A DNA stretch of 32,000 nt from contig DAOMZT010000002.1 of the NCBI GenBank assembly GCA_035400625.1, positions 1 through 32,000 of the forward strand. Reading direction: 5' to 3'. Numbering within the stretch: the first letter of the stretch is position 1; each line of letters begins with the position of its first letter. The notes under the pieces are model-generated. The model was not told where the DNA came from, did not search any database, and worked only from the letters and a program-made list of their open reading frames with translations. Of the stretch, positions 1-32,000 are shown in pieces. Source of the DNA: an archaeon (GTDB lineage Archaea; Iainarchaeota; Iainarchaeia; Iainarchaeales; CSSED10-239). A program made the translations under genes and the position numbers.

Positions 1-2
1 AA

Positions 3-1151
3 GATGATTTTTATTCATCAGGCAATATTATACCAAAAGTTGAAGAATATCTAAGTGCAGGAAAAACAACAAACATAGCTTTGCCAACATATGTCTATGA
101 AAAAGGAACAACTGCCTTTGAAAATATAGAGTTTAGTAAGTTGAAAGGCAAGCCAACAATTTGGTATAACAGAAAAGTAATCTCTAGGTATTTTGATGGA
201 GAAACACCAATAGATGATAAGGTCTTACATCAAATATTAAATGCAAAAACAACAGAAGAAATAGAAGAGATTGCAAAAAAATATGATTACCATTCAATTG
301 ATGACACAAAAATACAGCTTTCGCAAACAGAAATAATTTTTGATAACACAATACATCTTCCTGGCTGGAAGGTATATTACAATGGAGACAGCACACTTGA
401 ATATGTTGCCTGCCCTTACACAGAAGAAATAACTGAGCAGGGCTGTGCAGAGAAGAAAAAGATACCTTTGTTAACAGTAGTTTCTTTAGCTCTTGTTGAT
501 GCTGTTAATCCTTGTGAGTTTGCTGTTTTGATAATGCTTCTTATAGCCATAATGACAGCAGATCCAAAAAACAAGAAAAAAACTCTTCATGCTGGTCTTG
601 CATTTACTGTTGCTATATTTTTATTGTATTTTATTTATGGTATTCTTTTAATTAATATATTTAAGTTGATACCAGCAATTGACACTATTAGAAATGTTGT
701 TTATACTGTAATTGCGGTGTTTGCAATCACTATCGGAGTATTTCAGCTAAGAGATTTTTTCTTTTATAGACCAGGCGGATTTTTAACAGAAATGCCATTG
801 TCATTTAGGCCAAAAGTTAAAAAACTAATAACTGGCATTACTTCTCCAAAAGGTGCGTTCTTTATAGGAGCTCTTGTTACTTTGTTTTTGATGCCTTGCA
901 CTATTGGGCCATATGTTATATTAGGCAATTTATTATCAACAGAGACAATTTTAGCAGCTCTTCCACAATTGCTATTATACAACATAATTTTTATACTTCC
1001 AATGCTTGCAATAACCTTGATTGTCTACTTTGGAGTAAGCAAAATACACGATGTAGCAGAATGGAAAGAGAAAAATACAAAGTATATGCATCTTATTGCA
1101 GGAATTATAATGATATTGATTGGACTTGGTATGTTATTTAGGTGGTTTTAG
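3..1151 (+). CDS. CcdA/DsbD-family thiol:disulfide transfer membrane protein with a soluble N-terminal extension; 5' end probably outside the window
   Basis: The frame is open from nt 3 (the ORF track starts it at TTG 81). The C-terminal ~215 aa are multi-TM and carry two Pro-Cys motifs typical of CcdA/DsbD transporters (VDAVNPCEFAV and LFLMPCTIGPY). The N-terminal part (KPTIWYNRKVI) weakly resembles the end of a thioredoxin fold. Confidence 0.6.
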   Translation, partial: DDFYSSGNIIPKVEEYLSAGKTTNIALPTYVYEKGTTAFENIEFSKLKGKPTIWYNRKVISRYFDGETPIDDKVLHQILNAKTTEEIEEIAKKYDYHSIDDTKIQLSQTEIIFDNTIHLPGWKVYYNGDSTLEYVACPYTEEITEQGCAEKKKIPLLTVVSLALVDAVNPCEFAVLIMLLIAIMTADPKNKKKTLHAGLAFTVAIFLLYFIYGILLINIFKLIPAIDTIRNVVYTVIAVFAITIGVFQLRDFFFYRPGGFLTEMPLSFRPKVKKLITGITSPKGAFFIGALVTLFLMPCTIGPYVILGNLLSTETILAALPQLLLYNIIFILPMLAITLIVYFGVSKIHDVAEWKEKNTKYMHLIAGIIMILIGLGMLFRWF

Positions 1152-1589
1152 ATGATTAAAGTAAAACGTTTGACAACAACAGCAAAGCTTCCTACAAAAG
1201 CACATGATAGCGATGCAGGTTTTGATATCTTTGCTGATGAGGATAAAGTAATCCAACCAATGTCACGAGAATCAATACACACTGGAATTGCTATTGAGCT
1301 TCCAGAGATACCTGAAAGCAATAAAGATGTATATCTACGAATTGCTCCTCGTTCAGGTCTTTCAGTAAAGTCAGGAATTGATATCTTTGCTGGCGTTGTT
1401 GACAGGGGCTACACAGGAGAAATTGTTGTTTGTATGTTTAATAGTTCAAAAGAAGAATTTAAAATAAACAAGGGCGACAAGATAGCACAGTTGATTCCTA
1501 CTCTTATACTTAAGGATAGCCTAATAGAAGTCTTTGAGCTTGAAGAAAGCAAAAGGGGAGATAAAGGCTTTGGAAGTTCAGGCAAATAA
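1152..1589 (+). CDS. dut: dUTP pyrophosphatase (trimeric dUTPase)
   Basis: Motifs DAGFDIFA, PRSGLSVK, GVVDRGYTGEI and C-terminal RGDKGFGSSG. The ATG directly follows the upstream stop (TAGATG). Confidence 0.9.
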   Translation: MIKVKRLTTTAKLPTKAHDSDAGFDIFADEDKVIQPMSRESIHTGIAIELPEIPESNKDVYLRIAPRSGLSVKSGIDIFAGVVDRGYTGEIVVCMFNSSKEEFKINKGDKIAQLIPTLILKDSLIEVFELEESKRGDKGFGSSGK

Positions 1590-1666
1590 ATAATATTTAT
1601 ATAACCTTTCATAGCTAATATTTATATAATAAACCTAGTTTGTTTTGTGATACCGAAAACAGCTCT

Positions 1667-1738
1667 GCAACTATAGTCTAGCGGTTAGGATCTCAGCCTT
1701 CCAAGCTGATGAGCCGGGTTCGAATCCCGGTAGTTGCA
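1667..1738 (+). tRNA. tRNA-Gly (anticodon UCC)
   Basis: 72-nt cloverleaf: acceptor GCAACTA/TAGTTGC, T arm CCGGG-TTCGAAT-CCCGG, anticodon loop CTTCCAA, discriminator A, no encoded CCA. TATA-like ATATTTATATA lies ~40 nt upstream. Confidence 0.9.
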
Positions 1739-1801
1739 TTCTTTTTTTATAAAAATAATTATTAAGTAACCTTTTAAAGAACTATCTTTTACTATTTGTA
1801 T

Positions 1802-2614
1802 ATGCTAAAAGGAAGATATTCAATTAGAAGGAGATTAGCACCAAAGCCAATAAGAGTAAGCAATACCGCATCTGTTAAAAAAATAAAAAATTTTATTGTT
1901 AAAAGACCAAATAAGAACCTACAAGTTACAAAGAATAAAAAATCTCCACTTAAAGTAGGCGATAGTGTTTTTATTAAAACAAGATATGGTAAAGGACTTG
2001 GCTATTCTAAATACGGAAAACAAGTAGTTAGAGAAAATCCAGGACTATTAAAAGCAGTATATGAGTTATCAAAAAGTAAAAAGCCGTTTTTAAAAGACCC
2101 AAAAGGCAGATTTAAAATTACAAGACTAAAACCAAAAGCAGGTCTAAACACTAATGTTTCTTATGTCTTAGATCTAAAAGGGAAAAAATACTTTATTAAA
2201 GAAGTTAATGATACAAGCATAGATAGAGACTATAGCTTTGATATTAAATATAGACATGGAAGAGATGGAGTAAGCGAACATAAGGGAATAGAATTACTTA
2301 AGCAAAAAGGAATAGATGTAATACCAGCACATGTATCCTATGTTGATCCAATAACTAAAAAAAGCTTTATTGTTTATGAATATACTCAACTTAGAACTCT
2401 TGAAGAACTATATAAAGCCGGAGATATAACTTCAATAAAATATAGAAACATAAAAAAACGAGTGGCAGATATAGAAAAAGAAATAAATCGTAATTTCCAT
2501 TCCTATGGATTAGGAGAATATAAACAAATATGGGATTTAGATACAGATAATGTTTTCTATAGTATGGGGAGAAATAGATTTTATATTTTTGATCCAATTT
2601 TATTAAAAAAATAA
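1802..2614 (+). CDS. hypothetical protein, family A paralog 1: basic N-terminal leader plus small protein-kinase-like core
   Basis: First ATG is at 1802 (the track starts at TTG 1796). Shares ordered motif blocks with ORFs 16272..17078 and 21610..22407: KKYFIKEV, GIDVIPAH, FIVYEYT, DLDTDNVF, FYIFDP. Confidence 0.6.
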   Translation: MLKGRYSIRRRLAPKPIRVSNTASVKKIKNFIVKRPNKNLQVTKNKKSPLKVGDSVFIKTRYGKGLGYSKYGKQVVRENPGLLKAVYELSKSKKPFLKDPKGRFKITRLKPKAGLNTNVSYVLDLKGKKYFIKEVNDTSIDRDYSFDIKYRHGRDGVSEHKGIELLKQKGIDVIPAHVSYVDPITKKSFIVYEYTQLRTLEELYKAGDITSIKYRNIKKRVADIEKEINRNFHSYGLGEYKQIWDLDTDNVFYSMGRNRFYIFDPILLKK

Positions 2615-2627
2615 GGGGGTAAAGAAA

Positions 2628-3050
2628 ATGACAAAAGGATGTATTTTTTGTAAAATTGCAAAAGGAAAAATGCCTTGCTATAAGGTATATGAGGATAAGA
2701 AAATTATTGCTTTTCTTGATGTCAATCCTATGGTTAAAGGACACACATTAGTAATACCTAAAAAACACCATGAGAATTTATTTGACTGTAAAGACAAGAT
2801 TTTAGAAAAAATGATTAAAGCAACACAAAAGATAGCAACACATTATAAGGAAAAACTAGGCTGTACAGGAGTAAACATCATGAATGCTTCAGGGAAATCA
2901 GCAGAACAATCAGTATTTCATATTCATTTTCATATAATACCAAGAATTGATGATGATGGTTATAAGGTGTGGCCAAACACAGGATATGTAAAAGAAGATC
3001 TTGAAAAATTAGCAAAAGTCTTGAAAATAGAAGATGATGAAAAAAAATAA
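2628..3050 (+). CDS. HIT-family (histidine triad) nucleotide hydrolase/transferase
   Basis: N-terminal CIFCKI...GHTLVIPKKH and the histidine triad HIHFHIIP. An SD-like GGGGGT lies upstream of the ATG. Confidence 0.85.
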   Translation: MTKGCIFCKIAKGKMPCYKVYEDKKIIAFLDVNPMVKGHTLVIPKKHHENLFDCKDKILEKMIKATQKIATHYKEKLGCTGVNIMNASGKSAEQSVFHIHFHIIPRIDDDGYKVWPNTGYVKEDLEKLAKVLKIEDDEKK

Positions 3051-4452
3051 AGAAATTATTCTGGTAATTGCTATAATTTTAGTTTTGGCATTACAGATAT
3101 GGATAGGAGAAAATATGAATAAAGCATCAAAAGGAAATATAAGAAAACCAGCAATGTCTGGAACATTTTATTTGGCTAATGCGGTTTCTTTAAGCTCTCA
3201 ACTTGAAGGTTTTTTTAATAACATAAATATAGAATATGACGGAGAAAAAACAAGGGCTTTTATCGCACCACATGCTGGCTACATTTATTCTGGGAAAACA
3301 GCAATGTTTGCTTACAAAGAGCTCTATATGGATCTTATTTTAAGAGAAGAAGATATTTTTAAAGTAATAATTCTTGCACCTGCACATACAGAATATACAG
3401 AAGGTATTGTTATTCCTAACTATGATTATTTTAGAACACCCTTAGGAGATGTCAAAGTCAATTCCACAAAGATAAAAGCAGAAATAAACGACTCACCACA
3501 TGAGCAAGAACATGCAATTGAGGTTCAGCTTCCTTTTTTACAATATATCTTTAAGAAAGCAAACAAAGAATTTACAATTGTTCCAATTATTGTAGGAGAT
3601 ATTAGTGCTGAAGAGGCAAAGGCCATAGCAAAAGACATAAACAAGGAAATTGAAGAACACACAATCATAATTGTCTCAAGCGATCTTTCACATTATAAGT
3701 CGCAAGAGAAGGCAAAAGAAACAGATAACAAAACTATACACAACATCTTGGACATAAATAATAATGAAAACCTTGACGCCTGTGGCTCTAATCCTATAAA
3801 AATATTAAAAGAAATTTCAAGATTAAGAAACTGGAATAGCCCTAAACTCCTAAACTACTCAACATCAGGAGATGTAACACTAGACAAGAAAGCAGTAGTT
3901 GGTTATGCGAGTATTTCTTTTACAGAAAAAAAAGAACATCTTTTATTAAGGCTTGCACACAGGACCATACAAAATGTTTTTGATGCAAGAACAGAGAACT
4001 TCTCCTGTTTAGAACAATCAGTTCCTAAGAGTTATCTTGAAAGAAAAGGAAGCTTTGTTACTTTGACAATAAATAAAAGACTAAGAGGCTGTATTGGAAA
4101 TATCACAAGCACAAAAACCGTCTTTCAGGGGATAATTGATAATGCCAAGTTTGCAGCTTTTGAAGATCCAAGATTTGATAGTTTAACAGAAAAGGAATTT
4201 GAGAAAGTAGATATTGAAATTTCTATTCTCTCAAAACCTGTTGATTGCTCTCTTTCTGATATAAAGAAAGGAGATGGTGTTATCATAAGACAAGGAGTAG
4301 CAAGTTCTGTTTATCTTCCGCAAGTCTGGGAACAATTGCCAGACAAAGAAACATTCCTATCAAGCCTTTGCGAGAAGGCAGGCCTTGACTGGAATTGCTA
4401 TAAAGAAAAAGAAACGAAATTTAAAAGATTTGAAGTAGAGATAATTGAATAA
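3034..4452 (+). CDS. Fusion protein: MEMO1-like (AmmeMemoRadiSam system protein B) N-domain plus AMMECR1 (protein A) C-domain
   Basis: MEMO-type start IRKPAMSGTFY, then FIAPHAGYIYSG, HEQEHAIEVQLPFLQ, SSDLSHY. The C-terminal half has GSFVTLT...LRGCIGN...DPRF...LPQVW, typical of AMMECR1. Start is ambiguous: ATG 3034 adds a TM-like segment and overlaps the HIT gene, whereas ATG 3115 is preceded by AGGAG. Confidence 0.8.
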   Translation: MMKKNKEIILVIAIILVLALQIWIGENMNKASKGNIRKPAMSGTFYLANAVSLSSQLEGFFNNINIEYDGEKTRAFIAPHAGYIYSGKTAMFAYKELYMDLILREEDIFKVIILAPAHTEYTEGIVIPNYDYFRTPLGDVKVNSTKIKAEINDSPHEQEHAIEVQLPFLQYIFKKANKEFTIVPIIVGDISAEEAKAIAKDINKEIEEHTIIIVSSDLSHYKSQEKAKETDNKTIHNILDINNNENLDACGSNPIKILKEISRLRNWNSPKLLNYSTSGDVTLDKKAVVGYASISFTEKKEHLLLRLAHRTIQNVFDARTENFSCLEQSVPKSYLERKGSFVTLTINKRLRGCIGNITSTKTVFQGIIDNAKFAAFEDPRFDSLTEKEFEKVDIEISILSKPVDCSLSDIKKGDGVIIRQGVASSVYLPQVWEQLPDKETFLSSLCEKAGLDWNCYKEKETKFKRFEVEIIE

Positions 4453-4543
4453 AAAGATTTTAGTCCTATTTCAAAAAAAAACTAATCAGAAATCTCCAAA
4501 CTAACAAGGCTTTTACCACCTTTCAAACGTGGGTTTTTAAAAG

Positions 4544-5569
4544 TTAATGTATGCTTACTATTTGATTTACACTATCCAATTGTGGGCTTTCAAAAGTTAG
4601 TGTTTCTTTATTAAATCTATATCCCTTTTTAGCATTTGGAATAAACCTAAATTTTAATCCGATTTTTTGATAATAATCTAATAAGGTATTTCTAACATAT
4701 TTTTTTTTAGAATTATGATTTTCACTGAGTCTTTTATTTAAGATTCGCACATATTCATCTAAATCAAAATCTGCAGATTTAGAATAATCAGACATAGATA
4801 ATGGATGTTTTGAATTTGCGACTTTTTGAGCTTTAATCTGTGCATTTCTTTCTACTCTCATTATATCTTCATAAATCATGCTTCTTAATTGAGTCATATT
4901 TTTTGCTTTAGACTTAAATCTATTTAAGTATTCTGCTGTTCTTTTAGTAAACATTATTCCTACCTTACCGGCTTCATGACCACTATCTTTATCAAGCACA
5001 GAAATTGCAGAAAAGTTTTTATCATATTTTAAATATTCGAAAAATAATACTGCTATATTTCCAGGAGTTGGTATTCCTTTTAATGGCTCGGCAGTTGTGT
5101 GTGCTCGCACTAATTTTGATCCTTTTTGTTGAATTGCATTTTTATGTAATTTATATTCTTTTAATTTGCTAATATCATAATATCTGTAATCTCCAGTCCC
5201 TGTTGTTCTTCTTAAAATGGTTGGTTCTCTAGACGCATATCTTGATATTTCTGTTTCTAGTTGTCTTTGTATTACATATTGTTTTTTTTGAATTGCTTTA
5301 TCTCTTGCTTTTAGTGTTTTTTGAATTGCTTTATCTCTTGCTTTTAGTGTTTTAGCTAGGGTCTTATAACCTTCTTCTGACATAGTTGAAGGCTTCTTTT
5401 TTCTTGATACTGTTTTTTCTCTAATTGCATTTAATAGTTTACGCACTTTTCCTGGCTTAGCAGTTGTAGATGATTTTTTTGGTCTAGTAATAGTTGGTTT
5501 CGCAGGTTTAGTTGTTGGTTTTTTTCTAAAAATTCTTCCAATCGGTTTTGTTAATTTTCTAATACGCAT
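4544..5569 (-). CDS. hypothetical protein, family B paralog 1 (basic N-terminal leader; motif-degenerate relative of ORF 8391..9473)
   Basis: Collinear similarity to ORF 8391..9473: KLVRAHTTAEP..PTPGN vs KLLAIHTHPG..PSFND, and C-terminal GLKFRFIPNAKKGYRFNKETLTFE vs GVEIHFQAEPGYKLNHETFHFE. Contains a duplicated KTLKARDKAIQ. Confidence 0.55.
   Translation of the reverse strand: MRIRKLTKPIGRIFRKKPTTKPAKPTITRPKKSSTTAKPGKVRKLLNAIREKTVSRKKKPSTMSEEGYKTLAKTLKARDKAIQKTLKARDKAIQKKQYVIQRQLETEISRYASREPTILRRTTGTGDYRYYDISKLKEYKLHKNAIQQKGSKLVRAHTTAEPLKGIPTPGNIAVLFFEYLKYDKNFSAISVLDKDSGHEAGKVGIMFTKRTAEYLNRFKSKAKNMTQLRSMIYEDIMRVERNAQIKAQKVANSKHPLSMSDYSKSADFDLDEYVRILNKRLSENHNSKKKYVRNTLLDYYQKIGLKFRFIPNAKKGYRFNKETLTFESPQLDSVNQIVSIH
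5288..5353. repeat. Perfect tandem duplication, 2 x 33 nt, inside CDS 4544..5569
   Basis: TTGAATTGCTTTATCTCTTGCTTTTAGTGTTTT at 5288..5320 is repeated exactly at 5321..5353. It is in frame and encodes KTLKARDKAIQ twice. Confidence 0.95.
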
Positions 5570-5582
5570 TTGTCTTCACCAT

Positions 5583-6965
5583 TTAAAGAAAATAAGGAAT
5601 GATATTTAGTAATATTAAAAATACTACTAAATATATAAAGAACCATTTTACTTTTTTCATTCTCTTCTTTTCATTATTCTTTTTATTTAAATAATTACAA
5701 AATATAATCTGGGCCATAAACCCACCATCGAAAGGAATTGTTGGAAGGAAGTTAGTTGTTGCAATCAAGAAATTTAATAATACTATCCATAAAATAACAT
5801 TTAATAATATTTTATAAAATGTATATTTTTTTGGAAGTTCAATGGTTTTATCAACCATTATATCTGCTGATATTCCAATATTTCCTAGTTCGTTTGTTGT
5901 TATATATTCTGTTCTAGTTATGTTGGTGTCTAGATTTCTAACAACAAACTCGTTTTCATAGTCTTTTTTAATGTTTTTTGTGAGATCGTTTCTTGTTTTT
6001 ATGGTGTTGCCATTAACAGATATAAGTAAATCGTTTTTAGCAAGCTTACCATAGGCAGGGTTATCAAAAGAAGAACCACACATCTCTGTTGTAGGGTTTA
6101 CTTGGCTTACAACAAGGCCAATCTCTCTTTGATTATTAATTGAGGTTGTGTAGTTTGTAATTGGTGTGGAAATCAATAAGTAGATTATAACAAAAATAAT
6201 TGCAACAACAAGGTTACTTGTTGGTCCTGCAGAATACATTTTTAGTTTATTTTTATTATCTATTTTTTTGAATTTTTCTTCATCAGGTTCAACATACGCG
6301 CCTAATGGCAATATACCAAATAGTATTGCTCCAATAGACTTTAGTTTTATTTTTGAAACCCTAAGCATTATCCCATGGCTAAACTCATGAATAAATGCAG
6401 CAGGAATTAATATCAACCAGCCATACCATGGAATAGCAAAGTTTGTTTTTGGAACTTTTACTCCAGGAATAACAAGACCAATACCAGGGCAACCAACTTT
6501 TCCAACAAACAGCTTAGCAATAATATCATATGCTGAAAAAATCAAAGCACCTAAAATAAAACCAGACAATCCCATTAGTCCGGTTAAGAAAATTATTATA
6601 TAACTAATGAACTTTGGAATTAGAGGATTTCCGAAAAACAGCCCACCTGCCAATAAATAAGAAAGATAGGTTGTAACCAATAAAGATAAAATAAATATGA
6701 TAACTCTTTTTTTCTTTGTGACTTTTTCTTTAACCAGATAATCTATTCCAAAAGGCCCAAAGCCAACAGCAATACCAAAGATAGACAATGTATTTAATGC
6801 TTTTTTGTATTTCTCTGCTAGTCTGTTAACATGTTTAATTAGGGATTTTGTATCTACTAAAATAAAAACCCATAAAGTTGTTCTTTGCTTAAACACTAAT
6901 CTTGCAAAAGTTGCACAAAAAGCAGCAATAACAAAAACCAAAATTATCCACAAAGTAGTTGACAC
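5583..6965 (-). CDS. Site-2 protease family (M50) membrane metalloprotease with a PDZ-like insert
   Basis: Multi-TM protein with HEFSHG (HExxH) and a distal NFLPTIPFDGG (NxxPxxxxDG) motif. The central soluble segment is PDZ-like. Confidence 0.8.
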   Translation of the reverse strand: MSTTLWIILVFVIAAFCATFARLVFKQRTTLWVFILVDTKSLIKHVNRLAEKYKKALNTLSIFGIAVGFGPFGIDYLVKEKVTKKKRVIIFILSLLVTTYLSYLLAGGLFFGNPLIPKFISYIIIFLTGLMGLSGFILGALIFSAYDIIAKLFVGKVGCPGIGLVIPGVKVPKTNFAIPWYGWLILIPAAFIHEFSHGIMLRVSKIKLKSIGAILFGILPLGAYVEPDEEKFKKIDNKNKLKMYSAGPTSNLVVAIIFVIIYLLISTPITNYTTSINNQREIGLVVSQVNPTTEMCGSSFDNPAYGKLAKNDLLISVNGNTIKTRNDLTKNIKKDYENEFVVRNLDTNITRTEYITTNELGNIGISADIMVDKTIELPKKYTFYKILLNVILWIVLLNFLIATTNFLPTIPFDGGFMAQIIFCNYLNKKNNEKKRMKKVKWFFIYLVVFLILLNIIPYFL

Positions 6966-7065
6966 TATTTATCCCGTTCCTTTTATGTTTATTAATGATA
7001 TTATATTTAAAGTATATTATATTTATATTTGTTATGTTATTTAATATAATTGTTGAGGGGAAAAA

Positions 7066-8106
7066 ATGGGCGTAGCAATAGGTTCTTTGATTGAAGATTG
7101 TAAGAAGAAAATCGAACTATCTGATTTTAAAGGCAAGAAATTTGGGTTTGATGCTTATAATATGCTATTTCAGTTTGTAACAACAATCAGGGGAATAGAT
7201 GGCGAGCCCCTAAAGAACGAAAATGGAGAAATAACTAGCCATTATTCTGGGATTTTCTATAGAATTTCTAATGTTTTAAGTTTTGGTATTAAGCCAATCT
7301 TTGTTTATGATGGAAAAAGCCATGAACTAAAGGCAAAGACCAAGCAAGAGAGAAGAGAAAGAAGAGAATTGGCTAAGGAAAAACTAGAGAAAGCAATAGC
7401 AGAAGAAGACCTTGAAAATATCAATAAGCTTTCAAGACAAGCAGCAACCATTGATAATAAGATAATTGAAGAATCAAAAGAACTTCTTAATGCAATGGGG
7501 GTTCCTTGCTTTACTGCTCCAGGAGAAGCAGAAGCTCAGATTTCTTTTATGACTTCAACTGGCCAAACTGATTATTCTGTCTCTCAAGACTATGATTGTT
7601 TTTTGTTTGGCTCTCCTAACCTTATAAAAAACATTGGAGTAAGTGGGAAAAGAAAAGTGCCTTTTAAGAAAGTGTATGTTGATGTTTATCCTTATATTTT
7701 GGAAAGCGAGCGGATTTTTTCCAAACTAAACATCACAAGAGAAAAACTTATCTGGATGTCTTTGTTGATAGGGACTGACTTTAATGACAAGGTTGAGGGT
7801 GTTGGCCCAAAGACTGCTCTAAAGCTTGTTCGGGAGAATAGTAGCTTTGAAGACATCATCATACAACTAAAAGAAAAAAACAAAGAAATAAATTTTGATT
7901 ACAAAGAAATCATGGATATATTTCTAAAACCGGATATTGAAAAAAGTCCGATCTATGAAAAGCCAATTTTTGATAGGCAAAAGATAGAGCATATTTTAAT
8001 AGACAAAGCAAACTTTGATGAAAAGAGAATCAAAAATTATTTGAACGAATTTGAGAAAAAAAGAAACGAAGTAGATAAACAAAAAACACTAAATGATTGG
8101 TTTTAA
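7066..8106 (+). CDS. fen: Flap endonuclease 1 (FEN-1)
   Basis: MGV..L N-terminus, FDAYN, ITSHYSGIFYR, VYDG, PGEAEAQ, SQDYDCFLFG, H3TH region IGTDFN..GVGPKTALKL, and a C-terminal PIP box QKTLNDWF. SD-like GAGGGG lies upstream. Confidence 0.9.
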   Translation: MGVAIGSLIEDCKKKIELSDFKGKKFGFDAYNMLFQFVTTIRGIDGEPLKNENGEITSHYSGIFYRISNVLSFGIKPIFVYDGKSHELKAKTKQERRERRELAKEKLEKAIAEEDLENINKLSRQAATIDNKIIEESKELLNAMGVPCFTAPGEAEAQISFMTSTGQTDYSVSQDYDCFLFGSPNLIKNIGVSGKRKVPFKKVYVDVYPYILESERIFSKLNITREKLIWMSLLIGTDFNDKVEGVGPKTALKLVRENSSFEDIIIQLKEKNKEINFDYKEIMDIFLKPDIEKSPIYEKPIFDRQKIEHILIDKANFDEKRIKNYLNEFEKKRNEVDKQKTLNDWF

Positions 8107-8124
8107 AAAATAAAATAAGAAATA

Positions 8125-8277
8125 CTACTTAGCTCTTTTACCTTTCTTTTTTACTCTAATCTTTACAGATTTACATTTTCTACAAAAAAGTGGTTTTTTA
8201 GGCGATCTCATTGTTGCATTACATGCCATACAAACCCACATGTTCTTTAATCTTCTTTGTTTTGCTGCATCATCCAT
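8125..8277 (-). CDS. rpl40e: 50S ribosomal protein L40e (50 aa; below the ORF-track cutoff)
   Basis: My translation of the minus strand: MDDAAKQRRLKNMWVCMACNATMRSPKKPLFCRKCKSVKIRVKKKGKRAK. It has the CxxC...CxxC zinc-ribbon pattern followed by a basic tail, as in archaeal L40e. Confidence 0.7.
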   Translation of the reverse strand: MDDAAKQRRLKNMWVCMACNATMRSPKKPLFCRKCKSVKIRVKKKGKRAK

Positions 8278-8390
8278 ATTATTTAACACCTTTAATAATT
8301 TCTAAAAATATTATATAATATTTATGATAAATAAACTTTATAAATAGTAGTATCTTATCTAAAAGCCATAAAAAATTAAGAAGTGGCTAA

Positions 8391-9473
8391 TTAATCAATT
8401 TTTTCAAAATGAAAAGTTTCGTGATTTAGTTTATATCCTGGTTCTGCCTGAAAATGTATTTCTACACCAAAATATCTTTGGAGATAATGTAATTGTTCTT
8501 GCATATTTAAAGCCAATAATTCAGGATATGTTGCGTTTTTATTTTTTGATCTATATCTTTTTATTTTATCTATTATTTTAGCTTCCATTTTTTTAATTAG
8601 ATTGTCATAATGTGTTCCTAATTGTTTTTGGAATTCATTTAAAGAGATGGAACTGTATTTTCCATTTTTTTCTTTAATCATTACACTATCTTTAATTACA
8701 GAAGAAAGCGAATATTTTCTTAACCAATTTTCTTTCATAGATTCTGAAATTTTATAGATTGTTCTTCCAGATATTCTTTTATTTGCTGTATCATAACCCA
8801 CAATCATATTGTAATCAGAATAAAGTGAATTTTTACGATAAGGACTTTTATTTAAATGATCATAAATTAATCTTATATATGTTCCTCTGATATCATTAAA
8901 TGAAGGTAGTACCTGGGTCATATTTATACCGGGGTGTGTATGGATAGCAAGTAATTTACTATCTGTTATTACTTTTTTGCCTTTTTGATATGTATAATGA
9001 GCATTATCTACTTTTTTAAAATCATAAAGTACAGAATCTGGTTTTCTTGTTCCTTCTTTAGAAACATCAAAAATCACTTCATTTTTACCGTCTAGTAAAA
9101 ATGTTCTTTCTAAATGTGGATCTTTAGAAAGGATATGCCTATCTAGTAGACCCCTGCGCTTACCATTTATTAGATATTTACTATTATATATTTGTTCAGA
9201 ATTTATTGGTGGACGAACCGAGCTTTTGATAGCCCTATAAGTATATCTTAAGTTTTTACGAAACATATATTGTTTTGCTACTGATATTTGAGAATTATTA
9301 GAGGTGGTGTGTTTATTTATGCGATATCGAAGTTTAGCATTAGATATCTTTCTTAAATCTGATTTTGATATATTTTGTGATCTAACCAAACCTCTTTTTG
9401 GTGCTCTTCTTAAAGTATATCTTAAATTCTTACGAAATATAAGCGGTTTGGTTACTGGTTTAACTATAGGCAT
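8391..9473 (-). CDS. hypothetical protein, family B paralog 2, with a JAMM/MPN+-like IHTHPG-x8-PSFND motif and a basic N-terminal leader
   Basis: LLAIHTHPGINMTQVLPSFNDI resembles HxH-x7-S-x2-D, but with 10-residue spacing. Internal repeat FRKNLRYTLRRAPKRG / FRKNLRYTYRAIKSSV. The C-terminus is paralogous to ORF 4544..5569. Confidence 0.5.
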   Translation of the reverse strand: MPIVKPVTKPLIFRKNLRYTLRRAPKRGLVRSQNISKSDLRKISNAKLRYRINKHTTSNNSQISVAKQYMFRKNLRYTYRAIKSSVRPPINSEQIYNSKYLINGKRRGLLDRHILSKDPHLERTFLLDGKNEVIFDVSKEGTRKPDSVLYDFKKVDNAHYTYQKGKKVITDSKLLAIHTHPGINMTQVLPSFNDIRGTYIRLIYDHLNKSPYRKNSLYSDYNMIVGYDTANKRISGRTIYKISESMKENWLRKYSLSSVIKDSVMIKEKNGKYSSISLNEFQKQLGTHYDNLIKKMEAKIIDKIKRYRSKNKNATYPELLALNMQEQLHYLQRYFGVEIHFQAEPGYKLNHETFHFEKID

Positions 9474-9631
9474 ATATTTAACACCAATAAAATTGTTAGC
9501 AAATAATTTTATAAATGGTGAACATAAGAAAAAAACTCAAAAATAGAATATATATAAATCTTTTTGTGCTTAAATATATATAGTTCTATTTTTTAGCCGA
9601 CCTTAAAAAATGGAAAAATATGTATAGATGT

Positions 9632-9705
9632 GCTTTGATAGTGTAGCCCGGTAATCACACTGGCCTTTCAAGCCAGTAACGCGGGTCCGAATCCCGCTCA
9701 GAGCA
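9632..9705 (+). tRNA. tRNA-Glu (anticodon UUC)
   Basis: 74 nt: acceptor GCTTTGA/TCAGAGC (one G-U pair), anticodon stem CTGGC/GCCAG with loop CTTTCAA, T arm GCGGG-TCCGAAT-CCCGC. Confidence 0.9.
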
Positions 9706-9765
9706 ATCAATTAATAAATAGTTTTGGAAATAATATAATAAGAAATGAAATAATAAAGTGATAAA

Positions 9766-9897
9766 ATGGGAACACGAAAAAAAGATAGCAGTAGATTTAA
9801 AAAAACCAGATCCAGAGAAAGATGGAAATGGAAAAAAAAGAAAATGAGAAGAAAGCAAAGACAAAGAAAATATTTAAGAAAGAGAGCAGCTACATAA
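9766..9897 (+). CDS. rpl41e: 50S ribosomal protein L41e-like (43 aa; below the ORF-track cutoff)
   Basis: MGTRKKDSSRFKKTRSRERWKWKKKKMRRKQRQRKYLRKRAAT. The core RWKWKKKKMRRKQRQRK aligns residue for residue with the eukaryotic eL41 pattern RAKWRKKRMRRLKRKRRK. Confidence 0.65.
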   Translation: MGTRKKDSSRFKKTRSRERWKWKKKKMRRKQRQRKYLRKRAAT

Positions 9898-9944
9898 ATG
9901 TAGCAATTTCTTTTCTTTATTTTTCTCTATTTCTAAAACATAAA

Positions 9945-9958
9945 CATCTATTTATAAA
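9945..9958 (+). promoter_or_regulatory. Candidate distal rRNA promoter (TATA-box element CATCTATTTATAAA)
   Basis: The same 14-mer recurs at 10046..10059. Both lie upstream of the 16S gene in the leader region. Confidence 0.4.
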
Positions 9959-10045
9959 CTAATTGTTCTTTCTTTAATTTATAATTTACAAAATTATGGT
10001 CTCTAATCATAAGAGTTAGAGAGAACCAAACGCCTAATCTTTGGG

Positions 10046-10059
10046 CATCTATTTATAAA
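10046..10059 (+). promoter_or_regulatory. Candidate proximal rRNA promoter (second copy of CATCTATTTATAAA)
   Basis: Exact repeat of 9945..9958, ~175 nt upstream of the mature 16S 5' end. Confidence 0.4.
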
Positions 10060-10128
10060 TATTTCTCTACCTATATTTCTATAACTACAAAGAATAAATT
10101 TCGACTTTGTTTTTTTGTAGGAATTCTT

Positions 10129-10137
10129 TTTGTGAGG
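10129..10137 (+). other. 5' strand of the putative pre-16S processing stem (pairs with 11781..11789)
   Basis: TTTGTGAGG at 10129..10137 is the exact reverse complement of CCTCACAAA at 11781..11789. The two strands flank the 16S, as expected for the archaeal processing helix. Adjacent bases extend the pairing imperfectly. Confidence 0.45.
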
Positions 10138-10234
10138 GTTCAAGCTGTTTTGAGTCTGATGTTAGGAGAAACATACAAGTGCGCAAAGGCAAAACTTTGT
10201 GTATGATTTTGTGTGCATTAACGATATAAAACCA

Positions 10235-11729
10235 ATTCCAGCTGATCCTGCTGGTGGATATCGCTATTGGAGTTTGACTAAGACATGCAAGTTTGAAAGT
10301 CTTAACTATGAGAGACTTTGGCAAACGGCTCAGTAACGCGTGGTCAACCTACCTTTTTGACAAGTTAATCTTGGGAAACTGAGGATAATGCTTGATAGGA
10401 AAACAAATCTGGAATGATTGTTTTTCCAAAGGTCTTACGATCATGTTTGTAAGATGCAAAAAGATGGGACTGCGTCAGATTAGGTCGTTGGCAGGGTAAT
10501 TGCCTACCAAGCCGAAGATCTGTACGGGCCTTGAGAGAGGGTGCCCGGAGAAGGAAACTGAGATAAGGTTCCTAGCCCTACGGGGTGCAGCAGTCGCGAA
10601 AATTTTACAATGCGGGAAACCGTGATAGAGAGACTCCAAGTGCCAGCAAAAACTGGCTTTTATATAGCTTAGATAGCTATGTGAATAAGGGGGGGGTAAT
10701 ATGCGTGCCAGCCGCCGCGGTAATACGCAATCCTCGAGTGGTATCCAGCATTATTTGGCTTAAAGCGTGTGTAGCTGGTTTATTAAGTCTTTTGTGAAAG
10801 CAGTGAGCCTAACTCATTGAATGGCAAAAGATACTGGTAGGCTAGAAATAGGGAGACGTTTAGGGTATTCCTAGAGTAGGAGTAGAATCTTAAGATACTA
10901 GGAAGACCACCTGTGGCGAAGGCGCTAAACGAGAACTAATTTGACAGTGAGACACGAAAGCTGGGGGCGCAACCCGGATTAGATACCCGGTTAGTCCCAG
11001 CTGTAAACGATGTGAATTAGGTGTTGGGTTAACTACGAGTTAATTCAGGGCCGAAGGGAAACCATTAAATTCACCGCCTGGGGAGTACAGTCGCAAGGCA
11101 GAAACTTAATGGAATTGGCGGGGGTGCACTACAAGGGGTGGATGCTGCGGTTTAATTGGATGAAACGCCAGATATCTTACCAGAACAGACAGCAAGATGA
11201 TGGTCAGTCTGAAGGGCTTACCTGATGCGCTGAGAGGTGCTGTATGGCCGTCGCCAGCTCGTACTGTGAAGCTTCCTGTTAACTCAGGTAACGGGCGAGA
11301 CCCATGCTATTAGTTGCTACTTTTTTTAGTAATAAGGAAAGGCACTCTAATAGGACTGCGTTGGTAACAATGAGGAAGGAATGGGCGAAGGCAGGTCTGT
11401 ATAGCCCGATTGCTCTGGGCAACACGCGGCATACAATGACTAGGACAATGAGTCTCTAACCCGAAAGGGAGTGGCAATCTCAGAAACCTAGCCGAAGTTC
11501 GGATTGAGGGTTGCAACTCACCCTCATGAAGTTGGAATCCCCAGTAATCGCGTGTCACTATCGCGCGGTGAATATGTCCCTGCGCCTTGCACACACCGCC
11601 CATCAAGCCAGTTGAGTAGAGTGTGGATGAACTCTAGCCTATTAAAGGTTAAAGTGATTCTATATTTTGCGAGACGGACTAAGTTGTAACAAGGTGTCCG
11701 TAGGGGAACCTGCGGACGGATCACCTCCT
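10235..11729 (+). rRNA. rrs: 16S (SSU) ribosomal RNA, archaeal type, ~1495 nt
   Basis: 5' ATTCCAGCTGATCCTGCTGG. Also GTGCCAGCCGCCGCGGTAATAC, GGATTAGATACCCGG, GCACACACCGCCCATCA, AAGTTGTAACAAGG. 3' end GGGGAACCTGCGGACGGATCACCTCCT. Confidence 0.95.
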
Positions 11730-11861
11730 ATTTTTAAATAAAGTGATTTATTTGAAAATATATAAAAATTTCTTCTAACACCTCACAAAGAAATATTTAT
11801 TTCTTTTTTTAATTAAACGTAAATTATTTTCTTTCTATCAGACTATATTTTTAAATTACCA

Positions 11862-11892
11862 TTTATATTTATTTCTTTAGTAAATTATATTA
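11862..11892 (+). promoter_or_regulatory. Repeated TATA-containing promoter module upstream of tRNA-Ala(CGC)
   Basis: TTTATATTTATTTCTTTAGTAAATTATATTA. Near-identical copies are at 12010..12040 and 12142..12170. The TATA element is ~34 nt upstream of the tRNA 5' end. Confidence 0.5.
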
Positions 11893-11895
11893 GTC

Positions 11896-11967
11896 GGGCT
11901 TCTAGTTCAATGGTAGAATATCTCCTTCGCATGGAGAAGGTTGCGAGTTCGAGTCTCGCGAAGTCCA
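11896..11967 (+). tRNA. tRNA-Ala (anticodon CGC)
   Basis: 72 nt: acceptor GGGCTTC/GAAGTCC with the G3:U70 Ala identity pair, anticodon stem TCTCC/GGAGA with loop TTCGCAT, T arm GCGAG-TTCGAGT-CTCGC. Confidence 0.9.
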
Positions 11968-12009
11968 TATTAACTTAAACTTTGATTTTAATTTCAACAA
12001 TTAGATTTG

Positions 12010-12040
12010 TTTATATTTATTTCTTTAGTTAATTATATTA
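12010..12040 (+). promoter_or_regulatory. Repeated promoter module, copy 2, upstream of tRNA-Ala(AGC)
   Basis: TTTATATTTATTTCTTTAGTTAATTATATTA. Together with the upstream TAGATTTG, it is shared with copy 3. Confidence 0.5.
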
Positions 12041-12042
12041 GA

Positions 12043-12114
12043 GGGCTTCTGGCTCAACGGTAGAGCACTTCCTTAGCAAGGAAGGGGTTGCGAGTTCGAA
12101 TCTCGCGAAGTCCA
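12043..12114 (+). tRNA. tRNA-Ala (anticodon AGC as encoded)
   Basis: 72 nt: acceptor GGGCTTC/GAAGTCC (G3:U70), anticodon stem CTTCC/GGAAG with loop TTAGCAA, giving A34-G35-C36. T arm GCGAG-TTCGAAT-CTCGC. Confidence 0.85.
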
Positions 12115-12141
12115 TTAACTTATATTTAAGAAATAGATTTG

Positions 12142-12170
12142 TTTATATTTATTTCTTTAGTTAATTATTA
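12142..12170 (+). promoter_or_regulatory. Repeated promoter module, copy 3, upstream of tRNA-Ala(UGC)
   Basis: TTTATATTTATTTCTTTAGTTAATTATTA, followed by a 35-nt leader containing the hairpin AGCAAAA..TTTTGCT before the tRNA. Confidence 0.45.
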
Positions 12171-12205
12171 TGGTAATCAAGCAAAAAAACATCTTATTTT
12201 GCTGA

Positions 12206-12277
12206 GGGCTCCTGGCTCAATGGTAGAGTACTTCCCTTGCACGGAAGGGGTTGCGAGTTCGAATCTCGCGGAGTCCA
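12206..12277 (+). tRNA. tRNA-Ala (anticodon UGC)
   Basis: 72 nt: acceptor GGGCTCC/GGAGTCC (G3:U70), anticodon stem CTTCC/GGAAG with loop CTTGCAC, T arm GCGAG-TTCGAAT-CTCGC. Confidence 0.9.
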
Positions 12278-12351
12278 TAATATTTCTAATTTCTATATTT
12301 AGATAGCTTTTTAAATTATTTAATTCTATATATATAAAAAAATGTGATAAA

Positions 12352-13098
12352 ATGATAGACTTTAAAAAATCAATATTTTATGGATATAATGGAATTAAGT
12401 GGTATTATTTGTTATTTATTTTTGTACTTATAATTATATACTCTATATCAAATGCTTTACAAAGTTCAACAATCTCTTTTGTTTCTTTGTTTTTATTATT
12501 AATAATTGTAGGTGGAGTGATTGGAATAAAGATCTATGGGAAATTAAAAAATATTAAAACATCTTACAAATTAATATTGAAAAACTCTGGTATTTATTTA
12601 TTAATGTCATTTATATATTTGCTTATAGAAATTGCAGTAATTGTTTTAGGGGCATTATTAATTTCTGTTTTTATAACCGCAAATATTGGAGAGCTTACTG
12701 ATTTGAGTCTTGAAACAATAATCTATAGTTCATCTAGTGTCACATTAGCAACCATATTACTTTTGTTTTTATTATTTGGTTTTATAGTAATGATATTGGA
12801 ATTTATGAAAGTTATTGGCATGGTCAGAAGCTTTAAAACAAATAAATTTTCAGAAAATTTTATGATATCTAAAAACTTTAAAGCAATATTTACTAAAGAT
12901 TATTTTACAATATTAATGTTCTGTTTAGGATATGGGGTATTGGGTGTTGCAATTGTTGGATACTTATGGATAATTGCTTCTTTATTTAACGAAACAGCAT
13001 CCTCAATCTTTGCAAATTTGTTGGTTTCGATTTTAATATACACAATAACCTGTTCTTATTATTCGTTGATTGCAGATTACCAACAGGATAAAAAGTAA
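12352..13098 (+). CDS. hypothetical polytopic membrane protein
   Basis: 248-aa ORF with about six hydrophobic helices. No recognisable catalytic motif. Confidence 0.5.
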   Translation: MIDFKKSIFYGYNGIKWYYLLFIFVLIIIYSISNALQSSTISFVSLFLLLIIVGGVIGIKIYGKLKNIKTSYKLILKNSGIYLLMSFIYLLIEIAVIVLGALLISVFITANIGELTDLSLETIIYSSSSVTLATILLLFLLFGFIVMILEFMKVIGMVRSFKTNKFSENFMISKNFKAIFTKDYFTILMFCLGYGVLGVAIVGYLWIIASLFNETASSIFANLLVSILIYTITCSYYSLIADYQQDKK

Positions 13099-13153
13099 AG
13101 CTTAACTTTTTATTCCTCTAATTGGCACTAAAAGAAGTTTATAGTCTAAACTA

Positions 13154-13774
13154 TCAAATATTTAGTTTTTGTATAGATCTTTTTAGATTATTTCTGGCTT
13201 TTTGTTCATATTTTTTTCTGAATATTTTAGTGTTGTAAATATTTGGTTTATTTAAAAAATAGCAAAGTACTTTTAGTCGACCTTCTTTATATTTTTTTAA
13301 AGGCACCCAAGAATATTCTTTTATAATATTTTTTTCATATTTTTCAAATATTTTCCTAGATTGACCAAAAATACATATATCAATATCTTGTAATAATCTT
13401 TCATCTTTTTTTCTAGAAAAGCAATTATGTTTTGTAGAAAGAACTAGTGCTTCAACTTTATTTATTATCTTTATAGATAAATTTGCGTTCTTTAAAACAT
13501 TAGTCACAAATTCTGCAGATTTTTCTTCGTTATTATCCATTTTTGGATCATAGATAATATCGTGATACCAAATAGCAAGCTCTATTGAATCAAAATCATA
13601 TTTAGTATTTTTTTGTTTTTTTATAAAATTTAGTTCATTTAAACACATTCTTATATGTGATAAATTATGATAATGTCTTTTCTTAGAATAAAGTGTATCT
13701 AGCTTATTATATTCTGTAAAAGGATTGCTTTTTGCACCTATTTTTTTCCATAACTTTATAAATTTAGATTTCAT
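13154..13774 (-). CDS. HD-superfamily metal-dependent phosphohydrolase-like protein
   Basis: YHNLSHI ... AIWYHDIIYDP pattern (H...HD), as in small predicted HD hydrolases. Its start overlaps the stop of the CoaD-CoaE gene by 4 nt (ATGA). Confidence 0.55.
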   Translation of the reverse strand: MKSKFIKLWKKIGAKSNPFTEYNKLDTLYSKKRHYHNLSHIRMCLNELNFIKKQKNTKYDFDSIELAIWYHDIIYDPKMDNNEEKSAEFVTNVLKNANLSIKIINKVEALVLSTKHNCFSRKKDERLLQDIDICIFGQSRKIFEKYEKNIIKEYSWVPLKKYKEGRLKVLCYFLNKPNIYNTKIFRKKYEQKARNNLKRSIQKLNI

Positions 13775-14910
13775 TTTATTTTTAATTCTTTTATAATATC
13801 GTCAACTATTTTATTTAGGTTATCTTTATTTTCATTATAATCAACAGAATTATCATAAATCCAAAGTTTTCCGTGATTATATTTTTTAATTGCCTCTTCT
13901 AGGCTTTTTTTCTTCTGTGTATAATTTAATTGACTATTTAATCTTCTATTTATTTGTTCAATAGTTAATTCTCTAGAAAGCAATCTTTGTTTTTGTGTTT
14001 CTTTATCTACTTTGATAATTAATGTATTATTATTACTAAGGAAAGTAAGATTAGATTCTGCAATTAATGCTGCATTAATTATTATTAGCCCTTTCTTTCC
14101 ATATATTTCTTTTCTTAGTCTTACAAGTATTGGAGTATACATTATTTCATTTAATTGTTTTAATTTTTCATTATTATTAAATACTATCTCTCCAAGAATT
14201 TTTCTGTCTATTGTGCCATCTTGTTTCTTTATTTTCATCCCAAAAGTTTTAATTAGTTGATTTCTAATTTTTTCATATTTTTCATCTTTTAATTCTGAAA
14301 GAATCTTATGACTTATATGATCTAATTCTATGTTATGTGCTTCTACCCCTTTTTCCTTACATAGTTTTAGGATTTGTTCACATATAAATGATTTTCCACT
14401 TCCTATTTCTCCAGTTACTCCTAAAATATATTGATTAGATATTTTTCTTTCAATCTCTTGCTTAACCTCTAAGGTCACATAATCATGTACAAATCCTTGT
14501 TCTTTTTGAATGCTTTTTACCGCACTTGAACTTACATGAGCTAGTTCAGGCCTGGCAAAAAGAATAAATGTATCAATACCTAATTTTTGACTATCTCCTA
14601 CTTGATGTAAAATATTCTCATAATCAAAATCTGCAGAATTTCTTATTCCTTTAACTATAACATCTATATCATTTTCATAGGCAAAATCCACCAAAAGTCC
14701 TGAAAAAGACACAACCTTTACATTATCTAGCCTTGCTAATGCTTTTTTGGCAAGAGAAAACCTTTCTTCAAGAGTAAATAAATAGTTTTTGCTAGGATTG
14801 ATCCCAATTCCTACAACTACTTTATCAAAAACTTTAGCTGTTCTTTTTATTATATCTATATGTCCAAAAGTAATTGGATCTCCAGAGAATGCATATATTG
14901 CTGTAGTCAT
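13771..14910 (-). CDS. coaD/coaE: Bifunctional phosphopantetheine adenylyltransferase (bacterial CoaD type) / dephospho-CoA kinase (CoaE type)
   Basis: The N-domain AIYAFSGDPITFGHIDII...INPSKNYLFTLEER...VKGIRNSADFDYE...ISSSAVK is collinear with bacterial CoaD. The C-domain has the P-loop ILGVTGEIGSGKS, as in CoaE. Confidence 0.85.
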   Translation of the reverse strand: MTTAIYAFSGDPITFGHIDIIKRTAKVFDKVVVGIGINPSKNYLFTLEERFSLAKKALARLDNVKVVSFSGLLVDFAYENDIDVIVKGIRNSADFDYENILHQVGDSQKLGIDTFILFARPELAHVSSSAVKSIQKEQGFVHDYVTLEVKQEIERKISNQYILGVTGEIGSGKSFICEQILKLCKEKGVEAHNIELDHISHKILSELKDEKYEKIRNQLIKTFGMKIKKQDGTIDRKILGEIVFNNNEKLKQLNEIMYTPILVRLRKEIYGKKGLIIINAALIAESNLTFLSNNNTLIIKVDKETQKQRLLSRELTIEQINRRLNSQLNYTQKKKSLEEAIKKYNHGKLWIYDNSVDYNENKDNLNKIVDDIIKELKIK

Positions 14911-15043
14911 AAATATTTATTTAATTATACAATTTATATTTCTTTTGATTTTCTATTATTTTTATGCTTTTAAGAAACATCGCTTAATTTAAAAATTAGA
15001 TAAAAAGTAAAGCTTTTTATTATCATTTTCTCCTTATTTATAT

Positions 15044-15283
15044 ATAGTAGTTGGTGTTTTGGCATTTGGAATTTTATTCCAAAAGGAAAGTCCACTCACT
15101 AGGCTAATATTATTTTCTGAATAGAGAATACAACGGCTTTTTGTCTTAACAAATGATGTGTAGAACTGATGGACAGAAAGAGAGGCTGAAAGATGCAGAA
15201 GATAATTCTAGTGCAAGGAAATCAACTTCCGCTTAGACAAATTGCCAATTTAGTACAGAAAGTGGCTTATAGCCAACTACTAT
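15044..15283 (+). ncRNA. rnpB: RNase P RNA (compact, ~240 nt)
   Basis: P1 pairs ATAGTAGTTGGT (15044..15055) with GCCAACTACTAT (15272..15283). CR-I-like GGAAAGTCCAC at 15085..15095. CR-IV/V-like TTAGACAAATTGCC and ACAGAAAGTGGCTTAT at 15255..15270. The P4 strands AGTCCAC / GTGG-CT are complementary with a covariation relative to the usual CCGG core. The element is a GC-rich island in AT-rich DNA. Confidence 0.8.
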
Positions 15284-15290
15284 AATTTTA

Positions 15291-16158
15291 TTAAAATGCC
15301 CTTTTGCCTTTTAATAACCCTTCTTGATAAAGTTTAAGTAGATTTTTTCTGTTTGATGAAATTTTAGTTAGTTTTCTAACATTGCCTTCAGGGTAAATTA
15401 TAGTTACATTTGAATATTTTTGTATATCTTCTATTGTGGGTTCTTCAAAGACATGATAGATAGAATGTAAGAAAAAAGGCAAGCCAAAATAAAGAGATTT
15501 AGTAAATAGATTAAGCAAAGCAAATGGGCTGCTTAAAATCTTATTAGCAAGAGTTTTTTTTCTCATTCATGATCCAGATGATCTTTTTATCTCTGTTGTC
15601 TTTAACTACTTCTAGAAACTTGTCGTTAGGTATTTGTTCGCCATCATAAAGATTTTTATATTTGGTTTTAAGAGAGATATAAGGAGCCAGATATGAAGAA
15701 ACTTCTACAATATCTAGGGTATTTTCTTTAGCATTAATAAATAATGGTTTTAGCTGGTTAGTGTCATAGACCTTAACATAGAAATTAATCTTGCTTTTTT
15801 TAATTTCGTCAACATCAAGTTTGTGTTTTATTCTTTCAATTTCTTTAAGTACTTCTAAATCCATTAGCTGTAAGCTTTTTTTATATAATATTAGGTTTTT
15901 TACCTTGTGGAGCATTTCAAAAACATCCATGTTTAGAAATTTAGCTCTTTTTGAGACTAATTGTCTGGTATATACATCTGAAGCCAAGGTAACTTGTTTA
16001 GATAAAAAATAAGCAGCATTATGAGCACCAGCAGAAACGGCATAGATGCTATGGATTCTTGGGTAAACATCTTTCTTATAGAAGGCAGTTAACACACCCG
16101 CAGCAAATACACCGCTCATTGCTCCGCCTTCAATAATTAGTATTGTGTCTCTTTCCAT
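15291..16158 (-). pseudogene. Patatin-like phospholipase split by a +1/-1 frameshift in an A8 run (T8 on the plus strand, 15554..15561)
   Basis: ORF 15544..16158 has EGGAMSGVFAAG (oxyanion GGxxxG), AVSAG (GxSxG-like) and YDGE (catalytic DG). Removing one A from the A8 run joins it in frame to ORF 15291..15566 (..NEKK-TLANKILSS..), giving a ~295-aa patatin-sized protein. Confidence 0.65.
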
Positions 16159-16271
16159 ATTAAAAGATATAACAATAATATTTATATTTGCTTTCTTTAT
16201 TTATTCTTTAGAGGGGCTTAAAGATTTATCAAAGGCCATAAGACAATATGTAAAATTATAATTGTGATTTT

Positions 16272-17078
16272 ATGTTTAAATTATTTAAATTACGTTTGAA
16301 TAAACCACAAAAACCAAACATAAAATACAAAGATCCAGCTAATAAAAGAGTAAAAGTAGTAAGAACAAGAAAAACCAAAAAATTTGAATTAAAAAGAGTG
16401 GACTATAAATATAATAAAGATGCATATTATTTGTTAAAAAAAGGTGAACACACAATTGCTTTATCAAAAGAAGCAAGAGGGCAATTGAAACGATATCCTG
16501 AAATTGTTAAAGTTGTTGAAAATTTATTGTTTGATAGCAAAACACCGGTTATTGAGAATTCTAAATATAAGATGCATCTAAGCAGATTAAATCCTGACTC
16601 TAATTCAGGTAGGAATAATATTGGAACATATAAATTGAGTTATTTTGATAAAACAACAAATAAACATAGAGAGTATTTTTTAAAATTAGGTAAAAAATAC
16701 GATATTGGAAATTACCCAAGCATTAATGAATTTGAAAGCCAAAAAATATTAGAAGCAGAAGGATTTAATATAATTAGACCACAATTTGCAATTTGGGGAC
16801 CAGGAAATAAGAAATTAAATAGCCCTTTTTACAATATAATAGTATATGATTTTACAAATTTGTTAAATTATGAAACTGCACTAAGAAACAGGTTATTAAC
16901 TAGACAAGAAATTAAACACATAAATCGCAATCTTTCTAAAGCACGATGGTTTGCAGAAAACAAATTAGATGTTACTGATATATCTACGAGAGGTAATGTC
17001 TTTTTAGAAAGATTACCATCTGGTGAAATAAAATTGTATTTTACAGATAGTGCTAAAATTTGGAAAGGCAGAGATTAA
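16272..17078 (+). CDS. hypothetical protein, family A paralog 2 (basic leader plus kinase-like core)
   Basis: Motif blocks REYFLKLG, GFNIIRPQ, IIVYDFT, DISTRGNVF, LYFTDS, collinear with ORFs 1802..2614 and 21610..22407. Confidence 0.6.
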   Translation: MFKLFKLRLNKPQKPNIKYKDPANKRVKVVRTRKTKKFELKRVDYKYNKDAYYLLKKGEHTIALSKEARGQLKRYPEIVKVVENLLFDSKTPVIENSKYKMHLSRLNPDSNSGRNNIGTYKLSYFDKTTNKHREYFLKLGKKYDIGNYPSINEFESQKILEAEGFNIIRPQFAIWGPGNKKLNSPFYNIIVYDFTNLLNYETALRNRLLTRQEIKHINRNLSKARWFAENKLDVTDISTRGNVFLERLPSGEIKLYFTDSAKIWKGRD

Positions 17079-17152
17079 TTGAAAAAATAACATTATATTT
17101 ATAAATAAATCTAGCTTACAATAAATAAAATAAAATGGAGAAAAGATAAGAT

Positions 17153-17578
17153 ATGGATGAATCTATACAGTTTATTGCAAATTTTGATAAGTTTGTTTCT
17201 ATAAAGAAGCTAACAATAGATAAAGATGTGGGGCCCAAGGAAGTAATTGAATTTCTTACAAGTATTCAGTTTACTACTTCTCAAAAGATTAAAGATTATG
17301 TTGGCAAAATCATAGATATCAAAGGCTTTGAAGAAAAGACCAAAAACCTTTATTCACTTAATCTTGGACAATTTTTAGAAGAAGTCAACTCTAGGGCTAT
17401 AAAAAAAATAATCACAGATTTTATGCCAAAGGATCTTGAAAAGAAGGATGAAAAAGACGCTTACACAGAACTTCTAAAGGTTTATCTCATAGAGAAATAT
17501 GCAAATGAAAAGAAAATAGTAATTGGTGCACATCACATAGTCTTTCCTGCAAACAAAAAGCTAATGAAGAAGAAATAA
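17153..17578 (+). CDS. hypothetical protein (141 aa, Lys/Glu-rich, no recognisable motif)
   Basis: Uninterrupted ORF with an ATG start, in the same orientation as and 74 nt downstream of the family A paralog. Confidence 0.45.
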   Translation: MDESIQFIANFDKFVSIKKLTIDKDVGPKEVIEFLTSIQFTTSQKIKDYVGKIIDIKGFEEKTKNLYSLNLGQFLEEVNSRAIKKIITDFMPKDLEKKDEKDAYTELLKVYLIEKYANEKKIVIGAHHIVFPANKKLMKKK

Positions 17579-17660
17579 AGTTTTTATATAATTGCAAAGT
17601 AGTAGCTATTTATATAATTTTTCTTTCTTAAATATAATATCAAGCAAAATAAGGAATAAG

Positions 17661-17785
17661 CCCTCCTTAGCATAGTGGTTAGTGCGTCCGGCTGTAGACT
17701 TTAGTAACACACTATTTTTGTTATTGTAAGATAGCAAAGAAAGGCAGTGACCGGAAGATCCCCAGTCCGAATCTGGGAGGAGGGA
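17661..17785 (+). tRNA. tRNA-Tyr (anticodon GUA) with a 52-nt canonical 37/38 intron (17698..17749)
   Basis: - Acceptor CCCTCCT/AGGAGGG, giving the archaeal/eukaryal Tyr identity pair C1:G72.
- D arm GCAT-AGTGGTTA-GTGC.
- Anticodon stem TCCGG/CCGGA with loop CTGTAG|intron|A.
- T arm CCCAG-TCCGAAT-CTGGG.
- Splice sites fall in a helix-bulge-helix: CTGT/GCAG central helix, 3-nt bulges, outer helix CTTT/AAAG. Confidence 0.9.
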
Positions 17786-17795
17786 ATCCGACTCC
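17758..17795 (+). repeat. Direct repeat copy 1 (tRNA-Tyr variable loop, T arm and acceptor 3' strand, plus 10 nt of flank)
   Basis: ATCCCCAGTCCGAATCTGGGAGGAGGGAATCCGACTCC. It recurs at 20480..20519 with a 2-nt insertion and 2 substitutions. The perfect core is 24 nt (17765..17788 = 20489..20512). Confidence 0.9.
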
Positions 17796-17892
17796 AAGTT
17801 GGCAGGAATAAGTTACGAGTTTTAAATACACGTATATTTAAAATCTTTACTACTATAATATATTATATATTAAAATTAATGGAGATTTATAT

Positions 17893-17964
17893 ATGAAGAA
17901 AAAAAATAAAAAAGACCCTTTAAAAAAAGGGAAAGTAGAAAGTTTAAAAGACCACTATGATTAA
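17893..17964 (+). CDS. 23-aa short ORF upstream of the radical SAM/SPASM gene (candidate substrate/precursor peptide)
   Basis: My translation: MKKKNKKDPLKKGKVESLKDHYD. GGAG at 17881..17884 sits 8 nt before the ATG. The stop is 20 nt before the rSAM start. Not in the ORF track because it is under 60 aa. Confidence 0.4.
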   Translation: MKKKNKKDPLKKGKVESLKDHYD

Positions 17965-17984
17965 TTCTAAAAATTAGATATATT

Positions 17985-19157
17985 ATGGTATCAAATATAA
18001 AAAGAGTATCTTTTGAGATTACTGGCAAATGTAATTTACACTGTTTTTATTGTTGTAGAGGTTATTTAAATAAAAAAGAAAAAATAGACACTGAAATTTC
18101 TACAACGGAAATAATTAAAATAATACGTGATGCAAGAAAAAAGAAATGTACATCCTTTCTTTTTACTGGCGGAGAGCCATTTGTTAAGAAAGATTTTAAT
18201 TTAATTCTACAAGAATGTAGTGGCTGTTTTGTAGAAGTTTATTCAAATGGCACATTAATCGCAAAGAAAAAAAATATAGAATTAATAAATAAATATATTA
18301 CTAAATTAACAGTTACTATTGATGGATTAGAATCTCACGATTTTTATAGAACAAATAGTAATTCTATTAAAATATTAAAAAACATAAAAAAGATTAAAAA
18401 AAATTGTGATGTACTAATAAAAATTAACACCTTATTAAATAAAAAATCAATAGATGATTTGCTTTGTCTTTATAAAAAATTAAAAGACGTTGGTGTAGAC
18501 GAATGGCACATAGATTTCCCTCAACTTAGAGGCCGACTTGCAGCATATAAAGGCCATTTTGCTGCAGATTATTCAAAAATAGGCATTGCATTAAGAAAAG
18601 TAATTATTGAATATTATAAGGATAAAAAACCATTTTACTTTAAAATATATAAAGTATTTAATTCAAAATTAAATAAAAACACAGCTTATTCAATTAATAT
18701 AAATGAGAACCCTTGTAGTTATAAAATAGACAAATGTATTTTCATTACCTCTGATAAAAAATATATTTTATGCCCATCAATACCAAGTCAAGATATTATT
18801 ATTGGAAAAGTAGATTTAAATAGTTATAACGACATTTTAATTAAAAAAACTAAATTAGATTTTAATAAAATTAAATATAGTGATTTAAAGGAATGTATAA
18901 ATTGTAGATATTTTAAATTGTGTTTAGGGGGGTGTAGAGGCGAAGCAAAGGTGCTTTCTAATTCGTTCATTAAACCAGATTTAAACGCTTGCTCTTTAAT
19001 GCACATTTCTGAAAAAGAAATATATCCATTTTTACCAAATAACATATCTTCTTTTTATATAAAAAGTATTGATTTTTCAAAGAGACACCCGAAATGGTTA
19101 AATAATTTAGATGAATTAAAAACTAAAACACAATTAAAATATAACGATTCTAAATAA
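17985..19157 (+). CDS. Radical SAM enzyme with a C-terminal SPASM (twin auxiliary 4Fe-4S) domain
   Basis: CNLHCFYC (CX3CX2C) at residues 16-23, and FTGGEPF. SPASM cysteines: NPCSYKIDKC, YILCPS, ECINCRYFKLCLGGCRG. Confidence 0.85.
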   Translation: MVSNIKRVSFEITGKCNLHCFYCCRGYLNKKEKIDTEISTTEIIKIIRDARKKKCTSFLFTGGEPFVKKDFNLILQECSGCFVEVYSNGTLIAKKKNIELINKYITKLTVTIDGLESHDFYRTNSNSIKILKNIKKIKKNCDVLIKINTLLNKKSIDDLLCLYKKLKDVGVDEWHIDFPQLRGRLAAYKGHFAADYSKIGIALRKVIIEYYKDKKPFYFKIYKVFNSKLNKNTAYSININENPCSYKIDKCIFITSDKKYILCPSIPSQDIIIGKVDLNSYNDILIKKTKLDFNKIKYSDLKECINCRYFKLCLGGCRGEAKVLSNSFIKPDLNACSLMHISEKEIYPFLPNNISSFYIKSIDFSKRHPKWLNNLDELKTKTQLKYNDSK

Positions 19158-19201
19158 ATGAATTTGTATATCTATTACATAAAATAATAAAAAAGAATAT
19201 T

Positions 19202-20281
19202 ATGAACTTAACAATAGAAGAGAGACTCAAACTTATTAAAGAAGTTGGAGAAGAAATAATTGGAGAAGAAGAATTAATTGAGCTTCTAAAATCCAATAAA
19301 CCTATTATTGCATATGACGGTTTTGAACCATCTGGTAGAATACATATCGCTCAAGGTCTAATGAGAGCAATAAATGTAAATAAACTATCAAAAGCAGGAA
19401 TTCATTTTAAGTTTTTGGTAGCAGATTGGTTTGCATTAATGAATAATAAAATGGACGGAGATTTAGAAAAAATAAAAATAGTTGGAGAATATTTTATTGA
19501 AGTTTGGAAAGCATCAGGAATGGATATGACTAATGTTGAGTTTTTGTGGGCTTCTGAGAATATGAATCAAGATTATTGGTTAATGGTTTTAAAAATTGCA
19601 AGATTAAATTCTGTTGTAAGAATAACAAGATGTTCTCAGATTATGGGTAGAACAGATAAAGAAGAATTAAATGCTGCACAAATATTTTATCCGTGTATGC
19701 AAGCTACAGATATATGGAATTTGAAAGCAGATATTGCTCAACTTGGGATGGACCAAAGAAAAGTAAACGTTCTTGCAAGAGAAACATTTCCAAAGCTTGG
19801 ATTAAAGAAGCCAATAGCTATACATCACCATATGCTTATGGGACTTACAGAACCAAAAATAGATGGGTTAGATGGAGCAGAAGCAACAATAGCAAAAAAG
19901 ATGTCCAAATCAAATCCAGATTCTGCAATATTTATGACTGATACTAAGGAAGAAATCGATAGGAAATTTAAGAAAGCTTATTGTCCTGAGGGAATAGTGA
20001 AAGATAACCCTGTTTTGGAATATTGTAAATATATTATATTCGAAAGAATAAATGAATTTAAAGTAGAAAGGTCCGAAAAATTTGGGGGAAATATTGTGTA
20101 TTATAGCTATGAAAACTTAGAAAAAGATTTTATAGAGAAAAGGCTTCATCCAATGGATTTAAAAGCATCAAGTTCGAAATATATTAATGAATTGTTAGAA
20201 CCTATAAGAAAGCACTTTGAAGAAAATCAAAATGCAAAAAGAATACAATGTATTGTAGAAAGTTATACAATTAAAAAATGA
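19202..20281 (+). CDS. tyrS: Tyrosyl-tRNA synthetase, archaeal type
   Basis: Class I signatures: PSGRIHIAQG (HIGH-like) and KMSKS (KKMSKSNP). Size and architecture match archaeal/eukaryal TyrRS. Confidence 0.9.
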   Translation: MNLTIEERLKLIKEVGEEIIGEEELIELLKSNKPIIAYDGFEPSGRIHIAQGLMRAINVNKLSKAGIHFKFLVADWFALMNNKMDGDLEKIKIVGEYFIEVWKASGMDMTNVEFLWASENMNQDYWLMVLKIARLNSVVRITRCSQIMGRTDKEELNAAQIFYPCMQATDIWNLKADIAQLGMDQRKVNVLARETFPKLGLKKPIAIHHHMLMGLTEPKIDGLDGAEATIAKKMSKSNPDSAIFMTDTKEEIDRKFKKAYCPEGIVKDNPVLEYCKYIIFERINEFKVERSEKFGGNIVYYSYENLEKDFIEKRLHPMDLKASSSKYINELLEPIRKHFEENQNAKRIQCIVESYTIKK

Positions 20282-20359
20282 TTTAAAATATATTTTATTT
20301 TTTTCTTGTGTTTATTATACTTTTATATTTTGGTATTACCTTCCTGTAACCTACATACA

Positions 20360-20473
20360 CTACACAAGCTACACTTTTATAAAAGCTATTAATCATAATA
20401 TTTATATAAACTAAAAGGAGTTGGTAAGAATGAAGGAGAAGTATCCACCAACTTCTAACAACGAACCAATAAC
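20360..20473 (+). repeat. Direct repeat R1 (114 nt): palindromic TATA box, second TATA-like box, hairpin enclosing an SD and ATG, and the first 15 codons of a short ORF
   Basis: Aligns with 21426..21538 at 101 of 114 columns by my hand count (12 substitutions, 1 gap). Contains CTTTTATAAAAG, ATATTTATATAAA, AAAGGAG and ATG at 20430. Confidence 0.9.
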
Positions 20474-20479
20474 CAGTAC

Positions 20480-20519
20480 ATCCCCAATGTCCGAATCTGG
20501 GAGGAGGGAATCTAACTCC
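20480..20519 (+). repeat. Direct repeat copy 2: decayed tRNA-Tyr 3'-end fragment (not a functional tRNA)
   Basis: ATCCCCAATGTCCGAATCTGGGAGGAGGGAATCTAACTCC. The 2-nt insertion destroys the 5' strand of the T stem. No D or anticodon arm lies upstream. Homology ends at the stop codon of the convergent DUF429 gene. Confidence 0.85.
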
Positions 20520-21322
20520 TACTTATATTCAAAAATAGTTTTTTGAGATAAAATTGTTTTTAGTTCTTTTTTTTGATAATCAAATACAGGCGTTAAAATA
20601 TAACCACTTTTTAAATCGCCTAATACTTCACAATTATTTGGTTTCGCCCAAACATAATAAGAAAGATATGCACAAAATATTCCATCTAATGTGTCTTCAT
20701 AATCTTTAAGTTTTTGTGCTTTTAATGAGTTTAAATCTACTGATAAAATTTCTTTAGATAAGATTAATGATGGATTACTTTTTTCTAAATTTTTTAATGC
20801 ATCAATATATTTTCTAAATTCAATATACCTAAATTCATAATCTCTTTTTGGTTTAGATTTATATTTTAATATTTTTTTTAAATTAAATAAAACTACCATA
20901 GATGGATGTGGATAAACTTCAAAAAACTTCTTTGATTCTTCAAATTGATTAATATAAGGGTCTTGTTTAAATCCTTCTTTTTCTAAAACCTTAGAAATTT
21001 CTTCTCCTCTTATTGTACCAGTCCAAAGACTTAATCTTTGTCTATTTGATGGATGTGCTCCTGCATCAAATTGTCTAAATAATTTTCCAGTTAATTCTTC
21101 TGGTATTCTTCTTCCAGTTTCATTAGGGACTATAAGTGGTGCATCAATTGCAATTAATGCTGGTTTATTTTTTGTGTGTTTTTTAATATAATTTATAATT
21201 TCTTCATTAGACATTAAACTATCAGCACAAATTAATTTTGCTTGTTTTTTATTACCTTCTAATATGGCTACACCAGATCCGTTTTTTGTAGACCAAGCAA
21301 GGTCAATTCCTACGAAATACAT
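20519..21322 (-). CDS. DUF429-like predicted RNase H-fold nuclease
   Basis: N-terminal FVGIDLAWS..NGSGVAIL, then LIAIDAPLIVPNETGRR, EVYPHPS, YK.KP.R and YEDTLDGIFCAYLS. Together these match the pattern I recall for DUF429 proteins. Confidence 0.55.
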   Translation of the reverse strand: MYFVGIDLAWSTKNGSGVAILEGNKKQAKLICADSLMSNEEIINYIKKHTKNKPALIAIDAPLIVPNETGRRIPEELTGKLFRQFDAGAHPSNRQRLSLWTGTIRGEEISKVLEKEGFKQDPYINQFEESKKFFEVYPHPSMVVLFNLKKILKYKSKPKRDYEFRYIEFRKYIDALKNLEKSNPSLILSKEILSVDLNSLKAQKLKDYEDTLDGIFCAYLSYYVWAKPNNCEVLGDLKSGYILTPVFDYQKKELKTILSQKTIFEYK

Positions 21323-21425
21323 ATAATATCATTATTTTTTATTTTATATTACTCAAAAATAACTATATATCCAAATATTAAAAAAGGTTTCTTAATGCCG
21401 ATTTATATATTATAGCATACACCCC

Positions 21426-21538
21426 CTACATAAGTTACACTTTTATAAAAGCTATCAATCAAAATATTTGTATAACCTAAAGGTGTTGATAAGAATGAAG
21501 GAGATGTATCTATCAACTTCTAACAATGAACCAATAAC
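21426..21538 (+). repeat. Direct repeat R2 (113 nt), second copy of the promoter/hairpin/short-ORF module
   Basis: See R1. Here the module leads into short ORF 21495..21593 and then family A paralog 3. Confidence 0.9.
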
Positions 21539-21593
21539 TCCAAATGCGAAAAGACTATTTTTGAATATGTTTATATTTTTTTGTGTAATTTAG
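21495..21593 (+). CDS. Possible upstream/leader ORF (32 aa) preceding family A paralog 3
   Basis: MKEMYLSTSNNEPITPNAKRLFLNMFIFFCVI. The first 15 codons are shared with the R1 copy (MKEKYPPTSNNEPIT). It ends 16 nt before ATG 21610. The coding status is uncertain. Confidence 0.25.
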   Translation: MKEMYLSTSNNEPITPNAKRLFLNMFIFFCVI

Positions 21594-21609
21594 TTATTTA
21601 TGATGTGAT

Positions 21610-22407
21610 ATGAGAATATCAAATATATTTAAAAGAAAAATAAAGTTTAAAAATATAAGTTACAGACCAAAGCCGAATTCTAAAAAAAGAATAGAAAATA
21701 AAATAACTATCAGAAGAGGTAAACTATTTACTGTTGCTTACAGTGATTTAGGTAAAAAAATATTTGTAAATCAACAAATATTTCGTAAAGTTCATAATGT
21801 TTGGAGATCAGGTAGAACCAAATATGAAGACCCCGAAATAAGATTAGAAATAAGAGAGAGAATACCAGAATATTGGAAACAAGAAGAAACTGCAGCAAAT
21901 ATGGTCTTGGAATTAAAAGAAAACAAAAGAAAATTTTTTATAAAAGTAGGGAATTCTTGGCCTATGGAAATAAACGGTAAAATAGAGAGATTAAATTTTG
22001 CAAGGCCTGTACAAGAGATGGGTTTGCTAAAATTAATCTCCGAAAAGAACTTTAATGTTATACCAGCTCATTTTGGTATAACGATGCAAGGCTATAATTT
22101 TATTATTTATGATTATGTTCCGTTTATTACTGTTGCTGATGCTTTAGAAAAGGGATTAATTAGTGGTAGGACATACAAAAAAATTAATAAATTATTAGAT
22201 GGTGTAACTGAAGAGGTAAATTCTACTTTAAAAAAAGAATATCGAAAATACGGTTTTGATAAATTAAATTTAACTTATGATTTAAAAGCAGGAAACACAT
22301 TCATTGATGTCAATACAAAACAAATATACATTTTCGATCCAAATTCACTTTCTATTGACCAAATGAGTGCACAAATGTTAGATAAATATAAAATAAAAAA
22401 ACCTTAA
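21610..22407 (+). CDS. hypothetical protein, family A paralog 3 (basic leader plus kinase-like core)
   Basis: Motif blocks RKFFIKVG, NFNVIPAH, FIIYDYV, DLKAGNTF, IYIFDP. Confidence 0.6.
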   Translation: MRISNIFKRKIKFKNISYRPKPNSKKRIENKITIRRGKLFTVAYSDLGKKIFVNQQIFRKVHNVWRSGRTKYEDPEIRLEIRERIPEYWKQEETAANMVLELKENKRKFFIKVGNSWPMEINGKIERLNFARPVQEMGLLKLISEKNFNVIPAHFGITMQGYNFIIYDYVPFITVADALEKGLISGRTYKKINKLLDGVTEEVNSTLKKEYRKYGFDKLNLTYDLKAGNTFIDVNTKQIYIFDPNSLSIDQMSAQMLDKYKIKKP

Positions 22408-22486
22408 TAGTTATATGAACTTTAAAAATATATTACATAATATAAAGGGGCTTTGATAAAGTAAGCTTCTTTTAGAAAAAGCTTTA

Positions 22487-22675
22487 AAATTTGATTATTT
22501 CTATAGTCCCTAAAATTTACCTGGCTGTTATTCAACAGGAGATACTGTAGAAGAATTAATTACAAATATGAAAGAAGCTATTTCTTTGTATGTAGAAGTT
22601 AAAATTATAAGATTTAAAAAATATTGTGCTTTTTTTGTATTACTCACAACCATGTATTACTCGATACTTTTTTAA
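22487..22675 (+). pseudogene. HicB/UPF0150-like antitoxin remnant (no start codon, in-frame TAA)
   Basis: The frame reads KFDYFYSP*NLPGCYSTGDTVEELITNMKEAISLYVEV. The LPGC.S.G.T.EE....EAI core is the HicB-family signature. The N-terminal half is missing and a TAA interrupts it at 22511..22513. Confidence 0.45.
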
Positions 22676-22694
22676 ATATTATGAGTAATACAAA
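22634..22694. promoter_or_regulatory. 13-bp perfect inverted repeat (plus one direct half-site) immediately upstream of fic
   Basis: TTTGTATTACTCA (22634..22646) and TGAGTAATACAAA (22682..22694) are exact reverse complements. A third half-site, TGTATTACTCG, is at 22653..22663. The right arm ends 6 nt before the fic ATG. Confidence 0.45.
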
Positions 22695-22700
22695 TATATT

Positions 22701-23636
22701 ATGAGCTATTTATCTAAACTTAAAAGAAATGGAAAAACCTATTATTACCTTGTAGAGAACATTTCTGTTTCAAAGGGAAAGAGAAAGCAGATTAGAAAGT
22801 ATATTGGAACAACAAAACCTACTGAAAAACAATTATCCTTACAATTATCTAAATTTGAAAAAGAAATTGAATCTAAAAGAAAGAAAATACAAGGATTTGA
22901 GTATTTAACAAGAGATGAAATTAAAGAAATAGATTCTATAAATGCAAACTTTTGGAAAAAATATAATGCTTTAACAAAAACAGAAAAAAAAGGTTTTTGG
23001 AATAATTTCATTAATGTCTTTGTATATAATACTAATTCTATTGAAGGCTCAACATTAACCATAAAAGAAGTTGAATTGCTATTATCTGAAAACATATCTC
23101 CAAATAGACCTTTAGAAGATGTATTAGAAACAAAATCTGCAAAAAAAGCAATTGATTATATTTTAGGATATAAAGGAGACTTATCTATCGATTTAATTAC
23201 AGAATTACATAAAATTTATTTTAAAGAAAGCTTTCCAGATATTGCAGGAAAATTAAAAAGATTAAACAATAGAATAATCGGTTCTAAGTTTGATACAACA
23301 CCAAAAGAATTGGTCTTAACCGATTTAAAGATATTTATAGAAAACTATAATAAACTTAAAAAAAAACTACATCCAATAGAACTTTCAGCATGGGCACATT
23401 GGGCTTTTGTAAAGATACATCCTTTTCAGGATGGGAACGGAAGAATATCAAGATTAATAATGAATTTTATTCTTCATAAAAACAAATATGCATTAATTGA
23501 CATTAAGACAAAAGAAAAGCAAGCATATTTTAATGCACTTGAAAGATGTAATTATATTAATAATGGAAAACCATTGGCACAAAGACTAGTTAGAAGATTC
23601 AAAAAACAATATTTAAATATTTTTTCTGAATTATAA
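22701..23636 (+). CDS. fic: Fic-domain protein (AMPylase family) with an N-terminal auto-inhibitory motif
   Basis: Fic motif HPFQDGNGRISR. The upstream TNSIEG fits the (S/T)xxxE(G/N) inhibitory helix motif of class II Fic proteins. Confidence 0.85.
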   Translation: MSYLSKLKRNGKTYYYLVENISVSKGKRKQIRKYIGTTKPTEKQLSLQLSKFEKEIESKRKKIQGFEYLTRDEIKEIDSINANFWKKYNALTKTEKKGFWNNFINVFVYNTNSIEGSTLTIKEVELLLSENISPNRPLEDVLETKSAKKAIDYILGYKGDLSIDLITELHKIYFKESFPDIAGKLKRLNNRIIGSKFDTTPKELVLTDLKIFIENYNKLKKKLHPIELSAWAHWAFVKIHPFQDGNGRISRLIMNFILHKNKYALIDIKTKEKQAYFNALERCNYINNGKPLAQRLVRRFKKQYLNIFSEL

Positions 23637-23691
23637 GATTAATAATACTATCTGTAATTGAAAGAAATAAAAATAAAAATTGCGAGAAAAT

Positions 23692-25086
23692 ATGAAACGA
23701 ACAAAGATTATTTGTACAATTGGTCCTTCTTCAAAGAACCCAGTAATTCTTAAAGAATTAATAAGGAATGGAATGAATGTTGCAAGACTTAATTGCTCTC
23801 ATGGAGATTACCAAGAAAAATTAGAAAAAATAAAAGCAATAAGAAGCATAGATGAGACAATTGGTATAATGCTGGATACTAAAGGGCCTGAAATTAGAAC
23901 AGGGGATTTTGACAAAGAATATTATCTAAAACAAAATTCTAAAATCACTATAAAAAACAAAGACATTATTGGAAATGAAAATGAATTTTCAATAACTTAT
24001 AAAAACCTACATAACATCGTAAAGAAAGGAAACAGAATATTGCTAGATGATGGGCTTATTGAACTTGTTGTTCTAGATATAAAAAATAAAGACATCATCT
24101 GTAAAGTAATTAACTCCGGAAATATAAGTTCAAGAAAAGGAGTTAATCTTCCTGATTGCGAAATAAATATGCCTTCAATAACAAAAAAAGACATAGAAGA
24201 CATTGAGTTTGGAATAAAAAACAAAATAGATTTTATTGCTGTATCTTTTGTAAAAAGTGCTGATGATATAAATAAGGTAAAAAAAATACTCAAAAAACAC
24301 AAGGCAGAAAACATAGAAGTTATTGCCAAAATAGAACATAAAAAAGCAATTGAAAATATTAAAGAAATAATTTCTGTGGCTGATGGAGTAATGATTGCTA
24401 GAGGAGATTTAGCAGTAGAGTATAATTTTGAAAAAATACCATTAATTCAAAGAGAGATTATAAAACAAGTTACTGAAAATGGAAAATACTCAATTGTTGC
24501 AACCCAAATGCTTGAATCAATGATAAAAAACTCAAGACCAACAAGAGCAGAAGTTACTGATGTAGCAAATGCAGTGTTATTAAGAGCTGATTGTGTTATG
24601 CTTTCAGGAGAAACAGCAAAAGGCTCTTATCCTGTAGAGTCTATAAAGGCCATGTCAAAGATTATAAAAGAAGTAGAAGAGAATATCTATAAAAATAAAA
24701 TATTTGATAAAACAGATTCAAACTATTCAGAAAACATAGCAAGATCAACAGTTTATACATTAAATCAACTTAATATAGAAAAAGTAATTGTGCCAACAAA
24801 TACTGGTTATTCAGCAAGGTTAATTTCAAAATACAGACCTAATGCTAAAATCTATTCTTTAGTATTCTGTAAAGATGTTTTAAGAAAACTATCTATTATT
24901 TATGGCGTTGAAGGGTATATGGTAAATAAAGAAAATAGTTTTTCTAAGATTATCTTAAATGGGCTAAAAATATTATTAAAGAACAAAAAGATAAATAAAG
25001 AAGAAACTGTTTTGATTACTGGTGGGTATAAAAACGAAAAAACCAACTCTTTAATTATTAATAAAGTAAGTAATTTCTTTAAGTAA
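23692..25086 (+). CDS. pyk: Pyruvate kinase
   Basis: MKRTKIICTIGP, GMNVARLNCSHG, MLDTKGPEIRTG, IAKIE, MIARGDLAVE, ATQMLESM, and a C-terminal regulatory domain. The first ATG is at 23692 (the track starts at TTG 23680). Confidence 0.9.
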   Translation: MKRTKIICTIGPSSKNPVILKELIRNGMNVARLNCSHGDYQEKLEKIKAIRSIDETIGIMLDTKGPEIRTGDFDKEYYLKQNSKITIKNKDIIGNENEFSITYKNLHNIVKKGNRILLDDGLIELVVLDIKNKDIICKVINSGNISSRKGVNLPDCEINMPSITKKDIEDIEFGIKNKIDFIAVSFVKSADDINKVKKILKKHKAENIEVIAKIEHKKAIENIKEIISVADGVMIARGDLAVEYNFEKIPLIQREIIKQVTENGKYSIVATQMLESMIKNSRPTRAEVTDVANAVLLRADCVMLSGETAKGSYPVESIKAMSKIIKEVEENIYKNKIFDKTDSNYSENIARSTVYTLNQLNIEKVIVPTNTGYSARLISKYRPNAKIYSLVFCKDVLRKLSIIYGVEGYMVNKENSFSKIILNGLKILLKNKKINKEETVLITGGYKNEKTNSLIINKVSNFFK

Positions 25087-25182
25087 TCACTATCACAAAT
25101 TTGAGAAAAAACGAATTTTAATCTTTAGAAATGCCAGATAAAGGAAAGAACCCTTTTTAAATATTATTAATCTATTTCTTTT

Positions 25183-25869
25183 ATGCCACCAGTAGGAATA
25201 ACATTTAGAAGACATGCTCAAAAGACTATACCAAGCGGTAGACGTATAACTAAAAGAGGTAGAAAGGCAACTAGAAATTTAGCAGAAAATATAGTGAAAG
25301 AGAACCCTGGATATAAACCAAAAATCTTTACTTCTACTGAGAATAGAACTATTGAAACAGCAGAAATCTTAAAAAGAAGTACAAAAACCAAATACACCTT
25401 AAGAGAAAATAAAGGATTAAGAGGCCACGAGTATTTCGCAGGAGAAAGAATAAAAACTACTAAAAAAGACAACCTCTTAACTTTTTGTAAAAACACCTTG
25501 GTAAAAGCAGGAATAGTAAATGATCCGTTGCTTATTAAGATTTGGTTAAATGGTCATTTCCCTAAAAAAATAATACCTAAGCCAGAAGCTATGGCTGATC
25601 TGATTATAAAAGACAGATTTAAGCTTCCAAAAAGAGTAAACAAAATGACAGACAGAACAATTAATTTTGAAAACATTACACATGATGTGGTTATTGCTGC
25701 TCTTTTTCAAAGACTTTCTGGTGTAAAATATCATAAAAGATTTAAAGAGTTGCCAAAAGAACTAGAATCTCTAAGAATTGATATAACAAAAGAAGGCAAA
25801 GCTACAATGGCTTTTAGAGATTATAAAGAAGATATAACTAAAAGATTAAATGCGATATTATCTAGTTAG
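25183..25869 (+). CDS. Histidine phosphatase superfamily (PGAM/SixA-like) protein
   Basis: ITFRRHAQ (RHG-type motif), ITKRGRKATRNLAE, IFTSTENRTIETAEIL, and a distal ITHDVVIAALF (second catalytic His). Confidence 0.55.
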   Translation: MPPVGITFRRHAQKTIPSGRRITKRGRKATRNLAENIVKENPGYKPKIFTSTENRTIETAEILKRSTKTKYTLRENKGLRGHEYFAGERIKTTKKDNLLTFCKNTLVKAGIVNDPLLIKIWLNGHFPKKIIPKPEAMADLIIKDRFKLPKRVNKMTDRTINFENITHDVVIAALFQRLSGVKYHKRFKELPKELESLRIDITKEGKATMAFRDYKEDITKRLNAILSS

Positions 25870-25958
25870 CTTTTGTTTTGTAATGAAATTTAGATGCGTT
25901 TAATCTTAATTTATAAATCAATTGCTATTTAATAATATTAAATAAAGGAAATAAAATT

Positions 25959-27308
25959 ATGAAAAATAACAAACTAAATTTTGAAGACCTGGTCAAAGAT
26001 AAGCAAATATTACAAGCAATACATAATATTGGAATAAAGACCCCAACTGAGATACAAGAAAAAGCAATACCATTAATTCTTGAAGGCAAAAACATAATAG
26101 CTCAATCAGCAACAGGAACAGGAAAAACAATTGCATTTCTTGCAGGGATTTTACCATCAATAACAAAACAAAAAAAAATTCAAGCACTAATTATTGTGCC
26201 AACAAGAGAACTAGCAAACCAAGTTTATGAAGAAACAAAAAAGATATCAAAGATTAAAGAACTTCAAGCATGTGTTATCTTTGGAGGTGCCTCTGTTAGC
26301 AATCAGGCAAGACAATTAAAGCAAGCAGATATTGTTATTGGAACACCTGGAAGAATAATTGACCAATTTGAAAGAAAAAACCTAAAACTAAACAATATTA
26401 AATATCTTGTTTTAGATGAGGCGGACAGAATGTGCGACATGGGCTTTTCTGAAGACATCTCCAGAATTATTGAACAATTGCCAAAAGAAAGGCAAACACT
26501 TCTTTTCTCAGCAACAATAACAAACGACGTTTCAAATATTGAGAGAAAATACATCCCAAAAGCTCAAAGAATAGTAGTACAAACATATGTTGATCCAAAA
26601 AACCTTTTACAAGAATATTATCTAATTAAACAAAATCAAAAATTTGCTTTGCTTTTGCATCTTGTTAAGCAACATAGTAAGAAAGCTATTGTTTTTTGCA
26701 ATACTAGAAGCGAAGTAGATGTTATTTACAATAACCTAAAAGAACATAGAATTGCTTGCTTTAAACTGCATGGTGGCCTAGAACAAAATAAGAGATCAGG
26801 AACAATAGAAAGATATCATGCAGATATTGATGGCTTGTTAATTTCTACAGATGTCTCAGCAAGAGGAATACATATTGATAATCTGGAATATATTTATAAT
26901 TATGACTTGCCAAAAGACAACACGCAATATATACACAGAATTGGAAGAACAGCAAGAGCAGGAAAAAAAGGAAAAGCAATATCAATAATTACTCAAAAAG
27001 AAGAAGAGGATTTTTTAAAAATGTGTGAGAAGTTTGGCTTTACGGTAGAAGAAAAAACCTTACCTGCTATTGTCCCTGTAACTTTAAAAAGAACAAAAGA
27101 ACAAAAAGAAGCACTTGAAAAAATAAACAGATACAAGCAAAGAAAAGAACATTTTAGTAAAAATAAAAAAGAAAGAAGAAAAGAAAACCAAAGAAAGCTT
27201 GTGATTGGAGAATTAACGGAAGAAGATATTAGAAAGAAAAGAATTGGTTTCTTAAAACATAAGAAAAAAATCAGGCAAAAAAAATACTTAAAAAGAGGAA
27301 GAAGATGA
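25959..27308 (+). CDS. DEAD-box ATP-dependent RNA helicase with a Lys/Arg-rich C-terminal tail
   Basis: Q motif TPTEIQ, motif I AQSATGTGKT, PTRELA, TPGR, DEAD, SAT, HRIGRTARAG. Confidence 0.9.
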   Translation: MKNNKLNFEDLVKDKQILQAIHNIGIKTPTEIQEKAIPLILEGKNIIAQSATGTGKTIAFLAGILPSITKQKKIQALIIVPTRELANQVYEETKKISKIKELQACVIFGGASVSNQARQLKQADIVIGTPGRIIDQFERKNLKLNNIKYLVLDEADRMCDMGFSEDISRIIEQLPKERQTLLFSATITNDVSNIERKYIPKAQRIVVQTYVDPKNLLQEYYLIKQNQKFALLLHLVKQHSKKAIVFCNTRSEVDVIYNNLKEHRIACFKLHGGLEQNKRSGTIERYHADIDGLLISTDVSARGIHIDNLEYIYNYDLPKDNTQYIHRIGRTARAGKKGKAISIITQKEEEDFLKMCEKFGFTVEEKTLPAIVPVTLKRTKEQKEALEKINRYKQRKEHFSKNKKERRKENQRKLVIGELTEEDIRKKRIGFLKHKKKIRQKKYLKRGRR

Positions 27309-27862
27309 ATATAAAAACAAAATCAAAAAAACTAGAAAACACCATATATAACATCATAATTTTCACTTTGATTTTTGCATTAGTAATTAGCTTTGTTTTT
27401 ACCATAGACAAATTATTTTTAGAAAAACCAAAAGATACTTGTTATTTAGAAAACTATGGCTATATGCCAGAAACTAATATAAATCCTGATAACAATTGCT
27501 CTTATGATGAAGAATATATTAATTTCTGTTACAAAACAGAAGGAAACATAATTCATAAGAAAAACTGCCAAGTTGAATGTAGTTATTGTTATAGAGATTT
27601 TAACAAAGTAATGGATGCCTATAACAACAAAGTAAATCTAGGAAGAATGATATTTACTTTTCTTTTGGCTTTGTTAATGGCTTTTATATTAATTAGAGAC
27701 AAAATCATAAGATATGCTATTCTTTCAGCATCACTTGTTTCATTATTTGTTGCAACAATCTCTGCTATAAAGTTATTGAATAAGATATTGCCATTAGTAA
27801 TAATTGCTGAATTTTTACTTGTAATATTTATATATAAAAAAACAAGCAAAGAAAAGAAGTAG
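27305..27862 (+). CDS. hypothetical membrane protein with a Cys-rich (6 Cys) extracytoplasmic loop
   Basis: An N-terminal TM helix, a ~70-aa segment with six Cys, then three TM helices. The ATG overlaps the helicase stop (ATGA). Confidence 0.5.
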   Translation: MNIKTKSKKLENTIYNIIIFTLIFALVISFVFTIDKLFLEKPKDTCYLENYGYMPETNINPDNNCSYDEEYINFCYKTEGNIIHKKNCQVECSYCYRDFNKVMDAYNNKVNLGRMIFTFLLALLMAFILIRDKIIRYAILSASLVSLFVATISAIKLLNKILPLVIIAEFLLVIFIYKKTSKEKK

Positions 27863-27864
27863 AG

Positions 27865-28638
27865 CTATTTTGCAACACTTCTTCTGATAGTATTTCTTTT
27901 TCTTATTTGTTTTTTCTTATATTTAGGGTTATTATCAATAACTATGTAATTGTAATATCCTCCTTGGCGAACACCAGATATTAAATCATATTTGTATCTA
28001 GAGTGTTTAAAATTACGAAATACTTTCTCTGTCTTTTTTTCACCAAAATTTTTTTTACCCAAATTTCCAATTATATTTTTAAGTTTTTGAATAGAAACAA
28101 TAAGTGGGTTTTTAGCATTTGGTTTTTTATTTGTAATTTGTGTTTCTGAAATTGGAACAATAAAAGGCCTTGTAGCAGTTAATTTCTCATTTATTCTGTG
28201 TGTTTTTGTATATGCAAACATATACATGAATTTAGAACTATAATTGGCTCTTTGATCTGCAATTACTCTTGCCATTAATTTTGTTCCTATGCCTTGTTCT
28301 TGATATTTTGGCTTAACAAAAAATTCATTTAAATAGAACGCATTGTCGTTTGGTTTTGCAATAATATTATAATCTTTATTATTTAAAAAAAAAGAAACTG
28401 GTTTTAAAGAACCCAAAATCGCACCAACAAGTTCTTTTTCTCTATAACACAAATAAATTATAGTTTTTATAGCATTTGTTTTATACTTTTTTAGATCTCT
28501 TTCAAAACCAGAAACAGACCTATTATATAATGCATCAATTCCAGAAATCTCATTTAATGTGTTATGATCAATTTTATCTAGTTCTGTCCAATCGTATTTC
28601 TTATATCTCAGTGATGGTGGCATATCAGGGGTTTTCAT
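27865..28638 (-). CDS. GNAT-family N-acetyltransferase with a ~100-aa basic C-terminal extension
   Basis: Acetyl-CoA binding motif A, FVKPKYQEQGIGTKLMARV (Q/RxxGxG/A), preceded by a beta-strand pattern typical of GNAT. The tail ends KYKKKQIRKRNTIRRSVAK. Confidence 0.55.
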   Translation of the reverse strand: MKTPDMPPSLRYKKYDWTELDKIDHNTLNEISGIDALYNRSVSGFERDLKKYKTNAIKTIIYLCYREKELVGAILGSLKPVSFFLNNKDYNIIAKPNDNAFYLNEFFVKPKYQEQGIGTKLMARVIADQRANYSSKFMYMFAYTKTHRINEKLTATRPFIVPISETQITNKKPNAKNPLIVSIQKLKNIIGNLGKKNFGEKKTEKVFRNFKHSRYKYDLISGVRQGGYYNYIVIDNNPKYKKKQIRKRNTIRRSVAK

Positions 28639-28811
28639 ATTTAAAGATAATACTATAGAAAGTATTTTAAAGCAATTGACTTATATTTTTTTAATTACCA
28701 ATATTGTGGTTGGGACAATAGAACACAAGAAAAATCCTAACAAAACATATTTAAATACTACATATCTATATATAAATAGAAAAAATATAAATTTAAAAAA
28801 GAGGAATAAAA

Positions 28812-29105
28812 ATGTTTCCAGGATATTGGAGTGAAGGAGCAGGAGATAAGACCTGTTCAAAATGTATAAGATTTAGACCAAATGTTACAAATAAAAATAA
28901 AGGCACTTGTGTTGGCAGAGATGTTGTTGCTACAGGTGGCTGTGAGATGTTTGTTAAAAAAAGGGCTATAAAAGTAGTAGCTAAAGTCAAAAAAACAGAA
29001 GCAAAAAAGAAGGTAAAGAAAGTAGCTAAAATCAAGAAAACAGAACCTAAAAAGAAAGTAACTACTACTAAAAAAGTAAAAACTAAAAAGAAGGTAAAAA
29101 AATGA
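28812..29105 (+). CDS. Small protein: 4-Cys HiPIP-like metal-binding module fused to a Lys-rich repeat tail
   Basis: CSKC-x14-C-x11-C (..GTCVGRDVVATGGCEMF), reminiscent of the HiPIP C-x2-C...G.C....V...GWC pattern. The tail is KVVAKVKKTEAKKKVKKVAKIKKTEPKKKV.... SD-like AGAGGA lies upstream. Confidence 0.45.
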   Translation: MFPGYWSEGAGDKTCSKCIRFRPNVTNKNKGTCVGRDVVATGGCEMFVKKRAIKVVAKVKKTEAKKKVKKVAKIKKTEPKKKVTTTKKVKTKKKVKK

Positions 29106-29344
29106 GTATAAGTCTTGCAATTATTGGTTTAGCAATAATATTTATTGCTTGGTTATTTCAGTTCTTTTCTATGAACAAAAGAAGAGAAATATCAACTACG
29201 TTTATTATCGCATACTTTATTGGAACAATCCTATTAGTAATAGACGGTTATAAAGCAGGACTTATAGCAAATGCAATAATAAATGGGCTTATTGCTATTG
29301 CTGCTATTTGCGTACTAATAAGATTTTCAAAACCAAAAAGATAA
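29102..29344 (+). CDS. small hypothetical membrane protein (80 aa, about 3 TM)
   Basis: ATGA overlap with the upstream stop. The protein is uniformly hydrophobic. Confidence 0.45.
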   Translation: MSISLAIIGLAIIFIAWLFQFFSMNKRREISTTFIIAYFIGTILLVIDGYKAGLIANAIINGLIAIAAICVLIRFSKPKR

Positions 29345-29392
29345 ATATTAAGATTTAAATAAGAAATAAGGGGAAGGAAGGGGGAAGAGAAA

Positions 29393-29710
29393 ATGGTTAA
29401 AAAAAAGAAAAATATAAAAACAGAAAAAAACATTAAAGCAGTTAATAAAAAAAACACAAAAACAGAAAAAAAGGTAAAAACAGTTAGAAAGAAACAAACA
29501 AATAGAAAAAATAACATAAGACACGAAATATACTGGGATTATTTCTCATTAGTCATGTTCTTGGTGTTTTCTACATTGTTTATATCCATGATTATTGTAG
29601 AAATATTTTTTGTTCTTGGCAGGTCTGCATTATGGCTAACAATTCCTGTTACTGCAATACTTTGGGGGCTTAGCTACTTATTAGCAAGAGTAATATTTAA
29701 TAGAAAATAA
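29393..29710 (+). CDS. small protein with a Lys-rich N-terminal region (KTEK repeats) and two C-terminal TM helices
   Basis: GGAAGGGGGAAGAG SD-like tract upstream. N-terminus KKKKNIKTEKNIKAVNKKNTKTEKKVKTVRKK, then hydrophobic segments. Confidence 0.45.
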   Translation: MVKKKKNIKTEKNIKAVNKKNTKTEKKVKTVRKKQTNRKNNIRHEIYWDYFSLVMFLVFSTLFISMIIVEIFFVLGRSALWLTIPVTAILWGLSYLLARVIFNRK

Positions 29711-29782
29711 TTGGAAAATTAACAAAAAATTCAAATTTTATTTTTTAATGTTAAACATAACTGTGTAGGAGAAAGAATAAAC

Positions 29783-31003
29783 ATGTTTTCAAGCAGACCT
29801 CTCTTTGACTATATAACAAAGAAAGACTTTATAAAAATAAAAAAATTTGCAAAAGGCAAAAAAACTCCATTTTTAGTTATAGATCTTAAAAAGATTGAAG
29901 AAAAATATGATGAGCTAACTAAAAATATGCCATATGCAAAAATATACTATGCAGTCAAAGCAAATCCAGAAGATGATATCATTAAATTGCTTGCAAGAAA
30001 AGGATCTAATTTTGATGTTGCAACAATTTATGAGCTTGATCAGTTGTTAAGATTAAAGATTTCACCAAAAAGAATATCTTTTGGCAACACAATCAAAAAA
30101 GAAGAAGATATAGCTTATGCTTACAAGAAAGGCATTAGGTTATTTGCAACAGATTCAATAAGCGACATTAAAAAACTTGCAAAAGCAGCACCAGGCTCTA
30201 AAGTTTTCTTTAGAATAATTATGGAAGGAGGCTCTGCTGACTGGCCATTATCAAGAAAATTTGGTGCACACCCTGACATGATTTATCATCTCATATTTGA
30301 AGCAAAGAAGTTAGGATTAATACCTTATGGCGTGTCTTTCCATGTCGGATCACAACAAAGAGATATAGGGCAATGGGATCAAGCAATTTCACAATGTAAA
30401 TATTTATTTGATGCTGTTAAAGAAGAAGGAATAGAATTAAAACTAATAAATATGGGTGGTGGATTTCCAGCAAACTATATAAGCCCAACACACAATCTAG
30501 AAACTTACTCTAAAGAAATAACTAGATTTTTAGAAGATGACTTTGGAGAAAATTTTACTAAGAAATTAGAAATCATAATTGAGCCAGGTCGTTCAATTGC
30601 AGCAGATGCAGGAGTTATTGTTACAGAAGTTGTAATGATTTCTAAAAAATCCTTGTCTAATCAGTTTGATTGGGTGTATCTTGATGTTGGTAAATTTGGA
30701 GGGCTTATTGAAACACTTGATGAATCCATAAAGTATCCAATCTTTACAGAAAACTACAGAAAGCCACCAAAAGAAAAAGAATGCAGAGAAGTAATACTTG
30801 CAGGACCTACTTGTGACTCTACAGACACACTTTATGAAAAACACAAGTACTTTTTGCCTAAAAGTCTAAAAGAAGGGGATAGACTGTATATTCTTTCAAC
30901 TGGAGCATATACTAGAAGTTATAGCTCTATATATTTCAATGGATTTCCGCCACTTGAAGTTTATATTGTAAAAAATGGAACAAAAAATAAAAAAGAAGAA
31001 TAA
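29783..31003 (+). CDS. PLP-dependent group IV decarboxylase (ornithine/lysine decarboxylase-like)
   Basis: YAVKAN (PLP lysine), FDVAT, FHVGSQ, GGGFP, EPGRS, AGPTCDSTD, YILSTGAY. SD AGGAG lies upstream. Confidence 0.85.
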   Translation: MFSSRPLFDYITKKDFIKIKKFAKGKKTPFLVIDLKKIEEKYDELTKNMPYAKIYYAVKANPEDDIIKLLARKGSNFDVATIYELDQLLRLKISPKRISFGNTIKKEEDIAYAYKKGIRLFATDSISDIKKLAKAAPGSKVFFRIIMEGGSADWPLSRKFGAHPDMIYHLIFEAKKLGLIPYGVSFHVGSQQRDIGQWDQAISQCKYLFDAVKEEGIELKLINMGGGFPANYISPTHNLETYSKEITRFLEDDFGENFTKKLEIIIEPGRSIAADAGVIVTEVVMISKKSLSNQFDWVYLDVGKFGGLIETLDESIKYPIFTENYRKPPKEKECREVILAGPTCDSTDTLYEKHKYFLPKSLKEGDRLYILSTGAYTRSYSSIYFNGFPPLEVYIVKNGTKNKKEE

Positions 31004-31004
31004 T

Positions 31005-31619
31005 ATGAAAAAGAAATTACAAACAAAAAATAGTAAAAAAGGAGGAGGAAAAAACAAGTTCTTTTCTAAAGAGAATAGGGTCAAGGTAATCATCTTGATA
31101 TTAGCAATGCTATGTTTTCTTTTAATAATTACTTTTTCTTTAAAATATCTAAATAATAATAAAACTGAAAAGACTCAAGAATCAATGCCAGAACTTGGAA
31201 TTAATGAACAAACAGATAATCCAAATTTAGAAACTACGCCAGTAATAATATCTGGAGAAATAACAGAAAGCTCAAAGCTTGAAGATTTCTATGCAACAGG
31301 CAAACCAAGTTTTATAGTGTTTGCAGGAACTTATTGTGGGCACTGTCAAAGGCTTATACCAGAACTAGAAAAAGAGATCTGGAAAAATTATTCAAATAAA
31401 GCAAACATATGGATAGAAGTTATTGGCAATGGCGATTTTCCAACATCTATGCCACAAGGAGCAAATGAAAATATCATATATGAAGATATTATGGGCGAAT
31501 GCAGTTATGTTCCAGCATATGTAGTTTTAGACAAAGAAGGTAATCAGATATTAAGATCTTGCGGTTCAGAAAAAACAATTGCAGAAATCAAGTCTGCACT
31601 TGATAGTCAATTAAATTAA
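31005..31619 (+). CDS. Membrane-anchored thioredoxin-fold thiol:disulfide oxidoreductase (CGHC active site)
   Basis: A basic N-terminus, one TM helix, then FIVFAGTYCGHCQRLIPELE and VPAYVVLD (cis-Pro region). ATG 31005 avoids the overlap with the decarboxylase gene that the track start at 30975 would create. Confidence 0.7.
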   Translation: MKKKLQTKNSKKGGGKNKFFSKENRVKVIILILAMLCFLLIITFSLKYLNNNKTEKTQESMPELGINEQTDNPNLETTPVIISGEITESSKLEDFYATGKPSFIVFAGTYCGHCQRLIPELEKEIWKNYSNKANIWIEVIGNGDFPTSMPQGANENIIYEDIMGECSYVPAYVVLDKEGNQILRSCGSEKTIAEIKSALDSQLN

Positions 31620-31624
31620 CACAC

Positions 31625-31680
31625 AATTTCTTGGACAACCAAATTACATACCAAGAAATTCCCTTTCTTTTTTCTTGAGA
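31625..31680 (+). terminator. Hairpin plus T-tract downstream of the thioredoxin-like gene
   Basis: AATTTCTTGG (31625..31634) pairs perfectly with CCAAGAAATT (31651..31660), followed by CCCTTTCTTTTTTC. A second hairpin, AAAGCCA/TGGCTTT, serves the convergent gene. Confidence 0.4.
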
Positions 31681-31713
31681 AAAGAGAAAAGCCATAACCT
31701 TTGGCTTTCCATT

Positions 31714-31935
31714 TTATTTTTTAGAAGCAGGTTTTTTTGCGTATCTATTTTGTCTTGCTTTTAATGCATCTTTAGTTTCTTTTAAATTCATTCTTTCAAA
31801 GAAATCAGCACTCCTATAGACCTCTTCAAATTTCTCTCTTTTTTTTAATTTTCTTTCAAGATCCTCTTGACACTTTGGGCAATATATTCCATAATTGCCA
31901 ATTGATCTTCCGCAAATAATACATTTTTGACTCAT
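31714..31935 (-). CDS. small zinc-ribbon protein (CxxC-x11-CxxC) with a basic helical tail
   Basis: MSQKCIICGRSIGNYGIYCPKCQ..., with two CxxC pairs. A GGGGA SD-like tract lies upstream on the minus strand. Confidence 0.5.
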   Translation of the reverse strand: MSQKCIICGRSIGNYGIYCPKCQEDLERKLKKREKFEEVYRSADFFERMNLKETKDALKARQNRYAKKPASKK

Positions 31936-32000
31936 TTTCTCTATCCCCTTTAATTTTAATTAAATATTGTAAGTAATAATATGGTTATCTAATACATTTA

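Follow-up and report, generated by a model that had tools for sequence, protein, structure and literature searches.

The window analysed here is a 32,000-nucleotide stretch of archaeal DNA in which a tRNA-Tyr gene is followed by a short open reading frame (ORF23), a gene for a radical SAM/SPASM-type enzyme (rSAM), the tyrosine-tRNA ligase gene tyrS and then, ahead of a convergent DUF429 gene, a partial copy of the tRNA's own 3' end (Table 1). The tRNA gene was missed by a default ARAGORN run and by Rfam; with intron search, ARAGORN finds an intact cloverleaf, an archaeal-type C1-G72 pair and a canonical intron of 52 nt (17698..17749). The genes that the earlier note had listed between the tRNA and the copy are all present. 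tyrS scores 383.7 bits against NF006330 (cut-off 220), and rSAM falls under the cut-off of every NCBIfam equivalog.

Table 1. Features at the tRNA-Tyr locus of the window; roles in integration are predictions
Feature	Position	Strand	Basis or remark
tRNA-Tyr(GTA), predicted integration target (attB)	17661..17785	+	ARAGORN intron search, full cloverleaf, C1-G72 pair
tRNA-side copy of the att repeat: whole 3' exon and ~15 nt of flank; exact core 17765-17788	17750..17800	+	
ORF23, 23 codons (MKKKNKKDPLKKGKVESLKDHYD), ahead of the rSAM gene; slot payload	17893..17964	+	ORF list
Radical SAM/SPASM-type enzyme; slot payload	17985..19157	+	PF04055 match
tyrS, archaeal-type tyrosine-tRNA ligase; slot payload	19202..20281	+	NF006330
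Predicted promoter and 5' leader of the split integrase gene (module X_A)	20352..20429	+	Conserved in seven copies
Putative Int(N) stub: ATG, 27 integrase codons to the core end (20510), 11 read-through codons, stop	20430..20546	+	
Candidate attR: attP-derived imitation of the tRNA-Tyr 3' exon, exact core 20489-20512, flank	20472..20524	+	
DUF429 gene, sole gene of the next module	20519..21322	-	PF04250 match
X_B: putative second, older integrase promoter and Int(N) stub (ATG 21495), without tRNA-like core	21413..21545	+	
5'-truncated hicB-like remnant (~22512-22670) and Fic gene (22701-23636); strain-variable modules of the same array	22512..23636	+	

The 24-mer GTCCGAATCTGGGAGGAGGGAATC that forms the core of the repeat has two exact copies in the window, these remain its only sites when up to three mismatches are allowed, and none of 100 dinucleotide-preserving shuffles contained a chance match. 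The repeat described in the earlier note is confirmed by these counts and is larger than had been described: in local alignment it reaches left to 17750 and 20472, the first base of the 3' exon, and takes in the whole exon, with weaker homology into the end of the intron and rightward to 17800 and 20524, fading where the DUF429 ORF ends, the boundary already reported. Likewise as reported, the second copy differs from the tRNA by a 2-nt insertion (AT, 20487-20488) that interrupts the T stem and by two flank substitutions (CG to TA, 20513-20514); in addition, its anticodon-stem strand is changed from CCGGA to CCAGT. The AT insertion is common to several genomes, in which the left part of the copy departs from the tRNA in an identical manner. 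The same arrangement occurs in all ten distinct places listed that encode the identical TyrRS (24 contigs read, covering 24 of 41 index blocks, from NCBI, ENA, JGI and Logan), as well as in contigs retrieved through the DUF429 protein, and the repeat is therefore not an assembly artefact. No circular junction or other location of the ORF23-rSAM-tyrS segment was seen among those ten places.

The partial tRNA copy sits in a module of ~170 nt, here called X, that comprises a TATA-like box, a hairpin and an ATG-led ORF. Seven conserved copies of X were found in at least four genomes, in each case as the final feature ahead of the att core where an element or module ends on the right. In the copy X_A the TATA-like box (TTTTATAAAAG) lies at 20375-20385, and the stems of the hairpin (20417-20425 and 20447-20455) begin in the leader and reach into the ORF, enclosing its ATG. 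Translation of this ORF, the Int(N) stub, gives MKEKYPPTSNNEPITSTSPMSESGRRE followed by the read-through residues SNSYLYSKIVF. A gene for a small protein of 38 aa was considered and rejected, the ORF being conserved only up to the att core and differing with every flank beyond it. When the integrase of related elements (below) was compared with the window by tblastn, two significant matches only were returned, at 20430-20510 in Int(N) and at 21495-21539. The latter falls in X_B, where the upstream stretch of X_A (20347-20473, ~130 nt) recurs at 21413-21538 with 84-88% identity; judged from this likeness, X_B is a second, more decayed Int(N) stub.

Comparison with sibling contigs, which carry L-numbers as labels, revealed that the position downstream of tRNA-Tyr is a slot of variable content. 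L109 and L083 are one contig, with flanks 98-99% identical to the window, in which the gene order is DUF2666, tRNA-Tyr, a 330-aa integrase, 14 more genes, X with the partial tRNA copy, and DUF429; the slot is occupied by an integrase-bearing element of ~10.9 kb with the same tRNA-Tyr and the same partial copy at its ends. In L096 an integrase begins 20 nt past the tRNA and represents another element in the slot; the tRNA-Tyr genes ahead of the integrase in L096 and L109 are identical to that of the window. L092 and L093 carry an empty allele, in which tRNA-Tyr is joined directly to window position 21546 onward, the point at which L093 rejoins the window. Within one species, then, the slot may contain ORF23, rSAM and tyrS, a complete integrase-bearing element, or nothing. 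Integrase-bearing elements in L109, L113 and L128 all end on the right with the partial tRNA copy. Between the window and L083, a divergence of ~8-10% ends inside the T-loop/core, to the right of which the two are 99% identical. The GC content of the element equals that of the host.

These alleles alter the earlier account in several respects. Its claim of a footprint of integration into a tRNA gene stands in so far as the slot is a real site-specific one, holding an element or nothing between flanks of 98-99% identity; the copy, however, is not a decayed tRNA end, since its differences are best read as the element's own attP arm, lying in frame inside a coding sequence. The phrase "without an integrase" is correct in that the window has no complete recombinase and the bracketed segment has no recombinase gene, the window's sole integrase matches being two N-terminal stubs that lack the C-terminal ~335 codons, but the copy itself appears to be embedded in an integrase promoter and the first 27 codons. 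The empty site that had been predicted, with tRNA-Tyr directly followed by DUF429, was not seen, and the empty allele that was found is also devoid of the DUF429 gene. Among GTDB species representatives, 80 loci around TyrRS relatives (at most 84% identity) were fetched and 40 tabulated, and no tabulated locus had tRNA-Tyr, rSAM or DUF429 nearby; these genomes are too distant to provide an empty site.

Joined through the core to the sequence that follows the tRNA at occupied sites, Int(C), the X ORF yields an open frame of 364 aa in L109 and of 361 aa in L128 and L129, and the window's Int(N) fused to the Int(C) of L109 likewise yields an open frame of 364 aa. Because the module ORF, the core and the integrase make up one uninterrupted frame of 361-364 aa, the attachment site would lie inside the integrase gene, a layout of the self-splitting ("suicidal", SSV-type) kind that the reconstruction supports. 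The Int(N) sequences of L128 and L129 are identical and, together with that of L109, constitute two distinct variants; the length difference in L128 is 3 nt and keeps the frame, and the sole 1-nt indel is upstream of the ATG. Int(C), which starts 20 nt past the tRNA, has no promoter and no ATG ahead of the conserved domain, and might act alone if transcription reading through from the tRNA promoter allowed translation to begin at a TTG. A stop-free junction arose in 4.5% of shuffles, which, with a factor of one third for the frame, amounts to a chance of ~1.5% per element. Every occupied attL is followed by CACTCGAAAGAGTTCTTTGTTAGAAGT and every attR by ATCYRACTCC; the tRNA flank of the window, ATCCGACTCCAAGTTGG, resembles the flanks that lie rightward of attR sites, not the integrase-coding type CACTCGAAAG of occupied attL, and has no trace of Int(C).

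The full-length integrase gene is a reconstruction, since an intact, unsplit copy (the episomal form) was found in no collection searched. A pattern scan of metagenomes returned three loci only, the X pattern and the integrase had no match among viral contigs, and a protein search with the junction peptide gave no match. The N-terminus of protein P0138, a candidate for an intact Int(N), proved to be translation of the tRNA-Tyr intron in the integrated state. ARAGORN calls the tRNA upstream of the integrase in L110/L111 a tRNA-Asn; by eye it is a tRNA-Tyr with an intron.

We propose, with a probability of roughly 80%, that window positions 20352-20524 are an attR left by a family of elements whose self-splitting integrase targets the 3' exon of tRNA-Tyr; the hosts of this family are AT-rich, DPANN-like archaea. 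According to this model, the tyrosine integrase gene would carry its own attachment site (attP), running from an ATG ~60 nt ahead of the att core through the imitation of the tRNA 3' exon and on through ~335 more codons. As attP would lie inside that gene, recombination with the tRNA within a core of ~16-24 nt would split it. Int(C) would then be placed directly past the intact tRNA, without promoter or ATG, and the promoter, the leader hairpin and the first 27 codons would come to lie at the far end beside the partial tRNA copy. The window would retain only this Int(N)/attR end, plus the more decayed one at 21413-21545, with ORF23, the radical SAM enzyme and tyrS between tRNA and attR in place of an element.

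An alternative that we consider improbable is a classical integrase of the pNOB8 or lambda kind, with attP merely beside the gene. X would then be an unrelated terminal feature, for example a region of the arm-type binding kind or a promoter that drives a small RNA or peptide, and the open frame would be a coincidence. Int(N) is indeed short, with just 27 codons, conservation of TATCCACCAACTTCTAACAAYGAACCAATAAC extends to third codon positions, as fits a constraint on DNA or RNA, and the enzyme is Xer-like, as classical integrases are. Against coincidence stand the open frame, matched in both Int(N) variants, the low chance estimate, the confinement of the 1-nt indel to sequence outside the ORF and of the 3-nt indel to its inside, and an Int(C) that begins so close to the tRNA with neither ATG nor promoter.

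Equally improbable in our estimation is that tRNA-Tyr, ORF23, rSAM and tyrS are native contiguous chromosome, and that X_A and the copy are the right end of an old element, left behind when rearrangement removed the rest; the bracket would then not have delivered tyrS. This would account for the non-integrase type of the window's tRNA flank, for a tyrS codon usage that is the most typical in the window, and for closest tyrS relatives that are sister lineages at 84-91% identity. Integration into a tRNA, however, always puts the right end downstream of element DNA; the same-species alleles L109 and L093 are without the segment, the L109 element occupying its exact place; sister lineages have tyrS elsewhere; and deletions converting the window type to those alleles would remove tyrS.

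Two further readings are very unlikely. Copying of the tRNA 3' end by a local segmental duplication or rearrangement with no mobile element, the alternative put forward in the earlier note, agrees with the want of a complete recombinase in the window but is contradicted by contigs in which element and empty alleles occupy the same place, by the shared departures of the copy, AT insertion included, in several genomes, and by the same copy at the right ends of three integrase-bearing elements. A split tRNA 3' half or alternative 3' exon that has a promoter of its own and becomes joined to a 5' half in trans would explain the start of homology at the first base of the exon and the TATA-like box upstream, and there is precedent both for split tRNAs in archaea and for the scattering of tRNA fragments by mobile elements (PMC3293823), but the T stem is broken and the anticodon-stem strand altered, no 5' half with CCCTCCT was found besides the tRNA-Tyr gene itself, the copy folds no better than shuffled sequence (z = -0.66) and has no Rfam or ARAGORN match, and its variants differ without compensation. 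An RNA gene was rejected more generally, the folds of 20405-20530 and 21470-21600 being no better than those of shuffles and no Rfam family being matched.

With the self-splitting integrase as the preferred reading of attR, the origin of the payload can be considered. The ORF23-rSAM-tyrS segment is flanked by att sites and encodes no recombinase, as would be expected of a non-autonomous att-bounded cassette. tyrS is absent from this slot in L092/L093, L096 and L109. Its closest relatives, in the sister lineages, include one of 91% identity on 2-kb contigs with unrelated neighbours and one of 84% in a different genome, where tyrS adjoins a class I (Glu/Gln-type, tRNA-synt_1c) aminoacyl-tRNA synthetase gene; in L116 a tyrS gene 89% identical also has unrelated neighbours, with homology spanning only 19199-20330, and the 90% cluster of TyrRS holds only window-type copies and fragments. 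The comparison of composition and codon usage suggested in the earlier note discriminates neither way: tyrS is ordinary for the window in GC, GC3 and RSCU distance, and rSAM is among its most AT-rich genes (GC 0.237), with an RSCU distance above average (1.063). We give even odds to the proposal that the 2.7-kb segment came to the slot, or stayed there, as a module that lacks an integrase and is flanked by att sites. A helper integrase may have moved it in trans as a cassette, it may be what is left of a decayed element, or it may be adjoining host DNA acquired through aberrant excision; descent from an autonomous element by decay is not required. An incoming element might still be able to recombine the attL/attR pair. 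Neighbouring modules vary in a similar manner. In L092/L093 a DUF3419 gene replaces the hicB-like/Fic region, in L128 an intact hicB-like gene comes after attR, and in L115, where Fic is flanked by X copies, parallel modules carry NYN and S51 peptidase, then Fic.

The integrase is Xer-like and belongs to PF00589 (76.9 bits), outside the PF16795 family: even at E<=10 it matches only PF00589 and, weakly, PF13495, and not PF16795 (Phage_integr_3). Its best sequence matches among solved structures are the XerA entries 4a8e and 5hxy and its best fold matches XerA and XerH; the SSV1 integrase is absent from the sequence matches at E<=1 and from the top 50 fold matches. Identification as XerA itself, the archaeal chromosome dimer resolvase, was rejected, the protein scoring 91.9 bits against a cut-off of 220 for the equivalog NF040815 and the gene being located terminally in an element that varies among strains. 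A comparison across species speaks for mobility, with 92.8% identity in the integrase and 75-88% in the host flanks.

The nearest known counterparts are the archaeal integrases of SSV type ("suicidal", type I), those of SSV1/SSV2, pTN3 and pT26-2, together with "gene capture in archaeal chromosomes" (Badel et al. 2020, PMC7253208; She et al. 2001, cited in PMC8371274). The predicted system resembles them in an attP inside the integrase ORF, reconstructed here from sequence, in integration into the 3' part of a tRNA that sends Int(N) and Int(C) to opposite ends, in genes that can stay trapped between att sites and, by analogy, in an excision that would need an intact copy from another element. 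A 2021 review of archaeal tyrosine recombinases placed all known suicidal integrases in one PF16795 clade, a single recent invention, with hosts among Sulfolobales, Thermococcales, Archaeoglobales and a few Methanosarcinales, mostly hyperthermophiles. The system described here differs in an enzyme whose matches are PF00589 and XerA/XerH structures, in a very short Int(N) and in its hosts, which are AT-rich DPANN-like archaea. In Caldiarchaeum subterraneum, whose tRNA fragments are dispersed by mobile elements, an intact intron-containing gene likewise has a partial copy a few kb away and the locus is heterogeneous in the population, although that case involves a 5' fragment, intron gain and a putative transposable element (PMC3293823). 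The fragment described here is an imitation of a 3' exon and, as reconstructed, part of an integrase ORF.

In streptococci, integrative elements and cis-mobilisable elements (CIMEs) accrete in tandem next to ICEs. The present array shares with CIMEs the integrase-less, att-bounded segments beside one target gene, which by analogy the integrase of a related element could move, but each module here ends on the right in a predicted integrase promoter and gene 5' end. The line-up at one locus of short modules, with one to three genes apiece and a recombination site at the end of each, as in the window and L115, also recalls integron cassette arrays; unlike integrons, there is no resident integrase and no attI/attC structure, and the sites are tRNA-derived in an array anchored on a functional tRNA gene. 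Flanking host genes are picked up in specialised transduction, as in lambda dgal/dbio. A helper-dependent defective element that kept one att-proximal end plus host genes would by this analogy give the layout of the window (tRNA, host-type flank, genes, X with the partial copy); unlike in lambda, neither a donor arrangement nor an excised form was found here.

We advance the following composite proposal only tentatively, and regard it as doubtful in its entirety: that a second, independent lineage of self-splitting integrases, Xer-like and of PF00589, exists in DPANN-like archaea; that it builds integron-like arrays downstream of tRNA-Tyr from integrase-less cassettes, each ending in integrase promoter, Int(N) and att and movable in trans; and that one cassette carries what is maybe the strain's only tyrS. 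If an Xer-like enzyme does split itself, this "paradoxical" design would have had more than one origin or be much commoner than has been assumed. The family concerned targets tRNA-Tyr in several genera of small, AT-rich archaea. For annotation, a short "decayed tRNA copy" whose leader resembles a promoter can supply the 5' end missing from an integrase, the gene of which is then called from a TTG just past the tRNA. That a single species can have at this site a restriction-modification-bearing element, an aminoacyl-tRNA synthetase that looks essential, or no insert at all is relevant to the way in which core genes are reshuffled in reduced genomes. If the proposal is true, an essential translation gene, tyrS, cognate to the very tRNA that is targeted, would be a strain-variable and potentially excisable passenger.

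The segment between tRNA-Tyr and the partial copy of its 3' end, which in the window holds a 23-codon ORF (ORF23), a radical SAM/SPASM-type gene (rSAM) and tyrS, is a slot whose contents differ among close relatives. The window has a GC content of 29%, that of an AT-rich archaeon, and sequence-identical copies of its proteins are encoded on contig JAKQTP010000212.1 of GCA_029563035.1, an assembly of window type, and on many contigs from metagenomes. By exact-protein look-up we recovered several sibling arrangements of the slot, their flanks 98-99% identical to those of the window (types a to d in the table). Type b, to which assembly GCA_035451465.1 also belongs, lacks rSAM, TyrRS, the copy, DUF429 and X_B, the second of two window copies of a module, X. 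In type d, an integrase-bearing element sits precisely where the window has ORF23, rSAM and tyrS; the SRR27911154 and SRR27449287 assemblies are likewise of element-bearing types. Contig L083, of type d, differs from the window by ~8-10% over X and the left portion of the copy; the differences end inside the T-loop/core, and rightward the two are 99% identical. This is the structure expected of a right junction (attR): an element-derived arm is followed by the crossover core and then by host flank. The repeat, the att structure and the alternative occupancy of the slot bear out in substance the att-site reading of the earlier note; a scar of this sort is, in itself, already known.

Features of the window and configurations of the slot next to tRNA-Tyr
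Feature	Location	Description
Archaeal 16S rRNA	10235-11729	
Three tandem tRNA-Ala genes	11896-12277	CGC, AGC, TGC
Patatin-like gene	15291-16158 (minus strand)	two ORFs, 204 aa and 91 aa
tRNA-Tyr(GTA)	17661-17785	ARAGORN with intron search
tRNA-Tyr intron	17698-17749	canonical, 52 nt
24-mer GTCCGAATCTGGGAGGAGGGAATC	17765-17788; 20489-20512	
ORF23 and rSAM	17893-19157	
X_A; X_B	20347-20473; 21413-21538	~130 nt, identity 84-88%
Hairpins of X_A; X_B	20417-20455; 21482-21520	9 bp
N-terminal integrase stubs	20430-20510; 21495-21539	tblastn
hicB-like antitoxin remnant	~22512-22670 (+)	5'-truncated (NLPGCYSTGDTVEELITNMKEAISLYVEVKI...)
Window module 1		ORF23, rSAM, tyrS, X_A
Window module 2		DUF429, X_B
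After module 2		orf265, truncated hicB-like remnant, Fic
Comparison contig L115		element end, X1, NYN and S51 peptidase genes, X2, Fic, X3 remnant
Type a, window type	all ten distinct places shown (24 contigs read); basis: exact TyrRS	DUF2666, tRNA-Tyr, ORF23, rSAM, TyrRS, X_A with copy, DUF429(-), X_B, orf265, Fic, pyruvate kinase
Type b, no insert	L092/L093	tRNA-Tyr, 11 nt, then window 21546 onward; DUF3419 gene at Fic's place
Type c, another element	L096	329-aa tyrosine integrase beginning 20 nt past tRNA-Tyr, then unrelated genes
Type d, element in slot	L109 + L083 (one contig)	15 genes, ~10.9 kb: 330-aa integrase, HTH protein, type IIG restriction-modification enzyme, DUF5655, Avd-like protein, others; right end: X and partial tRNA copy, then DUF429 and remainder as in window

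The tRNA-Tyr gene carries the archaeal C1-G72 pair and was detected neither by a default ARAGORN run nor by Rfam. Allowing up to three mismatches, the shared 24-mer has no third site in the window (0 expected from shuffles), and the AT insertion and two flank substitutions are as previously described. By local alignment the homology reaches 17750/20472, the first base of the tRNA 3' exon, and continues more weakly into the intron end and to 17800/20524. X ends in ~18 nt (TAACAACGAACCAATAAC; 20456-20471) that are weakly similar to the 3' ends of tRNA-Tyr introns, TAGCAAAGAAAGGCAGTG in the window (17732-17749) and TTCAAATAACAGTG in contig L124 (5990-6040). This resemblance suggests that the element's own site, attP, was copied from an intron-containing tRNA-Tyr gene. 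For the tRNA that sits upstream of the integrase gene in two other contigs (L110 15-126; L111 9871-9982), the ARAGORN intron search gave tRNA-Asn(GTT) and a displaced intron; we rejected this call, since the anticodon loop read by eye, CTGTAGA, is that of tRNA-Tyr.

The clue that the earlier note missed is X itself, the repeat lying directly upstream of the copy. Both X_A and X_B contain a TATA-like box, TTTTATAAAAG, a hairpin, GGAGTTGGT...ACCAACTTC, with an ATG inside its loop, and a common ORF start, MKE[KM]Y..TSNNEPIT; in X_A this ORF continues across the tRNA-like segment as MKEKYPPTSNNEPITSTSPMSESGRRESNSYLYSKIVF*. In contig L109, the X ORF (ATG at 16352), the core CTGGGAGGAGGGA and the sequence after the tRNA make up one open 364-aa frame, MKGKYLPTSNNEPITRSSPMSKSGRRDYTRKSSLLEVCNVSGPDDIY..., and fusing window X_A to the L109 C-terminal part, Int(C), likewise gives an uninterrupted frame. 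In a third complete element, from a different species (L128, also L129), the joined frame is 361 aa; in L128 the N-terminal part, Int(N), has lost 3 nt, which leaves the frame intact, and the sole 1-nt indel among seven X copies falls upstream of the ATG. As called by gene finders, Int(C) has a TTG start 20 nt after the tRNA, and upstream of its conserved core-binding domain it contains no ATG. Among shuffled sequences, 4.5% have a junction free of stop codons, and a frame match is required in addition. In the junction table, all occupied attL sites (the tRNA-Tyr side) run on into [AT]T[CAG]CACTCGAAAGAGTTCTTTGTTAGAAGT, which is Int(C), and all attR sites into ATCYRACTCC. In other genera an integrase of the same family adjoins tRNA-Tyr (L111/L110, L124), and in L124 the called ORF is open through the tRNA 3' exon.

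At the level of these reconstructed reading frames, we show an integrase gene that would be split in frame by integration, with the crossover presumably falling within a 16-24-nt core. What had been taken for a decayed tRNA copy corresponds to the 5' end of this self-splitting gene. A tblastn search of the window with the reconstructed integrase found only the two N-terminal stubs, so that the claim of a missing integrase fails for these stubs and stands for the rest of the protein. We infer that X is the integrase promoter. In its hairpin an SD-like GGAG is paired with Int(N) codons 6-9; in X_B an A-T pair stands in place of one G-C pair, through a substitution in each arm of the stem, and one further pair is broken. 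The hairpin may control integrase translation.

The layout is that of the SSV-type "suicidal" integrases, all known cases of which (SSV, pTN3-like, pT26-2-like) have been placed in PF16795 with a single origin (PMC8371274, PMC7253208). The likeness lies in the gene-splitting architecture; in contrast to the known enzymes, the integrase described here matches PF00589 (76.9 bits) and, with the threshold relaxed to E<=10, still has no match to PF16795. Among NCBIfam models that of archaeal XerA fits it best, at a score far under the cut-off, and XerA entries 4a8e and 5hxy are the closest sequence matches among solved structures. An AlphaFold model (pLDDT 75) matches XerA, XerH, Cre and lambda Int, with the SSV1 integrase not among the best 50 fold matches, showing a predicted Xer-like fold. 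We file the integrase as one that would work like a suicidal integrase but, being PF00589/XerA-like and without a PF16795 match, lies outside the known suicidal family.

Copies of the ~10.9-kb element vary in their restriction-modification genes, the rest of the backbone being conserved (L109 5686-16236, L108, L110, L111, L128): a type IIG enzyme is present in L109 and L128, and a type III-like methylase with a helicase/nuclease in L108, L110 and L111. Every copy has an Avd-like (PF22296) gene, with no reverse transcriptase seen.

Related genomes also contain short modules, each with X at its end. Together with those of the window, they argue that the region downstream of tRNA-Tyr is probably an array of att-bounded modules. 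The window flank after the tRNA, ATCCGACTCCAAGTTGG, is not integrase-coding and is similar to flanks right of attR, such as ATCCAACTCCAAGTTGAC in L113/L115. The hicB-like remnant lies upstream of Fic; there, gene callers report a 41-aa minus-strand ORF (22528-22653), and in L128 an intact hicB-like gene follows attR. We infer that the 2.7-kb segment forms a module with no integrase of its own. Its possible origins are movement in trans, decay of an element down to this remnant, or an aberrant excision that captured these genes in a donor where they lay beside tRNA-Tyr. The identical 24-nt attL/attR pair of the window might be recombined by a superinfecting element.

Elsewhere in the window, the 16S rRNA gene is followed by the tRNA-Ala genes, and no 23S rRNA was found; an AGC anticodon is unusual in archaea. 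Between tRNA-Glu and the 16S rRNA gene, L092/L093 have an extra 310-aa methyltransferase gene (1804-2777; PF05175, PF13847), which the window lacks (junction 9898/9946). In sibling contigs L085, L088, L090 and L095 the patatin-like gene is unbroken, with one ORF of 288 aa, and its split in the window is a frameshift polymorphism or assembly error.

The tyrS product is a genuine TyrRS of archaeal type, scoring 383.7 bits with NF006330, for which the cut-off is 220, and the codon-usage comparison proposed for the bracketed segment found tyrS ordinary for the window. Its closest relatives occupy unrelated gene contexts. One, with 91% amino acid identity, is on 2-kb contigs (L116), with nucleotide homology limited to 19199-20330; another, at 84%, is in a different genome and adjoins a class I (Glu/Gln-type, tRNA-synt_1c) aminoacyl-tRNA synthetase gene. 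Linkage of tyrS to tRNA-Tyr, rSAM or DUF429 was seen in none of 40 tabulated GTDB loci (80 fetched), and in each of the ten distinct places shown, drawn from 24 contigs read, the exact TyrRS or its one close variant stood in the window arrangement. In types b, c and d tyrS is absent from the slot, and searches for the tyrS of those alleles found none. The lysine-rich ORF23 ends in DHYD directly before the rSAM enzyme, which scores under every NCBIfam equivalog cut-off; by analogy, this layout resembles a peptide-maturase pair. By enzyme family, host group and tyrS payload, the scar next to tRNA-Tyr is a new form.

What the first reader, a model, noticed from the sequence alone, without database searches (positions are those of the whole stretch)
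17820..19157. Unannotated 23-aa peptide ORF directly upstream of a stand-alone radical SAM/SPASM enzyme: candidate peptide-modification (RiPP-like) pair
- **Peptide:** ATG 17893 is preceded by GGAG with 8-nt spacing and encodes MKKKNKKDPLKKGKVESLKDHYD. It ends 20 nt before the rSAM start.
- **Enzyme:** it has CX3CX2C at its extreme N-terminus and a complete 7-Cys SPASM domain.
- **Precedent:** characterised rSAM/SPASM enzymes next to a short ORF (PqqE/PqqA, MftC/MftA, sactipeptide and ranthipeptide maturases) modify that peptide. PqqA and MftA chemistry both centres on a Tyr near the C-terminus, and this peptide has a single Tyr at residue 22 of 23.
- **Against some subtypes:** the peptide has no Cys, so thioether chemistry is unlikely. 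I see no PqqD-like recognition element fused to the enzyme, so recognition would have to differ.
- **Possible operator:** a 9-bp inverted repeat TTTTAAATA-n6-TATTTAAAA (17820..17843) lies upstream.
Basis: partly seen in the sequence, partly recalled or inferred. Interest (0 to 1): 0.7.

Follow-up and report, generated by a model that had tools for sequence, protein, structure and literature searches.

The report
Tyrosine-coded peptide, radical enzyme, TyrRS cassette
The 23-codon gene is real and conserved, and with its radical SAM enzyme and the neighbouring tyrosyl-tRNA synthetase it forms a small inserted cassette; related cassettes pair a "His-X" peptide with the synthetase for amino acid X, which points to a new family of synthetase-directed modified peptides.

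Summary
**Observation: confirmed.**
- ORF 17893-17964 and the rSAM/SPASM gene 17985-19157 are exactly as described.
- The short ORF is present next to the rSAM in all 15 distinct orthologous loci (DPANN archaea).
- Its conserved core is DP[LIV][RK]..E[ST][LV][RK]DHYD-stop.
- pN/pS is 0.18 in its own frame, against 1.05 and 1.61 in the other two frames.

- The pair is not stand-alone. TyrRS is adjacent in 12 of the 13 orthologous loci with enough flank, and on either side.
- In the window, peptide-rSAM-TyrRS (2.7 kb) lies between an intron-containing tRNA-Tyr and a 24-nt exact repeat of that tRNA's 3' end. This is an integration footprint.

**Distant relatives.** Relatives of the rSAM (26-35% identity; DPANN, Patescibacteria, and a mobile element) also sit near aaRS genes. 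Their short peptides carry a conserved His followed by the cognate residue:

| Neighbouring aaRS | Peptide motif |
|---|---|
| TyrRS | H-Y |
| CysRS | H-C |
| LeuRS | H-L |
| TrpRS | H-W |

**Best reading.** This is a RiPP-like precursor and its maturase. The product is directed at the matching aaRS, and the linked aaRS most likely provides immunity. That is the logic of the tiarins, but with different enzymes.

**Not supported.** The GGAG "SD" and the inverted-repeat "operator" are not conserved. PqqA/MftA membership is not met.

**Not shown.** The chemistry and the inhibition itself are inferred.

The parts
17661..17785 (+). tRNA-Tyr (anticodon GTA) with a 52-nt intron at the canonical 37/38 position
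   Evidence: ARAGORN run with the intron option. The default run and Rfam at gathering threshold both missed it. It has the C1-G72 acceptor pair typical of archaeal tRNA-Tyr, read directly from the sequence.
17765..17800 (+). Left copy of an att-like direct repeat: the 3' end of tRNA-Tyr plus about 12 nt downstream. The exact core is 17765-17788.
   Evidence: A 24-nt exact match, GTCCGAATCTGGGAGGAGGGAATC, to 20489-20512. Identity is 89% over 36 nt (family D13). Similarity extends over about 50 nt in alignment A4.
17820..17843 (.). 9-bp inverted repeat TTTTAAATA-n6-TATTTAAAA. Each arm resembles an archaeal TATA box.
   Evidence: Present. There are 11 such repeats in the window against about 5.8 expected, and the chance of one in this 107-nt spacer is about 3%. 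It is not conserved in the other loci. Its function is unsupported.
17864..17871 (+). TATA-like octamer TATATATT, 29 nt upstream of the peptide ATG. Probable promoter of a leaderless or near-leaderless peptide-rSAM(-TyrRS) transcript.
   Evidence: In 11 of 15 orthologous loci a near-consensus TTTAWAWA box starts at -29 or -28. No other offset is enriched. The window copy has 2 mismatches. The inference rests on the known archaeal TATA-to-start spacing.
17893..17964 (+). Precursor-like peptide gene, 23 aa: MKKKNKKDPLKKGKVESLKDHYD. It has one Tyr, directly after an invariant His.
   Evidence: Found in all 15 distinct orthologous loci with an invariant DHYD C-terminus. pN/pS is 0.18 in this frame only. 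No Pfam or NCBIfam match.
17985..19157 (+). Radical SAM/SPASM enzyme, 390 aa, with no RRE. Probable maturase of the peptide.
   Evidence: PF04055 match. No NCBIfam equivalog cut-off is reached. CX3CX2C plus 7 invariant SPASM Cys. AlphaFold2 model with mean pLDDT 90.5. Foldseek top hits are SkfB, SuiB, PqqE, CteB and anSME. About 17 orthologues at 52-63% identity, those that carry a taxon name being DPANN.
19202..20281 (+). Tyrosyl-tRNA synthetase, 359 aa; third gene of the module.
   Evidence: NF006330 scores 384 bits against a 220-bit cut-off. TyrRS is adjacent to the peptide-rSAM pair in 12 of the 13 orthologous loci with enough flank, either upstream or downstream.
20347..20473 (+). 127-nt repeat, copy 1, ending exactly at the att-like repeat. 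It starts a 41-aa ORF (from 20421) that reads through the repeat.
   Evidence: 84-88% identical to 21413-21538. Similarity stops at 20473/20474. No family match for the ORF. Meaning unknown.
20489..20524 (+). Right copy of the att-like direct repeat (a fragment of the tRNA-Tyr 3' end), 208 nt after the TyrRS stop.
   Evidence: Together with the left copy it brackets 17789-20488, which holds the peptide, rSAM and TyrRS genes. No integrase lies inside.
21413..21538 (+). Second copy of the 127-nt repeat, without the tRNA-derived part.

Best explanation
The 23-aa ORF is a genuine gene for a short precursor-like peptide, and the adjacent RRE-less radical SAM/SPASM enzyme modifies it at or around the invariant C-terminal His-Tyr-Asp.

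**Module structure.**
- Peptide, enzyme and the neighbouring tyrosyl-tRNA synthetase form one three-gene module.
- In this genome the module was inserted at the 3' end of a tRNA-Tyr gene.

**Family context.**
- The module belongs to a wider, undescribed set of rSAM/SPASM systems in DPANN archaea, Patescibacteria and at least one integrative mobile element.
- In these systems a conserved His in the peptide is followed by the amino acid that the linked aminoacyl-tRNA synthetase charges.

**Most likely mechanism (inferred, by analogy with tiarins).**
- The matured peptide, or a fragment of it, presents the Tyr side chain to TyrRS and inhibits sensitive TyrRS enzymes.
- The co-inherited TyrRS is the insensitive copy that protects the producer.

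**Expression (inferred).**
- A TATA box about 29 nt upstream gives a leaderless peptide mRNA.
- The rSAM is translated by coupling to the peptide ORF.

**Shown:** the peptide is under purifying selection; the peptide-rSAM-TyrRS linkage; the repeat-bracketed cassette; the His-X/aaRS correspondence in four aaRS types.

**Inferred:** that the rSAM acts on the peptide; the chemistry; inhibition and immunity.
For: **Peptide is a real gene.**
- Present in 15 of 15 loci; pN/pS is 0.18 in its frame against 1.05 and 1.61; its frame relative to the rSAM varies.

**Enzyme is a peptide-maturase type.**
- Full SPASM cysteine set.
- Nearest solved folds are SkfB, SuiB, PqqE, CteB and anSME.
- No non-peptide equivalog family is matched.

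**TyrRS linkage.**
- TyrRS is adjacent in 12 of the 13 orthologous loci with enough flank, in two gene orders, while no other window neighbour is shared.
- The adjacent TyrRS genes fall into three deep clades (40-51% identity between clades), whereas the rSAMs are 54-77% identical across those clades.

**Mobility together with the aaRS.**
- Window: a 24-nt exact repeat of the tRNA-Tyr 3' end brackets peptide-rSAM-TyrRS.
- L025: a 124-aa LeuRS N-terminal fragment, 91% identical to the full LeuRS, lies on the other side of the TA-peptide-rSAM genes.
- L026-31: the cluster with TrpRS lies between an integrase/excisionase and Mob_Pre.

**His-X rule.** The five distant loci were picked without knowledge of their context.

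| aaRS | Peptide motif |
|---|---|
| TyrRS | ...DHYD |
| CysRS (547 bits) | ..KGHC[GT]DD, two loci |
| LeuRS (981 bits) | ..KGHLAD.. |
| TrpRS (350 bits) | ..MAHWNND.. |

**Precedent.** In tiarins the residue next to a conserved modified residue matches the aaRS encoded in the gene cluster, and that aaRS is proposed to give immunity (10.64898/2025.12.02.691738).
Against: - No biochemical data exist. That the rSAM modifies the peptide is inferred from adjacency, co-conservation and enzyme class.
- The His-X/aaRS rule rests on only four aaRS types.
- CysRS is 3-4 genes away, not adjacent.
- In the HisRS-linked locus L024 no motif peptide was found. The only candidate is a doubtful one, MVLKRSHGY, on the opposite strand.
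- One orthologue (L014) has the peptide and rSAM but no adjacent TyrRS.
- In tiarin producers a second, housekeeping aaRS always exists. Here I could not check whether the archaeon has another TyrRS. The linked TyrRS looks like a normal full-length enzyme and may be the only copy.
- No exporter, protease or acetyltransferase gene lies in the 2.7-kb module.
- The conserved His precedes X, so a free alpha-amine on X, as needed by known aminoacyl-adenylate mimics, would require further processing.
Confidence: 0.55

Rival explanations
1. The modified peptide (or the rSAM) works with the synthetase rather than against it. It could be a regulator or cofactor of TyrRS, or TyrRS/Tyr-tRNA could take part in a tRNA-dependent biosynthetic step. 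Under this reading the linkage reflects cooperation, not immunity.
For: - It explains the same linkage data equally well: the aaRS match, co-mobility, and the tRNA-Tyr next to the module in the window.
- In small DPANN/CPR genomes the linked aaRS may be the only copy.
- The tiarin authors list tRNA-dependent biosynthesis as the alternative reason for an aaRS in a gene cluster.
Against: - The peptide already encodes residue X, so no tRNA-dependent addition of X is needed.
- No PEARL/LanB-like or other aminoacyl-tRNA-using enzyme lies in the module.
- In L026 the cluster with TrpRS rides on an integrative mobilisable element. That fits a weapon with its immunity gene better than a housekeeping regulator.
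Confidence: 0.2
2. The short ORF is a cis-acting regulatory leader peptide: a uORF that senses Tyr or charged tRNA-Tyr and controls expression of the downstream rSAM, and of TyrRS in the window.
For: - It lies immediately upstream of, or overlapping, the rSAM start in all Tyr-type loci.
- It contains one codon for the amino acid of the neighbouring aaRS.
- In the Patescibacteria loci a terminator-like hairpin lies between the short ORF and the rSAM (sequence).
Against: - In 10 of the 12 TyrRS-linked loci, TyrRS lies upstream of the ORF and so cannot be controlled by it.
- In L026 the peptide gene is the last gene of the operon, after TrpRS. It has its own strong SD and a terminator, which excludes a leader role there.
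- A 17-residue core under strong purifying selection, with an invariant His before X, is not what attenuator leaders show.
- A hairpin after a precursor gene is also the usual RiPP arrangement.
Confidence: 0.1
3. This is a PqqA/MftA-like precursor of a tyrosine-derived redox cofactor made by the rSAM.
For: - The peptide is short (23-30 aa) with an invariant Tyr near the C-terminus, next to an rSAM/SPASM.
- PqqE is among the structural neighbours.
Against: - The PqqE and MftC models are far below their cut-offs.
- There is no PqqD/MftB, either fused or nearby.
- There is no E-x3-Y or C-terminal GVY motif.
- No further cofactor-pathway genes lie in the module.
- In related systems the Tyr position is Cys, Leu or Trp and tracks the neighbouring aaRS. 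That is incompatible with Tyr-specific cofactor chemistry.
Confidence: 0.08
4. The ORF is a chance reading frame in AT-rich spacer DNA, and the TyrRS adjacency is inherited gene order with no functional meaning.
For: - The genome is 29% G+C.
- Short ORFs are abundant: 95 ORFs of at least 20 aa in 9 kb.
Against: - The codon-position pattern and pN/pS of 0.18 are seen in one frame only.
- The ORF is present in 15 of 15 loci at 52-63% rSAM identity to the window enzyme.
- The linkage persists across three deep TyrRS clades and two gene orders, while other neighbours differ.
- Five of five distant relatives, sampled blind to context, have an aaRS within 4 genes.
Confidence: 0.02

Closest known systems
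Tiarins (trifolitoxin-like RiPP inhibitors of aminoacyl-tRNA synthetases; bioRxiv 10.64898/2025.12.02.691738)
   Same: - A short ribosomal precursor in which one residue, next to a conserved residue, matches the specificity of an aaRS encoded beside the biosynthetic genes.
- A family-wide "one scaffold, many aaRS" logic.
- The linked aaRS is interpreted as immunity.
   Different: - The enzymes are unrelated. Tiarins use the TfxB/TfxC FMN-dependent dehydrogenases with RRE domains, often with YcaO. Here there is a single RRE-less radical SAM/SPASM enzyme.
- The conserved neighbour is a His before X here, not a Gln after X.
- No GNAT or exporter is present.
- The hosts are DPANN/CPR.
- A duplicate housekeeping aaRS has not been shown.
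- The tiarin text contains no occurrence of "radical" or "SPASM".
RRE-independent rSAM/SPASM maturases acting directly on a peptide or protein (anSME; SPASM/twitch RiPP maturases SuiB, CteB, SkfB, PqqE)
   Same: - CX3CX2C plus a 7-Cys SPASM domain.
- A full-length sequence match to anSME (4k37, E=8e-13).
- Foldseek TM-scores of 0.56-0.66 to SkfB, SuiB, CteB, PqqE and anSME.
- As in anSME, there is no N-terminal RRE.
   Different: - Identity to all of these is below 20%.
- No NCBIfam equivalog cut-off is reached.
- The family-specific insert D-E-W-H-I-D-F-P-Q-L-R-G-R-L between the core and the SPASM domain is invariant in the orthologues.
- The substrate peptide has no Cys (so no thioether) and no sulfatase motif.
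Three-residue cyclophane (triceptide) and His-Xaa-Ser type rSAM/SPASM systems
   Same: - The enzyme class is the same, and the targets are short motifs built on an aromatic or His residue.
- H-Y-D, H-L-A and H-W-N formally fit an aromatic-X-X triad with the specificity residue in the middle. This rests on my own knowledge of the class and was not tested.
   Different: - HxsC4, YhhB, DynA and WgkB models score 47-59 bits against cut-offs of 445-650.
- One Cys-type peptide has Gly at the third position (H-C-G), which has no C-beta.
- No repeats of the motif are present.
- aaRS linkage is not a feature of those families.
PqqA/PqqE and MftA/MftC
   Same: A very short precursor (23-30 aa) with a functionally central Tyr near the C-terminus, next to an rSAM/SPASM enzyme.
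   Different: - No PqqD/MftB recognition element.
- The defining peptide motifs are absent.
- Model scores are far below cut-off.
- No downstream pathway genes.
- Residue X varies with the aaRS in relatives.

Membership tests
Radical SAM / SPASM superfamily | CX3CX2C cluster motif in a radical SAM core | tested here: met
   C16, C20 and C23. PF04055 E=2.5e-14. The three Cys are invariant in 28 relatives.
Radical SAM / SPASM superfamily | C-terminal 7-Cys SPASM motif (C-x9-15-G-x4-C ... C-x2-C-x5-C-x3-C ... C) | tested here: met
   C244, C263, C304, C307, C313, C317 and C336 are invariant. The window protein has K in place of the motif Gly. Pfam PF13186 itself did not reach E<=0.01 for the window protein, but it is recorded for orthologue P0002 and for many relatives.
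Radical SAM / SPASM superfamily | Fold like solved SPASM/twitch enzymes | tested here: met
   Model with mean pLDDT 90.5. Foldseek E=1e-14 to 1e-11 against SkfB, SuiB, PqqE, CteB and anSME.
RiPP precursor/maturase pair (generic) | Short conserved ORF co-inherited with the maturase | tested here: met
   15 of 15 loci; pN/pS 0.18.
RiPP precursor/maturase pair (generic) | RiPP recognition element (PqqD-like), fused or adjacent | tested here: not met
   No PF05402 in the rSAM or its neighbours. The enzyme starts at the rSAM core.
RiPP precursor/maturase pair (generic) | Enzyme modifies the peptide | not testable with these tools
   Needs co-expression and mass spectrometry.
PqqE/PqqA | TIGR02109 equivalog score; PqqD partner; E-x3-Y in the peptide | tested here: not met
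   PqqE is not among the 25 best matches listed for the window protein, the lowest of which scores 47 bits, against a cut-off of 381. Best E-value among family members is 9e-25. No PqqD. The peptide has E-x5-Y.
MftC/MftA (mycofactocin) | TIGR03962 equivalog score; MftB partner; C-terminal ...GVY | tested here: not met
   Not among the 25 best matches listed for the window protein. Best E-value among family members is 6e-22. The peptide ends DHYD.
Anaerobic sulfatase-maturating enzyme | TIGR03942 equivalog score; sulfatase substrate | tested here: not met
   53.7 bits against a cut-off of 349. It is the closest solved sequence, but only at E=8e-13.
Heme/cofactor rSAMs (AhbD, NirJ, MoaA) | Equivalog cut-offs | tested here: not met
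   AhbD 84 against 500; NirJ 62 against 515; MoaA 65 against 284.
Tiarins | TfxB/TfxC FMN-dependent dehydrogenase pair | tested here: not met
   The module holds only the peptide, rSAM and TyrRS genes. None of the neighbours scanned with Pfam matches such a domain.
Tiarins | Conserved Gln preceded by the specificity residue | tested here: not met
   No Gln in the core. Instead an invariant His precedes the specificity residue.
Tiarins | Specificity residue equals the specificity of the cluster-encoded aaRS | tested here: met
   Y/TyrRS, C/CysRS, L/LeuRS and W/TrpRS. HisRS locus unresolved.
Tiarins | Second (housekeeping) aaRS copy elsewhere in the genome | not testable with these tools
   Only 32 kb of the genome is available. 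The source contig is 813 kb long and could not be read.
tRNA-targeting integrated element | Direct repeat of the tRNA 3' end bracketing the inserted DNA | tested here: met
   24-nt exact and about 50-nt imperfect repeat at 17765-17800 and 20489-20524.
tRNA-targeting integrated element | Integrase gene within or beside the element | tested here: not met
   None between the repeats. The flanking genes are DUF2666 and DUF429. A 41-aa ORF crossing the right repeat has no family match.

The most novel reading that the evidence does not exclude
A second, enzymatically unrelated "programmable" family of ribosomal peptides is directed at aminoacyl-tRNA synthetases.
- An RRE-less radical SAM/SPASM enzyme matures a His-X peptide.
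- X sets which synthetase is hit.
- The peptide, enzyme and an insensitive synthetase travel together as a tiny mobile cassette.
- The cassette can integrate at tRNA genes or recombine into the resident synthetase gene.
- It spreads among ultra-small DPANN archaea, CPR bacteria and mobile elements of other bacteria. In reduced genomes it may replace the housekeeping synthetase.
Probability: 0.4. Interest if true: 0.9.

Novelty: new variant of a known kind. Interest (0 to 1): 0.8.

Why it matters
**If the reading holds, it would give:**
- A sequence rule (the residue after the conserved His) that predicts which aminoacyl-tRNA synthetase a natural product targets. This would parallel the rule just proposed for tiarins, while having arisen independently and using radical chemistry.
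- A minimal three-gene system (about 2.7 kb) that is directly testable by co-expression.
- A first indication that DPANN archaea and CPR bacteria make, and exchange, translation-directed modified peptides. These are organisms thought to have almost no secondary metabolism.
- A mechanism, co-transfer with an inhibitor, that could help explain the frequent horizontal replacement of synthetase genes.

**Even the minimal result is new.** A conserved unannotated 23-30-aa gene tied to an rSAM and to TyrRS adds a missing gene to these genomes. It also corrects the 421-aa "extended" rSAM gene models in public data, which are alternative-frame artefacts of the peptide ORF.

Tried and rejected
- **In-frame N-terminal extension.** Five database orthologues of 421-424 aa carry a K/R-rich N-terminal extension. 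It is the peptide ORF read in another frame. That frame has pN/pS of about 1 or higher, and its ATG lies 10 nt upstream of the peptide ATG, probably upstream of the transcript start.
- **Programmed frameshift or readthrough fusing peptide and enzyme.** Rejected, because the frame relation differs between loci (0, +1, +2).
- **GGAG as a conserved ribosome-binding site.** Not present in the other loci.
- **Inverted repeat as an operator.** Weak statistics and no conservation.
- **tRNA detection.** Default ARAGORN and Rfam at gathering threshold missed tRNA-Tyr. It was found only with the intron option.
- **Motif peptide in the HisRS-linked locus L024.** None convincing was found.
- **Searches for more family members that gave nothing useful.** The viral contig scan found none. 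The plasmid search gave only 26-28% identical rSAMs outside the family. One of these is an ordinary RiPP-like cluster beside tuf in Agathobacter, with a peptide lacking the His-X motif.
- **Repeats flanking the module in other Tyr-type loci.** None, except dispersed repeats in L008 and L018.
- **Literature.** Six full-text searches found no description of an rSAM/aaRS-linked peptide family. The library does not cover all journals.
Full report
**Setting.**
- The window is 29% G+C and archaeal. It carries an archaeal 16S rRNA at 10235-11729 followed by three tRNA-Ala genes.
- The database entry identical to the rSAM is labelled only "archaeon", and several close relatives are labelled Pacearchaeota or Nanoarchaeia, that is DPANN.
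- The surrounding genes are ordinary chromosomal ones: a FEN1-like nuclease, pyruvate kinase, a DEAD helicase, PPAT/CoaE and Fic.

**1. The observation.**
  - GGAG at 17881-17884, then 8 nt, then ATG at 17893.
  - The peptide MKKKNKKDPLKKGKVESLKDHYD, with the stop at 17962-17964.
  - A 20-nt gap to the rSAM ATG at 17985.
  - A 390-aa protein with C16-x3-C20-x2-C23.
- The seven SPASM cysteines (C244, C263, C304, C307, C313, C317, C336) are invariant in an alignment that reaches 26% identity.
- No PqqD-like domain is present.
- The inverted repeat at 17820-17843 exists, but its statistics are weak. There are 11 such repeats in the window against about 5.8 in Markov simulations, and about 3% of simulated 107-nt spacers contain one.

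**2. Is the short ORF a gene? Yes.**
- The rSAM has only about 17 orthologues (52-63% identity) among 5.8 billion proteins, followed by a drop below 35%.
- I fetched their DNA. In all 15 distinct loci that include the 5' flank, a short ORF ends next to the rSAM start. Examples:
  - MEKQPLKKKMEDPLRKNKKESLRDHYD
  - MKKEAKKKQKDPLRKGKKETLRDHYD
  - MENKVTSSDSPIQEDPLREDGSESLRDHYD
  - MESEESEQSVFEDPLRDGCESLRDHYD
  - MESKIKILEDPLRKTGFESLRDHYDQ
- The conserved part is DP[LIV][RK]-x4/5-E[ST][LV][RK]DHYD. The Lys-rich N-terminus is not conserved.
- Over the 16-codon core of 14 distinct sequences, entropy at codon positions 1/2/3 is 0.48/0.30/1.01.
- pN/pS is 0.18 in the peptide frame, against 1.05 and 1.61 in the other two frames. 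The four DHYD codons vary only at synonymous third positions.
- The ORF's frame relative to the rSAM differs between loci. The peptide itself is therefore what selection preserves.
- The 421-424-aa "extended" rSAMs in the databases are the peptide ORF read in the wrong frame.
- The peptides match no Pfam or NCBIfam model.

**3. Expression signals.**
- GGAG is unique to the window.
- Instead, a near-consensus archaeal TATA box (TTTAWAWA) starts at -29 or -28 from the peptide ATG in 11 of 15 loci, and no other offset is enriched. Given the usual archaeal TATA-to-start distance, this implies a leaderless or near-leaderless peptide mRNA. That is an inference.
- The window has a weaker TATATATT at 17864-17871.
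- The peptide stop lies from 20 nt upstream of the rSAM start to 11 nt overlapping it. In several loci the rSAM ATG is formed by the Tyr-Asp codons (TATGAC).
- In 6 of 15 loci there is no ATG, GTG or TTG for the rSAM after the peptide stop. This suggests termination-reinitiation coupling, but it remains unexplained.

**4. The enzyme.**
- It reaches no NCBIfam equivalog cut-off:

| Model | Score (bits) | Cut-off (bits) |
|---|---|---|
| AhbD | 84 | 500 |
| anSME | 54 | 349 |
| MoaA | 65 | 284 |
| WgkB | 59 | 650 |
| DynA | 47 | 450 |

- The closest solved sequence over the full length is anSME (E=8e-13).
- An AlphaFold2 model (mean pLDDT 90.5) is most similar to SkfB, SuiB, PqqE, CteB and anSME (TM-scores 0.56-0.66). 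All of these act on peptides or proteins.
- A family-specific segment, DEWHIDFPQLRGRL, between the core and the SPASM domain is the most conserved part.

**5. The pair is part of a module with TyrRS.**
- The next gene, 19202-20281, is a bona fide TyrRS (NF006330, 384 bits against a cut-off of 220).
- TyrRS is adjacent in 12 of the 13 orthologous loci with enough flank. It lies upstream in ten, and downstream in L003 as in the window. None of the other window neighbours recurs. L014 is the exception.
- The adjacent TyrRS genes fall into three deep clades, 40-51% identical between clades:
  - The window's clade is nearest to eukaryote-type TyrRS structures (395 bits).
  - Clade B is nearest to Pyrococcus TyrRS (448 bits).
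- By contrast, the rSAMs are 54-77% identical across all loci.
- The peptide-rSAM pair is therefore more conserved than the synthetase it sits beside. That fits spread of the module, or rapid turnover of the synthetase, better than passive synteny.

**6. In the window the module is an insertion.**
- ARAGORN with introns allowed finds tRNA-Tyr(GTA) at 17661-17785 with a 52-nt intron.
- The last 21 nt of this tRNA plus 3 nt (GTCCGAATCTGGGAGGAGGGAATC, 17765-17788) recur exactly at 20489-20512, 208 nt after the TyrRS stop. Imperfect similarity extends over about 50 nt.
- For this G+C-rich 24-mer in a 29% G+C window, a chance match is negligible.
- The repeats bracket 17789-20488, which holds the peptide, rSAM and TyrRS genes. 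This is the classical footprint of integration into a tRNA 3' end.
- No integrase lies inside.
- A 127-nt sequence abutting the right repeat recurs at 21413-21538 without the tRNA part. This is unexplained.

**7. The wider family links rSAM, His-X peptide and cognate aaRS.**
- An exhaustive profile search found 115 representatives at E<1e-30. The nearest share the architecture at 26-35% identity. The few that carry taxon names are from Nanoarchaeota, Patescibacteria, "archaeon" and one Lachnospiraceae bacterium.
All five have an aaRS gene within four genes:

| Locus | aaRS and position | Short ORF |
|---|---|---|
| L024 | HisRS-like (263 bits, cut-off 287), immediately upstream | none convincing |
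| L025 | archaeal LeuRS (981 bits), immediately downstream | MKSKIKAKGFREILKGHLADCAPD |
| L022 (no taxon label) | CysRS (547 bits), 3 genes away | MCIKGHCTDD |
| L023 (Patescibacteria) | CysRS (partial, Pfam only), 4 genes away | MVLKGHCGDD |
| L026-31 | TrpRS (350 bits), in the same operon | MSKEEKIKILFGKCATEVEGELPLMAHWNNDSGCRI |

- aaRS identities are, except the cut L023 CysRS, which has only the precomputed Pfam families. The short ORFs have good ribosome-binding sites.
- Aligned with ...SL[RK]DHYD, all peptides share hydrophobic-[KRM]-[GDA]-His-X-(0-2 residues)-Asp.
- X is Tyr, Cys, Leu or Trp, which is exactly the amino acid of the linked synthetase.
- With background frequencies of roughly 3.5%, 1.5%, 9.5% and 1.2%, the joint chance is about 1e-6.
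- In L024 I found no convincing peptide.

**8. The aaRS travels with the system.**
- L026-31 is a cluster (a 299-aa protein, the rSAM, a second rSAM, a 376-aa protein, TrpRS and the peptide) lying between an integrase/excisionase and a Mob_Pre relaxase. It is seen on at least 24 contigs.
- In L025, a 124-aa N-terminal LeuRS fragment, 91% identical to the full LeuRS, lies on the far side of a PIN/RHH pair, the peptide and the rSAM. This is a recombination footprint.
- The window cassette is a third case.

**9. Mechanism.**
- The only published system with the same logic that I could find is the tiarins (bioRxiv 10.64898/2025.12.02.691738).
  - In those RiPPs the residue next to a conserved, modified Gln equals the specificity of the aaRS in the gene cluster.
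  - Trifolitoxin is shown there to be a Trojan-horse ArgRS inhibitor.
  - The cluster aaRS is proposed as the immunity determinant.
  - That family uses TfxB/TfxC flavoenzymes, and radical SAM enzymes are not mentioned.
- By analogy, I propose that the rSAM modifies the His-Tyr(-Asp) region, that the product presents Tyr to TyrRS and blocks sensitive enzymes, and that the cassette TyrRS is insensitive.
- The chemistry is unknown. A cross-link involving the His imidazole and the neighbouring residues is one possibility, since H-Y-D, H-L-A and H-W-N formally resemble triceptide triads. However, H-C-G in L023 has no C-beta at the third position.

**Rivals.**
- A cooperative role of the aaRS. I cannot exclude this, especially if the linked TyrRS is the only copy.
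- A regulatory leader peptide. This is contradicted by gene order in most loci, and by L026, where the peptide gene is last in the operon.
- A PqqA/MftA-type cofactor. This is contradicted by failed membership tests and by the variable X.

**10. Novelty and limits.**
- Six literature searches found no description of an rSAM-based, aaRS-linked peptide family. The library is incomplete, so prior description cannot be excluded.
- The generalisation rests on five blind-sampled contexts beyond the Tyr group.
- No biochemical step is shown.

Noticed in passing
window 20347-20473 and 21413-21538: A 127-nt sequence (84-88% identical) occurs twice, 1066 nt apart. The first copy ends exactly where the tRNA-Tyr-derived repeat begins. 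Both copies start a 41-aa ORF (MKE[KM]Y..TSNNEPIT). The first ORF (starting at 20421) reads through the att-like core, which is reminiscent of a split SSV-type integrase N-fragment, but there is no family match.
   Followed up: partly
L004, L008, L011, L015, L016, L021 (junction of peptide stop and rSAM): In 6 of 15 orthologous loci the rSAM reading frame has no ATG, GTG or TTG between the peptide stop and the first conserved residues. Four of them have an in-frame ATG only 10 nt upstream of the peptide ATG. L018 has a TTG overlapping the TGA stop. This suggests reinitiation at near-cognate codons.
   Followed up: partly
L025 2302-2691 versus 5388-8075: A 124-aa N-terminal fragment of LeuRS, 91% identical to the full-length LeuRS downstream, is separated from it by a PIN/RHH toxin-antitoxin pair, the His-Leu peptide and the rSAM. 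It looks like the scar of an incoming cassette recombining with the resident LeuRS.
   Followed up: partly
window 19202-20281: The nearest solved relatives of the window's TyrRS are eukaryote-type enzymes (8zmi/7sc6 at 395 bits; Plasmodium and Leishmania at about 355 bits), not archaeal ones (P. horikoshii 258 bits, M. jannaschii 194 bits). The TyrRS next to the same module in L001 is Pyrococcus-like (448 bits).
   Followed up: partly
window 10235-12277: The 16S rRNA is followed by three tandem tRNA-Ala genes (CGC, AGC, TGC), each with a repeated upstream spacer, and there is no 23S rRNA in the window. A tRNA-Ala with an A34 (AGC) anticodon is unusual for archaea.
   Followed up: no
L022 5217-6317 and L026 5058-5945: The Cys-type and Trp-type clusters each carry a second, different radical SAM gene directly after the family rSAM. 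In L022 it is closest to the QhpD/PapB thioether-forming maturases (about 150 bits, below cut-off).
   Followed up: no
L008 2372-2427 / 6072-6127 and L018: Dispersed 26-56-nt exact repeats flank the TyrRS-peptide-rSAM module in two related loci. Further copies lie elsewhere in the locus, so they may be a repeat family rather than att sites.
   Followed up: no
L024 5958-6746: A DTD2-type D-aminoacyl-tRNA deacylase (PF04414) lies four genes from the HisRS-rSAM pair. The only candidate short ORF there is MVLKRSHGY on the opposite strand (4450-4421).
   Followed up: partly
L032 (Agathobacter rectalis NZ_CP143948.1, locus 6208-10370): An unrelated rSAM (26-28% identical) has a 35-aa upstream ORF (MFNLEELSLEFVKISELKTSKNLFGPVMYGTGVRM), an MFS transporter and a GNAT, and sits directly after the rpsL-rpsG-fusA-tuf operon. 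The record is labelled a plasmid although it carries rpoC and ribosomal protein genes.
   Followed up: no
window 22701-23636 and 13771-14910: A Fic/DOC-domain protein with an N-terminal coiled-coil lies 2.2 kb beyond the cassette. There is also a fused PPAT-like cytidylyltransferase plus dephospho-CoA kinase gene.
   Followed up: no
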